This document shows positions 1 to 64,000 of a stretch of DNA of 64,000 bases, piece after piece (the first letter of the stretch is position 1; every line of letters begins with the position of its first letter). The position numbers were made by a program, and so were the translations under genes. The notes below the pieces were generated by a model. It had not been told where the DNA came from. It searched no databases and saw nothing but the letters and a program-made list of their open reading frames with translations. The DNA is from an uncultured delta proteobacterium (GTDB taxonomy: Bacteria; Desulfobacterota; Binatia; JACPRU01), in the NCBI GenBank assembly GCA_963745025.1, contig CAVUWD010000016.1, positions 64,001-128,000 of the forward strand. The letters run 5' to 3'.

Positions 1-213
1 CGCGATCCCGGTGCGGGAGAGGGCCCGCTGGCCGGCGGTGATCCCCTGAAGCACGTGCCCGCAGAAGGCGATCTCCACGCCGGATGCGTCGATCCCGGCG
101 TCGACGAGCGCGGCACGCGCGGCATCGGCTCCGATCTCTTCGATCCCGCGCCCTTCGTGGCGGCCGAAGGGGGTCATTCCGACACCGATGACGAAGACCT
201 CGCGCTCGTCCAT
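1..213 (-). CDS. Thiolase family protein (SCP2/lipid-transfer type), 5' part; continues beyond the window start
   Basis: Manual translation MDEREVFVIGVGMTPFGRH...AARAALVDAGI...AFCGHV; GGAGG RBS 7 nt upstream of the ATG; absent from the ORF track. Confidence 0.8.
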   Translation of the reverse strand, partial: MDEREVFVIGVGMTPFGRHEGRGIEEIGADAARAALVDAGIDASGVEIAFCGHVLQGITAGQRALSRTGIA

Positions 214-519
214 TCGCCTACCTCCGAGATGGTTCCCGGACGAATCGATGCAGATGTCGTGCCAGATGCGGGGTGCGGAAATCCCGCCTCGGTGCCACGC
301 CCGATGAGCGACTGCTGCCTACAGGATCAGGTTCTGTCGCCGAAGGAAACGCTCGCGGCGTTGTCGAGGGTCTTGGGCAGCGCGCAGCAAACTGGCTCCG
401 GCCCGAGAACCGCGCCGATCGGGCGAGGAGGGGCACTGTTTCACGGTGGGATAGCGGCTTCCCGGAAGAGAGCTGTCCTGCGCGCCGCGGTCCGCGAGCG
501 CTTCAGGCGCTGACGCAAG

Positions 520-535
520 TGGAACGTGGCTTGCA
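520..535 (+). promoter_or_regulatory. Sigma54 (-24/-12) promoter
   Basis: TGGAACG-TGGC-TTGCA matches TGGCACG-N4-TTGCW with exact GG-N10-GC spacing, about 95 nt upstream of CDS 632. Confidence 0.65.
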
Positions 536-631
536 GCTCTCCTTTGCCGGGTCCGCTGCGGGCGCTCGTCGGCAGCCGGGGCCACCCGAGCGCCGGACGC
601 GCAATCACCGAGAGGACAAGGGAGAACCGTC

Positions 632-2011
632 ATGACCAACCGTGAGAAGCTGAAGCACGCCTTCCAGAAGACGCCGTCGGTCTTCGATCTACTGAGCACG
701 GTACGCAGCCGGCGCGTCGGACGCGGCTACCGGATCGACTCGGGGACCGAGATCGCGCATCCGGTGACCGGGCGGCGGATGAAGCAGGACGTCGGGCCGA
801 TGAAGTTCGTCTCCCGCAAGGAGCCAAAGCCTCTCACCAAGCTCGAGGAAGCGCTGGTCTGCTGGGCGGCGTGCGGGCCGAACGGGCTCGTCACGGCGGA
901 GGTGTCGCTCGACGGGGGGTTCAACGAGGTCACGTGGATGTCCGGCCGGACCGCGCCGGGCGCCGGCACCTCGCAGGCGACCGACCTCCTGGTGATCAAC
1001 GACGACGGCGCGTTCATCTACAAGCCGACGCGGAAGCGCGACAAGCCGATCGAGATCGAGAGCGAGGAGGATTACGACAAGATCCTCCGCTGGTACGAGG
1101 ACGGGATGATCCGGATCCTCGACGAGCGCCCCGACGTCGACTGGGCGCTGCGCGCGCCCGGTGCGCCGAACGCCACCCTGATGGGGCCCTACCAGTTCAA
1201 CATGAACTTGCCGGGCTCGACCTGGATCATCCCGATCACGGACGCCGGCTGGCTCAACTCGGCGCTCATGAACATCTTCGGCTTCTGGCACAGCTATCTC
1301 ATCGACGAGTGGAACGGCGGAAGGCCCGCCGGACTCGGCAAATGGGTGCGCGAGGGGATGCTCGAGCTGCCGACGACGATCTCGAGCTCGGAGCAGCTCG
1401 TCTTTCAGATAGAGAGCTATCCGACCGGCTGCATGATCCAGAACATCCGCCTCGCCGCCGAGGCGATGGGGCTCGGCACTTGGGTCTTCTGCGGCTTCAA
1501 CCCCGACATCCTCTTCGGCGCGATGCCAGAAGTGACGCGCGGGCTCGGGTTCCACGTCGAGGCGCTGAATCCGAAGGCGCCGGTGGCGACGGGCCAGCTC
1601 AAGATCTTCGGCATCGAGGGCGTGAAGGAGGCGACGTATGTGCCGTCGCCGCGCTTCAAGAACGGGCGCGAGCTCGTCGAGCACTGGTTCGCCGAGAAGT
1701 ACGGACCGGGGGGCGCGTTCCTCGACGGGCCCGAGGGGTACCTGCGGAAGACCGGCGCGCCGTGGAAGGAGAAGACGGTCGAGGCGATCCTCCGCGACCC
1801 GCGGATCCACATCGCCGAATGGGTGAAGGAGGCGACGACCTGCTACATCGACTACTGCGTCGAGAACTTCGGCCAATGGCCGGTCACCTACAACCCGATG
1901 CAGGCCCACTTCGGCGCCGTCGTCCACAACGTCGACGAGGAGTTCTACGACACGTACTACCGGCCGGGGTACATGAACGAACGGATCCGCAAGCGATCGG
2001 AGATCTACTGA
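632..2011 (+). CDS. Conserved hypothetical protein, nitroreductase/SagB-like fold
   Basis: 459 aa, strong GC3 bias, AAGGGAGA RBS; N-terminal RSRR and GCMIQNIRLAAEAMGLG resemble FMN nitroreductase motifs. Confidence 0.6.
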   Translation: MTNREKLKHAFQKTPSVFDLLSTVRSRRVGRGYRIDSGTEIAHPVTGRRMKQDVGPMKFVSRKEPKPLTKLEEALVCWAACGPNGLVTAEVSLDGGFNEVTWMSGRTAPGAGTSQATDLLVINDDGAFIYKPTRKRDKPIEIESEEDYDKILRWYEDGMIRILDERPDVDWALRAPGAPNATLMGPYQFNMNLPGSTWIIPITDAGWLNSALMNIFGFWHSYLIDEWNGGRPAGLGKWVREGMLELPTTISSSEQLVFQIESYPTGCMIQNIRLAAEAMGLGTWVFCGFNPDILFGAMPEVTRGLGFHVEALNPKAPVATGQLKIFGIEGVKEATYVPSPRFKNGRELVEHWFAEKYGPGGAFLDGPEGYLRKTGAPWKEKTVEAILRDPRIHIAEWVKEATTCYIDYCVENFGQWPVTYNPMQAHFGAVVHNVDEEFYDTYYRPGYMNERIRKRSEIY

Positions 2012-2059
2012 TTTACTGATGATTTACTGATCATGGAGGCCGTATTTCGATCTTTCCCG

Positions 2060-2195
2060 CCGCGACTGAACGAAGAGAGAAGTGGATCATGCTGCGGATC
2101 TATTTCCTGCCGCAATGGTTCAATCCGTCCCACCCTCAGGCCGAGGACGCGATCTACGATAGCGAGTCGGGACGGTGTTTCGCCGATTTGAGAAC
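2060..2195 (+). mobile_element. IS5-family transposase remnant
   Basis: MLRIYFLPQWFNPSHPQAEDAIYDSES resembles the IS5 N-terminal MLRIYFLQQWFNLSDP..EDALYDS segment; no DDE domain follows. Confidence 0.75.
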
Positions 2196-2265
2196 TCGCT
2201 GCGCCTCGATTCTCAGCAAGAAGAATCGTTCTCCAATAAGCGATCGCATACTCGCGACCTGCAGC

Positions 2266-2281
2266 TGGCACGATTGTTGTG
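2266..2281 (+). promoter_or_regulatory. Possible sigma54 promoter (variant -12)
   Basis: TGGCACG-ATTG-TTGTG; perfect -24 box, -12 has GT instead of GC; 27 nt upstream of the oxidase start. Confidence 0.4.
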
Positions 2282-2307
2282 AGTAAACGCGATAGAGGTT
2301 TGCGCAG

Positions 2308-4254
2308 ATGATCACAGGATCAAAGTTGATCAAGGCTGTGACCCTCGGCGGAGCGTCCACGCTACTCTCGTGGGCGATCGCAATTCCAGGGGCGCAGGCC
2401 GCGCTTCCCGGCGGCTCGCTGGACCCCGCCTCGATCACGAAGTACGTGACCCCGCTGGTCATCCCGCCTGCGATGCCACCGGTCCCGCGGAGCGGAGCCA
2501 GCGACTACTACGAGATCGCGGTCCGGCAGTTCCAGCAGCAGATCTTGCCGCCCGAGCTGCCGAAGACCACCGTCTGGGGCTACGGCTCGGCTGCCGACCC
2601 CAGTACCTTCAACTATCCGTCGTTCACCATCGAGGCGCAGGTCGATAGACCCGTGCGGGTCAAGTGGATCAACGACCTCGTCGACGCCTCCGGCAACTAC
2701 CTGCCGCACCTCCTCCCCGTGGATCCGACGTTGCATTGGGCGAACCCGCCAGGCGGGCCGGACGGAAGGGACATGCATCCGACGTTCAGCTCGACCCCCG
2801 GTTCCTACACGGGGCCCGTCCCCATCGTGACGCACCTGCATGGGGGGCATAGCGCCGAGGAGAGCGACGGCTTCACCGAGGCCTGGTACCTGCCGGCTGC
2901 GGCCAACATCCCGGCCGGCTACGCGACCGTCGGCTCGTACTACGATGAGTTCCGCAACAAGTTCTTCGCCAAGTTCGGCGAGGCGTGGGAGCCGGGCACG
3001 GCCGTGTTCCAGTACGAGAACGACCAGCGGGCCTCGACGCTCTGGTTCCACGACCACACGCTGGGGATGACCCGCGCGAACGTCTACGCGGGCCCCGCGG
3101 GCTTCTATCTCCTCCGCGGCGGTCCTCGGACCTCCCCGAGGGCGTGCTCCCGGGGCCGGCCCCGAAGCTCGGCGACCCGCCGGGAACGCCGTACTACGAG
3201 ATCCCGATCGCGATCCAGGACCGCTCGTTCAACAGCGACGGCTCGCTCTTCTACCCCGACAGTCGCGCGTTCTTCGACGGTTTCACGGGCCCCTACATCC
3301 CCGAGAGCGACATCGCACCGATCTTCAACCCAGAGGTCTTCGGGAACACGATGGTGGTCAACGGCCGCACCTGGCCGGTCCTCCAGGTCGAGCCGCGCCG
3401 CTACCGCTTCCGGTTCCTGAACGGCTGCAACTCGCGCTTCCTCGTCCTGAAGATCGTCACCGACCCCCTCGCCCGGAGACCCGCACAAGCGGCACTCCCG
3501 TTCTGGCAGATCGGCAGCGAGGGCGGCTTTCTGCCGGCGCGCGTGCGGCTCCGCGACCTGCTGATGGGCCTGGCCGAGCGCGCGGACGTCATCGTCGACT
3601 TCAGCCGCCTGCCAGTCGGTACGGAGCTCTACCTCATCAACGAGGGTCCGGACGAACCCTTCGGCGGCGGGGTAGCGGGGAAGGATTTCGCTGCGGCGGA
3701 TCCCGGCGACGACCGGCCAGGTGATGAAGTTCGTCGTCGTGCCGCTCGCGTCGACGGACACCAGCGTGCCGCCCGCCCGGCTGACGCTACCCGCGTTCAC
3801 GCCGCTCGGGCCAGCCACCAACACGCGTCGGGTGTCCCTCACCGAGGAGGACTCTGCGGTGCTGGAAGGCGTCGGACCGAGGGAGGCTGAGCTCGGCACC
3901 GTCGATGAATTCGGAAACCCTGTGAACCTCAGCTGGGATGAACCCGATCACCGAGAACCCTGCGCTCGGCGCCACCGAGATCTGGGAGATCCACAACTTC
4001 ACCGCGGACGCTCACCCCATCCACATCCACGAGGTGCAGTTCCAGGTCGTCAACCGGCAGCGGTTCGCCCCGGGCGTGCCATCCGACCGCCGGAGCGCTG
4101 GGAGACGGGCTTCAAGGACACGGTGATCGCCTACCCTGGCGCGATCACCCGGGTGAAGGCGAAGTTCGATCTGCCCGGCCTCTACGTGTGGCACTGCCAC
4201 ATCCTCGAGCACGAAGACAACGAGATGATGCGGCCGCTCCGGGTCGGGCCGTAG
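2308..4254 (+). pseudogene. Multicopper oxidase (CotA/bilirubin oxidase-like), 4 frameshifts (near 3125, 3708, 3945, 4075)
   Basis: Signal peptide; copper motifs HLHG, WFHDH, HPIHIH and HCHILEHED spread across ORFs 2308, 2985, 3721 and 3938. Confidence 0.85.
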
Positions 4255-4422
4255 GGGTGGTGGGCCTTTGCCTCTCCGTCGCGGCTTGCGCCAGCGGCGC
4301 AGCGCGCAAGGCGCGGCAGGCAGGAGGCGCTCGGCGCGGCCTCTGAAACCTTCACGGGCGGGACGCTGCCACCCGCGTCGCTGGGGATTTGGCGCGCCAA
4401 TCATCGATCGAAGGAGGAGCTC

Positions 4423-5607
4423 ATGACGAGGCAGGCAGTCATCGTCGCCACGGCTCGCACACCGATCGGCCGCGCGTTTCGCGGCGCCTTCAACCTGACG
4501 CACGGCGCCGACATGGCGGCGCACGTCATCCGCGCGGCGATCGAGCGGGCGGGAATCGAGCCAGGCGATGTGGAGGACGTGGTGCTCGGCTGCGGCCTGC
4601 CGGAAGGCGCCACCGGGAACAACGTGGCGCGCGTCGCGGCGATCCGCGCGGGCTGTCCCGTGACCGTCGCGGGCACCACGGTCAATCGGTATTGCTCCTC
4701 GGGACTGCAGGCGACCTCGATTGCCGCGCAGCGGGTCATCGTCGATGGCGCGCCGGTGATGGTCGCCGGCGGCGTCGAGTCGATCTCGAAAGTCCAGAAC
4801 AGCATGAACGTGAGCGACTTCACCAACGCCTGGATGATGGAGCACAAGCCGGAGATCTACATGCCGATGGGGCAGACGGCGGAGGTCGTGGCCAAGCGGT
4901 ACAAGGTCTCCCGCCAGAGCCAGGACGAGTACGCGCTGATGTCGCAGCAGCGCACCGCTGCGGCGCAAAAGGCCGGAAAGATCGGCGAAGAGATTGCGCC
5001 GATCGACGTGACGATGGAGGTCCGCGACAAGCAGACGGGGGAGACGTCGCAGAAGTCGCTGCACTTCGCCATGGACGAGGGGAATCGCCCCGATACGACG
5101 CTCGAGGGCCTGGCCAGGCTGCCGCCCGCATTCGATCCCGAGGGCACGGTTACGGCCGGCAACTCGTCGCAGCTTTCCGACGGTGCCGCCGCGCTGGTGC
5201 TGATGAGCGACGCGGAAGCAAGGCGACGAAAGCTGAATCCCCTCGGCGCGTACCACGGCCTCGTCGTCGCGGGTTGCGAGCCCGACGAGATGGGCATCGG
5301 GCCGGTCTTCGCCATTCCGAAATTGCTCGAGCGCCACGGGCTCACGCTCGACGACATCGATCTCATCGAGCTGAATGAGGCCTTCGCGGTGCAGACCGTC
5401 TATTGCCGGGACCGCCTCGGCCTCGATCCCGAGAAGCTCAACGTGAACGGCGGGGCGATTTCGATCGGGCACCCTTACGGCATGACGGGGGCTCGGCAGG
5501 TCGGGGCGATCCTGCTCGAGCTCCGCCGGCGCAAGAAGCGGTGGGGCGTCGTCACCATGTGCATCGGCGGAGGGATGGGCGCCGCGGGGCTCTTCGAAGC
5601 GTTCTAA
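4423..5607 (+). CDS. Acetyl-CoA C-acyltransferase (thiolase)
   Basis: NRYCSSGLQ, NEAFA, GHPYG and CIGGGMG motifs; AAGGAGG RBS. Confidence 0.95.
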   Translation: MTRQAVIVATARTPIGRAFRGAFNLTHGADMAAHVIRAAIERAGIEPGDVEDVVLGCGLPEGATGNNVARVAAIRAGCPVTVAGTTVNRYCSSGLQATSIAAQRVIVDGAPVMVAGGVESISKVQNSMNVSDFTNAWMMEHKPEIYMPMGQTAEVVAKRYKVSRQSQDEYALMSQQRTAAAQKAGKIGEEIAPIDVTMEVRDKQTGETSQKSLHFAMDEGNRPDTTLEGLARLPPAFDPEGTVTAGNSSQLSDGAAALVLMSDAEARRRKLNPLGAYHGLVVAGCEPDEMGIGPVFAIPKLLERHGLTLDDIDLIELNEAFAVQTVYCRDRLGLDPEKLNVNGGAISIGHPYGMTGARQVGAILLELRRRKKRWGVVTMCIGGGMGAAGLFEAF

Positions 5608-5666
5608 CCTCGATCGGGGCTAGCGGGGCCGGTCCCCGCGCGATCCATCAGTTCCGCAGCGGCGGC

Positions 5667-6128
5667 TCAGGCGGGCAGGAAAACGAGCTCGAGCTTGATT
5701 CCGTCCGGGTCTGCGAAGAACACCGCATAGTAGCCGTTCGCATACTCGGGATATTCGCGCGGCGGATCGAGTATCCTCCCGCCCCACCGCTCGACGTTGC
5801 GCGCCAGAGCATCGACCTCCTCGCGGCTCCCCGCGCGGAACGCCACCTCGCAGAGGCCGACGCGGTCCTTCGAGAAGGTGTCACGGGCGTAGCGGGCGTC
5901 CGCTTGCTTGATCCAAAAGCTGCCGCCCTTGCCCGACCAGCCGAAGACTGGAGCGCCGTCTGCCTCCCACTTCTCCGTGTACCCGAGGCTCGGCATTAGC
6001 GCCGCGTAGAAAGGCCGCGAGCGAGCGAGGTCGTTGACGGTCAAGATGACGTGATGGACCCCGCTCGTCGTCGGGATGCACGGACTCGTCGGGGGACAGC
6101 CGCAGCCTCGAGGCGCCTCGCTCGCCAC
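5667..6128 (-). CDS. VOC/glyoxalase family protein (start uncertain)
   Basis: GVHHVILTVNDLARSRPFY...YYAVFFADPDGIKLE. Confidence 0.85.
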   Translation of the reverse strand: MASEAPRGCGCPPTSPCIPTTSGVHHVILTVNDLARSRPFYAALMPSLGYTEKWEADGAPVFGWSGKGGSFWIKQADARYARDTFSKDRVGLCEVAFRAGSREEVDALARNVERWGGRILDPPREYPEYANGYYAVFFADPDGIKLELVFLPA

Positions 6129-6182
6129 GGCGAGACCCTAGCACAGCGCGGGCAGCCGCGCCGCTCGAGCCGCATCGAGCGA

Positions 6183-6473
6183 CTAACCGTCCTTGCTCCG
6201 CCTGCGCTCCTGAAGGATTCGCTTGGCTCGCTCGAGCGTCCGCCGCCGCGAGGCCGAGAGATTCTTGCCGCCGCGGTTGATGAAGTACTGGATCATGCGA
6301 ATCCCCGAGCCGATCCCCTTGGGGCTCACTTTCTTGCTCGCCATTGCGCGGGCGATCGTCCGCGCATCCTTGGTGAACAGGCCCTCGGCTGGAAAGGTGG
6401 ATTCGGTGTTGACGCTCCGAACCCACCTCTTGCCGCTCCTGCGAGCCCGCGTCCGTGTCCGCTTGCGAGTCAC
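6183..6473 (-). CDS. DUF3175 family protein
   Basis: GLFTKDARTIARAM...SGIRMIQYFINRGGKNL...LERAK. Confidence 0.75.
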   Translation of the reverse strand: MTRKRTRTRARRSGKRWVRSVNTESTFPAEGLFTKDARTIARAMASKKVSPKGIGSGIRMIQYFINRGGKNLSASRRRTLERAKRILQERRRSKDG

Positions 6474-6494
6474 TGGGTCCGATTCTCTCCGCTC

Positions 6495-6770
6495 ATCGGT
6501 GCCGAACGATTGCGCCGTCCGTCAACCGCAAGCGGGCGAGCGAAGACGGAGCGCTACGCTTCGAGAGCGAGGGCGATACGGAGGGCGTCATTCAAGGCGC
6601 GTAGACGCTCTGAAGGAAGCCCTCCGATGAAGTCGGTGAGAGCAGATTTGGGCAAAGTCACGAGGGCATCGCAAAGGATGCTCGAGAACCGCGAATCGAT
6701 CAATGTCAGCCGGCTCACCACCACGAAGACGCGACTCTGTCTGGGGTCTCCGCCGCCGGGACGACGAACG
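6495..6770 (-). pseudogene. Degenerate duplicate of the PemK/MazF toxin and its downstream flank (copy of about 7805-8170 with a 90-bp deletion and no start)
   Basis: Near-identical nucleotide repeat; lacks 7995-8084 and the MKRGDL start. Confidence 0.85.
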
Positions 6771-6837
6771 TATGGCAGGCCCGCCTGCTGTACGATCGGG
6801 GCAAGGTTTGGTAGGGTTTCGAGCGAGACGATAGCCG

Positions 6838-7062
6838 ATGCCACACCTGCTTGACCGGATCACCATCAACCCCAACCAGTGCGGCGGGCGGCCCTGCATT
6901 CGTGGCATGCGGATACGTGTCATCGATGTGCTCGAGCTCTTGGCGGCGGGTCAGACCCACGCTCAAATTCTGGCGGACTACCCCTACCTCGAATCGGATG
7001 ACATCGTGGCCTGCCTTCGTTACGCAGCGCGTCGCCTTGACCATCCCACGCTGGCCGCGTAG
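6838..7062 (+). CDS. DUF433 antitoxin
   Basis: RITINPNQCGGRPCIRGMRIRVIDVLELLAAG...YPYLESDDI. Confidence 0.9.
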   Translation: MPHLLDRITINPNQCGGRPCIRGMRIRVIDVLELLAAGQTHAQILADYPYLESDDIVACLRYAARRLDHPTLAA

Positions 7063-7436
7063 GTGACCGACCCGAGTCGCCCGCTCCTCGTTTGGGTCGA
7101 CGCGCAGATTCCCGCCGGCTGCCACTCGTTGGATTGATGATCCCGGTCTGGTTCAGGCGATTCACGTATTCGATCCAGGGTTGGCCACAGCCGAGGATGC
7201 GGAGCTCTTTGAGAAGGCGCGCAACGGCCGGAGCCGTAGTCTTCACAAAGGACCACGACTTCGTGCAGCTTCAGGAACGTCGAGGCGCACCACCAAAGAT
7301 CCTCTGGCTGACCTGCGGAAACGTGAGCAATCGCGAACTTGGGCGGATCCTTGCCACGTGTTGGCCGCGCGCGATGGAGCTTCTGCGCGCTGGCGAGAAC
7401 CTCATCGAGATCAGTGACGCGCGGCCGGCCGTCTAG
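7063..7436 (+). pseudogene. DUF5615 PIN-like toxin, frameshifted
   Basis: Pieces in three frames: LLVWVDAQIP / ATAEDAELFEKAR / VVFTKDHDF...PPKILWLTCGNVSN. Confidence 0.75.
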
Positions 7437-7502
7437 TCGAGCCGATAAAGTGGCAACCGGTGCCGACGGCGATCGTACGTGAAACATGTTAGACATCGGC
7501 CC

Positions 7503-7757
7503 ATGACGCGCATGTCCGTGCGAGACGTTCGTCACAAGTGGCCCGAGGCGGAGCGCAAGCTTGCCGCGGCGGGAGAGATCGTCATCACTCGCGACTCGAA
7601 GCCGGTCGCTCGCCTGCTTCCGTACGGCCCGCAGCGCCGGACGAGCCGGGCCCGATTCGATCCGGCGGCGCACCTTCGCTGGCTTCGGGGATTCTGGAAA
7701 GGCCGTGCCGTCGGCATCTCGACCGACGCGTTGCTCCAGCGCGACCGTTCGGAGTGA
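7503..7757 (+). CDS. Phd/YefM-family antitoxin (orphan)
   Basis: MSVRDVRHKW...GEIVITRDSKPVARLLP; no toxin gene follows. Confidence 0.8.
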   Translation: MTRMSVRDVRHKWPEAERKLAAAGEIVITRDSKPVARLLPYGPQRRTSRARFDPAAHLRWLRGFWKGRAVGISTDALLQRDRSE

Positions 7758-7862
7758 GAGCCGAGGCGTCATCGAGGTCGCCGAGGCACAGGTCCGTATG
7801 CTCCTCGGTGCCGAACCATTGCGCCGCCTGTCAACCGCAAGCGGGCGAGCGAAGACGGGGCG

Positions 7863-8192
7863 CTACGCTTCGAGAGCGAGGGCGATACGGAGGGCGTCAT
7901 TCAAGGCGCGTAGACGCTCTGCAGGAAGCCCTCCGATGAAGTCGGTGAGAGCAGATTTGGGCAAACTCACGAGGGCATCGCAAAGGATGCTCGATTCGTG
8001 CTTCAGACTTTCGGCGCTCCCGACCGGAACTTCGGTGGCGAGGCCTTCACGTCGCGTGTAGACCGGAGCGCATACCACCGTCGAGAACCGCGAATCGATC
8101 AACGTTTGCCGGCTCACCACCACGAAGACGCGACTCCGTCTGGGGTCTCCGCCGCCGGGACGACGAACGCGATAGAGATCACCGCGTTTCAC
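7863..8192 (-). CDS. PemK/MazF-family toxin
   Basis: GTG start MKRGDLYRV...RVFVVVSRQ...STVVCAPV...SILCDAL; GTGA overlap with the upstream antitoxin. Confidence 0.9.
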
Positions 8193-8419
8193 GGCTCCAC
8201 CTGGAACGCCAGAACATCCTCGGTCTCTCGATTGAGGCGTTTGGCCGAACGGTTGAGAATCTCGAGGTCTCTCGCTTCGCGCAGCTGCCGGCGGCGGCGC
8301 TCGACGAACTCCAGCACCGCCTGCTCGACGACCCGCGACCGGGGCATATCCTTGCCGGCCAACTCGTCGATTGCCTCGATTGTCGAGGGTGACAGGGTGA
8401 TTGATGTCTTGACTTTCAT
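8189..8419 (-). CDS. Ribbon-helix-helix antitoxin (MazF partner)
   Basis: [10 protein letters not shown]...[12 protein letters not shown], 76 aa, translationally coupled to the toxin. Confidence 0.85.
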
Positions 8420-8499
8420 ACCACCAAGATACGACCGACATAGCGAACCGTTCAGCAACCCGCAAGCAGGAACGCTCCTGCATTCCGCCGTTGTCAGGT

Positions 8500-8616
8500 T
8501 CGAGTCAGCCGGGACCTCGAGCCAGATCGCGGAGCGCTCGTCGCAGGCGTCCGTCTCGGTTCCGGTGAAAGCCGCCTTACGAAGTCGACGACCTGCTCGG
8601 AGAGCTCGACCTTCAC
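8500..8616 (-). pseudogene. Truncated RelE/ParE-like toxin
   Basis: GTG start overlapping the antitoxin stop: MKVELSEQVVDFVRRLSPEPRR, then frameshift and truncation. Confidence 0.5.
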
Positions 8617-8867
8617 CGCTCGTCGAGCGCGGAAAGCGGCAGGAAGCGGGTCTTTCCGGCCCGATGATCCTCGAGCGCTTTCCTCGCGGCCGGATTGGCG
8701 AGCAGCTCCATCGTCTCGACGATCGCGTCGAGACGCTCCTGCGAAAGGATGTAGGCGACCGTCCGATCGCGCCGGCTGATCGCGATCGGACGCCCGCTTT
8801 CGGCGTCGCGAATGAGGCGCGGTAGCTGACTCTGAGCCGCAGTGACCGTATACGTATCCTTACCCAT
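8613..8867 (-). CDS. Phd/YefM-family antitoxin
   Basis: TVTAAQSQLPRLIRDAESGRPIAISRR...IVETMELLANP. Confidence 0.85.
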   Translation of the reverse strand: MGKDTYTVTAAQSQLPRLIRDAESGRPIAISRRDRTVAYILSQERLDAIVETMELLANPAARKALEDHRAGKTRFLPLSALDER

Positions 8868-9102
8868 GGCTCTGCGTACACTAGCGCTACAGGCGGGCGG
8901 TCTCTAGCCGGAAGACGTCGGCACGCAACGGGCTGGCGGATCGCCCCGCGGCACTCACTGGACTTGCCGAGGGTCGCGATCGTCACGTCGTCGGCGCTCC
9001 GCGTCGCGTAGCCGAGAACGATTCGTGGAAGCATGGCCGTTGCCTCGCGGCGAGGGACAAGGCGCTGTCGGCTTCGAGTTCTCGCATGCTAAGGTCGTCC
9101 TC

Positions 9103-9549
9103 GTGAAGAAGCTCGAGCGCTTCCCGGTCGGGGTGTTGCGCGAGGGCGCGGACCGAGCGGCTGCTTTCTTGCGGCGTGATCGGAGAGTGCGCCTGGTCTA
9201 CGTTTTCGGCTCCGCGGCGGATCCGACTTGCAAATTTGGTCGCGATCTCGATCTCGCCATCCTTTGCGTCCCGTCGCCGTCTCTCGACGAGCTCATGAAG
9301 CTCCGCGCCGACGTGGTTGCCGAGGCTCGCTGCCCGGTGGACCTCGTTTCGCTCGGTGAGGCCTCGGTGGTGCTCGCGAAAGAGGTGGCGGATGCCGGTC
9401 GTTGTCTCTTCGCGGCTTCGCCGGACGTCGAGGTAGAGTTCGTCACACGCGCGCGTGCTCGCTACTGGGACTTCAAGCCGTTTCTGGAAGAGCAGTGGCG
9501 CTCGGCCGGCCGCCGCGCGGAGGAACGATCGCGTGGTCCTCAGGCCTGA
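9103..9549 (+). CDS. mntA: MntA-like nucleotidyltransferase antitoxin (type VII TA)
   Basis: GSX10DXD motif (FGSAADPTCKFGRDLD); overlaps a HEPN gene. Confidence 0.85.
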   Translation: MKKLERFPVGVLREGADRAAAFLRRDRRVRLVYVFGSAADPTCKFGRDLDLAILCVPSPSLDELMKLRADVVAEARCPVDLVSLGEASVVLAKEVADAGRCLFAASPDVEVEFVTRARARYWDFKPFLEEQWRSAGRRAEERSRGPQA

Positions 9550-9985
9550 AGCGGTCCGCGAACGGCTGCTCAAGCTCGAAGAGGTGATCTCGCGCCTCGA
9601 TGAGCTCCGCCGGTCCGCGCGGAAGAATCGCGGCTTTCGCGACGAGTGGGCGGCCGAGCGCGGTTTGCAGCTCGGAGCCGAAATCATTCTCGACGCGAGC
9701 AACCACATTCTCAGCGCGCATTTCGGCGTGAGCGCCGAGGACTACGAAGATGTTCTCCGCCAACTCGTCAAGCAAGGCGTGATCGACGACGCGATGGGAG
9801 GCCGGCTGAAGGGCTTGGGAGGTTTTCGCAACATCTTGGTTCACGGATACCTGCGTGTCGACCCGGAACGGGTGGCGGAATTCCTCGCGCGGGCGCCGCG
9901 GGATTTCACCGACTACGCCCGAGCGGTTCGCGGGTGGCTCGAGCGGGTTCTGGCTGAGCACGCGACGCCTTCGGTCTCCGGATAG
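9533..9985 (+). CDS. hepT: HepT/DUF86 HEPN RNase toxin
   Basis: RX4HXY motif (RNILVHGY), AAERGLQ; GGAGG RBS before the GTG. Confidence 0.9.
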   Translation: MVLRPEAVRERLLKLEEVISRLDELRRSARKNRGFRDEWAAERGLQLGAEIILDASNHILSAHFGVSAEDYEDVLRQLVKQGVIDDAMGGRLKGLGGFRNILVHGYLRVDPERVAEFLARAPRDFTDYARAVRGWLERVLAEHATPSVSG

Positions 9986-10151
9986 ACTTCACTCGCGTTG
10001 GGCGAAGCCTGAAAGTGCTCCTGCCTTCTGCCGGCGTCGGGTTCGAGTCGGCCCCTCCAACGCCTGCTGACGAACGACGACCGTCAGGCAACGGCCGCGC
10101 GGACGCTCGGTCTCCAGGTCGGCGTTCCGCGCCGAGCTTCGTACCCGAGCT

Positions 10152-11266
10152 TTACTTCGCAGAGCCGAGGGCGGGCGGCTGGAAGTGCGCCGAGAAGTCG
10201 GCGTCTTCGTCGCTGCCGCCGTCGAGCCCGTCGCGGCCGAGAGTCGCAATCGTCACGTCGTCGGCGCTCGGCTCGTAGCGGTAGGGCCGGCCCCAGGGAT
10301 CGTAGAAGCGCGGGTCGGCGCGCTCGGCGAAGCGCCGCCACATCGCCTTGTCCGGGTAGGCGCCGTGCTCGGTGTGATAGCGGTCGGCGAAGTCACCGAG
10401 CACCTTCATCTCCCGGTCGATTCGATGATGGAGATTCGCGAGCCGATCCTCTGGAGTCGGCAGAGTCGATACCAAGCCCAAGAGCGCGAGCGAGGTCAGG
10501 CCGATCGAGATCCACGTGAGCCAGAATTTCTCTTTCGCGGTGTGCGTTTCGCTTCGCTGGATCAGCAAGGGCCCGACGAACGGGACGAGGGCGAAGTACG
10601 ACGACAGGCGCTTGTCGGCTGCGAGCAGCTCGCCGACCATCTGCGGCGCTTCGGAAGAGGGGCCGTTGGCAATGAGCGCGGCGAGGGCGTCGCGCGAACG
10701 AGTCATGGGAGGCAGAGTGGCCTGCTTCGCCAGGGGCGTCTCCTTCCCATTCGGCGGCGCGGCGGGAGCGTCTTTGGTCAGCGCAAGCGCAGAGCACGCC
10801 GCGCACAGGCCCGTCACTCCGGACGAGAAGCGGCCGAGCTCGACGTCGCAGCGGAGGCGAGATCCATGTGAGCCGGAATTTTTCTTTCGCGGTGTGCGCT
10901 TCGCTTCGCTGGATCAGCAAGGGCCCCGACGAACGGGACGAGGGCGAAGTACGACGACAGGTGCTTGTCGGCTGCGAGCAACTCGCCGACCATCCGCGGC
11001 GCTTCGGAAGAGGGGCCATTGGCAATGAGCGCGGCGAGGGCGTCGCGCGAACGAGTCATGCGAGGCAGAGTGGCCTGCTTCGCCAGGGGCGTCTCCTTCC
11101 CATTCGGCGGCGCGGCGGGGGAGCTTCCGGTCAGCACGCGCGCGGAGCACGCCGCGCAGAGGCCCTTCACTCCGGACGAGAAGCGGCCGAGCTCGACGCC
11201 GCAGTGGAGGCAGGTGGTTTGCGTGGAAGGCGAGGGTGAGCCAACTCCTTCGGCCGGCTCGGCCAT
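10152..11266 (-). pseudogene. Membrane protein with N-terminal CxxC/CxxC and C-terminal GspG-like domain, disrupted by a tandem duplication of about 352 bp
   Basis: CLHC...CAAC, two hydrophobic segments, DPWGRPYRY...LGRDGLDGGSDEDAD; ATG overlaps the pilX-like stop (TGATG). Confidence 0.7.
10506..11211. repeat. Tandem duplication (10506-10857 and 10858-11211)
   Basis: Two diverged copies (ALALTKDAPAAPP vs ARVLTGSSPAAPP). Confidence 0.9.
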
Positions 11267-13095
11267 CAGAAGTCGTGCCAAGCGAGCGCGGTGTACGAGC
11301 TGCCCCCGCAGGTCACGTTGCCGGGCGTCGTGGAGGGGTAGCCAAGTGTGACATTGGAATTTCCGTTCAGCGTAAGCGATCCGACGATTAAACTGGTATT
11401 CATGACCTGATTGGCATGTCCCTGGAGCTCCGCCGGCGCACCCCACGCGTAGATGACGCCATCGAGGGTGTAATTGCCGTTTGTCCCACCCTGCAGATTG
11501 ATGCACCCGAGCGGCGTGGGATTGCCGCATGTGGGCTGGTTAGGACTGATGGAGGGATTAGGCAAATTGCCGTTGGAGTCGGTCCGATTCTGGTAGATCA
11601 AGAAGCCCGCCATACCCGTGCCGACGAGGCCGTAGTTGTCGGGGCCCGTCGGGGGGTTTGTGGTCGGATCCGTGGTCGGCGCTATCAAGGTGACCGTTGC
11701 GTTCGCCGGTGCCTAGCGCGTTCACGGGGCCGTAGTTGCCGCTCGCTGCACGTGGGACAGAGCGGGTCGAAAGTGTTGACGATCGTTACCCCATTGCCGG
11801 TGATCGTCGGGGTGCCGCCACCGACGTTGAGGCCTCCCCCGGCCATTACGTAGAGGCCAGGGTCGAGCGTGACGCTGTTGTTGAGGTGGAGCCCTCCCCA
11901 GTAGATCCCGGGGCTCAACTGCGTGACGGTTGAATCGGGATTAGATGTTAGCGGAGCGTTCGCCGTTCCCGCGCAGCCCGAGCACGACGGACTGCTGAAA
12001 GCAGAATTCGCGGGTACCGGACTCGGGACCGGCCCCGCGGGCAGCGACGGTGGATTCACGTTGCTGAACGGGTCGACTATCGTAGGTTGGTCCGTCTGCG
12101 GCGGGGGACTGTACGTCGGGCTCCCGTCGACCCTCGAGCCGGAGACATCGATGCCGCAATTGGTGAGACTGCTGTTGGTGCAAGCAGTGATCGAGTTGTT
12201 GTTAACACCAGAAGTCGACTCGCTCGAGTTACAGCTCGCGGGCGGCGACCCGCCAAAAACGGGAGGCGCGCCGGCATTTATCTGGACCGAGCCCTCGGCG
12301 GTGATGGTAGCGCCACCGTTCATATCGATCCCAGGACATCCAAAGTTGGAAGTCAGAAGGCTCCCGAGAGGATTACCGGGATTCGTGTCTCCGAGATCCA
12401 CCGCGCGAACCTTGACCGTTCTGCTCGCGACGACGGAGCCATCGTTACGCCTGACCTCGCCCGTCGAAGTGATCTTCACGATGTTTCGCGTATTGCTACA
12501 GCCGGGTTGCGTACGCTGGCGGATGTCGCCAGCGGCGGTACATCCGTAGCGCACGCCAACGTCGGCAGGCTCGCAGCGATCCCACTCCATTTTCAGATTT
12601 GTCGATGAGCCTGAGCTTCCTGTCGAATACGTGACGGGATACGCGGCCTGCTGCAGCGTCGGAACCTCAACGTTCGGAACGGAGACGGAAGGCGCCGTGG
12701 AGTTGAACAATACCTGGATGCTTGGAAGATCAGAAAGCAGACGTCGAGACCGTAGGGAGAGCTGTTCGCTGAACAATGGACCGGCCGGGCACGGCGTCGC
12801 TCCGTCGCGATATCGCGTGTAGAGAGAGGCGTCGAATGTACCCGGGCCGGGGCTGATCGTCACGTTGCTCTGCCACCGCGCGTTCCCAAGCGGAAGAGAG
12901 CCTCGTTGATCCCTGCCTCGGCGGCGTAGATCGCCTGCTTCTCGTTCTGGAGGTTGCTGACGACCTGAACGTCGGTGCGGGTGAGCGTGCCGCGAAGAAC
13001 GCTGTCAGGCTCAGTACGACGAGAAAGACGAGAACGGTGGCAAGTATAAAGCCGCCTTCTCGGGCGATCCTCATGGACGTGGGCAGTTCTTTCAT
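11266..13095 (-). pseudogene. PilX-like minor pilin/adhesin with a long Ser/Thr/Pro/Cys-rich C-terminal region; 3 frameshifts
   Basis: GFILATVLVFLVVLSL + NEKQAIYAAEAGINEALFRL (PilX N-terminus); continues through ORFs 11685-12863 and 11266-11688. Confidence 0.7.
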
Positions 13096-13112
13096 AGGGG
13101 CCTCTCGTTTGC

Positions 13113-13748
13113 TCAGCAGGGCTTGTTTCGCAGACGAACACTCTCCGTCTCCGTCCGCGTCAAGGGCAAGCCGCCGATGACGGAGCGAGTCACGGTCAGT
13201 GAGATATCGATCGCAGCGATGAGGTCTCGATCCGCCTGGGTCGCCGGGCTAAAGGTGGTGCCGTCGCACCGCCGATAGGTCAATGTCAGGCCGGCGCCGC
13301 CGTTCGGGAGCACTACGTTGTCGGCGAGCACGTTGCCGGTCCACGGGTCGCCGCCCGCCGTGGCGTCGAGCTTCAACAGATCCGTTCCGGAAAGCTCGAA
13401 ACCCTTGTGCTCGTTCGGAGCGGTCGCGGTGACGACGCCGTCATCGTCCGCGTCGAGCTGGAACTCGATCGTCTGTGCGTCCGCAGCCAGAATCTTGGGG
13501 GCGGCGCTACCCGAGAGGTCCATCCTCGCGGAGCGGAGGTCGCGTGCCATCTGGTCCATCGCGGTGCGGAGCGCCTGCGAGGTTTCGATCTCGATCTGGT
13601 GGTGCTTTGCCGCGCGCTGCTCGGAGACGTAAAATCCCGTGAAGCCCGCCATCAGAAGCGCACAGACCACGATCACGACCAGTAGCTCGACGAGCGTGAA
13701 GCCGCGGTTAGACGCCGAGATTGTATTTGAACCGGACGATAGTTGCAT
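13113..13748 (-). CDS. PilW-like minor pilin
   Basis: Prepilin motif RG/FTLVELL...MDQMARDLRSA. Confidence 0.85.
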   Translation of the reverse strand: MQLSSGSNTISASNRGFTLVELLVVIVVCALLMAGFTGFYVSEQRAAKHHQIEIETSQALRTAMDQMARDLRSARMDLSGSAAPKILAADAQTIEFQLDADDDGVVTATAPNEHKGFELSGTDLLKLDATAGGDPWTGNVLADNVVLPNGGAGLTLTYRRCDGTTFSPATQADRDLIAAIDISLTVTRSVIGGLPLTRTETESVRLRNKPC

Positions 13749-14198
13749 TCACCAGTCGGTTGTTGGGCATCGAGACGGTCACCGTGATCTCGTTTCACCG
13801 GATCCTGCAGGGCACCACTCGGGTCAGGTGTAGGGATGACTAGTGGAGAGCTGCCAGTCGCTCGGCGTTCACTACCGTCCACTGCACGTGGTAAGGGCCG
13901 CTGCCAGTGCCGTCCGCGTTCACGGTGACAGGCGGGATGAGCGCCGGCGCATTGGCTACGGACGAACACGTGATCAGAGAAGCTGGCGCTGGGCAGCCAG
14001 TCGGCGTTGCGTTCGGATCGGGCGAAGCAGTGTCTCCATTCGGTGCTCGGCGAGACTCATCGCCGCCGAGTTCGAATCGGTCGTGATTCGATGATGGATC
14101 AGTCTCTCGGTGAGTCCGCCAACCGCGATCACGACGAACGCGCCGATCAGCATGGCGACTACCGCCTCGATTAGCGTGAAGCCCTTGCTACTGAACAT
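13708..14198 (-). pseudogene. PilV-like minor pilin, frameshifted
   Basis: KG/FTLIEAVVAM...AMSLAEHRMETL; C-terminal EITVTVS in another frame. Confidence 0.7.
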
Positions 14199-14691
14199 TG
14201 ATGCGCCCGGTGGGTTGAACGAAGATCGTTCGCCAAGCGCCCGCCTCGTTGGTAATGCGAATGACTGGATATGCATTCGAAACAGCCTCGGGGTTTCCCC
14301 GTGGGTTCAAGACCGCACTCGTGGGGGTTCCGCCTGAACCGTTGTCGATACCAGCAGAATCGATTTGTTTTGCGCCGACTTCTAGGGTGTCCGCGCCATA
14401 ACTAGTCGTTCCACAGGTTGGGGCACCGGTTTTGCTTCGGACGAGATAGGTCTTCGCCGACGTATCGAAGCTCACCATGAAACATTTGTTTTCCGCGATC
14501 GCACGCCCGCGCACCTTCTGCAACTCCGCCGCGAGATCCCGGGCCGCCCCCTCGAGCCGATAGATCGGCACCAGCGTCGACATCCGCACCCACGCGATCG
14601 TCAGCAGGATGCCGCCGATCGTGATCACCACGAGTACCTCGATCAGCGAGAAGCCCTTCATGGCTTCCCTAGAGAAACGTGTGTTCGTCAT
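14188..14691 (-). CDS. FimT/FimU (GspH-like) minor pilin
   Basis: KG/FSLIEVLVV...RLEGAARDLAAELQKVRGRAI. Confidence 0.85.
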   Translation of the reverse strand: MTNTRFSREAMKGFSLIEVLVVITIGGILLTIAWVRMSTLVPIYRLEGAARDLAAELQKVRGRAIAENKCFMVSFDTSAKTYLVRSKTGAPTCGTTSYGADTLEVGAKQIDSAGIDNGSGGTPTSAVLNPRGNPEAVSNAYPVIRITNEAGAWRTIFVQPTGRINVQ

Positions 14692-14736
14692 GCTGAGATC
14701 TGGGCAGGCCAACTGCGGCCCCCCTCCTCGCCGAAT

Positions 14737-15070
14737 AACAGAGTAGCAGAGGGGAGGCCTTTCGCAAAAGAAAACAAACTCAGGCAAACGTCTGATCGCT
14801 CGGAGAAAATCCCCAATCGATTCCGGTTACTCGGGGAATTTCGGCTCAAGGTCAGGGTCATGGTCCGGTGCGACATACCACGTTCCTCCTACGCCCTGCC
14901 GGTTGAGACAACAGAGTAGCAGAGGCGAGGCCTTTCGCAAAAGAAAAGAAAATCAGGGGGATGTCTGATCGCTCGGAGAAAATCCTCAATCGATTCCGGT
15001 CACTCGGGGAATTTCGGAGCAAGATCAGGGTCATGGTCCGGTCGGACATGGCGACGTCCATCCTACGCCC
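14737..15070. repeat. Tandem 173-bp duplication containing the candidate pilin-operon promoter, a pilB 3' tail and a DUF433 5' stub
   Basis: 14737-14896 vs 14910-15070; minus strand TTGCGA-N16-TACTCT (also GG-N10-GC). Confidence 0.8.
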
Positions 15071-15187
15071 CGCCGCTTCCCTGTATACGGCGCCGCGACT
15101 CTCAGGGGCGCGAGCGGCGTCGTTGCGACCTGGCATGAAGATCGATATCACCCGCGACATACGACAAGAGGATCGATCGGAGAGGAC

Positions 15188-15394
15188 ATGGAAACGGTTA
15201 CGATCTCGCCCAAGTTCCAGGTGGTCATCCCAAAGGAAATCCGCGACACGCTGAAGCTCACTCCGGGCCAGAGGGTACAGGCGATCCTCTATGAAAACCG
15301 CATCGAGTTGATTCCCGTCCGGCCGATCAAGAAGATGAGAGGATTCTTGAAGGGAATCGACACCTCCGTGCCTCGTGAGGGAGACCGGGTCTGA
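15188..15394 (+). CDS. AbrB/MazE/SpoVT antitoxin
   Basis: METVTISPKFQVVIPKEIR...LTPGQ. Confidence 0.9.
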   Translation: METVTISPKFQVVIPKEIRDTLKLTPGQRVQAILYENRIELIPVRPIKKMRGFLKGIDTSVPREGDRV

Positions 15395-15783
15395 ACGTCG
15401 TCGACTCGTCGGGCTGGCTGGAGTACCTAGCCGATGGCCCAAATGCGAAGTTCTTCGCCCCGCCGATCGAGAACGTCCGAGCGCTTCTCGTACCGTCGAT
15501 CAGCGTCTACGAAGTTTTCAAGCGCGTCCTGCAGCAGCGGGGCGAAGGGTCCGCGCTGCAGGCCGCGGCCCTGATGCAGCAGGGCGAGATCATCGACCTC
15601 ACCACGCCCTTGGCATTGGCAGCCGCGCGGGTGAGCCTCCAGGAGGGGATTCACATGGCCGACAGCGTCATGCTCGCCACCGCGCGGGCCTTCGGAGCCA
15701 CCCTCTGGAGCCAGGACGCCGACTTCGAGAGGCTGGCGGGGGTGAAGTACGTTCCCAAGAGGGCCGCAGTCGAAAACCGCTAG
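15391..15783 (+). CDS. vapC: VapC PIN toxin (apparent CTG start)
   Basis: NVVDSSGWLEY...VYEV...MADSVMLATA...LWSQDADF; 4-nt overlap with the antitoxin stop. Confidence 0.85.
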   Translation: MNVVDSSGWLEYLADGPNAKFFAPPIENVRALLVPSISVYEVFKRVLQQRGEGSALQAAALMQQGEIIDLTTPLALAAARVSLQEGIHMADSVMLATARAFGATLWSQDADFERLAGVKYVPKRAAVENR

Positions 15784-15912
15784 GCGCCCGGTCATGCGGC
15801 GGGGCTGGTCACGGCGGTTTGCACGAACCCAATAGACGCGCGCGGGGCCGACCCATCTCGAGAGCGTGGAAGAGCGCTTCGATCCGAATCTGCCGCGACT
15901 CTCGCCAAGACG

Positions 15913-16014
15913 CGCTCGTTACCGATCATTCGATTCCGGTCACTCGCAGCACTTCCTCGATCGTCGTCATGCCCCGGCGGACCTTGTCGAGGCTGCTCTC
16001 GCGCATGGTGCGCA
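15913..16014 (-). repeat. Duplicated 3' end of pilB (about 30 codons plus flank)
   Basis: Encodes RTMRESSLDKVRRGMTTIEEVLRVTGIE*; matches 17042-17142. Confidence 0.9.
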
Positions 16015-16074
16015 AGCGAATGGCTTCCGGTGACCCGATCCGCTACGCCCGCGCCTTCGTTCGGAACCGCGCTT

Positions 16075-16398
16075 CTACGGTGGCAGCTGGAGCTCCACTA
16101 CCGAGCCCCTCGTCAGGGTGGGGAGAATTTTCTCGATCTCTGGCAGCAGCTTGACCACCACCGGTACCTGATTGCTCGGTAGAACCATCACGCCGAGGCT
16201 CCGCTTCGAGAGATCTTGCTGGTGACGCAGGTTCTGGTCGGTGGTCACGAGGACGTCGAACCGCTCACGTTCTGCGAGGCTCAGCAGCTCGCCGTTCTTC
16301 ACGCCCGCCCAACCCATGTCCTGGACGGTCTGGATCTCGTGTGATCGCAGTCGCGCCTTGATCACACTTGGCGTACACTCGTCGAGCAGGACCTTCAA
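16075..16398 (-). CDS. DUF5615 PIN-like toxin
   Basis: MKVLLDEC...GWAGVKNGELL...FDVLVTTDQNL. Confidence 0.85.
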   Translation of the reverse strand: MKVLLDECTPSVIKARLRSHEIQTVQDMGWAGVKNGELLSLAERERFDVLVTTDQNLRHQQDLSKRSLGVMVLPSNQVPVVVKLLPEIEKILPTLTRGSVVELQLPP

Positions 16399-16655
16399 GC
16401 CGCCCGGCCGAGCTTCCGGAGCGTCGCCCGGTAAAACTCGAGGACAGCGACCGCTTGATCTCGGGTCACGGTCGGAAAGTTTTCCAGGAACTCGTCGAGC
16501 GTGAGCCCCGCTTCAAGATTGCTGATGAGGGCGTCGACCGGGACGCGGGTTCCCCGAAAGACCGGCGCGCCGCTAATGATCTCCGAATCAACGGTGATCG
16601 GCAGTCGATCGATTTCGTTCTCCGGGATGATCAGGGTCATGGTCCGGTCGGACAT
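16395..16655 (-). CDS. DUF433 antitoxin
   Basis: EIISGAPVFRGTRVPV...LDEFLENFPTVTRDQ. Confidence 0.9.
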   Translation of the reverse strand: MSDRTMTLIIPENEIDRLPITVDSEIISGAPVFRGTRVPVDALISNLEAGLTLDEFLENFPTVTRDQAVAVLEFYRATLRKLGRAA

Positions 16656-16790
16656 CGTAAGTCGATCCTACGCCCGGCCTCTTGCCCTGTCCACGGCGCC
16701 GCGACTCTCAGAGCCGTGAGCGGCGTCGTTGCGACTTGGCATCAAGATCGATGTCCGCGACATCTGACAAAAGGATCGATCGGCGAGGAC

Positions 16791-17029
16791 ATGAAACGGT
16801 TACGATCTCACCGAAGTTCCAGGTGGTCATCCCAAAGGAAATCCGCGGCACGCTGAAGCTCACGCCGGGCCAGAAGGTACAGGCGATCCTCTATGGAAAC
16901 CGCATCGAGTTGATTCCCGTCCGGCCGATCAAGAAGATGAGGGGATTCTTGAAGGGAATCGACACCTCCGTGCCTCGTGAGGGAGACCGGGTCTGAACGT
17001 CGTCGACTCGTCGGGCTGGCTGGAGTACC
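16791..17029 (+). pseudogene. Second abrB copy (1-nt loss after ATG) plus 12-codon vapC stub
   Basis: 16629-17029 repeats 15023-15427; ATGAAACGG vs ATGGAAACGG. Confidence 0.85.
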
Positions 17030-17053
17030 GAGCCGGCTACTCGCTCGTTACGC

Positions 17054-18868
17054 TCAATCGATTCCGGTCACTCGCAGCACTTCCTCGATCGTCGTCATGC
17101 CCCGGCGGACCTTGTCGAGGCCGCTCTCGCGAAGCGTTCGCATGCCGAGAGTGAGCGACTTCTTGCGGATGTTGGCGGCGTCGGCTCGGGCCACGATCAT
17201 CTCGCGGATCTCATCGTTGATCGGCAGCACCTCGTAGAGCGCGGTCCGTCCGCGGTAGCCGGTCTGCGAGCACTCGTCGCAGCCCTTCCCGTGATAGACC
17301 TTGAGATCCTTCACCTCGCTCTGCGAAAAGCCGAGATCGACCAGCGACTCGGGAGAGGGAGGGTTCTCGATCGGACTCCTGCAATCGGGGCAGACGAGCC
17401 GCACCAGCCGCTGCGCGGCGACGAGCAGGATCGAGGATGATACGAGGAACGGCTCGACGCCCATGTCGAGCAAGCGGGTGATCGACGTCGGAGCGTCGTT
17501 GGTGTGCAGCGTCGACAGGACGAGGTGGCCGGTGAGCGCCGCCCTGATGGCGATCTCCGCGGTCTCGTAGTCGCGGATCTCGCCGACCATGATCACGTCG
17601 GGGTCCTGTCGGAGGAAGGCTCTGAGCGCGGCGGCGAACGTGAACCCGATCTCGAAGTTCACCTGCACCTGATTGATGCCGTGCATGTTGAGCTCGACCG
17701 GATCCTCGGCGGTCTGGATGTTGCGCACCGATTTGTTGATCTCCGAGAGCAGCGAGTAGAGCGTCGTGGTCTTGCCGCTGCCGGTCGGGCCCGTGACGAG
17801 GACCATCCCGTAGGGCCGCTGGATCGCGCGCTGGAAGTGCCGGAGCTCCTCGGCCTCGAAGCCGAGGTTGGTGAGGTCGAGCTGCAGGCCCGTCTTGTCC
17901 ATCAACCGCAGCACCAGCTTTTCGCCGTTGATCGTCGGCAGCGACGAGACGCGGAAGCTCATCTCCTTGCCGGCCGGCAGGCGAATCTTGATCGCCCCGT
18001 CCTGAGGCAAGCGCCGCTCGGAGATGTCGAGCGCGGCCATGACCTTGATGCGGGACGCCAGCGCCGCCTTGAAGCGGGGCGGCGGCTGCATGATGTCGTA
18101 GAGGATGCCGTCGATACGGAAGCGGATGCGGAGGTCGTTCTCGAAGGGCTCGATGTGGATGTCGCTCGCGCGCCGCTCGACGGCGTCGGTCATGAGCGCA
18201 TTGACGAGCCTGACGAGCGGCGCTTCCTCCGTCGCGCGCTGCAGCTCCGCGAGATCGATCTTGGCCTCGTCGCGCACGAGCTGGACTCCGTCGCCGTTCA
18301 TTCCCGTCAGCGCATCCGAATAGGCTTTCGCGCGCTCGTTGTAGTGCCGGTCGATTCCCCTGCGAATTCCCCGTGCGGGCGCGAGCACGATGCGGACGTC
18401 GCAGCCGGTCAAGAACTTGCACTCGTTCAGCCCGGCGAGGTTCGAAGGATCCGCCATCGCCAGCGTGAGCGTCGACCCCGTGAGGCTGATCGGCAGCAAC
18501 TCGTGCTTGCGGGCGAGCGTGTCGGGAATCAGACTCAGCACCTCGGCAGATGGCTCGGCGCTCAGCGGGTCGATGATCGGAAGCCGGTACTCCTTGTGGA
18601 GAAACGAGGTGATGTCTTCATCCGAGACGAAGCCGAGGCGAACGAGCGCCGCCGCGAATTGGCCCCCGTTCTTGTGCTGATCCGCCGCCGCCGCCGCGAG
18701 CTGCTCGGCGGTTATCACCTCACGCCGGAGAAGGATCTCCCCGAGCCGAGAAGAGGGTGGGGGACGGATCGGCGAGATCACGGGAGAGGACGTGGAGGGC
18801 ACGGCGGGTGCGCCTGTATTTTCGGGGAGGTGCTTGCCCTGCCGTTCCGCCTGTTCGTTGGTCGCCAT
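17054..18868 (-). CDS. pilB: Type IV pilus assembly ATPase PilB
   Basis: MshEN-like RLGEILL, Walker A GPTGSGKT, TAEDPVE, LRQDPD, CxxC...CxxC. Confidence 0.95.
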   Translation of the reverse strand: MATNEQAERQGKHLPENTGAPAVPSTSSPVISPIRPPPSSRLGEILLRREVITAEQLAAAAADQHKNGGQFAAALVRLGFVSDEDITSFLHKEYRLPIIDPLSAEPSAEVLSLIPDTLARKHELLPISLTGSTLTLAMADPSNLAGLNECKFLTGCDVRIVLAPARGIRRGIDRHYNERAKAYSDALTGMNGDGVQLVRDEAKIDLAELQRATEEAPLVRLVNALMTDAVERRASDIHIEPFENDLRIRFRIDGILYDIMQPPPRFKAALASRIKVMAALDISERRLPQDGAIKIRLPAGKEMSFRVSSLPTINGEKLVLRLMDKTGLQLDLTNLGFEAEELRHFQRAIQRPYGMVLVTGPTGSGKTTTLYSLLSEINKSVRNIQTAEDPVELNMHGINQVQVNFEIGFTFAAALRAFLRQDPDVIMVGEIRDYETAEIAIRAALTGHLVLSTLHTNDAPTSITRLLDMGVEPFLVSSSILLVAAQRLVRLVCPDCRSPIENPPSPESLVDLGFSQSEVKDLKVYHGKGCDECSQTGYRGRTALYEVLPINDEIREMIVARADAANIRKKSLTLGMRTLRESGLDKVRRGMTTIEEVLRVTGID

Positions 18869-19577
18869 GATTTGGTCGCCTATCATACAGAAAGAAGTGC
18901 CGCTGATGCGAGCGCGATGACCATCGACGCGCATCGGCGCGAATCACGCCATATTATTGACGAATTGGTTCGGATTTGTGCGGGTCGCCTAAAACGGTGC
19001 GTGGAGAAGGCAACCTGCCTCTGATAGTAGGCGGCGGGCGCTCGCAAGAAAAAGCGCTCAGTTACCCAGGATTTTGACCGAGCGCGGCGTCGTCGGGAGA
19101 TCCGGTATGAAAGTTGCGAAGCGAGAAGGCACGGCTCGCCGAACCCGCTTCGGCGCACGGCGATCTATCCGGGTGAGGAAGACAACGATCCCAAGAGTTG
19201 GGTGGAGGTGTTCGACGGGCTCGAGACGAGGAAGGCGGCGGCGGTAAAGGAAATGGGGACTCGAGCCCGATACGATCGAACGATGGAGGGGCAGGGCTGA
19301 TGGGGTCGGCGAGCCGTTCCGCACTGGGTCCGGCGCTCTTCCACGGGTGCTGGTCGACACGCTTCTTGGCGACGTCACCTACGCCTAGCCTCGATCAGAA
19401 ATCTCTTCTGTGACCTGAACGCGCCGGGCTCGCGCCTGGCTTGTCCGCCACGAGCTTCTTTCTCGAAGCCCTCCATGCCCCAAGAGACGGCATCGTGGTA
19501 GACCTGGCGCTCGTGACGCGCCGGACCGTGGCTCGCGGCTCGCCACAGCCGCTGCGGTTGACCCCGCCGCGGCTTCG

Positions 19578-20609
19578 ATGAATTTTGAGCTGCGAACTCG
19601 AAGGGAGCTTTTTCTGAAGACCGCTCTGTTTCCACGCCTCGTCAACGGCCCCTTCGGGGATCCGGGCCTGTTCGTCGGCCTGCGCTGGCAGGGGCGTGCG
19701 CTGCAGTTCGATCTCGGCCGGCTGGGACGGATGGAGCCCGGTGACGTGTTGAAGATCTCGCACGCGTTCGTTTCCCACGCTCACATGGACCACTTCATGG
19801 GTTTCGATCACCTGCTGCGCCTGTTCCTGCCGCGCGATGCCGTCCTGCACGTCCATGGCCCCGAGAATTTCCTCGCTCGCATGGGCGCTCGGCTCGCCGG
19901 CTACACGTGGAACCTCACCGAGGACTATCCGCTGGTGATCGTCGGACACGAAGCGCGGCCCGACGTCGTCGTCTCGGCCACGTTTCGCGCCGCGACCGGC
20001 TTCCTCCCCGAGGAGCGGAGCGAGCGCCCGTTCGACGGTCTGCTCCTCGACGAGCCCGCGCTCTCCGTCTCGGCGGCGATCCTCGATCACAAGATTCCCT
20101 GTCTCGCATTCGCGCTCGCGGAGAAGTCTCATCTGAACGTGGATACGTCGGTGCTCGAACGCCGCCACCTTCAGCCGGGCCGATGGATCGACGCGCTGAA
20201 GCAGGCGATCCGCACGGGCGCCCCCGACGATCAGCCGCTGACCGCGCTCGTGCGGGAGAACGGCGCGGTGCGCGAGCAGCCGCTGTCGGTCGGCTCGCTT
20301 CGCGAGCTCGTCATCGCCTCGCGCGGTCAGAAGATCGGTTACGTCGTGGACACGATCTACAGCGCGGGAAACCAGCAAAAGATCGTCGAGCTCGTGCGCG
20401 AAGCGGATCTCTTCTATTGCGAGTCGCCGTTTCTCGAGGAGGACGTCGAGCAGGCAACGAAGCGTTATCATCTGACCGCCCGGCAGGCTGGGCTACTCGG
20501 CCGGGAGGCGCAGGTGCGCCGGCTCGAGGTGTTCCACTTCTCGCCGCGGTACGAGGGCCGCGCGGACCAGATTTACGCCGAGGCCCGCGCCGCGTTCCTC
20601 GGCGGATGA
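19578..20609 (+). CDS. Ribonuclease Z-like MBL-fold hydrolase
   Basis: LVNGPFGDPG, SHAHMDH, HLTARQAG, FHFSPRY. Confidence 0.85.
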   Translation: MNFELRTRRELFLKTALFPRLVNGPFGDPGLFVGLRWQGRALQFDLGRLGRMEPGDVLKISHAFVSHAHMDHFMGFDHLLRLFLPRDAVLHVHGPENFLARMGARLAGYTWNLTEDYPLVIVGHEARPDVVVSATFRAATGFLPEERSERPFDGLLLDEPALSVSAAILDHKIPCLAFALAEKSHLNVDTSVLERRHLQPGRWIDALKQAIRTGAPDDQPLTALVRENGAVREQPLSVGSLRELVIASRGQKIGYVVDTIYSAGNQQKIVELVREADLFYCESPFLEEDVEQATKRYHLTARQAGLLGREAQVRRLEVFHFSPRYEGRADQIYAEARAAFLGG

Positions 20610-20616
20610 GGCGTCC

Positions 20617-21078
20617 TTGCCGCAAGTGCTAGCCGACGACGTTCGCGCGCTGCTCGACCGGAGCCGGATCGGTCACCTGGCGACCGCCGACCGGCAGCTC
20701 CGCCCGCACGTCGTGCCGCTCTGCTACGCGCGCGAAGACGATCGGCTCTACTTCATCGTCGACGAGAAGCCGAAGCAGGCGGGCCAGCGCCTCAAGCGCC
20801 TGCGCAACATCGCCGAAAACCCGGCGGTGGCGCTCGTCGTCGACGTTTACGACGAGGACTGGCGAAGGCTCGAATACGCCCTCGTCCGCGGGACGGCGGA
20901 GATCGTCACGCTCGCCGAGGAGCACCAGCGGGCTCTGGGGCTCCTGCGGGCGAGGTATTCGCAATACCGAGCCATGCGGCTCGAGGCGGGAAGGAACGAG
21001 GTCGTGCGCATCACGGCGACGGGCGTCCACCACTGGAAAGCAAGCGCCTTCTCCCAAAAGGGGACCAGGCCCCTTTAG
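20617..21078 (+). CDS. PPOX-class F420-dependent oxidoreductase (TIGR03668-like)
   Basis: GHLATAD...PHVVP...VDEKPK...LKRLRNIAENP...YDEDW. Confidence 0.85.
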   Translation: MPQVLADDVRALLDRSRIGHLATADRQLRPHVVPLCYAREDDRLYFIVDEKPKQAGQRLKRLRNIAENPAVALVVDVYDEDWRRLEYALVRGTAEIVTLAEEHQRALGLLRARYSQYRAMRLEAGRNEVVRITATGVHHWKASAFSQKGTRPL

Positions 21079-21090
21079 GGAGAAGACCGA

Positions 21091-21321
21091 TCAGGCGGAG
21101 AGGAACGTCTTCAAGATGGAGGTTGCTCGCAAGGCGAGGAGAGCCGCTATCGCAAAACCGATGACGGCAGGCAGGATTCTCTTTCGCGCGACGATCCTAC
21201 CGCGCCCCCAGCTCGCGAGCACGATGGCCAGGTAGTACGAGAGCACGACCTGCAACCAAGGCGGGATCATCGCGACGTAGAGGTCGAGCAGGTGAAGCAG
21301 GTGTCGGTAGTCGACATCCAT
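21091..21321 (-). CDS. Small hypothetical membrane protein
   Basis: 76 aa with two hydrophobic segments. Confidence 0.5.
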   Translation of the reverse strand: MDVDYRHLLHLLDLYVAMIPPWLQVVLSYYLAIVLASWGRGRIVARKRILPAVIGFAIAALLALRATSILKTFLSA

Positions 21322-21414
21322 CTCAGGGGCCCATGATCGACGGCGGACGGGGGCCATGTCCAGCGAACCGCACCCAACGTTTCCTCCTTCACCTGCTTTA
21401 CCTGCACCGGGCGG

Positions 21415-21652
21415 GTGATGCCTCAGTCTTCGCCTCCGGCGCTCGAGATCCGGAAGCGCTGGACTTTCCGGTCGGCCCGGATTCGGGTCGACCGGAAAAT
21501 CCAGCCACCGCGCGCAAGCGCGGAAGACAATAGACCAGTGTCGAGGGTGCTGTCCTAAGGACAGCACCGTGTCGAGGGTTATTGTCTTCCGCGCTCCGCG
21601 CGGTTGCGGTCGCTTGTGATCGACCCGAGTACGGGCCGACCACAAGCGACCG
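21415..21652 (+). repeat. Palindromic repeat family copy 1 (three consecutive hairpins)
   Basis: Core GCTGGACTTTCCGGTCGGCCCG-N4-CGGGTCGACCGGAAAATCCAGC; related to 23747-23890 and 45233-45380. Confidence 0.85.
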
Positions 21653-21979
21653 CGTCCGTCTCCTCCAGCGTCATGCGAAAACTGATCGGGGATCTTTCGC
21701 TTTTCTCCTTCGGATGGGTATGTTAGATGCTCGGCAACATCCGTAGACGAGGAGGAGAACTAGAGCCCAATTCGAGTGCTTCAGCCGCTTGGATCTAGCT
21801 GGACCGAGACGGAGTAGCGCTTTCCAAATCGCCTGAGGGCTGCCGCGAAACGATCCGCCGATCCCGCCAGAGACGGCGAGAACGTGACCTTCGCACGGAG
21901 CCGCCGACAGGCGAGCATGAAGAGCCCTCTGGATGCCGGTCCGGAGGGCTCTTCTGCTTTGCGGCCACGAGGAGGACCC

Positions 21980-22855
21980 ATGAACCCGCAAAAGGTGACG
22001 GTACCCGAGATCCTCAAACGCAAGCGAGACGGCAAGAAGATCTCGATGCTCACTGCCTACGATTATCCGTTCGCGCGGATTCTCGACGAGGCGGGCATCG
22101 ACGTGCTGCTCGTCGGCGACACGCTCGGCATGGTGGTACAAGGTCTCGACACCACGCTGCCCGTCACCGTCGACGAGATCATCTATCACCTGAAGATGGT
22201 GACGCGGGCGCGCACGCGGGCGCTCGTCGTCGGAGATCTGCCGTTTCTTTCGTACCAGATCTCGGCCGAGGAGGCGCTCCGCAACGCCGGGCGAATGATG
22301 AAGGAGGGCGGCGCCGAGGCGGTCAAGCTCGAGGGCGGCGTCAACGTCGCCGAGAAGATCGCTGCGCTGACGGCGGTGGACATCCCGGTCATGGGCCACG
22401 TCGGCCTCACCCCACAGTCCGTGCACCGCATGGGCGGCCACAAGGTCCAGGGGAAGAAGCACGGGCGTGCGCCGGGTGAGCGCGAGCGGTTGCTCGAGGA
22501 CGCGGCCGCCGTCGAGGAAGCCGGTGCGTTCGCGCTCGTCCTCGAAGGCATCCCGCTCGACCTCGCCGCCGAGATCACCGAGCGCGTCTCGATCCCGACG
22601 ATCGGCATCGGCGCCGGAGCGCACTGCGACGGTCAGGTGCTCGTGCTTCACGACCTGCTTGGCCTCTTCGACAAATTCGCGCCCAAATTCTCCAAGCGCT
22701 ACGTCAACCTGAAGGACATCGTCGGCGGCGCGGTTCGCGAGTACGTCGCCGAAGTTCAGAGCGGTGCGTTCCCGACCGACGCGCACTCGTTCCACTCCCC
22801 GAAGGTCGTTCCGCCTCTCGCCGTTCAGGAGAGGCCGGTGCGCAGCGCCGGGTAA
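21980..22855 (+). CDS. panB: 3-methyl-2-oxobutanoate hydroxymethyltransferase
   Basis: [28 protein letters not shown]; GGAGG RBS. Confidence 0.97.
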
Positions 22856-22867
22856 GGGGAGGTTTCG

Positions 22868-23746
22868 TTGCAGACGATCCGTACCATCCGCGAGATGCAG
22901 CGCTTCGCCGACGGCGAGCGGCGCGCCGGCCGCACGATCGGCTTCGTGCCGACGATGGGAGCGCTGCACGCCGGGCACTTCTCGCTCGTGCGCGAGGCGC
23001 GCCGGCGTGCCGATTCGGTGGTCGTGTCGATCTTCGTGAACCCGATCCAGTTCAACTCGCGAAGCGACTTCGACAGCTACCCGCGCGACGACGCGCGTGA
23101 CGCGGGGGGTCTCGAGCGCGAGGGCGTCGATGCGCTGTTTCTGCCTACGGCAGAGGAGATCTACCCGCCCGGCTTCCAGACCCGGGTCGAGGTCGCCGAG
23201 CTCACCCGGCCACTCTGCGGTGCCCATCGGCCGGGCCACTTCGCCGGCGTGACGACGGTCGTCGCCAAGCTCTTTCTCGCCGTGAAGCCCGACGTCGCGA
23301 TCTTCGGCGCGAAGGACTACCAGCAGCTCCAGGTCGTACGGCAGATGGTGCGCGACCTGAACTTCGCGATCGAGATCGTCGCGGGTGAGACCGTCCGCGA
23401 GGCCGACGGCCTGGCGATGAGCTCGCGGAACCTCCGGCTCTCGGAGGCCGAGCGCGAGCGGGCACGAGCGATGCCGCGCGGCATCGAGCGGGTCAAGCGG
23501 GCCGCCGCGGCGGGAGAAGGCGATCCTGCGACCCTCGTTGCCGAGTTCACGAGCGAGATCGAGGGTGCCGGCGCTCGCGTGGAATACGCGGAGATCCGCC
23601 ATCCCGACACGCTCGAAGCCGTCACGAGCCTCGAGGACCGAGCGCTTCTCGCCGTCGCCGTCTGGGTCGGTGAGGTGCGGCTGATCGACAACGCCGTCAT
23701 CGAGCGCGGAAGAGCGCCGCGACCCGTGGCAGCGGCACAACGATGA
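22868..23746 (+). CDS. panC: Pantoate--beta-alanine ligase
   Basis: VPTMGALHAGH, SIFVNP, FGAKDYQQ, GLAMSSRN, RLIDN. Confidence 0.97.
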   Translation: MQTIRTIREMQRFADGERRAGRTIGFVPTMGALHAGHFSLVREARRRADSVVVSIFVNPIQFNSRSDFDSYPRDDARDAGGLEREGVDALFLPTAEEIYPPGFQTRVEVAELTRPLCGAHRPGHFAGVTTVVAKLFLAVKPDVAIFGAKDYQQLQVVRQMVRDLNFAIEIVAGETVREADGLAMSSRNLRLSEAERERARAMPRGIERVKRAAAAGEGDPATLVAEFTSEIEGAGARVEYAEIRHPDTLEAVTSLEDRALLAVAVWVGEVRLIDNAVIERGRAPRPVAAAQR

Positions 23747-23890
23747 CGCGGAAGCCAATAACCCACGAGCTGGTCTATTGCTCTCCGCGCTTGCGCGCGG
23801 TGGCTGGATCTTCCGGTCGACCCGAGTACGGGTCGACCGGAAGATCCAGCGCTTCAGGAATTTCCAGCGCGTGTGGCGAAAACTGAGGGC
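23747..23890 (-). repeat. Palindromic repeat family copy 2 (inverted relative to copy 1)
   Basis: Perfect hairpin GCTGGATCTTCCGGTCGACCCG-AGTA-CGGGTCGACCGGAAGATCCAGC. Confidence 0.85.
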
Positions 23891-23923
23891 TTGCGGACCA
23901 TGCCCCTTTTGGGTTGACAGCAG

Positions 23924-23944
23924 AAAAGGGGTCTGACCCCTTTT
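23924..23944. repeat. REP-like palindrome AAAAGGGGTCTGACCCCTTTT
   Basis: Perfect inverted repeat 7 nt before the smpB ATG; related AAAGGGGACCAGGCCCCTTT at 21057-21076. Confidence 0.6.
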
Positions 23945-23951
23945 CCCGCGC

Positions 23952-24425
23952 ATGGCCGAGACGCCGAAGCACGCCGGTGACCGCCCGGTCACCGAGAACC
24001 GCAAAGCCCGCCACGACTACGAGATCCTCGAGACGTTCGAGGCCGGCATGGTGCTCACCGGCAGCGAGGTGAAGTCACTCCGAGCGGGTCGCGCCAACCT
24101 GAAGGACAGTTACGCCCGCGTGGATCGCGGCGAAGCCTTCCTGATGAACGCGCACATCAGCCCCTACGCCGCGGCCAGCCACTTCGGCCACGAGCCGGAG
24201 CGCAACCGCAAGCTCCTCCTCCACCGCGCCGAGATCGACAAGCTGCTCGGCCGGATCCAGGAGCGCGGCCTGACGGTCGTGCCGCTCAAGATCTATTTCA
24301 AGAATGGACGCGCGAAGGTCTTGCTCGGCGTCGGCCGCGGCAAGAAGGCCTACGACAAACGCGAGTCGATCAAGAAGCGCGAGATGGAGCGCGAGGCGGA
24401 CCGGGCGATCCGCGTGCGGAGATGA
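23952..24425 (+). CDS. smpB: SsrA-binding protein
   Basis: NRKARHDY, EAGMVLTGSEVKSLR, RKLLLH, GKKAYDKRE. Confidence 0.98.
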   Translation: MAETPKHAGDRPVTENRKARHDYEILETFEAGMVLTGSEVKSLRAGRANLKDSYARVDRGEAFLMNAHISPYAAASHFGHEPERNRKLLLHRAEIDKLLGRIQERGLTVVPLKIYFKNGRAKVLLGVGRGKKAYDKRESIKKREMEREADRAIRVRR

Positions 24426-24434
24426 GGGGTGACG

Positions 24435-24899
24435 TCAGTGCCGACGTTGGCGCTCGAGGATCTCGAGGTCGACGAGATCTTTCGGGCGCCCGCTCGCCCG
24501 TTTGTTGCGGACCATGTCGTCGAAGCCGATCACGGGAAACCGTACCGCCTCGAAGACCCCCTCCGTTCGTCGCTCCCACGCCTCGGCGAAGGTCACCCCG
24601 CTAATGCCCATCAGAACGTCGATTCTCACCGGTGCGATGCCCATCTGGAAGACGAGGTCCCGGTTGGTGAGGTCCTCCTCCCGCAGATTCGCGAGCGGCG
24701 CACCGAAGTCACGCAGCGCGCCGTACGCACGCCGGGCGTTCGCCGGAGTCGGGTCGATCCAAACGTCGAGATCGCCCGTGGCTCGTGGCAGGCCATGCAC
24801 CGCGAGCGCGTAAGCGCCGACGATCAGAAAGCGTACCTCAGCGGCGGCGAATGCACGCAACAGATCTACAAAGTCCTGATGGAGGAGCTTGTCCGCCAT
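24435..24899 (-). CDS. Nucleotidyltransferase family protein
   Basis: IVGAYALAVHGLPRATGDLDV...NKRASGRPKDLVDL. Confidence 0.85.
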   Translation of the reverse strand: MADKLLHQDFVDLLRAFAAAEVRFLIVGAYALAVHGLPRATGDLDVWIDPTPANARRAYGALRDFGAPLANLREEDLTNRDLVFQMGIAPVRIDVLMGISGVTFAEAWERRTEGVFEAVRFPVIGFDDMVRNKRASGRPKDLVDLEILERQRRH

Positions 24900-25065
24900 T
24901 CGCCAATGCCCATTGCTCCAAACTCAGCTGCCAGGCAAACGGGATTCGCTCTTCGACCGGGATCCTCGTCCACCACTCCGCATCCCATTGCGCTTCCTCT
25001 TCGGAGCCGAGCCGGAAGACCCGGCTGATCGCATTCGCGCGCCTCGCGCGGTCGTCGTCCTTCAC
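24838..25065 (-). CDS. Small hypothetical partner of the nucleotidyltransferase
   Basis: 75 aa, DAEWWTRIPVEERI; overlaps the downstream gene. Confidence 0.6.
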   Translation of the reverse strand: MKDDDRARRANAISRVFRLGSEEEAQWDAEWWTRIPVEERIPFAWQLSLEQWALANGGQAPPSGLCRSVACIRRR

Positions 25066-25105
25066 GTGGTCAGACTAGCACGTCGGACGTCATCTGACGA
25101 CGCGC

Positions 25106-26275
25106 TCACGGCCGGAGCACGATCTTGATGGCCCGCGAGGTCGCGCGGTCGAGGCCGGTCTCGATGCCACGGCGGAAATCCGCGAGCGGGAACTCGTGAG
25201 TGACGAGCGCTTCGGCGGGGAAGCCGGTCTTGGCGATGATCTTCAGCGCGCGGTCGATCGAGTGCGCGGTCGAGCCGCCGTGCGGGCCGGCATCCGCGGC
25301 ATGATTGAGGGCGCCGACGAACGCGAGCTCCTTCAGCCAGATCGGCGAGAGGTCGACGTTCACGAGACCGGTGATGCCGAGGAAGAGCACCGTGCCGCGC
25401 CCATCGGCGAAGCGGAGCGCTTGGGTGATGGACTGCGGCGTGCCGACGGCTTCGACGACGTACGGGAAGCCGCCCGCGAGCATCGCCTCGTTGCCGGCGC
25501 CGATCGTCTTCGTGCCAGCGATCCGTGCGAGCTCCGCGATGTGGCCGCCGCCTGCGTCGAGCCGAACCACGTGCTTCGCGCCGAGGCGCTCGGCGGCCTG
25601 CGCCTGGTGCTCGTGCTTGGCGAGCGCGGTGACTTCGGAGGCGGGAAAGAGCGCGCGCAGCCCCGCGACGGCGCCGAGACCGATGATCGCGGCTCCCGCG
25701 ACGAGCACCGGCGCACCGTCGGGCGGGGGAGCGCGCAAGAGGCCGTGAATGGCGATCGACAGCGGCTCGTGGAGCGTCATGGCGAGATCGGACACGCCGT
25801 CCGCAAGCGGGTGAAGCATCGAGGCGTGGGCCACGACCTGATCCGACCAACCACCGCCGAGGCCGTAGGTGAAACCGAGGATGAGGCCCGGCGTGACGAT
25901 CTTCGAGGTGAGATTGTAGCAGACCGCGGGCGCGCCTGCCGCGCACGGCCGGCAGGGTGGATCGATCTCGCGCGCCACGCACGAGATCGTCGGGTCGATC
26001 GCGACCCGCGTACCCACCTTCACCGGACAATCGGGGCCGGTCTCGATCACCACCCCGCCCACCTCGTGACCAAGCTCGATCGGGATCGGCGCGAACGCCG
26101 CGAGCAGCGGAATCGGCCCCGTGGTCTCGCGGAACAGGTGGAGGTCGCTGCCGCAGATCCCGCCGCCGAGGACCTTCACTCTCGCCCAGCGCCTTCCGGG
26201 CAACGCTGGCTCGTCGACCTCGACCAGCCGCGCGGGAAAATTCGGATCGGCGAAGTCGAGCTGGACGGAGCGCAT
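25106..26275 (-). CDS. Zinc-dependent alcohol dehydrogenase family
   Basis: GICGSDLH, LGHE, structural Zn cysteines. Confidence 0.9.
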   Translation of the reverse strand: MRSVQLDFADPNFPARLVEVDEPALPGRRWARVKVLGGGICGSDLHLFRETTGPIPLLAAFAPIPIELGHEVGGVVIETGPDCPVKVGTRVAIDPTISCVAREIDPPCRPCAAGAPAVCYNLTSKIVTPGLILGFTYGLGGGWSDQVVAHASMLHPLADGVSDLAMTLHEPLSIAIHGLLRAPPPDGAPVLVAGAAIIGLGAVAGLRALFPASEVTALAKHEHQAQAAERLGAKHVVRLDAGGGHIAELARIAGTKTIGAGNEAMLAGGFPYVVEAVGTPQSITQALRFADGRGTVLFLGITGLVNVDLSPIWLKELAFVGALNHAADAGPHGGSTAHSIDRALKIIAKTGFPAEALVTHEFPLADFRRGIETGLDRATSRAIKIVLRP

Positions 26276-26341
26276 GCACCCTCTTACGCGTAGATTCGCG
26301 AGCTTGACAAGCTCCGCGTTTCCTTCGCCAATGCCGCCATC

Positions 26342-27409
26342 ATGAGCGACGCTGCGAGCCTCCACGCCGTCATTCTCGCGGGCGGCAAGGGAACGCGCTT
26401 CTGGCCGAAGAGCCGCGCGCACCGCCCGAAGCAGCTGCTGTCGATCGTCAGTGAGCGGACGATGGTGCAGGAGACGGTGGAGCGGCTCGAGCCGCTGATT
26501 CCGGCGCAGCGCGTCTGGGTGGTCACCGGCACGGAGCACGCTGCCGAGCTCCGCGAACAGCTCCCCAGTGTGCCCCCGGAACAGATCGTCGTCGAGCCGT
26601 TGGGTCGCAACACGGCGCCTGCCATCGGTCTCGCGGCGGCGCTGATCGCGGCGCGAGACCCGCAGGCGACCATGGTCGTGCTACCGGCCGATCACCACAT
26701 CCGTCACGCGGACCGCTTCCGCGAAGTGCTCGGACGAGCGATCGATCTGGCCGCGAGCGGAGAGCGGCTGGTCACGATCGGGCTCGAGCCCACCACACCC
26801 GAGACCGGCTACGGCTACATCGAGCGCGGCGAGGAAATCGGGCCGGGGGAGAACCGGGTGCGGCGCTTCACCGAGAAGCCGGACCGAGCCCGCGCCGAGC
26901 AGTTCGTCCGCAGCGGACAGTATCTCTGGAACAGCGGCATCTTCGTCTGGAAAGTCGGGGCGATCCGTGATGCGCTCGCTCGGTATCTCCCCGAGGTCGC
27001 GGGCCCGATCGACGAGATCGTGTCGGCCTGGGGCGACCGCGCGCGCTTCGCCGCCGCGTACGAGCGCATGCCCGAGCAGTCGATCGATTACGGCGTCCTC
27101 GAGAAGGCCGAGAACGTTGCCGTGGTCGCGGGCGAGTTCGGCTGGGACGACATCGGCAGCTGGGCGGCGCTCCTCCGCCTCGGCCCCGCCGACGCCGACG
27201 GCAACGTCGTGCGCGGTCGCGTGCTCGCCCTGTCGAGCCGCGGAAACCTCGTCGCCAGCGACAAGCGGCTCGTGGCGCTGGTCGGCGTGGAGGGGCTGGT
27301 GGTGATCGAAACCGACGATGCCGTGCTCGTCTGCTCTGCGGATCGCGTCCAGGACGTGAAGCAGATCATCGACGAGCTTCACCGTCGCGGATGGAAGGAG
27401 CACCTGTGA
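26342..27409 (+). CDS. manC: Mannose-1-phosphate guanylyltransferase
   Basis: ILAGGKGTRFWP, PKQLL, EPLGRNTAPA, FTEKP, SIDYGVLEK. Confidence 0.93.
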   Translation: MSDAASLHAVILAGGKGTRFWPKSRAHRPKQLLSIVSERTMVQETVERLEPLIPAQRVWVVTGTEHAAELREQLPSVPPEQIVVEPLGRNTAPAIGLAAALIAARDPQATMVVLPADHHIRHADRFREVLGRAIDLAASGERLVTIGLEPTTPETGYGYIERGEEIGPGENRVRRFTEKPDRARAEQFVRSGQYLWNSGIFVWKVGAIRDALARYLPEVAGPIDEIVSAWGDRARFAAAYERMPEQSIDYGVLEKAENVAVVAGEFGWDDIGSWAALLRLGPADADGNVVRGRVLALSSRGNLVASDKRLVALVGVEGLVVIETDDAVLVCSADRVQDVKQIIDELHRRGWKEHL

Positions 27410-27518
27410 GCCAGGTCGCGGAGGCTCGCCGGAGCCGCCTCGCCGTCACTGCTTCGGCGGGCGCGGCGCCGCGTGGCGCTTCGGGCACGTGAAGCTCGCG
27501 ATCTCGAGGAGGTGATCC

Positions 27519-27971
27519 GTGGAGTCGCTCTACTTCGAAGACTACGGACCGGACCTGTCGCTTCGCACGATGGGGCGGACGGTCACCGAGACCGATCTCG
27601 TGATTTTCGTCGGGCTCTCGGGAATGTACGAGTCGCTCTTCATCGATCGCGAGTTTCTCGGGCGGCAGTCGACGTACTCGGGACGACTGGTTCCGGGCGC
27701 GCTCGTCTACGCGATCTCCGAGGGGCTCGTCGTCCAGTCCGGGATCCTCCACGACCGCGGCCTCGCCTTCCTCGGCCTCGAGATGACGATCCACCGCCCC
27801 GTCTACGTGGGCGACACCCTCCACGTCGAGGTGGGCCTCGCCTCGAAGCGCGAGACGCGCCACTCCGATCGCGGCATCGTCACGACGGAGAATCGCGTGG
27901 TCAACCAGCGCGGCGAGGCGACCATGACCTGCACGATCACGCGGATGATCCGCCGCCGGTCGGCCGCCTGA
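27519..27971 (+). CDS. MaoC-family dehydratase
   Basis: GRTVTETD...PVYVGDTL...RGIVT; GGAGG RBS. Confidence 0.88.
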   Translation: MESLYFEDYGPDLSLRTMGRTVTETDLVIFVGLSGMYESLFIDREFLGRQSTYSGRLVPGALVYAISEGLVVQSGILHDRGLAFLGLEMTIHRPVYVGDTLHVEVGLASKRETRHSDRGIVTTENRVVNQRGEATMTCTITRMIRRRSAA

Positions 27972-28174
27972 GGACGCCCCTTGCGCGGCGCGCTCGCGCG
28001 CTCGGATGAGCGACGCCTGACCTTCCTCGCCGCTGCGGCCGCAGGCGATCGAAGCGTTCCTCGGCTCTCCGTGACGGCGGGTGCGGAACGCGGCGCCGGC
28101 GCGGCAGAGCTGATCGGTCGGAGCCGGGATCGCGACCAACGGGAGCGGTCTGCGACGCAGCGTCCTAGGTTGCG

Positions 28175-29116
28175 TTACGTCGCCCGATCGACCACGTTGA
28201 TCGGCGTGCCGTCGAGGAACGCCTCGACGTTACCGGCCGTGATCGCCATCAGCCGTCGCCTCGCCGCGAGGCTCGCCCACGCGATGTGCGGGGTGAGGAT
28301 GAGGTTCGGAGCTCCGTGCAGCGGGTTCGCCGGATCGATCGGCTCGCTCGAGGCGACGTCGAGCGCGGCTCCCGCGATCTCCCCGGCGTCTAGCGCGGCG
28401 CGCAGCGCCGCTTCGTCGACGAGGCCACCGCGCGCGGTGTTGATCAGGAACGCGCTCGGCTTCATGCGGCGCAGAAGCGTGCGATCGACGAAGCGGGCGT
28501 TGTCGGCGGTGAGCGAGCAGTGGAGGCTCACGACGTCTGCGTCCGCGAAGAGCCGCGTGAGCTCCGCGCGGTCGGCGGCGCGAGTGCTCGTAGTGAGGAC
28601 CCGCATGCCGAAGGCTCGGGCGATCTCGGCGACGCGACGGCCGATCGAGCCGAATCCGACGATGCCCATGGTGAGGCCGGCGAGCTCGACGATCGGCGCC
28701 TTCCAGAAGCAAAAGTCGGCGGAGCGGCTCCACTCGCCCGCCGAGACGGCCGCCGCGTGCAGCGCCGTGTGGTTGCAGAGCTCGAGCAGCAGCGCGAAGG
28801 CGTGCTGCGCGACGGAGTCTCGGCCATACTGCGGCACGTTGGAGACGGCCACGCCCCTCGCACGCGCCGCGGCGAGGTCGACGACGTCGTAGCCGGTCGC
28901 GAGGACGGCGACGAACCGCAGCCGGGGAAGGGCGGCGAGGATCCGCGCGTCGAGCGGCGTCTTGTTGGTGAGCACGATCTCCGCGTCGCGCGCTCGCTCC
29001 ACGACGAGAGCCGGCGGCGTACGCTCGAAGACGACGAGGTTGCCGAGGCGGGCGACCGGATCCCAGGGATTGTCTCCGGGATTGAGCGTGTGCCCATCGA
29101 GAACGACGATGCGCAC
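28175..29116 (-). CDS. D-2-hydroxyacid dehydrogenase (glycerate dehydrogenase-like)
   Basis: IVVLDGHTLNPGD, GFGSIG, INTARG, TPHIAW. Confidence 0.92.
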   Translation of the reverse strand: MRIVVLDGHTLNPGDNPWDPVARLGNLVVFERTPPALVVERARDAEIVLTNKTPLDARILAALPRLRFVAVLATGYDVVDLAAARARGVAVSNVPQYGRDSVAQHAFALLLELCNHTALHAAAVSAGEWSRSADFCFWKAPIVELAGLTMGIVGFGSIGRRVAEIARAFGMRVLTTSTRAADRAELTRLFADADVVSLHCSLTADNARFVDRTLLRRMKPSAFLINTARGGLVDEAALRAALDAGEIAGAALDVASSEPIDPANPLHGAPNLILTPHIAWASLAARRRLMAITAGNVEAFLDGTPINVVDRAT

Positions 29117-29219
29117 GCTAGGATTCTGATCGGGCGGCGCCGAAAAGCGCGGATGAATCTGGAGTTCGACCATTCGCGTCGGTGATAGCCACAATCTCGC
29201 GCGCGCGGTCAAGCCAGGG

Positions 29220-29248
29220 TTTACTCCTGTGTCAGCCATGGTTACACT
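29220..29248 (+). promoter_or_regulatory. Sigma70-type promoter of ssrA
   Basis: TTTACT-N17-TACACT, 9 nt upstream of the mature 5' end. Confidence 0.5.
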
Positions 29249-29257
29249 CAGTCTCGA

Positions 29258-29613
29258 GGGGGCGATCGGGTTCGACGGGGGTTGGAAAGTCAGAGCTGCG
29301 TGCACGAGTCCCGGAGTCGCTCGCTAAAAATGCTCCGGCTGCGAAATTTAAACGCAGACAATAACTTCGCTCTCGCGGCCTAAGGGCTGCGACGTCTCAC
29401 CGGTTCGAGCCCGTAGGGCCGACTGAGGCGACGCAAATCGGGATAAGCTCCGGCGGGCGCTCTCACCGCCGGCGACGAAAAATCAGATGAGCTGGCCTCG
29501 GCGAAGCCTGTCGGCGGGCGACAACGAGGCGAGATCAAATCACCGACTAGGCTACGTAGACGCTCTAGATGGACCGCTCTCGGACGGGGGTTCAATTCCC
29601 CCCGCCTCCATCC
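29258..29613 (+). ncRNA. ssrA: tmRNA; tag reading frame ADNNFALAA* at 29354-29383
   Basis: 5' GGGGGCGATCGGGTTCGACGGGG; 3' GGGGGTTCAATTCCCCCCGCCTCCA; tag ends in ALAA; smpB nearby. Confidence 0.97.
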
Positions 29614-29629
29614 AAAACCTCCCGATTTT

Positions 29630-30012
29630 CCGGGCTGTACGGCTACCAATCGGTGAACGTCGAGGCCCAGCAACGCTCGGGCTCGTCGCTGCTGTCCTGG
29701 ATGAAGCGGCTGATCGCGCTGGTGAAGCGACATCCGGCATTTCGCCGCGGCAGCTTCGAGATCCTCCAGCCGGCCAACCGCAAGATCTTCGCCTTCGTCC
29801 GGCAGTTCCACGACGACGCGCTGCTCGCCGCCAACAACCTGTCGCGCTTCGCGCAGGCGGTGGAGCTCGATCTCTCCCGCTTCCAGGGATGGACGCCCGT
29901 CGAGCTGTTCGGGGATACGCCGTTCCCGAGGATCGGCGAGCCGCCGTATCTGCTGACGCTAGGCCCGCACGGCTTCTTCTGGTTCAAGCTGGTTCCGCCG
30001 CGGGACGTGTGA
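29630..30012 (+). pseudogene. treS: Trehalose synthase TreS C-terminal fragment
   Basis: YGYQSVNVEAQQR...SLLSWMKRLI...NNLSRFAQAVELDL...PYLLTLGPHGFFWF; no start. Confidence 0.85.
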
Positions 30013-30045
30013 CTCTAGGAGACGCGGGCTGGCGACGCGGGATCG

Positions 30046-30837
30046 TTAGCCCGAGCGTGAAGTGCGATACTCGGCGATCGCCTTCAGCATGCCGGCCGTC
30101 TCTCGCGGCGTGCGCAGATAGTAGGCGGCCTCGCTCGTGCGCAGCGGGTTCATCACCGCGACGGTGAGGTGGTCCGGGAACGCGCGGAACACGTCCTCGT
30201 CGGTGAGGTCATCGCCGACGAAAGCCAGACCGCCGGCGCCAAGCGCCTGGAATACCTCGCCGATCGCGCGATGTTTGCATGCGCCGAGCGGCCGAGCCTC
30301 GACGACCATGTGGCCGGAGAGACATTCGAGAGGTGCTCCGTCTTCGCGCTCGCGCTCGACTTCGCGCACGAACGCGGTGATGGCCGTGGCGGCACGCGCA
30401 GGCTCGAGGCCCCGCACGTGCAGAGCGATCGAGTGAACCTTGTCCTCGATGCGGCCGCCCGCACCGATCGCGGCGTCGAGGCGCGGGCGCAGCCGCTCGA
30501 GCGCGCGATCGGAGAGCAGCGGATCGAAGCGCAAACGGTGCGGTTCGTCGGCCATCGCCACCTCGAGCCCGTGAAGGCCGATCCAGACGTGCAGCGGGGG
30601 CAGCAAGCGACGCAAGTCCTCGATCGCGCGGCCGCTCGCCACGCCGATGCGGAGACCCGGGCTGGCCTCGGCGAGCAGCCGGCCGAGCGCAATCGCCGCG
30701 GTCGTCTCGAGGCGTGCCGCATCCGGCGTCGGCGCGAACGGGGCGAGGGTGCCGTCGAAGTCCAGCATGAGAAGCGCATCCGGCAGGCGCGCAAAGCGAT
30801 TGAGGACCTCCGGCGCCTCTTCGAGCAGGTGGCGCAT
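30046..30837 (-). CDS. otsB: Trehalose-6-phosphate phosphatase
   Basis: HAD motifs LDFDGTL, ASGR, GLHGLE, FVGDDLTDED. Confidence 0.9.
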   Translation of the reverse strand: MRHLLEEAPEVLNRFARLPDALLMLDFDGTLAPFAPTPDAARLETTAAIALGRLLAEASPGLRIGVASGRAIEDLRRLLPPLHVWIGLHGLEVAMADEPHRLRFDPLLSDRALERLRPRLDAAIGAGGRIEDKVHSIALHVRGLEPARAATAITAFVREVEREREDGAPLECLSGHMVVEARPLGACKHRAIGEVFQALGAGGLAFVGDDLTDEDVFRAFPDHLTVAVMNPLRTSEAAYYLRTPRETAGMLKAIAEYRTSRSG

Positions 30838-31397
30838 CAGCGACGCGTCGGACGCGCGCGCCGCGCCGTGGGCCCTGCGCGCCTCGTCCGCTTCTTCGCG
30901 GCTCGACCACGGCCGCCGTCCACGGTGGCAGCGGCGGCGAGAAACCATCCGAGCCACCACTGCATGTCTTCGCTCACGACCCGCCGGCGCATCGCGCGCA
31001 TCGCCGTCCGGCGCTCGGTTGGCTTCATCGCCAGGGCGCACTCGATCGCGCGGCACAAACCGTTCACGTCGTAGGGGTTGACGATCAGCGCCTCGCGCAG
31101 CCGCTCGGCGGCGCCGGCGAAGCGCGACAGGATCAGCACGCCGTCCTCGTCCGCGCGCGTCGCGACGAACTCCTGGGCGACGAGGTTCATGCCGTCGCGA
31201 AGCGGCGTCACCAAGAGCGCGTCGGCGGCGCGGTAAAAGACCGCGACCTCGCGCCGGCTGAATCCGTGACAGATGTAGCGCAGCGGCGTCCACTCCACGG
31301 TCGACAGCCGACCCGTGATGCGGCGACGGAACGAGAAGGGTGCGCGGTTGGAGATGATGAGCAACCGCTGGTTGCGTGTCGCCGAGCTCGCCGTCAT
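30837..31397 (-). pseudogene. otsA: Trehalose-6-phosphate synthase with a large in-frame internal deletion
   Basis: RLLIISNRAP joined directly to WTPLRY...[12 protein letters not shown]...LIVNPYD; 186 aa. Confidence 0.85.
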
Positions 31398-31750
31398 GGC
31401 ATTTCGGGAGCCGAGGCCGGCAATGCGAGGTGGCCGACGCGGCACCCGTATTCCGCCGGCGCGCGGCTTCTGCGCCGGATCTCCTGCTGATGCCCGGATT
31501 GTGTCGCTTGCGGACGCCGCGTTCAAGGCATGAAACACGCGATGCTCGCCGAGATCGAAGCCCAAGAACGGAGCCACGAATTGTGAAGCGGTTTGATTAC
31601 GCCTTGGTGCGCAAGCACGGAGAATCTGTTGCTGTTGGCGGGCACGAGCACCGGCAGCGCCGCCGCGAGCAGAAGACCGGCCCACCCACGATGGAGCGCA
31701 AGTCGTCGGTAGTCGCGCCGTGTGGCTTGGGGCATACTGCCGCCAGCGTC

Positions 31751-32515
31751 ATGGCTCGCGCGCCTTCGCTGACTACCCTGAGCGCGACGCTGCGCTCGCT
31801 GCCGAAAGAGGTACGGCTTCTCGCCGCGCTCTTTGCCGCTGCGTTCTGGCTGTGGGCCGTGGTGCTCCTCGTCGCCACCATCGGCTATGCGCGCATTCAG
31901 AAGTTCGACGAGCGCGTCTTGCTGTGGTTCCGCAATCCCACCGACCTCTCGGTGCCGATCGGCCCCGAGTGGCTGCTCGGCGCCGCCAGAGAGATCACCG
32001 CCCTCGGCAGCGCGACGGTGCTGCTGATCCTGATCTTCAGCGTGGCGGGCTATCTGCTGCTCGAGCGCCGCTACGGTCTGGCGTCGCTGGTGCTGGTCTC
32101 GACGTTCGGTGGCATGCTGATCAGCACCCTGCTCAAGGGCTTTTTCGGCCGCCCGCGGCCGACCGTCGTCCCCCACCTCGTACCTGTCAGCTCGCACAGC
32201 TTTCCGAGCGGCCACTCGCTGCTCGCGGCCGTAGTCTATTTGACGCTCGGGGCTTTGCTCGCCCGCGATGCCAACGACCGCGTCACCAAGGTCTACTTGA
32301 TCATGCTCTCGACGACGCTCACCGTGTTGATCGGCTTGTCTCGAATGTACGTCGGCGTCCACTATCCAACCGACGTCCTCGGCGGCTGGGTCGCCGGCAC
32401 GTTCTGGGCGTTGTGCTGCGGCTTGAGCGCCCGCGAGCTGCAGCGCCGGCGCGTCATCGCGCCGATCGAGAAGCCCGACCCTCAACGGGTGACCCGCTCG
32501 AGCTCGGCCACCTGA
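31751..32515 (+). CDS. PAP2-family membrane phosphatase
   Basis: KGFFGRPRP, SFPSGH, SRMYVGVHYPTDV. Confidence 0.92.
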   Translation: MARAPSLTTLSATLRSLPKEVRLLAALFAAAFWLWAVVLLVATIGYARIQKFDERVLLWFRNPTDLSVPIGPEWLLGAAREITALGSATVLLILIFSVAGYLLLERRYGLASLVLVSTFGGMLISTLLKGFFGRPRPTVVPHLVPVSSHSFPSGHSLLAAVVYLTLGALLARDANDRVTKVYLIMLSTTLTVLIGLSRMYVGVHYPTDVLGGWVAGTFWALCCGLSARELQRRRVIAPIEKPDPQRVTRSSSAT

Positions 32516-34140
32516 AGGGTGCCGCCGATCCACGCGAGCACGACCCGGGTGGGCGGGCTCCAGCGGTCTCCCGCGTCGTGGCTGGTCTCGATCTCGACCT
32601 GCGTCTCGGCATCGCTCGCCGCCAGCGGCACGAGGGGCTCGCGCGTCACCGTCCACTCGCGGCCAGGCGTGCGGTAACGGTACTCCACGACCGAAGGGTC
32701 GACGACGCCGCTCGGCACTACGAGGTCCTCGAATCGCAGCGACGATTCGCCGACGACGAGGTGGTCGATCGGATTGATCCGCAGCCAGTCGAAGTACTCG
32801 CGTGCGATGCGCTGGCGGCGCTCGACGAGGATCGCGGTCAGCAGGTCCGCGACCCGCGGATCCGCCCACTCCCCCGTGTGCGCGATGATGCGGACGTCCT
32901 GGTCGGTGAGCGAAGCGACGAGCTTCGCACCCCAGAACTTGTCGCGCAGCGTGGCGCGATCGAAAGCCGGATTGATGTAGGTCGGCTTCCAGCCCTCTGG
33001 ATCGAAGGTCGAGCTCTCGAAGTAGCCGAGCGCCGGATGCGTCAGCGGCAGCCGCGCCCAGTCCGGCGTGAGCTGCCACAGCGTGAGCGCCCGGAGCAGT
33101 ACCTTGGGTAGATCGAAGAAATACTCGTGACCGAGCTTTGGGTCCTTGTAGTCGACGTTTCCGGCGCCGAAGCCGCTCGAGAAGTCGAGCACGTAGTGAA
33201 CGATGTGCCCGCCCGAGCCGGGCTCGGTGGAATCCGCAACGAACGTGTCGAGAAAATTGCCCCGCCGGCCGTCGGTGAAGCTGATGAACGCGGCCACCGT
33301 ACGCAAGCCGCGTAGCTCCCGCCTGTCCTCGTGGCGAACCGTGTCGTTGGGGTCGTCGCGACGCACCCCGATGAGCGGCGGCGATCCCTTGGTCGTGCCC
33401 GGGATGAGTCGACTCGCGAGCACACGCATGCGTCCGTCGGGCAAGCGGTACGCCCGCGCGAGCAAGCGACGCAAGCCATCCTCGGTGAGCGGGGTCTTGC
33501 GCCCCCGCTCGTTCTTCGCGGTCGCATCCGAAGCGATCGTCAGCCGCTTTTCGTCGAGCGAGAATAGATAGTACTCGGGAACGTTCCAGCCGAGCGCCCA
33601 GATGATCTTGGAGCACACCAGCTCGGCGCCGGTCGCGAGGTCGGGGTAGTCCGGCGGATCGAACTTCACGACGTAGCGGTCGCCCTTCGCGTCACGCATC
33701 ACGAAGCCCGGCGTCATGCCGAGCGACTTGCCCGACAGCACCACGAGCGGCCCGGTTGCAGACGGCGGGTGCCCGGTGTTCGGCCCCTGCGCGAGCGCTT
33801 GCGCGCTCAGACGCCGGCGCGCGTGACGGTTGGTGAACCACGTGGAGTCCGGAACCTCGTCGAGGGCGTTGGTATTGGCGGCTTCTCTCGGGCCCACCAC
33901 GCGCGCGATCTCGCCGACAGTACGTACCAAGTGGCCGAGATCGAGCACCTTGCCGAGCGGGTAGAGCGCCATGTTGTGCACGCCGTCCCACCAGACGTAG
34001 TCGCCCTCGTGGTCCTCGGCGGGCTCGGCAATCGGTAGGTCGTCGTTATCCTTCCAGAGAACGGGCTCGCGGATCGGCACCGCGGCTGCCGAAGCTACGA
34101 GGATGAAAACGACGAGCGCCGATGTGGGGAGCCGCTTCAC
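32482..34140 (-). CDS. Exported hypothetical protein with an atypical (HipA/PI3K-like) kinase fold
   Basis: Signal peptide MKRLPTSALVVFILVASAAA; GKSLGMTPGF, YVVKFD, GAE...ALGWNVP, DGRRGN, VLDFSSGFG. Confidence 0.65.
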   Translation of the reverse strand: MKRLPTSALVVFILVASAAAVPIREPVLWKDNDDLPIAEPAEDHEGDYVWWDGVHNMALYPLGKVLDLGHLVRTVGEIARVVGPREAANTNALDEVPDSTWFTNRHARRRLSAQALAQGPNTGHPPSATGPLVVLSGKSLGMTPGFVMRDAKGDRYVVKFDPPDYPDLATGAELVCSKIIWALGWNVPEYYLFSLDEKRLTIASDATAKNERGRKTPLTEDGLRRLLARAYRLPDGRMRVLASRLIPGTTKGSPPLIGVRRDDPNDTVRHEDRRELRGLRTVAAFISFTDGRRGNFLDTFVADSTEPGSGGHIVHYVLDFSSGFGAGNVDYKDPKLGHEYFFDLPKVLLRALTLWQLTPDWARLPLTHPALGYFESSTFDPEGWKPTYINPAFDRATLRDKFWGAKLVASLTDQDVRIIAHTGEWADPRVADLLTAILVERRQRIAREYFDWLRINPIDHLVVGESSLRFEDLVVPSGVVDPSVVEYRYRTPGREWTVTREPLVPLAASDAETQVEIETSHDAGDRWSPPTRVVLAWIGGTLQVAELERVTR

Positions 34141-34454
34141 GGCTCGGAACGCTCCCGGCGGACAGGCCAAAGGACGACGTCGGCGATGCGTTCATCCAGC
34201 CGGGCCGCTTCGGCCCAGATGAGCGCTTGCTTGAGCGGCCAGGCTGCAAGCAGCACGATCTGGTTGGGAAGCGCCAGCGCCGCGCGCCACAGCGGCCACT
34301 CCTCGCGGACGAGGCGGCGCTCGCGCACCTCGTTGGGCGGAAGCGGCGGAGCGGCCTGCGCCGCGGAAGCGAGCGCGCCGATCACGAGCAGCATACCGAG
34401 CCCCACCTGCGCGGTAGCGAATCGGCGACGCGTGCGTTCTAGAGCTCTAGCCAC
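34137..34454 (-). CDS. Small exported/membrane hypothetical protein
   Basis: 105 aa, signal peptide ending AQA, amphipathic helices; GTGA overlap with the kinase gene. Confidence 0.6.
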   Translation of the reverse strand: MARALERTRRRFATAQVGLGMLLVIGALASAAQAAPPLPPNEVRERRLVREEWPLWRAALALPNQIVLLAAWPLKQALIWAEAARLDERIADVVLWPVRRERSEP

Positions 34455-34459
34455 GGCGA

Positions 34460-35887
34460 TCAGAAGGTGTGACCGAAGACCACGTAGACGAGGCCCTTCT
34501 CTTCGTCGCTGAACCCGACGTCGATCCGCGCTACCAGCGCCTCGCCGAGAGCGATGCGCGTGCCGCCGCCGTAGCTGTAGCGAAACTCGTTGTCGGTGCG
34601 CGGAATTGTGGCCGGTGGCTCGCCGAGCTCGCGCGCGATGTCCTCTTCGTCCATGAAGACCCGCCCAGCGTCACCGAATGCGACACCGTCGATCTGCACC
34701 TGCCAGATGCCGAAGAAGTTGAAGTCGAAGAGCTTCAGACGGTACTCGCCGTTGATCATCACGTTGCTGGTGCCAAGGAAGCGATCCTGGAAGAATCCGC
34801 GCAGGTCGCGCGAGCCGCCGAGTGAGGCGAGCTCGTAGAATGGCACCTGGCGCGCCTTGGCATCGATGTACTGCCCGCCGATGTGCAGTCCGATCACCTG
34901 ACGGCGCGTGAACAGCGGATAGAGATAGCTTCCCTCGAGGTTGTAGCGCGCGTACTCGAAGTCGTTCCCCAATCCGCGCGGGACCCACGTCGCCTTGGCG
35001 ATGATGCTCCAGCCGCGCGTCGGCCGTGCCAGCTCTTGACGGTCGTTGAAGAGCACGGCGAATGCCAGTGGACTCGACCGCCCGCCGGCGATGCCGGCCA
35101 TATCCGGAAACAGCGCCGGTGTGGAGGGAGTGGAGTCCTCGAGGTGGCCGTGACTGATTTGCACTTCGTTGTACGCGCCCGACGCGACCAAGGTGAAGCG
35201 GCGAGACAAGCGAAGAGCGAGCGCGAGGGTTCCGGTGATGCGTTGGTAGCGATTGGTCGACAGCTCGTCCGGCCCGACGTCGTTGTTGCCGAGACCGAAG
35301 AACTCCTTGGTCGGATCGGTGTAGTACTCGCCTTCAGCGAGCAGCATCAGCCAGTCAGTGCCGAGCGACGGCGAGATCAGGACTGTGTCGAGATGGTACT
35401 GACCCTTTAGGGCGGCGCTTGCGGCGAAGTCGAGCGTCAAGTGAAGCGACGTCATGTCGCGGTTCGTGAACTTGACGCCACCATTCGGGCCCTTTTCCGG
35501 GCTGTAGCCGACCTCGGGAAGAACCGCCCAGTGCCGCGCTGTCGCCGTCTCGCCTCCAGGTTTGGGCGGGGGCTGGGTCTGTTGACCGCCGCCTGCCGGC
35601 TCGCTCGGCGTCTCACCTCCAGGTTGGGGGGGCGGCTGTTTCTCGTCCCCGCGGCCCGCCGGCTCGCTTGTCCCCTCACCTCCTTGCGGTTTCTCTGCTG
35701 TCGCTTCCGCTTCCTTTGCACGCTCCGACTGGATGACCTCGAGGATGCTTCGCTCGCTCGCGATCGGATCCTGCTCGGCCCAGACCGTCATCGCACCGGG
35801 CGCGACCAGCCACGACACGGACAATGCGGCAAAACCGGCTACTGGTGACCGACCCACGCCTCCTCTCCCGTAGCTACGAATTCTCAC
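34460..35887 (-). CDS. Omp85/BamA-TamA family outer-membrane beta-barrel without obvious POTRA domains
   Basis: LGGSRDLRGF loop-6 motif, GEYR, AFGDAGRV, terminal VFGHTF; N-terminal Pro/Gly 21-aa repeat. Confidence 0.85.
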   Translation of the reverse strand: MRIRSYGRGGVGRSPVAGFAALSVSWLVAPGAMTVWAEQDPIASERSILEVIQSERAKEAEATAEKPQGGEGTSEPAGRGDEKQPPPQPGGETPSEPAGGGQQTQPPPKPGGETATARHWAVLPEVGYSPEKGPNGGVKFTNRDMTSLHLTLDFAASAALKGQYHLDTVLISPSLGTDWLMLLAEGEYYTDPTKEFFGLGNNDVGPDELSTNRYQRITGTLALALRLSRRFTLVASGAYNEVQISHGHLEDSTPSTPALFPDMAGIAGGRSSPLAFAVLFNDRQELARPTRGWSIIAKATWVPRGLGNDFEYARYNLEGSYLYPLFTRRQVIGLHIGGQYIDAKARQVPFYELASLGGSRDLRGFFQDRFLGTSNVMINGEYRLKLFDFNFFGIWQVQIDGVAFGDAGRVFMDEEDIARELGEPPATIPRTDNEFRYSYGGGTRIALGEALVARIDVGFSDEEKGLVYVVFGHTF

Positions 35888-36049
35888 TACGCACCTCCGT
35901 CACCCTCACATCCGAGCTCTGTCGACGAAGACGATTCGCCCGGCGCGTGTTCACCGATTGGAAGTCCTATAGTAACAACCGTAGGCACGCCTAGGTTTCG
36001 CTGATCTCTGGGCGAGCAACTCGAACGAGGCTTTGGGGGTTGAGAGCTG

Positions 36050-37501
36050 ATGGCTAGGCAATCTCAGTGGCCACCTGCGGCTTCCACCCGTAGGCTGGAG
36101 GAGCTGCTCTACTCTCCCGCCGATCGGCTGTTGGCGATCTTCAGCGACATCCAGCCGGGTGAGGGCATCGTCGGCTTCGCGATGCTCGGGGCCGTGTTCC
36201 TGCTGCTCACCTCCGTGTATTTCCTGAAACCCGCGCGTGATGGTTTGTTGGCCATCTCGGGTGTGCCGGGCCTGTCCGACATGGAGCTCAAGGCGTACTC
36301 GAGCTTCGGACAGAGCCTTCTCCTGCTCGGTATCGTCCCGCTCTACTCACGCTTCGCAACGGCGCTCGATCGGCGCTCGCTCGCGCGCGGCCTCACGCTG
36401 TTCTTCGTGTCTAACCTCATAGTGTTCTGGCTCCTCCAGCCCGGTTTGGTCGTCGACCACGCGCCGTTTCTCGGCATCGTCTTCTATCTCTGGTTCGGCG
36501 TCTTCAACCTACTCGCCCTCGTGCAGTTCTGGTCGTTCGCAGCCGACTTCTACAGCGAGGAGGGGGGACGGCGGCTATTTCCGGCGATCGCCGTCGGTGC
36601 GACCGCCGGCTCGGCGGCCGGAGCCTGGCTCGCCAAGATGTTGGTCCGCTCGGGCATCTTCTCGACGTACGCGCTGCTTCTCGCCGCCGCCCTGGCGCTG
36701 ATCGGCTCGCTGGCGCTGCTGATGTTCGCCGAGTCGCGCGGCGGGGTGACGAGCGAAACGCCTGCCGCTGCGGCTTTAGAAGCAGTCGAGAGACGTGGCG
36801 CATTTCGCCTGGTGCTGTCGCACCGTTACCTGCTCGCCACGGCCGTCGTCATCCTGATTGCCAACTGGGTGAAGACCAACAGCGACAACCTGCTGTTCGC
36901 GATCGTGCAGGAAGTCGTCGGCCAGGAAGCTAGCGCCCGCGGCCTGTCTGGCTCGGCCGCGCTCGACCGCTTCACGGCCGACCAGACCACGACCTTCTAC
37001 GGTGACCTGTTCTTCTGGGTGAACGTGGCGGCGCTGTTGGTGCAGTCGCTGTTCGCGTCGAGGATCCTGAAGTATGGCGGCTTCGGGGCGCTATTCCTCG
37101 TCCTGCCGACGATCTCGATGATCGCCTACCCACTGCTCGTCGTGGCGCCGGTTCTGGCGCTTTTCCGCATCACCAAGGTCATCGAGGACGCGACCAACTA
37201 CTCGTTGCACAACACCGCCACCCAGGTGCTGTGGCTGCCGACCACGCGGGAGATGAAATACAAGGGCAAGGCCGCAATCGACACCTTCTTCGTACGCCTC
37301 GGCGACGCGCTCGCCGCGCTCACGACGTTCGTTGGCATCCAGCTGCTAACGGTGCCCGCGAAGGAGTTCTTTACGCTGAACACGGTGCTGGCGTTTGCCT
37401 GGCTCGCGGCGGCGCTCGTCGTCGTGCGCGAGCACGACGTGCTCGTCGCCGCCTCGGGGGCGAGCGAGAGGAGCGCCGCAACTTCGGGTGCAATCGCGTG
37501 A
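36050..37501 (+). CDS. Npt/TLC-family nucleotide (ATP/ADP) translocase homologue 1
   Basis: FLKPARD, QFWSFAAD...RLFPAI, NYSLHNT...LWLP...KYKGKAAIDTFFVRLGD; about 12 TM. Confidence 0.85.
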   Translation: MARQSQWPPAASTRRLEELLYSPADRLLAIFSDIQPGEGIVGFAMLGAVFLLLTSVYFLKPARDGLLAISGVPGLSDMELKAYSSFGQSLLLLGIVPLYSRFATALDRRSLARGLTLFFVSNLIVFWLLQPGLVVDHAPFLGIVFYLWFGVFNLLALVQFWSFAADFYSEEGGRRLFPAIAVGATAGSAAGAWLAKMLVRSGIFSTYALLLAAALALIGSLALLMFAESRGGVTSETPAAAALEAVERRGAFRLVLSHRYLLATAVVILIANWVKTNSDNLLFAIVQEVVGQEASARGLSGSAALDRFTADQTTTFYGDLFFWVNVAALLVQSLFASRILKYGGFGALFLVLPTISMIAYPLLVVAPVLALFRITKVIEDATNYSLHNTATQVLWLPTTREMKYKGKAAIDTFFVRLGDALAALTTFVGIQLLTVPAKEFFTLNTVLAFAWLAAALVVVREHDVLVAASGASERSAATSGAIA

Positions 37502-37533
37502 TTACACCAAGGACCCGCAGACAGAATCGGCCG

Positions 37534-37549
37534 GGGCTCGCTCTTTGCT
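37534..37549 (+). promoter_or_regulatory. Candidate sigma54 promoter
   Basis: GGGCTCG-CTCT-TTGCT with GG-N10-GC spacing, between the two translocase genes. Confidence 0.4.
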
Positions 37550-37570
37550 CCGAGACATGGACGGCTCGAC

Positions 37571-38986
37571 GTGAGTTCTCATGGGGCTAAGCAGACGCGG
37601 ACAAGAAGTCGCTTGTCCGTGCTCGAGCGCACGCTGAGTGTCTTCACCGAGATCCATCCTGGTGAAGGACCGACCGGCATATACATGCTGATCGGCGTGT
37701 TTTTTGTCCTGGCCGCCTATTACTTCGTCAAGCCGGCGCGCGACGGCCTGCTCGCCATCTCACCGGCCGGCGGGCTGTCCGATACCGAGCTCAAGGCCTA
37801 CTCGAGCTTGGCGCAGAGCGTATGTCTGATCGGCGCGCTGCCGCTCTACGATCGGATCTCGAAGCGGCTGCCGCGGCGCTCTCTCCTGACCGTCGTCACG
37901 CTGTTCTTTGCGGCGAATCTGCTGGTGTTCTGGGCGCTGCAGCCCGGGCTCGTGTTCACCAACGTCACCTACGCGGGGCTCGTCTTCTATCTCTGGGTCG
38001 GCATCTTCAACGTCTTCATCGTCGCTCAGTTCTGGTCCTTCGCCGCCGATCTCTACAGCGAGGAAAGCGGCAAGCGGCTGTTTCCGCTGATCGCCATCGG
38101 TGCCACCGCGGGGGCGGCGAGCGGCGCGTGGATGGCGAAGCGCCTGGTCGGGTCCGTGGGCACCTACGGGTTGCTGCTGGTGGCGGCAGCCGTGCTGGCG
38201 CTCTCGCTGATCGCCATTCGCATGGCGGACTCGCTCGGTGCCGAAGGCCCCCGACCGAGCGAACCAGAAGCTGCGCCCGCACAGCCGCGTGACCCCTCGG
38301 GGGGGCTCCGCCTGGTCTTCCGCCACAAGTACCTCATCGCCACCGCCTTCCTCGTGCTCGTGCTCAACTGGGTGAACACCAACGGCGAGAATTTCCTGTT
38401 CGGCGCGGTCGAGAAGCACATCCACGCCGAGGCCGTGGCGCGCGGCATTCCACAGGGCGAACCGACCGAAACCTTCATTCGTGACCAGACGACTCGCTTC
38501 TACGGCGACATGTTCTTCTGGGTGAACGTGACAGCGCTGTTCCTGCAGACGCTGGTGGCCTCGCGGCTGATCCGCTACGGCGGCTTCGGCGCCATCCTGC
38601 TGGCATTGCCAGCGATCTCGCTCACCGCCTACGTCGTCATGGCGCTGCATCCGACGCTCGGCACGATCCGGCGCATGAAGATCGCCGAGAATGTCACCGA
38701 CTACTCGATCAACAATACGGCCAAGCAAGTGCTCTGGCTGCCGACGACCTTGGACATGAAGTACCGCGCCAAGGCGACCATCGACACGCTGTTCGTCCGG
38801 GCAGGAGACGCGCTGGCCGCTGTCACCGCCTTCGTCGGCGTGAAGCTGCTCGAAGCGCCGCCGCGTGCGCTCTTCGGCTTCAACGCTGTGCTGGTTCTCG
38901 CCTGGCTCGCGCTCGCCGTGGTCATCGTCGCTGAGCACGAGCGTCTGTCGAGCCGTCCGCGCTCGTGCCGCAAGGCTGCCGCGTGA
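37571..38986 (+). CDS. Npt/TLC-family nucleotide (ATP/ADP) translocase homologue 2
   Basis: YYFVKPARD, QFWSFAADLY...KRLFPLI, DYSINNT...KYRAKATIDT. Confidence 0.85.
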   Translation: MSSHGAKQTRTRSRLSVLERTLSVFTEIHPGEGPTGIYMLIGVFFVLAAYYFVKPARDGLLAISPAGGLSDTELKAYSSLAQSVCLIGALPLYDRISKRLPRRSLLTVVTLFFAANLLVFWALQPGLVFTNVTYAGLVFYLWVGIFNVFIVAQFWSFAADLYSEESGKRLFPLIAIGATAGAASGAWMAKRLVGSVGTYGLLLVAAAVLALSLIAIRMADSLGAEGPRPSEPEAAPAQPRDPSGGLRLVFRHKYLIATAFLVLVLNWVNTNGENFLFGAVEKHIHAEAVARGIPQGEPTETFIRDQTTRFYGDMFFWVNVTALFLQTLVASRLIRYGGFGAILLALPAISLTAYVVMALHPTLGTIRRMKIAENVTDYSINNTAKQVLWLPTTLDMKYRAKATIDTLFVRAGDALAAVTAFVGVKLLEAPPRALFGFNAVLVLAWLALAVVIVAEHERLSSRPRSCRKAAA

Positions 38987-40089
38987 CCCGCGTGCGCCTG
39001 CGAGGCCTCACGCTCGTGTCGGTCGTGTTGCTCGCGCTCGTCACGAGGCTCGGCCACGCCGCCGGCTGGGTATCGGACGCGTGGATCACCGTGAAGACCA
39101 AGATCGGGCTCGTCACCACAGAGGAGCTGGCAAGCTCGGAGATCTCCGTCGACACGGTCGACGGACGGGTCACGCTCTGCGGCAAGGTGCCCGGGTCAAC
39201 GCAAAAGCAGAAGGCGGAGGAGGTCGCCAAACTGGTCTCAGGTGTACGCGACGTGCGCAACCTCCTGCAGATCGTGCCGCCCGAGCACGCCGAAGTCGCG
39301 AAGGAGACCGACACCAAGATCCAGCACGACGCCCAGGAAGCGCTCGCCAAAGACCTGGAGCTCGCCGGGTCGGGCATTCGGGTCGCTTCGGTGGCGGCGG
39401 GCGTGCTCGTGCTCGGCGGCACCGCGCGCAGCTCCGTAGAGCTTCTGCGCGCGCTCGACGCCGTCCGGCACGTCCGCGGCGTGCACCGCGTCCAGAGCGC
39501 GGTCGAGATCGCCGCTGGCGATCCGGAGGTCGACATCTGGAGCGGCCACGAGCTTCGCCAGGACGGGCGCGGCGCGCTCGACGCCGCTTCCGATCTCTGG
39601 TTGACGGCCAACACGCGCCTGCGGCTGCTCGCCGACCCCAAGCTTCGCGGCCTCGACATCAGCGTCGACAGCGGGGGTCAAACGGTCACGCTTTTCGGCA
39701 TCGTTCCCTCCACCGCAGCGAAGCGTGCGGCCGAGCAGGACGCGCGGCAAGTGTCCGGCGTGCGCGCGGTGCGTAACGAGCTGCAGGTTGTGCCGGCCTC
39801 GAAGCAGCAGATCGTACGCGCGCGTGACAACGACCTCGAGCAGAAGGTGACGGCGGCGATCTATCGGCGCCCGGAACTGAAGCACGCGGCGATCGGTGTG
39901 GCGGTGCGCAACGGGGTCGTGCGGCTGTCGGGTACGGCGCCGAGCCAACAGCATCGCCTGTTCGCGGCGACCGCGGCGCATGCGGTACCGGGCGTGCGAG
40001 CCGTCGAAGAGAACATCAAGGTGACGACCGTAATTCAGGGAAAGGCCTCTTCGGCCTCGGCGGCACATCCGGCGCCGCCCGAGCACTAG
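38983..40089 (+). CDS. OsmY-like multi-BON domain protein
   Basis: SDAWITVKTK...VDTVDGRVTL...VSGVRDVRNLL repeated about 4 times; signal peptide; GTGA overlap. Confidence 0.9.
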   Translation: MTRVRLRGLTLVSVVLLALVTRLGHAAGWVSDAWITVKTKIGLVTTEELASSEISVDTVDGRVTLCGKVPGSTQKQKAEEVAKLVSGVRDVRNLLQIVPPEHAEVAKETDTKIQHDAQEALAKDLELAGSGIRVASVAAGVLVLGGTARSSVELLRALDAVRHVRGVHRVQSAVEIAAGDPEVDIWSGHELRQDGRGALDAASDLWLTANTRLRLLADPKLRGLDISVDSGGQTVTLFGIVPSTAAKRAAEQDARQVSGVRAVRNELQVVPASKQQIVRARDNDLEQKVTAAIYRRPELKHAAIGVAVRNGVVRLSGTAPSQQHRLFAATAAHAVPGVRAVEENIKVTTVIQGKASSASAAHPAPPEH

Positions 40090-40271
40090 GGGCCCGCAAC
40101 AGCCACGTCGATGTCGACGCGGAGCCTTCGAAGACAGATATTTTAGAGCCGGCTTCACGCTCCGATTTTATCGGCGCGACCGATCTCGTCTCGAAATGTT
40201 TATATCCATACGTCCGAACGCCACGCGGACGACGCTACTCGTTGCCGGTTTGACCGGCGCACGGAGGACTC

Positions 40272-40436
40272 ATGCTACACTACGCCGTCGTCTTCTTCGT
40301 CATCGCCATCATCGCCGCCGTGCTCGGTTTTGGCGGCGTGGCCGGACTCTCCGCGGAGATCGGGTACACCTTTGCAGTGCTTGCCGTAGTGTTACTCGTC
40401 GTCGCACTTCTGTCCGGCCGGGCGCCGACGCCGTGA
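40272..40436 (+). CDS. DUF1328 (YtjA-like) small membrane protein
   Basis: MLHYAVVFFVIAIIAAVLGFGGVAG; GGAGG RBS; absent from the ORF track. Confidence 0.9.
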   Translation: MLHYAVVFFVIAIIAAVLGFGGVAGLSAEIGYTFAVLAVVLLVVALLSGRAPTP

Positions 40437-40762
40437 ATGTCCCAGCGCCCGAGCCAACCTCGAAAACTCCCCTCGGGGAGGCTCGGGCGCCCTCCCGCGG
40501 CGACGCCCTTCGTGGGGCGTCGCGAACAAGTCCCGTACAGTGTCGCGAGCGAGGCGATGGCAGCAACGATACCTACGCAGCGAGGCACTCGATCGTCGCC
40601 CCGAGTGCTCGCCAGAACCAGCTTGGGCGCGGTGCGACCACCTCGCGGATGGAGGTTTTAATCGGCCAGTGCTGATCTCCAACCCAGGCCTTCGTCCCGC
40701 ATCCTCGCGACGGACGGATCACTCACGACGGCCCGGCGGGATCGCGAAAGGAGTTACGGACG

Positions 40763-40948
40763 ATGAAGGTCACGAAGTCTCTTCCGTTGGTGCTCTCCGG
40801 AGCGCTTCTCGTCTTCGCACTCGGCTGCGAGAAGAAGGAAGGTCCGGCCGAACAGGCGGGCAAGCAGATCGACAAAGGACTGGGACAGATCGGGGACCAA
40901 ATGAAGGATGCCGGCGAGAAGGTGAAGAACAAGGCCGAAGGATACTGA
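40763..40948 (+). CDS. Small stress-associated lipoprotein
   Basis: Lipobox ALGC then EKKEGPAEQAGKQIDK; AAGGAG RBS. Confidence 0.8.
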   Translation: MKVTKSLPLVLSGALLVFALGCEKKEGPAEQAGKQIDKGLGQIGDQMKDAGEKVKNKAEGY

Positions 40949-41106
40949 TCGTTACGCCGGATCGGATCGGTGCCGTTTTCCGTGGAGATCGATCGCGGAG
41001 CTCGACGCGTTCGAGCCCGAGTCCTTCACCTTCTCGTACTCGACTGTTCAGAGGTGATCGCTCTGGCGATCACACCCGCTGCGCCGCCCATGGCGGCTCT
41101 CACTGG

Positions 41107-41930
41107 TCAAACCGTCGCAAAGACCCGATAGATCGCCGCCTCATAGGGCTGGAGCTCGAGCGATCGGGTGATGCCACCCGCTTTCCCTCGCCCGCCGAAC
41201 TCCGTCGCCGCCGTCGAAAGCAGCAGGCTCCACCCTCCCTGAGGAACGGGGGTGACGTCGGGGGCGGTCTTGTCCCTTGATACGTTGAACAGCGTGAGCA
41301 ACTCGCGGCCGGGCCGACCGTAGTGTCGAACCGCGATCCAGCCTTCGGGCGAATGCTCTGCCGAGGGCGAGTACTCGACTTGGACTTCCGCGGAATCGGG
41401 GTGAAGCGCCGGCTCCGCACGACGGAGCCCGAGAAGGCTCCGGTAGAGGTGCAGCATCTCCCGATGCGGCGAGCGATCGCCAGTCGATACGCGATCGCAG
41501 AAAAGTCTCACGGCGAGACCGGTCTCGTGTGCGGCATCGACGAGCCGTTTGAGGCCAAGCGGTCCGCCGTAGTTGCTGTGCGGCGCGTACGGATGGACGC
41601 CGTCGTAGCCCCAGTTCCGCCGACCCGGAAACTCGGCGACGGGCATAATCTCGATCGCGCTCACGCCGAGGTCTCGGAGCGCGGGCAGATGCTTGACGAC
41701 GCCGTCGAAGCTGCCAGAGATCGTGAAGGTGCCGACGTGGAGCTCGTAGATCACCAGATCGGACATCGCGATGCCGGGCCAGCGCTGGTCGGACCAGGCG
41801 AAGTCACCCGGCGCCACGATGCGTGACGGGTTATGCACGCCGTACGGCTGAAAGCGGCTTACGGGGTCTGGCCGATTGCGCGAGCCATCGAGGCGGTAAG
41901 AGTAGTGTCTCCGACCCGCTCGCGGAGTGA
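41107..41930 (-). pseudogene. treZ: Malto-oligosyltrehalose trehalohydrolase, 5'-truncated and internally deleted
   Basis: PDPVSRFQP, IYELHVGTF, RNWGYDGV, then a jump to the C-terminal YRSLLGLRR; catalytic core absent. Confidence 0.85.
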
Positions 41931-42033
41931 AACCGCAGTGCAGAAAAGCTACGACGAGACTTCTCGCACGTACGTTGAAACGAGGTGAACCAAATCGGGT
42001 TTCGCTGTCTCGAGGCTCACGCTGTAAGAACGA

Positions 42034-44904
42034 ATGAGCGCCTCGCCCCGGAGGGCGCGAGGCGCCAACCAAGGCCATCGGATGGAGTGTCGAATTCCTG
42101 CGAGCACGTATCGCGTGCAGCTCCACGCGGGCTTCACGTTTGCGGATCTCCGCGGAGTGCTCCCGTACCTCGCGCGACTCGGGGTGACCGATTGCTATCT
42201 CTCTCCGTGCTTGCAGGCGCGGCCCGGCAGCCAGCATGGCTACGACATCTGCGACCACACGCGGCTGAACGTGCAGCTCGGCGGCGAGCCGGAGTTCGAC
42301 GCGCTCGCGGCCGAAGCCCGACGGTTAGGGATGGGGCTCGTGGTCGACTTCGTGCCCAACCACATGGGCATCGATCCGAAAACCAATCGCTGGTGGTGGA
42401 ACGTGCTCGAAGACGGCCCGTGCTCGCGGTACGCCCGCTTCTTCGACATCGACTGGCATCCGATCAAGTCGGAGCTCGAGGGGAAGCTGCTGCTCGCGAT
42501 CCTTGGCCGGCCTTACGGGGAGGCGCTCGAGCGCGGAGAGCTCGTACTCGCAGTTGACGAGGGCCGGCTCGTACTACGCTATTTCGACCACGAGCTCCCG
42601 ATCGATCCGCGGCTCGCTCCACGGGTGCTCGAGCGGAACGTCGAAGCGCTTCGCGCGGAGCTCGGCGACGAGGACTCGGCCCTCCGCGAGTTTCTGAGCA
42701 TCGCGGCGGCGCTCCGCAACCTTCCGACCGAGCCCGAACCCGATCGCATCACCGAGCGCGAGCGCGAGAAGGAATTCGCCCGTGAGCGCCTGGCGCGGTT
42801 GCTCGAGCGCTCGCCACCGATCGCCCGCCACGTGGACGACGCGATCGCCGGCGTCAATGGCAAGCCCGAGTTGCCCGCGAGCTTCGACGATCTCCACGAT
42901 CTGCTCGAAGGCCAATCGTATCGCCTCGCCTACTGGCGAGCGGCGTCGCACGAGATCAACTACCGGCGCTTCTTCGACGTGAACGATCTCGCTGCTCTCC
43001 GCATCGAGGATCCCGCCGTGTTCGAGGCGACGCACGCGCGCATGGTGCGCCTGGTACGAGAGGAGAAGATCACCGGACTTCGGATCGATCACATCGACGG
43101 CCTGTTCGATCCAAGCGGCTACCTCTCGCGCCTGCACGAGGCGACCGGTCCGTGCTACGTCGTCGTCGAGAAGATCCTGACGGGCAACGAGACCTTGCGC
43201 GAGGGGTGGTTGACGCACGGTACGACGGGCTATGAGTTCCTGAACGATCTGAACGGCATCTTCGTCGACTCGCGGGGCGAGCGGCCGCTGCGCCGCTTCT
43301 ACGAGCGCTTCACTAAACGCACGGCGCCGTTCCCCATCCTCACCTACGTCGGCAAGAAGCTCATCGTCGAGACCTCGCTCGCGAGCGAGCTCGCGATGCT
43401 CGCGGATGCGCTGAACCGCATCTCCGAACAAGACCGCCGCTCTCGTGACTTCACGCTGCAGAGCCTTCGAGACGTGCTGATCGAGGTGACGGCGACCTTT
43501 CCCGTCTATCGCACGTACGTCGACCGGAGTGGAGCCCGCGACTTCGATCTCCGTGCGATCGACAGCGCGATCTTGCGCGCGAGGCGGCGAAATCCGGCGA
43601 TGGAGAAGTCGATCTTCGCGTTCGTGCGCAAGGTGCTGCTCGCCGAAGCCGACGGATTCCCTGAGGCCGAGTACTTCCGCCGCCTCGAGTTCGCGATGAA
43701 GTTTCAGCAGTACAGCGGCCCGGTGCAGGCCAAAGGCCTGGAGGACACTGCCTTCTATCGCTACAACCTGCTCGTCTCGTTGAACGAGGTGGGGGGTGAT
43801 CCGCAGCGCTTCGGACGGTCGGTCGCCAACTTCCACGGCGCGAACCGATACCGGCGCGAGCACTGGCCTGCGACGATGCTCGCCACCTCGACGCACGACA
43901 CCAAGCGGAGTGAGGATGTTCGCGCGCGAGTCAACGTGCTCTCGGAGCTGCCCGACGAATGGTCGCGGGTGGTGTCGCGCTGCAGCCGATGGAATGCGCG
44001 CAACCGTACGGCGACCGAGGGCGACAAGGCTCCCGACCGCAACGACGAGCTGCTCTTCTATCAGTCGCTCGTCGGCGTCTGGCCCTTCGGCGCGACACGG
44101 GCCGACGCGACGCTCGTCGAGCGCTTGGTCCGGTGCATGGGCAAGTCGGCAAAGGAAGCGAAGCTCCACACGAGTTGGATCAATGACGACCCGGCGTACG
44201 AGGGGGCGCTGAAGAGCTTCGTCGAGAAGACGTTGACCGGCGAGCGGACGGCGAAGTTCTTCGAGTCGTTCCTGCCGTTCCAGCAGCGAGTGACGAGACT
44301 CGGCATGGTAAACTCACTCGCCCAGGTGCTGCTCAAGATCGTCTCGCCCGGCGTCGCAGACTTCTATCAGGGGAACGAGGTCTGGGATTTGAGCCTCGTC
44401 GATCCCGACAACCGTCGGCCGGTCGACTACACATCGCAAAGGCACCTGCTCGACGAGATGGAGTCCGCACTCGTGGACCCGGCGGCGCGGGGGGCTGCGG
44501 CGGCGCGCTTGCTCGAGCAGTGGACGGACGGCGCGATCAAGCTCTACGTGACCACGCTCGGCTTGCGCCTGCGACGCGAGCACCCGAAGCTCTTCCTGGA
44601 AGGAGAGTACGTGCCGGTGCCGGCGTCGGGCGCGCGCTCTGAACACGTGGTCGCGATCGAGCGGAGTTTCGAGGACCACGCCGTCGTTGCGATCGCGCCG
44701 CGGCTTTCGAGCAGCCTGACTTCGACCGAGCACCCGTGGCCGCTCGGCGAGCCGAGCTGGGGCGATACCACGGTCGCGCTCTCCGACCTCGCCGGCAGAG
44801 ATCTCCTGAACATCTTCACCGGCAATCGATTCCGCGCGGCCGAATCGCTGCTCGTTGCCGAGCTCTTGCAGGCCTTTCCTGTCGCTCTCATCGTCCCGGT
44901 CTGA
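42034..44904 (+). CDS. treY: Malto-oligosyltrehalose synthase
   Basis: STYRVQL, GSQHGYD, DFVPNHMG, NYRRFF, GLRIDHIDGL, STHDTKRSED, SLVDPDNRRP. Confidence 0.95.
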   Translation: MSASPRRARGANQGHRMECRIPASTYRVQLHAGFTFADLRGVLPYLARLGVTDCYLSPCLQARPGSQHGYDICDHTRLNVQLGGEPEFDALAAEARRLGMGLVVDFVPNHMGIDPKTNRWWWNVLEDGPCSRYARFFDIDWHPIKSELEGKLLLAILGRPYGEALERGELVLAVDEGRLVLRYFDHELPIDPRLAPRVLERNVEALRAELGDEDSALREFLSIAAALRNLPTEPEPDRITEREREKEFARERLARLLERSPPIARHVDDAIAGVNGKPELPASFDDLHDLLEGQSYRLAYWRAASHEINYRRFFDVNDLAALRIEDPAVFEATHARMVRLVREEKITGLRIDHIDGLFDPSGYLSRLHEATGPCYVVVEKILTGNETLREGWLTHGTTGYEFLNDLNGIFVDSRGERPLRRFYERFTKRTAPFPILTYVGKKLIVETSLASELAMLADALNRISEQDRRSRDFTLQSLRDVLIEVTATFPVYRTYVDRSGARDFDLRAIDSAILRARRRNPAMEKSIFAFVRKVLLAEADGFPEAEYFRRLEFAMKFQQYSGPVQAKGLEDTAFYRYNLLVSLNEVGGDPQRFGRSVANFHGANRYRREHWPATMLATSTHDTKRSEDVRARVNVLSELPDEWSRVVSRCSRWNARNRTATEGDKAPDRNDELLFYQSLVGVWPFGATRADATLVERLVRCMGKSAKEAKLHTSWINDDPAYEGALKSFVEKTLTGERTAKFFESFLPFQQRVTRLGMVNSLAQVLLKIVSPGVADFYQGNEVWDLSLVDPDNRRPVDYTSQRHLLDEMESALVDPAARGAAAARLLEQWTDGAIKLYVTTLGLRLRREHPKLFLEGEYVPVPASGARSEHVVAIERSFEDHAVVAIAPRLSSSLTSTEHPWPLGEPSWGDTTVALSDLAGRDLLNIFTGNRFRAAESLLVAELLQAFPVALIVPV

Positions 44905-45079
44905 CGCGGATTCCGCGCAACATTCTGCCCGCAGCTCCCGCTTCAAGCGTCTAGATGTCCGCTCATCTCCGGGGAGATGCGTCGCGGGTCGTTTCCACGG
45001 CCGCGGCGCTCGAGAAGGTCCGCCGTCGAAGGTCTATCGATCTCGACCGTTGGTCGTGCTCGTGGCGTCGATCCGGGAA

Positions 45080-45175
45080 ATGGCCGCGGCAAACAGCCGA
45101 ACCGACCCCCTCGATGAAGTGCTTTTCTCCCCACGGCCCCAGGCCCGCGTCGAACGTTAGCGGCCGGGACCTCGC
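45080..45175 (-). pseudogene. Remnant of a diacylglycerol kinase-family paralogue
   Basis: RPLTFDAGLGPWGEKHFIEGVG resembles [23 protein letters not shown] of CDS 52898. Confidence 0.55.
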
Positions 45176-45232
45176 CGGCATGCCGGCGACCACTTGGTGC
45201 TGGGAGGCGTCGCCCCCTGTCAAAAGAAGCTT

Positions 45233-45380
45233 GTAATGCCTCAGTTTTGGCCACACGCGCTGGAAATTCCTGAAGGGCTGGATCTTCCGGTCGGCCGGTG
45301 CTCGGGTCGACCGGAAGATCCAGCCACCGCGCGCAAGCTCGGTCATTCCGAAGCCTTCGAGGCGAAGACTGAGGCGTTAC
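45233..45380 (+). mobile_element. MITE-like element (repeat family copy 3) with 20-bp terminal inverted repeats
   Basis: GTAATGCCTCAGTTTTGGCC ... GGCGAAGACTGAGGCGTTAC around the conserved hairpin. Confidence 0.65.
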
Positions 45381-45965
45381 ATAAGCTTTTGCACCTCTGG
45401 AGACGCCCGTGGTGCGGTGAATCTCCGGGCAGTTCGCATTTGGGGCGTCCCAGATCTTCGCTAGCTCCGACAGTCACGACGCCCGGGGGTCAGCAGAAGT
45501 AGAGGCCCCGCAACCGCGTCTGATTGATTGTGTTTTGCTGTAGAGAAGGGGGGGTGCCGTCATAGGCGGCGCGATGCAGAGTACGAACACCGCAACACTA
45601 GAGCGCCTGCAGGGCCTGCGGGTCCTTATCGTCGACGATGATCGGGACAGCAGTCAGGCGCTCGGCGTACTTTTCGATCAAGCCGGTTTACAAGTATCGC
45701 TCGCCGAATCGGCGCCCGCGGCCGAGCGATCGTTCCAAGACGCTCATCCCGACGTGATCATCGTCGATCTCGCGATGCCCGGACAAGACGGCTTCGCGCT
45801 GGTCCGCCGCCTCCGCGCGCTCGAGCGCGATTCCAGCCAGCATTCCGTCGCGGTCGCAATGACCGGGTTCAGGGATCCGGAGATCCGACGCCGTGCCTCC
45901 CACGAGGGATTCGACGACTACTTCGTGAAGCCGATTGACTTGGCTGCGCTGATTGCGCGGTTGGC

Positions 45966-47426
<1,461 letters not shown>

Positions 47427-47438
47427 CCGGGGAATCTA

Positions 47439-47572
47439 TTACAAGAGCTGTAATTCTTACAATTCATTTGAAGGGATTACCTGCGATTGACGGCTAACCG
47501 CTGGGCGGAAGAATTTTTTTTCAACTGTTTTCAGGTGGTTAGTCGCCCCCCATCGCTGGCCCTGGTCTTGCT
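47439..47572 (+). promoter_or_regulatory. Sigma54 promoter (47557-47572) with upstream TTACA/TGTAA repeats and an A/T tract
   Basis: TGGC-CCTGGTC-TTGCT with exact spacing; TTACA-N5-TGTAA-N3-TTACA at 47439-47461. Confidence 0.65.
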
Positions 47573-47600
47573 GTTCAAGGCGGGCCAGGGGGACACTAAG

Positions 47601-48509
47601 ATGCGAACCCAAACAATCAACGAAATCCCGACTACCGAAACCTACGATCTGCCCCTCCTTGCAGAGAACCAGAGTGAGGCAACCGAGTGGCGGAGCGATC
47701 CCGACGTCGTGCTGATGGAGCAGGTACGGGACGGCGACGTCGAGGCGTTCGAAGCGCTCTTCCACAAGTACAGCTCCTCGGTCGTGAAGCTGGCCTACCG
47801 GTTCGTCCGCTCCCGCGAGAGGGCCGAGGAGCTAGCGCAGACGGCGTTCCTGCAACTCTACCGGGCGCGCCATCGCTACGAGCCGCGCGCGCGATTCCTC
47901 ACGTATCTCTACCGGATCACGACGAACATCTGCCTGAACGAGCTCCGGCGTCGCGAGTACTCTGCGACGATCAAATCTCTGGATACTCCGATCGACGACG
48001 GGAGCGGCAGCAGCCCGGCGTCCTCGCGGATCCCCGACGAGATGTCCGAGGATCCGGCGCAGCAACTCGCCGCCGCCGAGATCACTGGAGAGGTCCGGCG
48101 CGTGCTCGATCAGCTGCCGTTGAACCAGCGCACCGCCTTCCTGCTCGGGCGTGTCGACGGCATGTCGTATCGCGACGTCGCCGACACGCTGAACACGTCG
48201 GTGAGTGCGGTGAAGAGCCTGATCTTCCGGGCGACGAGTACGCTGCGCTGGGAGCTCCGCGGCGTCATCGAGGGCTCTGAGGCTCACGCACGCGGCAACG
48301 CTACGCGCTCACGCGCAAATTCGGCCGCGCGACCGGAAGCCACCGAAGCGATGGCGAGCAGTAGCTCCGGCGCCTCGATCGGCTTCGTGAGATGGAGAGC
48401 GAAACCGGCTCGCTTCACGAGAGCCCGGTCCTCACAACTGGCCGACGCGGTGAACGCGATGACTGGAACGGTCGCGCTCCGTTCCCGGAGAGCCCTTAGG
48501 AGCTCGTAG
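47601..48509 (+). CDS. ECF sigma factor (last about 75 codons overlap the convergent kinase gene and may be spurious)
   Basis: GDVEAFEALF, AEELAQTAF, YLYRITTN, LPLNQR...GMSYRDVA...VKSLIFRA. Confidence 0.88.
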   Translation: MRTQTINEIPTTETYDLPLLAENQSEATEWRSDPDVVLMEQVRDGDVEAFEALFHKYSSSVVKLAYRFVRSRERAEELAQTAFLQLYRARHRYEPRARFLTYLYRITTNICLNELRRREYSATIKSLDTPIDDGSGSSPASSRIPDEMSEDPAQQLAAAEITGEVRRVLDQLPLNQRTAFLLGRVDGMSYRDVADTLNTSVSAVKSLIFRATSTLRWELRGVIEGSEAHARGNATRSRANSAARPEATEAMASSSSGASIGFVRWRAKPARFTRARSSQLADAVNAMTGTVALRSRRALRSS

Positions 48510-49618
48510 CCGTCTTCCTCGGGCATCGCGAGATCCGAGATCACAATTGCGCACGGCCGCTCCTCGAACAGGCGAAGCGCTTCGCGCACGGATCCGGCGC
48601 CTCGCACGATCGAGCCTGCGGCAGCGAGCACCAGCTCCAGGGCGTGGGCTGAGTCGGAGTCGTCGTCCACGACCAGGACCTCGAGTCCGCGAAGCACGGC
48701 GCTAGGCGAATCCGACGCGCATTTCGATTCGGCCGCTTCTGCACCCTGATATGGAACGAGCGGCAGGCGGATCCGGAATCGCGCGCCGTGGTCTTCCCCG
48801 TCGCTGCTCGCGTCGATACTCCCGCCGTGCAGCTCGACGAGATAGCGTGCGATCGAGAGGCCGAGCCCGAGACCCGAATGCCGGCGGGTGCTCGACGAAT
48901 CCCCTTGTCGAAAGGACTCGAACACGTAGGGCAGTACGTCCGGAGAGATGCCCGAGCCTGTGTCGGTGACGCAGATCTCCGCGACCCCTTCGCGGCAGCT
49001 CAGTTCGACGGTCACGCGCCCACCGGGGGGCGTGAACTTGAGCGCGTTCGACAGCACGTTGCCGATGACCTGCTGCAGCCGGGCTGAATCGGCGCGCATG
49101 GGTAGGCGCTGCACGTCGAGCCGACACTCGAGATCGATCTTCCTCTCGTCTGCAGGGACGGTTGCGAGGTCCACGGCGCCGCGAATGATCGCGACCAGGT
49201 CCGAACTCTCGGGCTCGAGCGACAGCCGGCCCAAGACGATGCGCGAGGTGTCGAGTAGGTCTTCGATCATCCGCGTCTGCAACTTGGCGCTGCGCTCGAT
49301 CGAGTCGAGCGCTTGGCTGTAAGTCTCCGCCGGCAACCGGTCGCTGCGAAGGACTTGGACCCACGTCAGGACCGAATTCAACGGGGAGCGCATCTCGTGA
49401 GACAGGATCGCGAGAAACGCGTCCTTCCGGCGATTGGCCTCCTCGGCGCGCTCGCGAGCCTGCCGCTCGAGCACGAGTTGGCGCTCGAGAGTGCGAACCG
49501 ATGCGTCGGTCGCTTTGCTTTCTGAGGAGACGTCGGAAGGCAACTGGGCTTCCCTCCGCCGCGGCCCTGGAAACCACCGCGGCGGACCGAGCATCCGCCC
49601 GACCCTCGGTGAGGTCAA
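48284..49618 (-). CDS. Hybrid histidine kinase (HisKA-HATPase-REC) without a sensor domain
   Basis: LSHEMRSPL, NVLSNALKFT, DTGSGI, GLGLGL, C-terminal REC. Confidence 0.92.
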   Translation of the reverse strand: MTSPRVGRMLGPPRWFPGPRRREAQLPSDVSSESKATDASVRTLERQLVLERQARERAEEANRRKDAFLAILSHEMRSPLNSVLTWVQVLRSDRLPAETYSQALDSIERSAKLQTRMIEDLLDTSRIVLGRLSLEPESSDLVAIIRGAVDLATVPADERKIDLECRLDVQRLPMRADSARLQQVIGNVLSNALKFTPPGGRVTVELSCREGVAEICVTDTGSGISPDVLPYVFESFRQGDSSSTRRHSGLGLGLSIARYLVELHGGSIDASSDGEDHGARFRIRLPLVPYQGAEAAESKCASDSPSAVLRGLEVLVVDDDSDSAHALELVLAAAGSIVRGAGSVREALRLFEERPCAIVISDLAMPEEDGYELLRALRERSATVPVIAFTASASCEDRALVKRAGFALHLTKPIEAPELLLAIASVASGRAAEFARERVALPRA

Positions 49619-49647
49619 GACACGAAAAGCTCGAATGGCGCCCGCCT

Positions 49648-50172
49648 TCAGGATTCGGCGGCCGGGCGCGCGCCTCGCATTCCCTCGCGGAAGCGATTCA
49701 CCTGGTCGCCGCTCTCGCGCCGTATCTCCTCGCCGCTCTTGGGAGTGATCAGCAGCACGAGCGCGGTGCCGATGGCCAGGCCGGCACCAAAACTCGCGAG
49801 TGCGGAGATCAGCGAGTCGCTCTCGCTCCGCCGTTCGAGGCCGAGAAGGGCGAGGAGATCAGAAGAGCGAGGGATTCGGTCCCATTGGTTGGCGAGTGTC
49901 GATTCGTCGTCGATGGCTGAAGCAATGGCCCGCGAGACCGCGCCTTGGAGCGCCGCGGACGCGAGCGCGCGGCCGGACAGCACGACGATTCCGGTGAGCA
50001 ACCGGCCGCTCAACCCGCCGCCAGCGACGAATCCGAGGCCAGCCGCAGCGCCGAGCGTAAGGTACGGGCTGCGTTCCAGGCCGTGCTCGAAAGCGCGGGC
50101 GGCCCTGGGGGGCGAGGCGCGCGGTTCCCGGGCGCGGCTTTTCGTTCGCCTGCTCGTCTCCGTCTCGTTCAT
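49648..50172 (-). CDS. YtxH-domain stress protein with an N-terminal DUF883-like segment
   Basis: PYLTLGAAAGLGF and FGAGLAIGTALVLLITPKSGEEIR. Confidence 0.6.
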   Translation of the reverse strand: MNETETSRRTKSRAREPRASPPRAARAFEHGLERSPYLTLGAAAGLGFVAGGGLSGRLLTGIVVLSGRALASAALQGAVSRAIASAIDDESTLANQWDRIPRSSDLLALLGLERRSESDSLISALASFGAGLAIGTALVLLITPKSGEEIRRESGDQVNRFREGMRGARPAAES

Positions 50173-50173
50173 C

Positions 50174-50371
50174 TCACAACCTCGAAAAGATGCGGCCGGC
50201 GACGAAGCCGGCGAAGATCGCCAGTCCGAGCGTGAGCAGCGGGCGCTCGCGCACGAAGCCGCGCACTTCGCGATCGAGACCCTGGAGCGGTCGAGCGGAG
50301 AGGCTCCCCGCCAATACATCGTTGCCGTCGTTCTCTCTAGAACCGCCCGAAGCTTCCGTCGTCTGTGTCAT
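50174..50371 (-). CDS. ElaB/YqjD/DUF883-like membrane-anchored protein
   Basis: FVRERPLLTLGLAIFAGFVAGR; AAGGAG RBS. Confidence 0.7.
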   Translation of the reverse strand: MTQTTEASGGSRENDGNDVLAGSLSARPLQGLDREVRGFVRERPLLTLGLAIFAGFVAGRIFSRL

Positions 50372-50400
50372 CGTTTCTCCTTCCCTTTTTTCGAGCGCGT

Positions 50401-50610
50401 TCAGCGGCGCGAGATCCAGACGCCCACGGCAAAGCCGCAGATCAGCCACGGGCAGGGGTTCGCGGCGATCCGCCCGCCGAGATCGACACGGCTCTGGGCG
50501 GCGGCTGCGAGCTCGTCGACCGCTTGCCGGAACTCCTGCTCGTTGCGCTCGACCGATTCGCGCAACGCTTCCTTTCTCTCCTCGAGCGATTCCTCGGACC
50601 CGTTCGCCAT
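50401..50610 (-). CDS. Small coiled-coil membrane-anchored protein (DUF3618/YqjK-like)
   Basis: Acidic coil plus PWLICGFAVGVW tail; operon context. Confidence 0.55.
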   Translation of the reverse strand: MANGSEESLEERKEALRESVERNEQEFRQAVDELAAAAQSRVDLGGRIAANPCPWLICGFAVGVWISRR

Positions 50611-50643
50611 TCGAACCTCTGTCGTCAAGCCTTCCGGAGCGCG

Positions 50644-51000
50644 TCACCGCGGCGCGTTTTCGGCGGACGACACCGTGGCATCGATCCTCGACAAGGCCAC
50701 ACGCAGCAGCACGGCTCCGACCACGCAATTGACACCGGCGACCAGTCCGAGCGCGGCGCTCCGCGACATCACCTCGATCAGCAGGAAGACGAGCATCGCC
50801 GACGTCGAGACCCACGCAAGGAGAAGCAAACCGATCGCTAACCCGAGCGCGAGCAACCCTCGGAACGTGAGCACGAGCAGATCTCGGACCTCTAGAAACA
50901 CGAGGTCGATGCGGTCGCCCACCACCCGCTGGCTGGCGAGCATGACCCGCTCCAGAGCCGACACGACGGACGGTTCGTTCTCGACGGTCTGTGCGTTCAA
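50644..51000 (-). CDS. YqjE-like (phage holin family) membrane protein
   Basis: RIDLVFLEVR followed by two TM segments. Confidence 0.65.
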   Translation of the reverse strand: MNAQTVENEPSVVSALERVMLASQRVVGDRIDLVFLEVRDLLVLTFRGLLALGLAIGLLLLAWVSTSAMLVFLLIEVMSRSAALGLVAGVNCVVGAVLLRVALSRIDATVSSAENAPR

Positions 51001-51336
51001 TCATCCCCCTAGATCGTGATGTCGAAGCTCGATTCGGCTGAATCCCAATCCGTTTCAACAGCGGAAGCGGCAAATCGTCGCGCCGGTCTATACCGGCGCA
51101 CCCGGCGTGCATCCCGATGTCGACTGCTCGTCAGTCGCGGCCCGACTACCATCGGCGCCGGCACGGGCTTCTGCATTACCACCTGATCGCTTCCACTGGG
51201 TCGCGAGAGAGCACCTATGCTGGATCTTTTCCGGTGCGGCATGCGTCGCTGCTCGAGCAGCCTCAACGGGGGTCCAAACTAGTACTAGTGCGACCGGGAG
51301 GCCGGTTCGGGGTTCTCCCTTCAGGAGGATGAAGCC

Positions 51337-51555
51337 ATGCTACGAACTTCGATCGCAATTCCCATTCTGTGCCTTCCGCTCCTGTCGGCCTGTGGGTCGG
51401 CGCTGGGCGACACCGCCGTTGGCAGCGGCCTCGGCGCCGGCGCTGGCGCGGCGATCGGCTCGACGATGGGCGAAACCAAGAAAGGCGCGGCCGCGGGCGC
51501 CGCCGCGGGAGCCCTCGGTGGCTACATCGCGCACGAGGCTAACAAGCGCGACTGA
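51337..51555 (+). CDS. Glycine-zipper lipoprotein
   Basis: Lipobox LSAC; GAGAGAAIG...GAAAGALGG. Confidence 0.8.
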   Translation: MLRTSIAIPILCLPLLSACGSALGDTAVGSGLGAGAGAAIGSTMGETKKGAAAGAAAGALGGYIAHEANKRD

Positions 51556-52042
51556 GCCGCTTTTGCCTTTGCCGGACCGTCTCTCGATCTCGGCGCAACG
51601 TCGCGCAAATGAGAGTATAACCTGCGCGGCCCGCGTGGCAGAGCGTGCAAAGGGTGTCGCCGGCATCCATCGCACCCCAGCGCCGGAGGTCGATACCTGG
51701 CACCGGGACTTTTCCACGGCCGTGCGCCTCTCCGACCATTGAACATGCTGATGAAGAGTGCAGCGCGGGAAACGCAGCTTCACTTGCTATCCTTCGAGGG
51801 GGCCTAGCGGGGCGTTTGTAGATTTGCTCGCTTCACCAGCGGTTGTATCTCCGCGCGATGTGAGTGTGCGCCAGATATTTCGGGCGGCGTGGTTTGCCAG
51901 CAGAGGGAACAACTGTGAGGCGCGTCGGAGCTGTCACGGTGGCTTTGCTTTTCATTTCTGGAGCGGGTGCACGCACAACAGAAAATCGGGAGGTGTGCCC
52001 CTGCTGCGAACCCGGAGCCTTCGTAGCGCCGCAGGCCCGCGC

Positions 52043-52855
52043 TCACTTGTCGTTCAGCTCCACCACACCCGGCTCGTCGGCACCGCTCGGCGGCTCGGCC
52101 TTCGCCTTCAGCTTCTCGGCCTCGGCGTTGCCGTGCCGCGCGACCGCCCGCTCGAGCTCGCGGTGGTCCGTGAGATCGAGGCGGAGCGGGGTGATCGACG
52201 TGAAACCGCGCGACACCGCCCAGCGGTCGGTGCCCTCCTCGGTCTCCGTGATCGGCACCACGGTGAACCAGAAGTGCGGCCGTCCCATCGGGTCGCGACC
52301 GGGGACGACCTTGCCGTCGTAGAACCGCACGGACTGCTTCGTCCACAACATCCCTTTCGGATGCTCGTTCGGGAAATTCACGTTCAGCAGCATCGACGGC
52401 GGTTTTGGTAGCAGCAGCGACAGCACCTCGTAGAGGGCGGGCCGCAGCGCCTCGAAGTCCGGCTCGCCTTTCCCCACCGGGATGCTGAGCGCGATCGCCG
52501 GCAGGCCCATCAGCGCCGCCTGCTTGGCCGCCGCTAGCGTCCCGGAATGCCAGATGCCGTTGCCGAGGTTCGGACCGAGATTGATCCCGGACAGCACCAC
52601 GTCGACCTTGTCCCATTGCGAGATGCCGAGCGCGACGCAGTCGGCGGGCGTGCCGTTCACGCGGTAGGCCTCGACCACGAGATGCGGCGTCCGCTTGTAT
52701 GAAAGCGGGCGAGAGGAGGTGATCGAGTGCCCTGCCGAGGAGCGCTCGACGTCCGGCGCGACGATGCGCGCCTCGCCGAAGTCGGCGGCGGCGCGGGCGA
52801 GCGCGGCGATGCCGGGGCTGTAAACGCCGTCGTCGTTGGAAACCAGAATTCGCAT
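52043..52855 (-). CDS. surE: 5'/3'-nucleotidase SurE
   Basis: [30 protein letters not shown]. Confidence 0.95.
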
Positions 52856-52897
52856 GGCGTATTTAGAAAAGGCAGTCGGTTCGTTTTGAGGCTGTGC

Positions 52898-53833
52898 TTG
52901 CGCGTAACCTTAATACATAACCCGGAAGCGGGCGACGAGACTCGACCCACTCGCGGTCAGCTCGAGGCTTTGATCAAGGAGGCGGGGCACAAGGTCCGCT
53001 ACCAGTCCGTGAAGGACAACGGCTGGTCGAAAGCGCTCAAGAAGGAGGCCGACCTGATCGCCGTGGCCGGTGGCGACGGGACGGTCGCTAAGGTGGCGCG
53101 GCAGATGATCGGAGAAAAGGTCCCCATCACGGTGCTGCCGATGGGCACCGCGAACAACATCTCGCGGACGCTCGGTATCGCCCACCTGCCGATCACGCTG
53201 CTGATCGCGTCCTGGAAGAAGGGCCGGCGGTTGCCGTTTGACGCGGGCATGGCCGACGGCCCTTGGGGCGAGCGGCACTTCGTCGAGAGCTTCGGCATAG
53301 GGCTCTTTCCGCGTGCCGTCCCGCACATCGACGCGAACGAAACGATCGCCGAGATCGCCGACGTCGAGGTGAAGGTCACCTACACGCTGCAGATCCTGCG
53401 CGAGTATCTCGAGAAGTGTCCGGCGACGGAGGTGAAGGGCACGCTAGACGGCGAGAACATCTCGGGGCGCTACCTCCTGTTCGAGGCGATGCTGATACAG
53501 TTCATGGGCCCGAACCTGCACCTCGCGCCGAACATACTCCTCGACGACGGAATGTTCGACGTCGTGATGGTCCACGATCGCGACCGCGAGAAGCTGCACG
53601 AGCAGCTGGCGACCTGGCAGGAAGGCGCTCTGTGGCCGTCGGAGTTCAAGACCCGGAAGGGCGCGCACCTCGAGATCGAGTGGAAGGGGTTCCCGGTCCA
53701 CATCGACGACAAGGTCTGGCCCGGGGAAGGCGAAAAGCCGAGGCCAGCCGGCGAGGTCGAGCTGACGATCGAGCCGAAGGCGCTCGAGTTTCTGGTACCA
53801 AAGGATCTGCCGGAGCCCCAACTGCAGCGCTGA
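52898..53833 (+). CDS. Diacylglycerol/lipid kinase family protein
   Basis: [22 protein letters not shown]. Confidence 0.9.
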
Positions 53834-53978
53834 GCGCCTATGCCGCGCCGCACCCCGTGCTCGATCAGCAGCGTGGCAACACCGTTTCAAAACGTCGCCC
53901 CGAAAAACCGCCCGACCGAACCGCTTGAGGGCCACAAATTGTGACGGGCGCCCGCGGCTACGAGTGCGCGCAGGCGTC

Positions 53979-54160
53979 TCAGGAGCGAGCCGGGCGTTCC
54001 ACCGCGAACAGCCGCCACTCCCCCGGAACCCCCTTGAGGACGTGAGCTCCTCGATCCGCGAAGCTGATACCCGAGCCCGTCACCAGGTCCTTCACCGTGC
54101 TCGATACGACGACTTCGCCGGGGCCGGCGCTGCTGGCGACGCGGGCTCCGATAACTTGAG
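53979..54160 (-). pseudogene. Adenylate/guanylate cyclase C-terminal fragment
   Basis: [23 protein letters not shown]...[11 protein letters not shown]. Confidence 0.75.
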
Positions 54161-54454
54161 CGCGGCGGCCATGACGCGACGGCCGGAGAGCGAGACGCGC
54201 CTGCGGCGCGAGTGCGGAATCTTGGCGATCAAGCCGTAGGCGTGAAGGCGGCGCAGGTGCTGTGCGCACCGTGAAAGCTAGCGTAGAGCGGTAGAGTGGC
54301 AGTGCCGGTGTCCGAGATCCAACTTTACGTCCGCCTGCGAGCTGCAGAAAAACTTAGGACTGTGCAGCTCGGCGCTGCACGATGAGGCGTTCGAGCGCCT
54401 GCGTGGCGCTGGTCCCGACATTTTTGCGAAGAGAACGCGAGCCCTTAGCTCCGA

Positions 54455-54902
54455 GTCTGTATTTTTGCGGGTCATCGCTCCAGACATAATAATTCCGCCA
54501 GCGGCTGCCCGGCTTGGCGCGGCGGGCGCGCTGAAACCAGGGATGCTGGTCGGACGTGTGGTTCAGCACCAGTTCCGTGATGACCCGCAGGCCGCGCTGA
54601 TGCGCCGCGCCCAGGAAAGTTTTGAAGTCGCCGAGCGTGCCACACATCGGATGCACGCCACAGTAATCGGCGATGTCATAACCGTCATCCTTGAGCGGCG
54701 AAGGATAAAACGGCAGCAGCCAGATCGCCGTCACGCCGAGATCCTTGATGTAATCCAGTTTTTCTGTCAACCCGCGAAAGTCGCCCGAACCGTCGCCGTC
54801 CGCGTCGTAGAACGCGCGGACATGCACCTCATAAATGACGCCGCTCTTATACCAGAAAGGATCCTGGTCGAGCTCTTTGCGAGTGTGTTTGGAAGTGGGC
54901 AT
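54455..54902 (-). pseudogene. treS: Trehalose synthase TreS N-terminal fragment
   Basis: [40 protein letters not shown]; truncated after WSDDPQKY. Confidence 0.88.
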
Positions 54903-54906
54903 GAGA

Positions 54907-57148
54907 TCAGGTGGCCGGGATGGCTCCCTTGTTTTTTTCGCGCGGGCCTTCACCTAATTCGCGCAATATCCGCCGCACGGCAATGTGGTTGCCGAGATAA
55001 AAACGCGCGGCGGTGCTGGCCACGCCGACGCGCACGGAAAAGGCGGTGGGCGGCAAGGCTCGGAACATGTCTTCGTCCGTCCAGTCGTCGCCGATGCCCA
55101 GGATGAATTCCGGTGTCTGCCCGGAAAGCCACTCCTGTGCGGCGGTGCCCTTGTTGATGCCAGAGTTGCGCACTTCAATGACCTTGTTGCCCTCGAACAC
55201 CTGCACGTCAATGTTCCGCGTGTAGCCCGCCAGGTCGTCGAGCAGTTCCTTGGCCCGGAGCGAAGCCTGCTCCAGGTCGGCGTGGCGGTAATGCCACGCG
55301 AGGGAAAACTCCTTCTCCTCCAGCAGCGCGCCCGGCAGGCGGTCCACGAAGAGCTGGAGAATCGGGCGCACGCGCTCCTTCCAGTCGTTGGTCATGGTTT
55401 TCAGCATACGCCAGTCGGCGTTCTTATTTCGCAGCCAGACGCCGTGTTCGGCGATCAAAGAAATCGGAAGCTTGCCGAACCAGTCTTCGAGTGTGCTCCG
55501 AGGACGGCCGCTGACGATGATCAATTCGTTGGCGCGATCCGAACCCAGGCTTGAAAGCAGCTCCAGGAGTTCCGCATCCGGTTGCGCCAGCCTCAACTCG
55601 GCGGCGAACGGCACCAGCGTCCCATCGTAATCCAGCAGCAACGCCCGCTGCGCCGCCGAACGATACTGCTGGGTCAGCGCGGCCAGCGCCTTGCCCGTCA
55701 ACACCCGCGCTCGCCGGGCCGCCTCGGTTTTCTGCGTGGACAACAAAGCTTGCACGAAGTCATCCGCCCAGCGGACCACGTCGTAACGCCGCAGCCGTTC
55801 CTGCAAAAGTTGGTTGCGCCGGATCTGCTCCTCGACCGGCATGGTCAGCGCCTGCTCCAGGGCCCGCGCAAAATCCTCGCGGTGAAACGGGTTGATGATG
55901 AGCGCCTCGCCCATTTCTTTGGCGGCACCGGCCATCTCGCTCAGGATCAACACGCCGGTCTGGTCGGGCCGCGACGCGATGAATTCCTTCGCCACCAGGT
56001 TCATGCCGTCGCGCAACGGCGTGATCAGCGCCACGTCGCACAATCGGTAAAGTGGCGACGATCTCGTCGAAGGTCAGGTTGCGGAACTGATAGATCAGCG
56101 GCGTCCACTGCACGTTGCCAAAATCGCCGACGATGCGGCCGACCGTTTGCTCCAGTTCCAGCTTCATCGCCTGGTAGCTGTCCACGCCGATTCGCGACGG
56201 CGCCACCGAAACGATGAACACCACCTTGCCGTGCCATTGCGGATTGTTCTTCAAAAACAATTCGTAGCCGCGCAGCCGGTTGATGAGTCCTTTCGTGTAA
56301 TCCAGCCGGTCCACGGAAAAGATCACCTTCTGGCCGGCGCTCTTGTCACTCAATTCCTCCACGCGCAATTCGGTTTCCTTGGACGCAGCGGCTTGGGCAA
56401 AACGGTCGAACTCCACCCCCATCGGAAACGTGTCCACCTTCACCACGCGGTCGCGCAACGTCAGGCTGCCGAGCTGGTGCTCGTAGCCGGACGTGCGCAG
56501 CACCGAGGTCAGAAAATACCAGACATAGTCATGCGTGTGAAAACCGACCACGCTAGAGCCGAGCAGCCCCTCGATGATTTCCTCGCGCCACGGGCGCGGC
56601 AGCATCCGGAAAATTTCGCAGGATGGAAACGGAATGTGCAGAAAAAACCCGATGGGCATTTCCGGGAATTTTTCCCGCACCAGTTCCGGCAGCAGCATCA
56701 GATGATAATCCTGAATCCAGAGCAGGTCGTCCGGCTGCAAGACCTTCACCACCGACTCGGCGAAGACCTGGTTGACCTGCTGGTATTCCTGCCAGTGATC
56801 CTCCTCGTAGTGCGTCAGCGTGGGGAAATAATGGAACAGCGGCCAAAGGGTCTTGTTGCAGAAGCCCAGGTAAAACCGATCCATGCTTTCCTCCGGCAAA
56901 AAGACCGGGCTGGACTTGAATTGCTGCCCGGCATACGCCTGCACCGCCGACTCGTGCTCCGGCGGGACGCTCGCCCCCGGCCAGCCCATCCATAAAAAGT
57001 CCGGATGCTCAACGCCGTCCGCTACCGTGCGATTCAAGTAGCTCCACAACCCAGTGGTGAGGCCGCCAGCGCTCTCAGTGAAGTGCGGCGCTCCATCCTT
57101 GAAGGACACCGTAAACGGCAACCGGTTTGAAACGATAACCAGCCTCAT
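54907..57148 (-). pseudogene. Bifunctional trehalose-6-P synthase/phosphatase (OtsA-OtsB fusion), one frameshift near 56050
   Basis: [51 protein letters not shown] across two ORFs. Confidence 0.88.
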
Positions 57149-57435
57149 ATCGGAAATCTCCGCTCTGGTCGCAATGTTTCAAGACAACTTTAACACATTT
57201 TCATCTTCCTGGGTTCCGGCAAGCATGATGGTTGATCAACGATTCACCACTCGCAGTCCCGATCATCAAAGTGGCGAATGATACCATCTTCGAAAACAAG
57301 AGATTAACGGCCGACCGCGTGCCGCCGGTTTGCGCGGCTCAAAAGGCGGTGCATTACGAGGTCGCCGGTTGTTTGAGCCGGGCCCTTCGGCAGCCGACAG
57401 GAACGGTGGCGGTCGTCTTCAGGCGCACCGCGGGA

Positions 57436-58518
57436 TCACGCACCGACGTCAGTGGAAACCGCCGGGCCCTCGTGGAGCGCGTCCTCGATGTAGAGCATGT
57501 TAGTGACGATCAGCAGCGTGGCCGCGATCGGGCTGGCGAGTGCGAGTCCCCACGCGCCGGCAAGCGTCCAAAGGATCAGCTGGGCGGCGATCGACAAGCC
57601 CGGTGGTAGCTGCACCGCCTTCTGCTCGATGAGCGGCGTGATGAGATAGCCCTCAAGAACGTGCACGCCGACATACAGCAGCACGACGTACATGGCGGTT
57701 AGCGAACCTTGCGTGAATGCCAACAACAGCGAAGGCAGGATAGAGACGATCGCCCCGACGTAGGGAATGAACGTCAGCAGTCCGGAAAGCAGACCTAGCG
57801 TCAACGCGAGCTGCACGCTTAACAGCCAGAGACCCAGAGCGGTGACGCTGCCGACGATGACCATCGCCAGCATGCGGCTGAGCAGCCAGCGCTGAAGCGC
57901 TTGCTCAACGACCTGAGCGACCTCCATGGCGCGGCGCCGGCCCGGCGGGGGGAGCAGCCGGAGTAAGCCGCTGCAGTACGGCCCCGGATCCGCCGCGAGG
58001 TAGAGGCCGATGAATGCCACGATCACAAACAACGCGACGTTGTGCAGGACGATCGCGAGCACACCGGTGGCGTTGCTCACCACCGCTAGCGACTCCTCGA
58101 CTTGCGGTGGGTGCGCCAACGCCCGGCCCCACTCGGTGTGCCGCAGGCTCGCGAGCAAGCTTTGCCAGGCGCGAGGCAACTGCTGCAGCAACTCGTCCGT
58201 TTGCGCGGAAATCTCCGGTGCCAGGAGCCAGGTCATGGCGCCGACGACGATCGCGAGCGCCGCCGCGACCAGCGCCAGGGCAACGCCTCGGCGTGGGACG
58301 CCGAGATCCATCAGACAGTTCGTCGCCGCGCTGAGTGCGACCGCAGCCAGCGCACCCGCGCCGAGGACCAAAAGGACTTCACCGACGAGCCACCCGACCA
58401 CGACGACGGCGACCGTCGCGAGGACGAGCTTCGGCGCCCATGTCTGTGTCGCCGCCGGCGGCAGGTCCGTTGGCCGCTCGCGGCGACCCGCGTCGGCGCG
58501 AGCGAAATCGGTAGGCAT
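57436..58518 (-). CDS. AI-2E family transporter
   Basis: Multi-TM, FIPYVG, EGYLITPL. Confidence 0.9.
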   Translation of the reverse strand: MPTDFARADAGRRERPTDLPPAATQTWAPKLVLATVAVVVVGWLVGEVLLVLGAGALAAVALSAATNCLMDLGVPRRGVALALVAAALAIVVGAMTWLLAPEISAQTDELLQQLPRAWQSLLASLRHTEWGRALAHPPQVEESLAVVSNATGVLAIVLHNVALFVIVAFIGLYLAADPGPYCSGLLRLLPPPGRRRAMEVAQVVEQALQRWLLSRMLAMVIVGSVTALGLWLLSVQLALTLGLLSGLLTFIPYVGAIVSILPSLLLAFTQGSLTAMYVVLLYVGVHVLEGYLITPLIEQKAVQLPPGLSIAAQLILWTLAGAWGLALASPIAATLLIVTNMLYIEDALHEGPAVSTDVGA

Positions 58519-58705
58519 GACCTAAATAACACGCGAGATCTTCGAAGGAAGCGGTCGCTGGAGCCGTAGCTTTCCGGCCGTCAAAGCGGGCAGACATGGG
58601 GATGTGCCGGCTTCGGACCGGAACGCGATCCATCGGCCCGCGAGCCTCGCGGAAGCCGACAGGCGATCCTTCCCATGCGGTCGCGAGAGAGGCACGCTGC
58701 TCGCG

Positions 58706-60706
58706 ATGCGGCGGACAGCGATCGCTCTCGGCGTCATCTTCATCGCATTCGCCGCCGTGGTGGCGGCGCTCATCGCCTGCCGCTTTCGCCTGACGGCCGC
58801 CGCGCTGCGCTACGGGCTCTCACGGGCGGGCTTTGCCGACACCCGCTTCGACGTCGAGCGGCTCGACGCGAGCAGCCTCGTCGTCGCGCGCCTCGAGTCC
58901 GGCGCGGCGCTGCGCATCGAGCGCTGCGAGGTGGATTTCGACTGGCGCCGGCTGCCGCGATTGCCTGTCGAGCGCGTGCGCATGACGGGCCTCCGCGTCG
59001 ACGCCACCGAGCGTCGCGGCGAAGCCGAGCCCGCGAGCGAGACCGAGGCTACATCCCCGGCACCCCTCCCCCTCGGCATGCTTCCGGCTCTCGAGCTCGA
59101 CGATGCCGTCGCGAAGGCTCCTTCTCCGATCGGCCCCGTCACGATCCACCTCGATTCGCAGGTCACTCCCGAAGGCCGTGGATTGAAGATGCACCTCGAA
59201 GGCAAGGTGGACGGAGAGGCCGCGAGCGCGGCGTTCGTGGGGACTGCGCGACTCGGGGAGGGGGGGGCGGTTTCCATGAACGTGCATGTGTCGGCCATGG
59301 AGGTACGGCATCGCCGAGGCCGCGTCGCGGACGGCTCGATGACGGCCGTCATCCAAGGGGAATCGTCCGGGCTCGCGCTTCGCAACGCGACCTCGACGCT
59401 CGATCTCTATGCCCGTGAAACGTCTTTAGGCGAGACGAAGATCGGCGCCGTCGCCGCGCAGATTTCGGCGAAGCTCTCGCGTAAGAGCGGTGCCTGGGTC
59501 GCCGAGCTCACCGGCGCCGACGTCCGGCTACCCGGGAAGGATCTCCACGCGTCGGAGATCTCCGGCGAAGCCTCCGCCGCCTCCGCGAAGCTCCTCGTAG
59601 CGCGGCTCGAGGACACCGCAAGCGCGCGGCGCTTCGAACCGATCTCTCTCGACCTGCGCGTCCTCGAGACGAAGCCCAATCTGACGGTCAGCGCGGATCT
59701 CGGTGCGGCGGGCGGACGGGCGGTGCTGCACGCGCAGGGCAGCTACGACTCCCTCCGCGGCGTCGCGCTCGCCGAGCTCACGCTGCCGCGCCTCGCGCTC
59801 GATCCGAAGAAGCTACGCCTGACCGACGTCTCCCCGCTACTCGCCGCGGCAGGCGAGACGAGCGGCGCGATCGAAGCGCGCGCGCAGCTCTCCTGGAGCC
59901 CCGCGAAGGGCGTCTCCGGAGGCGCGCGGCTCCGCTTCGACGACGTCTCGGTGAACTCGTCGCGCCTTCGTGTCGAAGGGCTCGACGGCGACGTGAATTT
60001 CCGCGAGCTCCTTCCTCCGGCGACGCCGGGCATCCAGACGCTACGCGCTCGCGAGATTCATCCCGGCCTGCTCTTGTCGGACGCCACGCTGCGCTGGGCG
60101 CTCGAGCCGGCGAAGGACGCGTATGGCTCGCGGCTGCGCATCGAGCGCTTCGAGGCGGGGTTTGCCGACGGCAAGATCACCGTCCAGGATACGGTGCTCG
60201 ATCCGCACGCAGAGACCAACACCATCGTCTTCCATCTCGAGGCGCTCGACCTCGCGAAGCTCTTCGCGATCGTGAACCTCGAAGGCATCGGCGGCAGCGG
60301 ACGGCTCTCCGGCGCGATTCCGGTCGCCGTGCGCGAGGGTGGCATCGCGATTCCCGACGGCGAGCTCGCCGCCAAGGGAGGCGTGCTGCAGGTCCGCTCA
60401 CAGCAGGTGGCGAGCCTCCTCTCTGGCGGCGGTCAATCGGTCGGGCTCCTCCTAGACGCGCTCCGCGATTTCCACTACGACGAGCTTACCCTGACGGTCG
60501 AGAAGGCATTCGAAGGCGAAGCCGCGGTCCGGCTCCGGCTCGCGGGCGAGAATCCCGCGGTGATGAACGGCCAGCCATTTCGCATCAACCTGAACCTGAC
60601 GGGCAACCTCGACCGGCTCGTCGCTTCGCTGCTCGAGGTGGCGCGATTCTCGGACCAGGCCGTGCGCGCCACCGTTCGCGCGGTGCAGCCGGAGGGCCAT
60701 CGATGA
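58706..60706 (+). CDS. ydbH: YdbH-like intermembrane (AsmA-type) lipid bridge protein
   Basis: N-terminal TM, beta-rich body, C-terminal GRLSGAIP...ALRDFHY...GENP...INLNL; followed by ynbE and ydbL homologues. Confidence 0.8.
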   Translation: MRRTAIALGVIFIAFAAVVAALIACRFRLTAAALRYGLSRAGFADTRFDVERLDASSLVVARLESGAALRIERCEVDFDWRRLPRLPVERVRMTGLRVDATERRGEAEPASETEATSPAPLPLGMLPALELDDAVAKAPSPIGPVTIHLDSQVTPEGRGLKMHLEGKVDGEAASAAFVGTARLGEGGAVSMNVHVSAMEVRHRRGRVADGSMTAVIQGESSGLALRNATSTLDLYARETSLGETKIGAVAAQISAKLSRKSGAWVAELTGADVRLPGKDLHASEISGEASAASAKLLVARLEDTASARRFEPISLDLRVLETKPNLTVSADLGAAGGRAVLHAQGSYDSLRGVALAELTLPRLALDPKKLRLTDVSPLLAAAGETSGAIEARAQLSWSPAKGVSGGARLRFDDVSVNSSRLRVEGLDGDVNFRELLPPATPGIQTLRAREIHPGLLLSDATLRWALEPAKDAYGSRLRIERFEAGFADGKITVQDTVLDPHAETNTIVFHLEALDLAKLFAIVNLEGIGGSGRLSGAIPVAVREGGIAIPDGELAAKGGVLQVRSQQVASLLSGGGQSVGLLLDALRDFHYDELTLTVEKAFEGEAAVRLRLAGENPAVMNGQPFRINLNLTGNLDRLVASLLEVARFSDQAVRATVRAVQPEGHR

Positions 60707-60894
60707 GAAGAGCGTCACTGCTCGTCGGCTGCCTGCTCGCCCTGCCCATCGGCGCCTGCTCGCCGGTCGTGCGCGTCGAAGCGCCGCGCGAGCCGGTCAC
60801 CATCAACCTGAACATCAAGCTCGACGCCGACGTCCGCGTGAAGCTCGAGGAACAGGCGAAGAAGGACGTCGCCAAGAATCCGGAGATCTTCTGA
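60703..60894 (+). CDS. ynbE: YnbE-family lipoprotein
   Basis: IGAC lipobox, EPVTINLNIKLD. Confidence 0.85.
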   Translation: MRRASLLVGCLLALPIGACSPVVRVEAPREPVTINLNIKLDADVRVKLEEQAKKDVAKNPEIF

Positions 60895-60906
60895 GGTGAC
60901 TTCGTT

Positions 60907-61254
60907 ATGAACCGATCCGCCTTCACCGTCGTCGCTGCGGCTCTGCTACTCTTTGCGCTATCGCTCGACTCCGTCGCGCATGCCGAGGAGAGCCTCGACC
61001 AGCTGCGCAAGAGCGGCGCGGTCGGCGAGCGCTACGACGGGCTCCTTGTGGTGCGGTCGCAGAGCGACGCCGCCGCGCATGCCGTCGTCGACCAGGTGAA
61101 CGCCAAGCGCGGCGCCATCTACGAGGCGCGGGCGAAGAAGGACGGCGCCGACGTCAAAGAGGTCGGCAAGGTCTACGCGCTCGAAATCGCCGCCAAGGCG
61201 CCCGCCGGCACCTGGTTCCTCGGCGAGGGCGGCAAGTGGGTGCAGAAGAAGTAA
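60907..61254 (+). CDS. ydbL: YdbL (DUF1318) family protein
   Basis: GAVGERYDG...VNAKR..IY...G.W. Confidence 0.85.
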   Translation: MNRSAFTVVAAALLLFALSLDSVAHAEESLDQLRKSGAVGERYDGLLVVRSQSDAAAHAVVDQVNAKRGAIYEARAKKDGADVKEVGKVYALEIAAKAPAGTWFLGEGGKWVQKK

Positions 61255-61324
61255 GTCGCGTTCCTCTTCCGCGAAGCTCGATGCCGTAAAAACGGGCGTT
61301 CCCTGAGAGAAGTGGGAGGGGGGT

Positions 61325-61500
61325 AGCGTCGAGCCGTCGCCATCGCGCCTGCGCCATGTCGAGGAGCTTGTAGGCCATCAAGAGTTCCTTCGTGCGGGAG
61401 CCCGCGCCCTTCGTCACGCGCTGGCGTAGCCGCACGGTCGTGAACGGGGACTCGATCACGTTCGTCGTCCGCAGGTGCTTCCAGTGCTCGGCGGGGAAGG
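61325..61500 (-). mobile_element. IS256-family transposase C-terminal remnant
   Basis: FPAEHWKHLRTTNVIESPFTTVRLR...AYKLL...WRRL. Confidence 0.85.
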
Positions 61501-61529
61501 GAAGGGGCCTCACTTCTGGAGCGCTTCGG

Positions 61530-61785
61530 ATGAAGACGAGGACGGGGAGATTGGCGCAATGAGCCTTGAGCCTCCCGAGAAGGTCCGGAGTCTTCGGAGG
61601 AGCTCTACGAGAAGGCGAAGCGGGAGCCCGACTACCGTTTCTACCTGCTCTACGACAAGGTGTACCGCGAGGACGTCCTCGAATATGCGTGGCGGCTTTG
61701 CCGTGCCAACGGCGGAGCGCCGGGCGTGGATGGGGAACGATTCGAGGACATCGAGGCGCGGGGCGTGGAGGAGTGGCTGGGGCGC
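61530..61785 (+). mobile_element. Group II intron reverse transcriptase N-terminal remnant
   Basis: PEKVRSLRR / [28 protein letters not shown]...[10 protein letters not shown] (RT0 region); frameshifted and truncated. Confidence 0.85.
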
Positions 61786-61887
61786 TCGAGGCCGAGCGCT
61801 TGGAGCAGTCGAGCTCGAGTCTCCACGAGTGCGTTGCGCTGCAGCACGAACCGAAGCATCTGATTCCGATCCCGTAGAGCCGCAGTC

Positions 61888-62352
61888 TTGAGAGAAACGA
61901 CAATCCTCGACGCTCTCAACGACGAGCTTCTGTTCGCTTCGTCTTATCGCATCCCGATGTGGAGCACGTGGCGTGCGCTCCTCGCCGCTCTCTTCGGCCT
62001 TCCGCTCGATGCCGAGCAGCTCGCGCTCTTTCAGAAGTTCACGGGACGCTCGACGTCGCCAACCCAGCAGGCGAAAGAGGCGTGGCTCGTCATCGGGAGG
62101 CGTGGTGGCAAGTCCCGCATCGCCGCGCTCGTTGCGCTCTATCTCGCGCTCTTCGGCGATTACTCGAAGATCCTCGCCCACGGCGAACGCGGAACCCTCA
62201 TGGTCATCGCCGCAGATCGCAGTCAGGCGCAGAACGTGATGTGCTACATCAACGAGCTGCTCGACTCCGTGCCGATGCTCGCCGAGCTGGTCGAGCGACA
62301 CACCGAGGAAGTGATCGACCTTTCTGCTGCGTGGCCACGCGTTCCACCCTGA
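61888..62352 (+). pseudogene. Phage terminase large subunit N-terminal fragment
   Basis: Walker A GRRGGKS, AADRSQA; truncated before the nuclease domain. Confidence 0.7.
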
Positions 62353-62599
62353 TTGGAATTACAGACTGTTGCCCAACTGGCACTGACACAAGGCCCCGAT
62401 TTGTCGAATGGCGATAATTTGATTGTAAATGTTCTTGTTTTACAAGCCCTTACCTACCTGGCCGCGACCCATTGGCCTTCGAGGGCCACACGCCCCCCCG
62501 ACGGCCGCTTCGTACATTGGATTACGCAACCACGTTCGCGACGACGTGTTTATCGACTTTACGCCCCGCCGGGCGATTCGCTGCTGAAGGAGGCCAGAG

Positions 62600-63541
62600 A
62601 TGCAGGCACAAAGTCTCGATGCGATGCGTGTGGCCATCTTGAAGGTTCCACTGACGATCGCGCTCTCTCTGATGATTAGTCTCGGCTTGGCTGCCCCTCG
62701 TGCCTTTGCGGCCGGACTGCAGGATGACGTCGATCAGGCGACCACGATCCTACAGCGTTTCAAGGAGATGCCAGAGAAGTCGATCCCGGACCACGTCATG
62801 AAAGATGCGAAGGGGTTGACGATCATGACTGCGGTCAAAGCCGGATTCATTTTTAGCGGCCAGGCCGGGAAGGGAATGGTCATCGCGCGCACGGAGCACG
62901 GTTGGAGCGGGCCATCGGGTATAGGTACCGGCAGTGCCGGGTTCGGTTTTCAGGCCGGTGTACAAGTTACGGAGTTCGTCCTGGTGCTCAATACAAATGA
63001 GGCCGTAAAGGCCTTCACCCATAGAGCCAACGTGAAACTCGGCGCCGACATTAGCGTAGCAGCCGGGCCGGTTGGTCGGGCCGTCGGTGCCGGCGTCACG
63101 CCACTGGCAGCAGTGTATACCTACAGCCGAAGCCAAGGACTGTTTGCAGGTGTGTCCCTGGATGGAACGGTGCTCGTTTCAAGGAATGATGCCAATAAGG
63201 AATATTACAGCCGCGTGGTGACCCCCGAGGAGATCTTGACGGGCAAGGTGCTACCCCCGCCGGGCGCAGAGAAATTGATAGCGGAGCTGAACAAGCAAGA
63301 AGCACTAAAGGTGTCCGCGCTGAAGGCGGTCCCTCCGTATCTCATCAAAAACGACGTCGAGTCCTTCGCCGAGGAAATTGGCCGCACCATTTTTCGTGGC
63401 GGACACGAGCCGCGATCGGAGGCGCGGCTGGGGCTCTCGGCGATGCGATCATCGGCGACCAATCGTATGCCGCAGCACGGGAACGCGATTGCCATGATCT
63501 CAGACACTAAGCTTTCGTTCGGGCGCGCGTTCGTCGTCTGA
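62600..63541 (+). CDS. Ysc84/SYLF lipid-binding domain protein (C-terminal about 75 aa possibly unrelated read-through)
   Basis: Signal peptide, KAGFIFSG, GFQAG, AAGPVGR, YSRSQGLFAGVSLDG; AAGGAGG RBS. Confidence 0.88.
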   Translation: MQAQSLDAMRVAILKVPLTIALSLMISLGLAAPRAFAAGLQDDVDQATTILQRFKEMPEKSIPDHVMKDAKGLTIMTAVKAGFIFSGQAGKGMVIARTEHGWSGPSGIGTGSAGFGFQAGVQVTEFVLVLNTNEAVKAFTHRANVKLGADISVAAGPVGRAVGAGVTPLAAVYTYSRSQGLFAGVSLDGTVLVSRNDANKEYYSRVVTPEEILTGKVLPPPGAEKLIAELNKQEALKVSALKAVPPYLIKNDVESFAEEIGRTIFRGGHEPRSEARLGLSAMRSSATNRMPQHGNAIAMISDTKLSFGRAFVV

Positions 63542-63732
63542 TAGGCATCGTGGTTACGAATCTCCACGTCCCAAATTCTCGAACGCGCCTCTGCGGAAAC
63601 GCGCGTCTGATCGGGAACAGGGAGTCGGCGCGGATCGGCGAGGTCCTCAAGCGAAAGGCCACCTGGCCTCAAGAAGCTCGAATCGTCGAACCTTGATTTC
63701 ATGACCCTCGAAGAATTCGGATTCGAGAGAGC

Positions 63733-64000
63733 ATGAGAACGCGCGCCGTGGGTTTGATCCTGCTCTCGTTGTCGGTGCTGGCGGCCTCGGCTTGCGCCAC
63801 CCCCGCGGCGAGGCCGTCACGGCACCGGGGTTTCTTCGCCGCGCTGTCGGAGGAAGGGGAGCCCACGCACCGGCGCGGCGCGTGGTTGGCCCGAGCTCGC
63901 CCGGCTGATCCGAAGCTCCAGACCGTGAGGCTGACCACGCACCTGTGGCGGTGGCCCCTCGACCGCGTTCGCATGACGTCGACCTTCGGCGAGCGTTCCG
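63733..64000 (+). CDS. Lipoprotein, probable M23 peptidase (partial)
   Basis: Lipobox ASAC; WRWPL...MTSTFGER at the window end. Confidence 0.65.
   Translation, partial: MRTRAVGLILLSLSVLAASACATPAARPSRHRGFFAALSEEGEPTHRRGAWLARARPADPKLQTVRLTTHLWRWPLDRVRMTSTFGERS

What the first reader, a model, noticed from the sequence alone, without database searches (positions are those of the whole stretch)
31751..40089. Candidate extracytoplasmic phosphorylation system: exported kinase, Omp85, paired ATP/ADP translocases, PAP2 phosphatase and BON protein
Seen: a tightly linked minus-strand operon (Omp85 barrel, 105-aa exported protein, 552-aa signal-peptide protein) is divergent from two Npt/TLC homologues followed by a 4-BON protein, and a PAP2 gene converges on its end. 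The 552-aa protein carries motifs in kinase order: Gly-loop GKSLGMTPGF, beta3 Lys YVVKFD, helix-C Glu GAE, catalytic DGRRGN and DFG-like LDFSSGFG. Established: HipA, PI3/4K, CotH and Fam20 kinases share this arrangement; Npt/TLC proteins exchange ATP for ADP in Chlamydia, Rickettsia and plastids; the periplasm is ATP-poor; PAP2 active sites face the periplasm. Inference: here the translocases export ATP and recover ADP to fuel a periplasmic or surface kinase, anchored or exported by the Omp85 and possibly reversed by PAP2, as part of envelope remodelling under stress. I know of no characterised system of this kind.
Basis: partly seen in the sequence, partly recalled or inferred. Interest (0 to 1): 0.88.

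Follow-up and report, generated by a model that had tools for sequence, protein, structure and literature searches.

The report
Exported kinase, Omp85 barrel, ATP/ADP transporters
Many double-membraned bacteria encode an uncharacterised kinase that is sent outside the cytoplasm, paired with an outer-membrane barrel and often with ATP/ADP-type transporters, which hints that ATP-driven phosphorylation may occur in a compartment usually thought to lack ATP.

Summary

The family is large (4023 representative clusters) and found in diderm phyla.
- A POTRA-less Omp85 gene sits directly upstream in 74 of 80 loci.
- TLC/NTT transporter genes lie within 10 kb in 45 of 80 loci, often adjacent.
- Exported PAP2 or metallophosphatase genes lie within 3 kb in 13 of 42 loci.
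- BON and the 105-aa protein are lineage-local.

Against a strict dependence on the transporters:
- 5 of 29 kinase-bearing Acidobacteriota genomes show no TLC.
- Only 9 of 80 TLC-centred loci hold the kinase.

Some TLC loci without the kinase instead hold a signal-peptide protein with an ATP-grasp domain.

Best reading (confidence 0.4): the TLCs deliver ATP to the periplasm for this kinase. Transport, kinase activity and substrate are untested. I found no description of it in print.

The parts
31751..32515 (+). PAP2-family integral membrane phosphatase. It converges on the kinase gene and overlaps its end by 34 nt. The start is uncertain (31691 or 31751).
   Evidence: Pfam PF01569 E 7.3e-25, 87.7 bits against a cut-off of 27.2. 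NCBIfam matches (SepP, PgpB, undecaprenyl-diphosphatase) are all far below their cut-offs. PAP2 genes lie within 3 kb of the Omp85-kinase pair in 8 of 42 well-flanked loci.
32482..34140 (-). Exported atypical kinase-fold protein, 552 aa, called KIN in this report. It has a signal peptide (about residues 1-24), a helical N-terminal region, a kinase domain (about residues 98-457) and an FN3-like beta-sandwich (about residues 451-540).
32770..33849 (-). Kinase domain of KIN (residues 98-457). Conserved residues are K159 (VVKFD), E173, D290/N295 (TDGRRGN) and D319 (LDFS, which reads DFG in many relatives).
   Evidence: Conservation in 232 relatives: K159 in 224, D290 in 228, N295 in 227, D319 in 226, E173 as E in 184 and D in 36. 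Profile alignment puts these residues opposite the IIKLP, TDGHAKN and YDII segments of E. coli HipA.
32521..32790 (-). C-terminal FN3/Ig-like beta-sandwich of KIN (residues 451-540).
34137..34454 (-). 105-aa ORF with an N-terminal hydrophobic segment, called S105 in this report. It lies between Omp85 and KIN and overlaps the KIN start by 4 nt.
   Evidence: No Pfam or NCBIfam family. Found by phmmer only in the window's own family (L002, L004, L005) and in 0 of 80 loci from other species. A similar segment is fused to the N-terminus of KIN homologues P0050, P0055 and P0057.
34460..35887 (-). POTRA-less Omp85 barrel. The N-terminal ~116 residues are disordered and Pro/Gly/Glu-rich, and the beta-barrel runs from about residue 120 to 471.
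   Evidence: PF01103 E 1.6e-17. 36 of 36 KIN-adjacent homologues hit Omp85 only, with no POTRA at E<=0.001. AlphaFold2 model pLDDT 76.0, with segments below pLDDT 50 at residues 1-45, 70-81 and 90-116. Foldseek best hits: TamA 4c00 at E 1e-14 and the TamA barrel 4n74 at TMt 0.76, then BamA barrels.
35888..36049 (.). Divergent intergenic spacer between the Omp85-S105-KIN operon and the TLC1-TLC2-BON operon.
   Evidence: Sequence read, ORF map. No promoter analysis was done.
36050..37501 (+). TLC/NTT-family transporter 1, 483 aa.
   Evidence: PF03219 at 28.6 bits against a cut-off of 21, matching only residues 370-447. 54% identical to TLC2. A profile of this subfamily matches solved ADP,ATP carrier protein 1 (9j3n_A) at E 1.7e-30 over profile positions 12-463.
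37571..38986 (+). TLC/NTT-family transporter 2, 471 aa.
   Evidence: PF03219 at 24.4 bits against a cut-off of 21. MFS_1 at 27.3 bits is below its cut-off. Close homologues are named 'ATP:ADP antiporter, AAA family' or 'NTP/NDP exchange transporter' by JGI and NCBI.
38965..40089 (+). Signal-peptide protein with four BON domains (OsmY-like). It overlaps the end of TLC2 by 22 nt.
   Evidence: PF04972 E 4.9e-55, 4 stretches. NCBIfam OsmY scores 110.7 bits, below its cut-off of 174. BON genes lie beside KIN in L078 and L082 (2 of 42 well-flanked loci), in L057, and in the same-family genome G004 (L002).

Best explanation
The window carries one copy of a widespread, uncharacterised envelope module.

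What the data show:
- The core is a Sec-exported enzyme, a lipoprotein in many lineages, with an atypical protein-kinase fold of the CtkA/HipA/Fam20/CotH/PI4KII class.
- The ATP-binding Lys, the catalytic Asp..Asn and the metal-binding DFG-like Asp are all intact.
- It is encoded directly behind a barrel-only (POTRA-less) Omp85 protein.

What I infer:
- The two TLC/NTT exchangers in the divergent operon swap cytoplasmic ATP for periplasmic ADP and so supply the kinase.
- The kinase phosphorylates an envelope substrate that is still unknown (protein, lipid or glycan) at or near the outer membrane.
- The Omp85 barrel holds the kinase there or exposes it.
- Exported phosphatases, PAP2 here and metallophosphatases elsewhere, remove the phosphate.
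- The BON protein and the 105-aa protein are lineage-specific accessories.
For: Fold:
- AlphaFold2 model pLDDT 89.7, pTM 0.90.
- Foldseek's best hits are CtkA, Fam20C, HipT and PI4KIIalpha.
- hhalign against a HipA alignment scores 33.6. Forty column shuffles gave mean 15.9, sd 2.4, max 23.0.
- HipA_C is hit weakly by 14 of 31 members, best E 2.8e-6.

Active site: kept in 224-228 of 232 relatives.

Export: 212 of 228 full-length relatives have an N-terminal signal-type hydrophobic region and 66 have a lipobox-like Cys.

Omp85 partner:
- It is present in 74 of 80 loci by unbiased clustering, upstream on the same strand.
- The pair is duplicated as a unit in L031 and L056.

TLC link:
- TLC genes occur in 45 of 80 loci and in 25 of 37 loci with full flanks.
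- 23 loci have a TLC gene less than 300 bp from KIN or Omp85.
- 8 of 8 KIN genomes with no TLC in the flank have one elsewhere.
- In 151 Acidobacteriota genomes, TLC is in 24 of 29 with KIN and 33 of 122 without. The odds ratio is 12.9. Related genomes are not independent, so the Fisher P of 4.5e-8 overstates.
- These TLCs are full-length homologues of solved ATP/ADP carriers, E 1.7e-30.

Independent hint that these transporters serve exported ATP-users: in 6 of 27 KIN-less TLC loci of 9 kb or more, a ~970-aa protein with a PPDK_N ATP-grasp domain lies within 2.5 kb of the TLC gene. In four of them (L125, L127, L129, L130) it sits upstream of a peptidoglycan-binding-domain gene and then the TLC gene. 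I checked five of these proteins for a signal peptide. Four have one (L125, L129, L130, L142). The fifth, L141, showed none in its stop-to-stop frame. L127 was not checked.

Exported phosphatases: PAP2 or Metallophos genes lie within 3 kb of the pair in 13 of 42 loci. All 7 Metallophos neighbours have signal-peptide or lipobox N-termini.
Against: - No biochemical datum exists for any part.
- 5 of 29 KIN-bearing Acidobacteriota genomes (G138, G154, G194, G232, G251; two matches lie on Mb-scale contigs) showed no TLC with PF03219 or with a profile of KIN-linked TLCs. They keep the Omp85-KIN pair. So TLC is not obligatory.
- Starting from TLC, only 9 of 80 loci hold KIN, or 6 of 33 loci of 9 kb or more. 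TLC also occurs in 33 of 122 genomes without KIN. TLC therefore has wider roles.
- All characterised NTTs import nucleotides into parasites or organelles (Major et al. 2017, PMC5381601, parts 1-2 read).
- ATP released into a periplasm bounded by porins would leak.
- The sequence evidence for kinase kinship is weak on its own. HipA_C scores 13.8 bits against a cut-off of 30.5 for the window protein. Foldseek E-values are all above 0.001.
- The TLC Pfam scores of the window's own proteins are only just above the cut-off and cover about 80 residues.
Confidence: 0.4

Rival explanations
1. The Omp85-KIN pair is a self-contained secretion or surface-display system. The barrel exports or exposes the kinase, which acts on the cell surface or on other cells, using ATP it meets there. 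The TLC genes nearby serve another purpose and are linked only by shared regulation.
For: - The best structural match, CtkA, is a kinase of Helicobacter pylori; that it is secreted is my recollection, not a call result.
- An Omp85 gene directly upstream of an exported partner recalls two-partner secretion.
- The pair is far more constant (74 of 80 loci) than the TLC link (45 of 80).
- 5 of 29 KIN genomes lack any detectable TLC yet keep the pair.
- The C-terminal FN3-like domain would suit binding to a surface.
Against: - No POTRA domain in 36 of 36 partner barrels, and no TPS domain or any other Pfam family in KIN. The defining parts of two-partner secretion are therefore missing.
- About 66 of 228 relatives look like lipoproteins.
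- The close, often operonic placement of TLC genes goes unexplained: 23 loci have one within 300 bp, and the genome-level odds ratio is 12.9.
Confidence: 0.2
2. The module scavenges external nucleotides or organic phosphate. Exported phosphoesterases and the kinase-fold protein process nucleotides outside the cytoplasm, the Omp85-type barrel lets them through the outer membrane, and the TLC proteins import them, as characterised NTTs do.
For: - All characterised NTTs are importers (PMC5381601, parts 1-2 read).
- Neighbours within 3 kb include exported Metallophos (7 of 42 loci), a 5'-nucleotidase (L010), a nucleotide pyrophosphatase/phosphodiesterase (L039), PAP2 (8 of 42) and PPK2 (L014, L078).
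- Exported Metallophos genes also sit beside TLC genes without KIN (L173, L176, L188).
Against: - A binding or relay role does not need the nearly invariant catalytic Asp, Asn and metal-binding Asp.
- A kinase outside the cytoplasm still needs a phosphoryl donor.
- Omp85 barrels are not known as solute channels (my knowledge, not tested).
- An exported ATP-grasp protein next to TLC is hard to fit to scavenging.
Confidence: 0.2
3. KIN uses the kinase fold for other chemistry. It could phosphorylate a lipid or sugar (as PI4K, MavQ and Fam20B do) or carry out AMPylation or a similar transfer, or it could take its phosphoryl group from a donor other than ATP. The TLC proteins may then carry a different nucleotide or cofactor.
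For: - One characterised NTT outside the main clade carries NAD (PMC5381601, part 2 read).
- A family-specific, nearly invariant charged block, RxDDPNDxxxHxxRRxxRG at residues 260-278, has no counterpart that I could name.
- Some KIN genomes lack TLC.
Against: Nothing here tells protein from lipid or sugar substrates, or phosphoryl transfer from adenylyl transfer. The canonical Lys/Glu/Asp/Asn/Asp set is what ordinary phosphotransfer needs.
Confidence: 0.12
4. The neighbourhood is a chance or lineage-specific arrangement of unrelated envelope genes.
For: - BON and the 105-aa ORF are confined to a few lineages.
- The block sits about 2 kb downstream of a tmRNA gene and among truncated trehalose genes, which suggests local rearrangement.
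Against: - Omp85 is present in 74 of 80 loci and TLC in 45 of 80, from many phyla.
- TLC genes pile up at under 100 bp from the pair: 19 of 59.
- In the same-family genome G004, two TLC matches lie just upstream of BON, S105 and KIN, all on one strand.
Confidence: 0.03

Closest known systems
HipA/HipT toxin kinases and H. pylori CtkA (HipA-like Ser/Thr kinases, PI3/4-kinase-like fold)
   Different: KIN is not a toxin-antitoxin gene. It has no HipB-type neighbour, no HipA N-terminal domains were detected, and Pfam HipA_C stays below its cut-off (13.8 against 30.5 bits). KIN also has a signal peptide or lipobox, an FN3-like tail, a family-specific N-terminal region (motif PDSTWFTNR) and an Omp85 partner.
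Fam20C/Fam20 (Golgi casein kinase) and CotH (spore-coat kinase)
   Different: No Pfam Fam20C or CotH match. Fam20C works in the eukaryotic secretory pathway. CotH acts during spore-coat assembly; I recall this from the literature and did not test it. Neither has an Omp85 partner or a TLC neighbour.
NTT/TLC nucleotide transporters (PF03219; Rickettsia Tlc1, Chlamydia Npt1, plastid NTT1) and the NTT-HEAT fusions of free-living bacteria
   Same: Both window proteins pass the Pfam cut-off. Their subfamily profile matches solved ADP,ATP carriers over the full length, E 1.7e-30 and 5.9e-25. Long TLC-HEAT forms sit beside KIN in 17 loci together with short forms. Major et al. 2017 (PMC5381601) report NTT and NTT-HEAT genes in free-living bacteria, with unknown function.
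   Different: The characterised members import host nucleotides. Here the organism is free-living (sediment, soil and similar metagenomes) and the proposed direction is outward. In the parts I read and term-searched, that paper has no occurrence of 'kinase', 'outer membrane' or 'export'. Its supplements were not seen.
Omp85 superfamily: BamA/TamA and TpsB of two-partner secretion
   Same: A 16-strand-type barrel, closest to the TamA and BamA barrels (E 1e-14, TMt 0.76 to the TamA barrel alone). Like TpsB, it is encoded next to an exported partner.
   Different: No POTRA domain in 36 of 36 partner barrels or in the model, and the N-terminus is disordered and low in complexity. The partner has no TPS domain.
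LpxT and other PAP2 enzymes (periplasmic phosphorylation and dephosphorylation of lipid A)
   Same: This is the only bacterial 'periplasmic phosphorylation' that my paper search returned (PMC2229476, search listing and start of abstract only). It shows that envelope lipids are phosphorylated outside the cytoplasm. It belongs to the same Pfam family as the window's PAP2 gene; that LpxT is a PAP2 enzyme is recalled.
   Different: LpxT takes phosphate from undecaprenyl pyrophosphate, not ATP (recalled). The window's PAP2 matches NCBIfam models only far below their cut-offs, so its substrate is unknown.
AXER/SLC35B1, the ATP/ADP exchanger of the endoplasmic reticulum
   Same: A functional analogue: an exchanger that feeds ATP into a compartment with no ATP synthesis of its own (PMC6113206, search listing and start of abstract only).
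   Different: An unrelated protein family in a eukaryotic organelle. No homology is claimed.

Membership tests
Protein-kinase-like superfamily, HipA/CtkA/PI3-4K-like branch | Two-lobed kinase fold | tested here: met
Protein-kinase-like superfamily, HipA/CtkA/PI3-4K-like branch | ATP-binding Lys, helix-C acidic residue, catalytic Asp-x4-Asn and metal-binding Asp (DFG-like), in that order | tested here: met
   K159 in 224 of 232, E173 as E in 184 plus D in 36, D290 in 228, N295 in 227, D319 in 226. They are aligned to the matching HipA segments by hhalign with a score well above shuffles. Their positions in the 3-D model were not inspected.
HipA toxin family (Pfam HipA_C PF07804 / HipA_2 PF20613) | Pfam gathering score | tested here: not met
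   The window protein scores 13.8 bits on HipA_C (cut-off 30.5) and 14.2 bits on HipA_2 (cut-off 27). 14 and 13 of 31 relatives match at E<=1, best 2.8e-6.
HipA toxin family (Pfam HipA_C PF07804 / HipA_2 PF20613) | HipB-type antitoxin neighbour and cytoplasmic location | tested here: not met
   The neighbours are Omp85, S105 and PAP2. Signal peptides are present in 212 of 228 relatives.
Fam20 / CotH secreted kinases | Sequence membership (Pfam Fam20C PF06702, CotH) | tested here: inconclusive
TLC/NTT nucleotide transporters (PF03219, TC 2.A.12) | Pfam gathering score and full-length homology to characterised carriers | tested here: met
   28.6 and 24.4 bits against a cut-off of 21. Subfamily profile against 9j3n_A gives E 1.7e-30 over positions 12-463. 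15 of 16 KIN-linked TLC ORFs from other loci pass PF03219. NCBIfam TIGR00769 gives only 20.5 bits against a cut-off of 387.
TLC/NTT nucleotide transporters (PF03219, TC 2.A.12) | ATP/ADP (or other nucleotide) counter-exchange activity | not testable with these tools
   This needs uptake and efflux assays. The published substrate-binding residues could not be mapped because no paper on 9j3n was in the library.
Omp85 superfamily (PF01103) | Omp85 barrel | tested here: met
   64.5 bits against a cut-off of 24. Model barrel spans residues 120-471. TamA and BamA barrels at E 1e-14 to 1e-11.
BamA/TamA/TpsB (POTRA-bearing Omp85 proteins); two-partner secretion | One or more POTRA domains in the barrel protein; TPS domain in the cargo | tested here: not met
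   0 of 36 KIN-adjacent barrels hit POTRA at E<=0.001. The model's N-terminal ~116 residues are mostly of low confidence, with segments below pLDDT 50 at 1-45, 70-81 and 90-116, and a single helix at 41-64. KIN has no Pfam domain.
PAP2 phosphatases (PF01569) | Pfam gathering score | tested here: met
   87.7 bits against a cut-off of 27.2. No NCBIfam equivalog cut-off is reached, so the substrate is unassigned.
BON-domain proteins (PF04972; OsmY-like) | BON repeats plus a signal peptide | tested here: met
   Four BON stretches, E 4.9e-55. An N-terminal hydrophobic segment is visible in the translation. The OsmY equivalog cut-off is not reached: 110.7 against 174.

The most novel reading that the evidence does not exclude
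Diderm bacteria of many phyla keep an ATP-fuelled biochemistry outside the cytoplasm. Their NTT/TLC exchangers, whose role in free-living bacteria is unexplained, would run outward. They would supply periplasmic ATP to dedicated exported enzymes. One such family is the Omp85-partnered kinase described here. A second, unrelated one is the signal-peptide ATP-grasp protein found beside other TLC genes. Exported phosphatases would make the kinase's envelope modification reversible. The periplasm would then not be ATP-free in these organisms.
Probability: 0.3. Interest if true: 0.95.

Novelty: categorically new. Interest (0 to 1): 0.85.

Why it matters
Textbooks treat the periplasm as lacking ATP, and envelope machines are explained by how they cope without it. 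An exported kinase with an intact active site, conserved across many phyla and often encoded beside ATP/ADP-carrier homologues, makes that assumption directly testable.

It would also give a function to two orphan groups:
- the NTT and NTT-HEAT transporters of free-living bacteria, whose functions Major et al. 2017 left open;
- the POTRA-less Omp85 barrels.

Even if ATP export proves wrong, the kinase-Omp85 pair is a large family with no Pfam model, no name and no paper found. It counts 4023 representative clusters and at least 592 matching stretches among species-representative genomes. One cultured carrier was seen among the 80 loci (Salinibacter altiplanensis, L081), so experiments are feasible.

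Tried and rejected
Sequence searches that gave nothing useful:
- KIN against PDB sequences, as a single sequence and as a profile, found nothing significant.
- hhalign of the family alignment against E. coli HipA alone gave only a 24-column match at E 0.13. A HipA alignment was needed.
- The ESM Atlas gave only unnamed clusters at high score. Named clusters scored 0.79-0.81 and are leads only.
- A search for longer, fused forms of KIN found one 967-aa protein with no Pfam domain.
- Among long representatives, P0246 carries an N-terminal GT4 glycosyltransferase, which may be a gene-calling fusion. No Omp85-KIN or TLC-KIN fusion was found.
- TLC2 alone against PDB gave E 0.96. The profile was needed.

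Structure and complex prediction:
- Complex prediction with Omp85 residues 105-475 and KIN residues 25-552 returned 'no support', score 0.01. This is not evidence either way.

Other tools:
- The sequencing-run search listed no RNA holder. Read laying was not run, so nothing can be said about expression.

Paper searches. None found a description of this family or module:
- Omp85/HipA-like/kinase/periplasm.
- Periplasmic, extracytoplasmic, secreted or outer-membrane kinase.
- Periplasmic ATP, ATP export, nucleotide transport protein.
- CotH/Fam20/HipA/CtkA/signal peptide/Omp85.
- NTT1/cryo-EM.
- PDB codes 9J3N, 9J3J, 9J3O.
- One search failed on term syntax.

Ideas considered and dropped:
- KIN as a HipA-type toxin. 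There is no antitoxin and the protein is exported.
- The long open frames around KIN in TLC-less genomes as Omp85-KIN fusions. Omp85 lies in a different frame.
- The module as a recent genomic island. GC content is unremarkable at 0.64-0.69 and the module is shared by relatives.

Full report
OBSERVATION

The ORF map shows two operons that diverge from a 162-nt spacer.
- On the minus strand: Omp85 (34460-35887), a 105-aa ORF called S105 here (34137-34454), and a 552-aa ORF called KIN here (32482-34140). S105 overlaps the KIN start by 4 nt.
- On the plus strand: TLC1 (36050-37501), TLC2 (37571-38986) and a BON protein (38965-40089). The BON gene overlaps the end of TLC2 by 22 nt.
- A PAP2 gene converges on KIN and overlaps its end by 34 nt. 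It lies in ORF 31376-32515 and probably starts at 31751.

Pfam confirms these assignments:
- PAP2 at 87.7 bits.
- Omp85 at 64.5 bits.
- Four BON domains, E 4.9e-55.
- TLC/PF03219 at 28.6 and 24.4 bits against a cut-off of 21. For TLC1 the match covers only about 80 C-terminal residues.
- KIN and S105 have no family.

NCBIfam gave no match above any curated cut-off. The nearest homologues of KIN are 'hypothetical proteins'. Where a source names an organism, several are from Candidatus Binatia. GC content across the region is unremarkable.

WHAT KIN IS

Sequence evidence
- Single-sequence and profile searches of PDB sequences found nothing.
- Pfam HipA_C and HipA_2 were hit weakly by 14 and 13 of 31 family members. 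The best E was 2.8e-6, and all hits for the window protein are below the cut-off.
- I built a HipA alignment from E. coli HipA and 12 HipA_C-bearing ORFs from related genomes. The locus from an unpublished genome was left out.
- hhalign of the KIN family against this alignment scored 33.6, E 0.003.
- Forty column-shuffled versions of the HipA alignment gave mean 15.9, sd 2.4 and maximum 23.0. The reversed version gave 17.6.
- The alignment sets VVKFD opposite IIKLP, TDGRRGN opposite TDGHAKN, and LDFS opposite YDII of HipA. From memory these are HipA's ATP-binding Lys, catalytic loop and metal-binding Asp.

Structure evidence
- An AlphaFold2 model built on 31 sequences has mean pLDDT 89.7 and pTM 0.90.
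- Foldseek against the PDB put CtkA, Fam20C/Fam20A, HipT, PI4KIIalpha, Rio2 and HipA on top. E-values were 2.5e-3 and above, with probability up to 1.00.
- VIA-align against 48,161 representative chains gave kinases in all 14 best rows:

Active site and export
- In 232 aligned relatives, K159 is kept in 224, D290 in 228, N295 in 227 and D319 in 226. D319 is followed by Phe in 192, then Gly in 112 or Ser in 88. E173 is Glu or Asp in 220. These are active-site-competent enzymes, not decayed pseudokinases.
- 212 of 228 full-length relatives have an N-terminal signal-type hydrophobic stretch by a crude rule. 66 have a lipobox-like Cys. Most of the exceptions look like truncated gene calls or carry an S105-like extension.
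- No tool for signal-peptide prediction was available, so export is inferred from these features.

HOW WIDESPREAD, AND WITH WHAT

Size of the family
- A profile search of 1.84 billion representatives found 4023 clusters at E<=0.001 and 1412 at E<=1e-30.
The best 80 came from Nitrospirota, Latescibacterota, Acidobacteriota, Gemmatimonadota, Calditrichota, Zixibacteria, KSB1, Ignavibacteria, Balneolaceae, Salinibacter and others. All of these are diderm lineages.

Omp85
- Unbiased clustering of all ORFs of 90 aa or more in these 80 loci gave an Omp85 cluster in 74 of 80 loci. Its median position is 1.5 kb upstream, always on the KIN strand.
- The single-sequence phmmer count was lower: 55 of 73 loci with enough upstream DNA had an adjacent Omp85, and 65 of 80 had one anywhere. 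Pfam later showed that phmmer had missed Omp85 genes in L060 and L074.
- The Omp85-KIN pair is duplicated in tandem in L031 and L056.
- None of 36 partner barrels has a POTRA domain.
- The window's barrel models as an N-terminus of about 116 residues that is mostly low in confidence, followed by a barrel closest to TamA and BamA.

TLC
- The TLC cluster is present in 45 of 80 loci. phmmer found it in 43 of 80, and in 25 of 37 loci with 9 kb or more on both sides.
- TLC genes are concentrated next to the pair. Of 59 TLC ORFs in 40 loci, 19 lie under 100 bp away, and 23 loci have one under 300 bp away.
- 15 of 73 loci have a TLC gene directly downstream of KIN on the same strand.
- Two forms occur: a short form of about 450 aa and a long TLC-HEAT fusion of about 930 aa. 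Both are present in 17 loci.

Other neighbours
I ran a Pfam census of 226 ORFs within 3 kb of the pair in 42 well-flanked loci, combined with the phmmer results.
- PAP2 in 8 loci: L008-L012, L048, L081, L083. It is also in the short locus L063.
- Metallophos in 7 loci: L010, L018, L019, L048, L052, L056, L075. All seven have signal-peptide or lipobox N-termini.
- One or the other is present in 13 of 42 loci.
- A nucleotide pyrophosphatase/phosphodiesterase in L039.
- PPK2 in L014 and L078.
- BON in L078 and L082.
- S105 was found in none of the 80 loci. It does occur in the window's own family. S105-like segments are also fused to the N-terminus of KIN in P0050, P0055 and P0057.

THE TLC LINK TESTED FROM BOTH SIDES

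The TLC1/TLC2 subfamily
- Its profile matches the solved ADP,ATP carriers 9j3n_A (E 1.7e-30, positions 12-463 of 467) and plastid NTT1 9j3j_A (E 5.9e-25).
- Its homologues are named ATP:ADP antiporters by JGI and NCBI.

Starting from KIN
- 8 of 8 KIN genomes with no TLC gene in the flank have one elsewhere.
- In a sample of 151 Acidobacteriota genomes, KIN was in 29 and TLC in 57. Both were in 24, KIN alone in 5, TLC alone in 33 and neither in 89. The odds ratio is 12.9. Related genomes are not independent, so the Fisher P overstates.
- One genome with both genes, G158, is unpublished. Without it the count is 23 of 28.
- The five genomes with KIN alone were also negative with my TLC profile. 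They keep the Omp85-KIN pair.
- Among the window's own relatives, TLC was in 12 of 61 genomes and KIN in 4 of 61.

Starting from TLC
- Of 80 metagenome loci found with the TLC profile, 9 hold KIN. Of the 33 that are 9 kb or longer, 6 do.
- So KIN usually comes with TLC, but TLC mostly comes without KIN.

A second exported ATP-binding neighbour
- I looked at what lies beside TLC in the 27 long loci without KIN.
- In L125, L127, L129 and L130 a ~970-aa protein sits upstream of TLC. Its last ~330 residues are a PPDK_N domain, the nucleotide-binding ATP-grasp of PEP synthase (PDB 2ols_A, E 4e-13). A protein with a peptidoglycan-binding domain lies between it and TLC.
- A PPDK_N protein also lies near TLC in L141 and L142.
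- I checked five of these proteins for a signal peptide. Four have a clear N-terminal signal peptide (L125, L129, L130, L142), with no other hydrophobic segment in the first three. L141 showed none in its stop-to-stop frame, and L127 was not checked.
- This is a second, unrelated family of exported proteins with an ATP-binding fold beside these transporters.
- Exported Metallophos genes recur there too (L173, L176, L188).

INTERPRETATION

Shown:
- A kinase fold with an intact catalytic set.
- Signal peptides across the family.
- A near-constant POTRA-less Omp85 partner.
- Frequent, close TLC neighbours.
- Recurrent exported phosphatases.

Inferred:
- That the TLCs deliver ATP to the periplasm.
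- That KIN phosphorylates an envelope substrate.
- That Omp85 positions KIN.
- That the phosphatases reverse it.

An antiporter facing high cytoplasmic ATP and periplasmic ADP would run in the proposed direction without further energy. That rests on established NTT exchange behaviour and was not tested here.

The weak points are the 5 of 29 genomes without TLC, the wider distribution of TLC, leakage of ATP through porins, and the complete lack of biochemistry. I put the full mechanism at 0.4. The rivals are:
- a self-contained secretion or surface-kinase system (0.2);
- nucleotide or phosphate scavenging with TLC as importer (0.2);
- other chemistry on the same fold (0.12);
- chance (0.03).

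KNOWN WORK

- Major et al. 2017 (PMC5381601) describe NTT and NTT-HEAT genes in free-living bacteria and leave their functions open. I read parts 1 and 2 of 4 and ran a term search. I did not see the supplements. 'Kinase', 'outer membrane' and 'export' do not occur in the main text.
- Six further searches found nothing on this family or module.
- The only bacterial 'periplasmic phosphorylation' returned was LpxT (PMC2229476, listing only).
- AXER (PMC6113206, listing only) is a eukaryotic analogue.
- The library lacks most subscription journals, so 'not in print' means not found in these searches.

VERDICT

- The kinase, export and linkage parts of the interpretation are supported.
- The ATP-export mechanism remains a well-motivated hypothesis.
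- The module lies outside any characterised bacterial system that I could find.

Noticed in passing
L125, L127, L129, L130 (about 3300-8000 in each locus, upstream of the TLC gene at 8001); also L141:8039-11728 and L142:1882-4902: A ~970-aa protein ends in a PPDK_N (PEP-synthase-type ATP-grasp) domain. In L125, L127, L129 and L130 a signal-peptide protein with a peptidoglycan-binding domain follows it, and then a TLC transporter gene. Of five PPDK_N proteins checked, four have a signal peptide (L125, L129, L130, L142). L141 showed none and L127 was not checked. This is a second kind of exported ATP-binding-fold protein linked to TLC.
   Followed up: partly
window 29258-29610 and flanks 29569-31685, 41107-42258: A tmRNA gene lies about 2 kb upstream of the module. 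The module is bracketed by what look like truncated trehalose genes. These are a 147-aa fragment holding only a maltogenic-amylase C-terminal domain, a Glyco_transf_20 (OtsA-like) ORF matching only profile positions 339-469 of 473, and a 383-aa alpha-amylase-family ORF with partial domains. Full-looking trehalose-phosphatase and TreY-like genes lie nearby. This suggests local rearrangement or insertion.
   Followed up: partly
L005 = G000:C19:376328-379465: The same genome holds a second Omp85 copy (87% identical) and an S105-like ORF. After them comes an ORF whose first ~60 residues resemble the KIN signal peptide and N-terminus. That ORF then continues into a CDP-alcohol phosphatidyltransferase domain. 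It could be a broken duplicate, a recombination product or an assembly join.
   Followed up: partly
L002 = G004:C47:347171-349365, and G004:C47:344741-347284: In a same-family genome, two TLC matches lie just upstream of BON, S105 and KIN on one strand, with no Omp85 gene between BON and S105. The window's two divergent operons are therefore joined into one line there. The contig ends inside KIN.
   Followed up: partly
P0050, P0055, P0057 (homologues of KIN): An S105-like segment (about 40-50 residues, with the pattern ...W..L.AP.LLVDAFHWPL.KFL.WGE...) is fused in front of the mature N-terminus of KIN. In the window S105 is a separate ORF, and its end (DVVLWP) echoes the start of mature KIN (PVLWKDNDD).
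   Followed up: no
L010, L011, L012 (about 11700-19300 in each): In Nitrospirales, KIN is followed by an unassigned ~290-aa ORF, a cyclic-nucleotide-binding protein and a PAS/GAF histidine kinase. A TLC-HEAT gene then lies on the other strand, and PAP2 sits just upstream of Omp85. This recalls the NTT-HEAT plus cNMP-binding pairing noted by Major et al. 2017.
   Followed up: no
L119:5974-9405 and L120:5206-8703: Two Acidobacteriota KIN homologues lie in open frames of 1144 and 1166 aa, in which the KIN match covers only about 400 residues. In L120 the extra sequence is a C-terminal extension of roughly 650 residues. In L119 it lies on both sides of the match. Neither has a Pfam match.
   Followed up: no
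P0246 (955 aa): This representative has an N-terminal GT4 glycosyltransferase (residues about 80-390) in front of a full KIN match at 432-954. It may be a gene-calling artefact.
   Followed up: no
KIN residues 260-278 and 97-105 (window about 33307-33363 and 33826-33852, minus strand): Two family-specific blocks are nearly invariant in 232 relatives and have no counterpart that I could name in other kinases. One is RxDDPNDxxxHxxRRxxRG, with D266, H270, R274 and R277 in 232 of 232. The other is PDSTWFTNR, with R105 in 231 of 232. They are candidate sites for substrate or partner binding.
   Followed up: no
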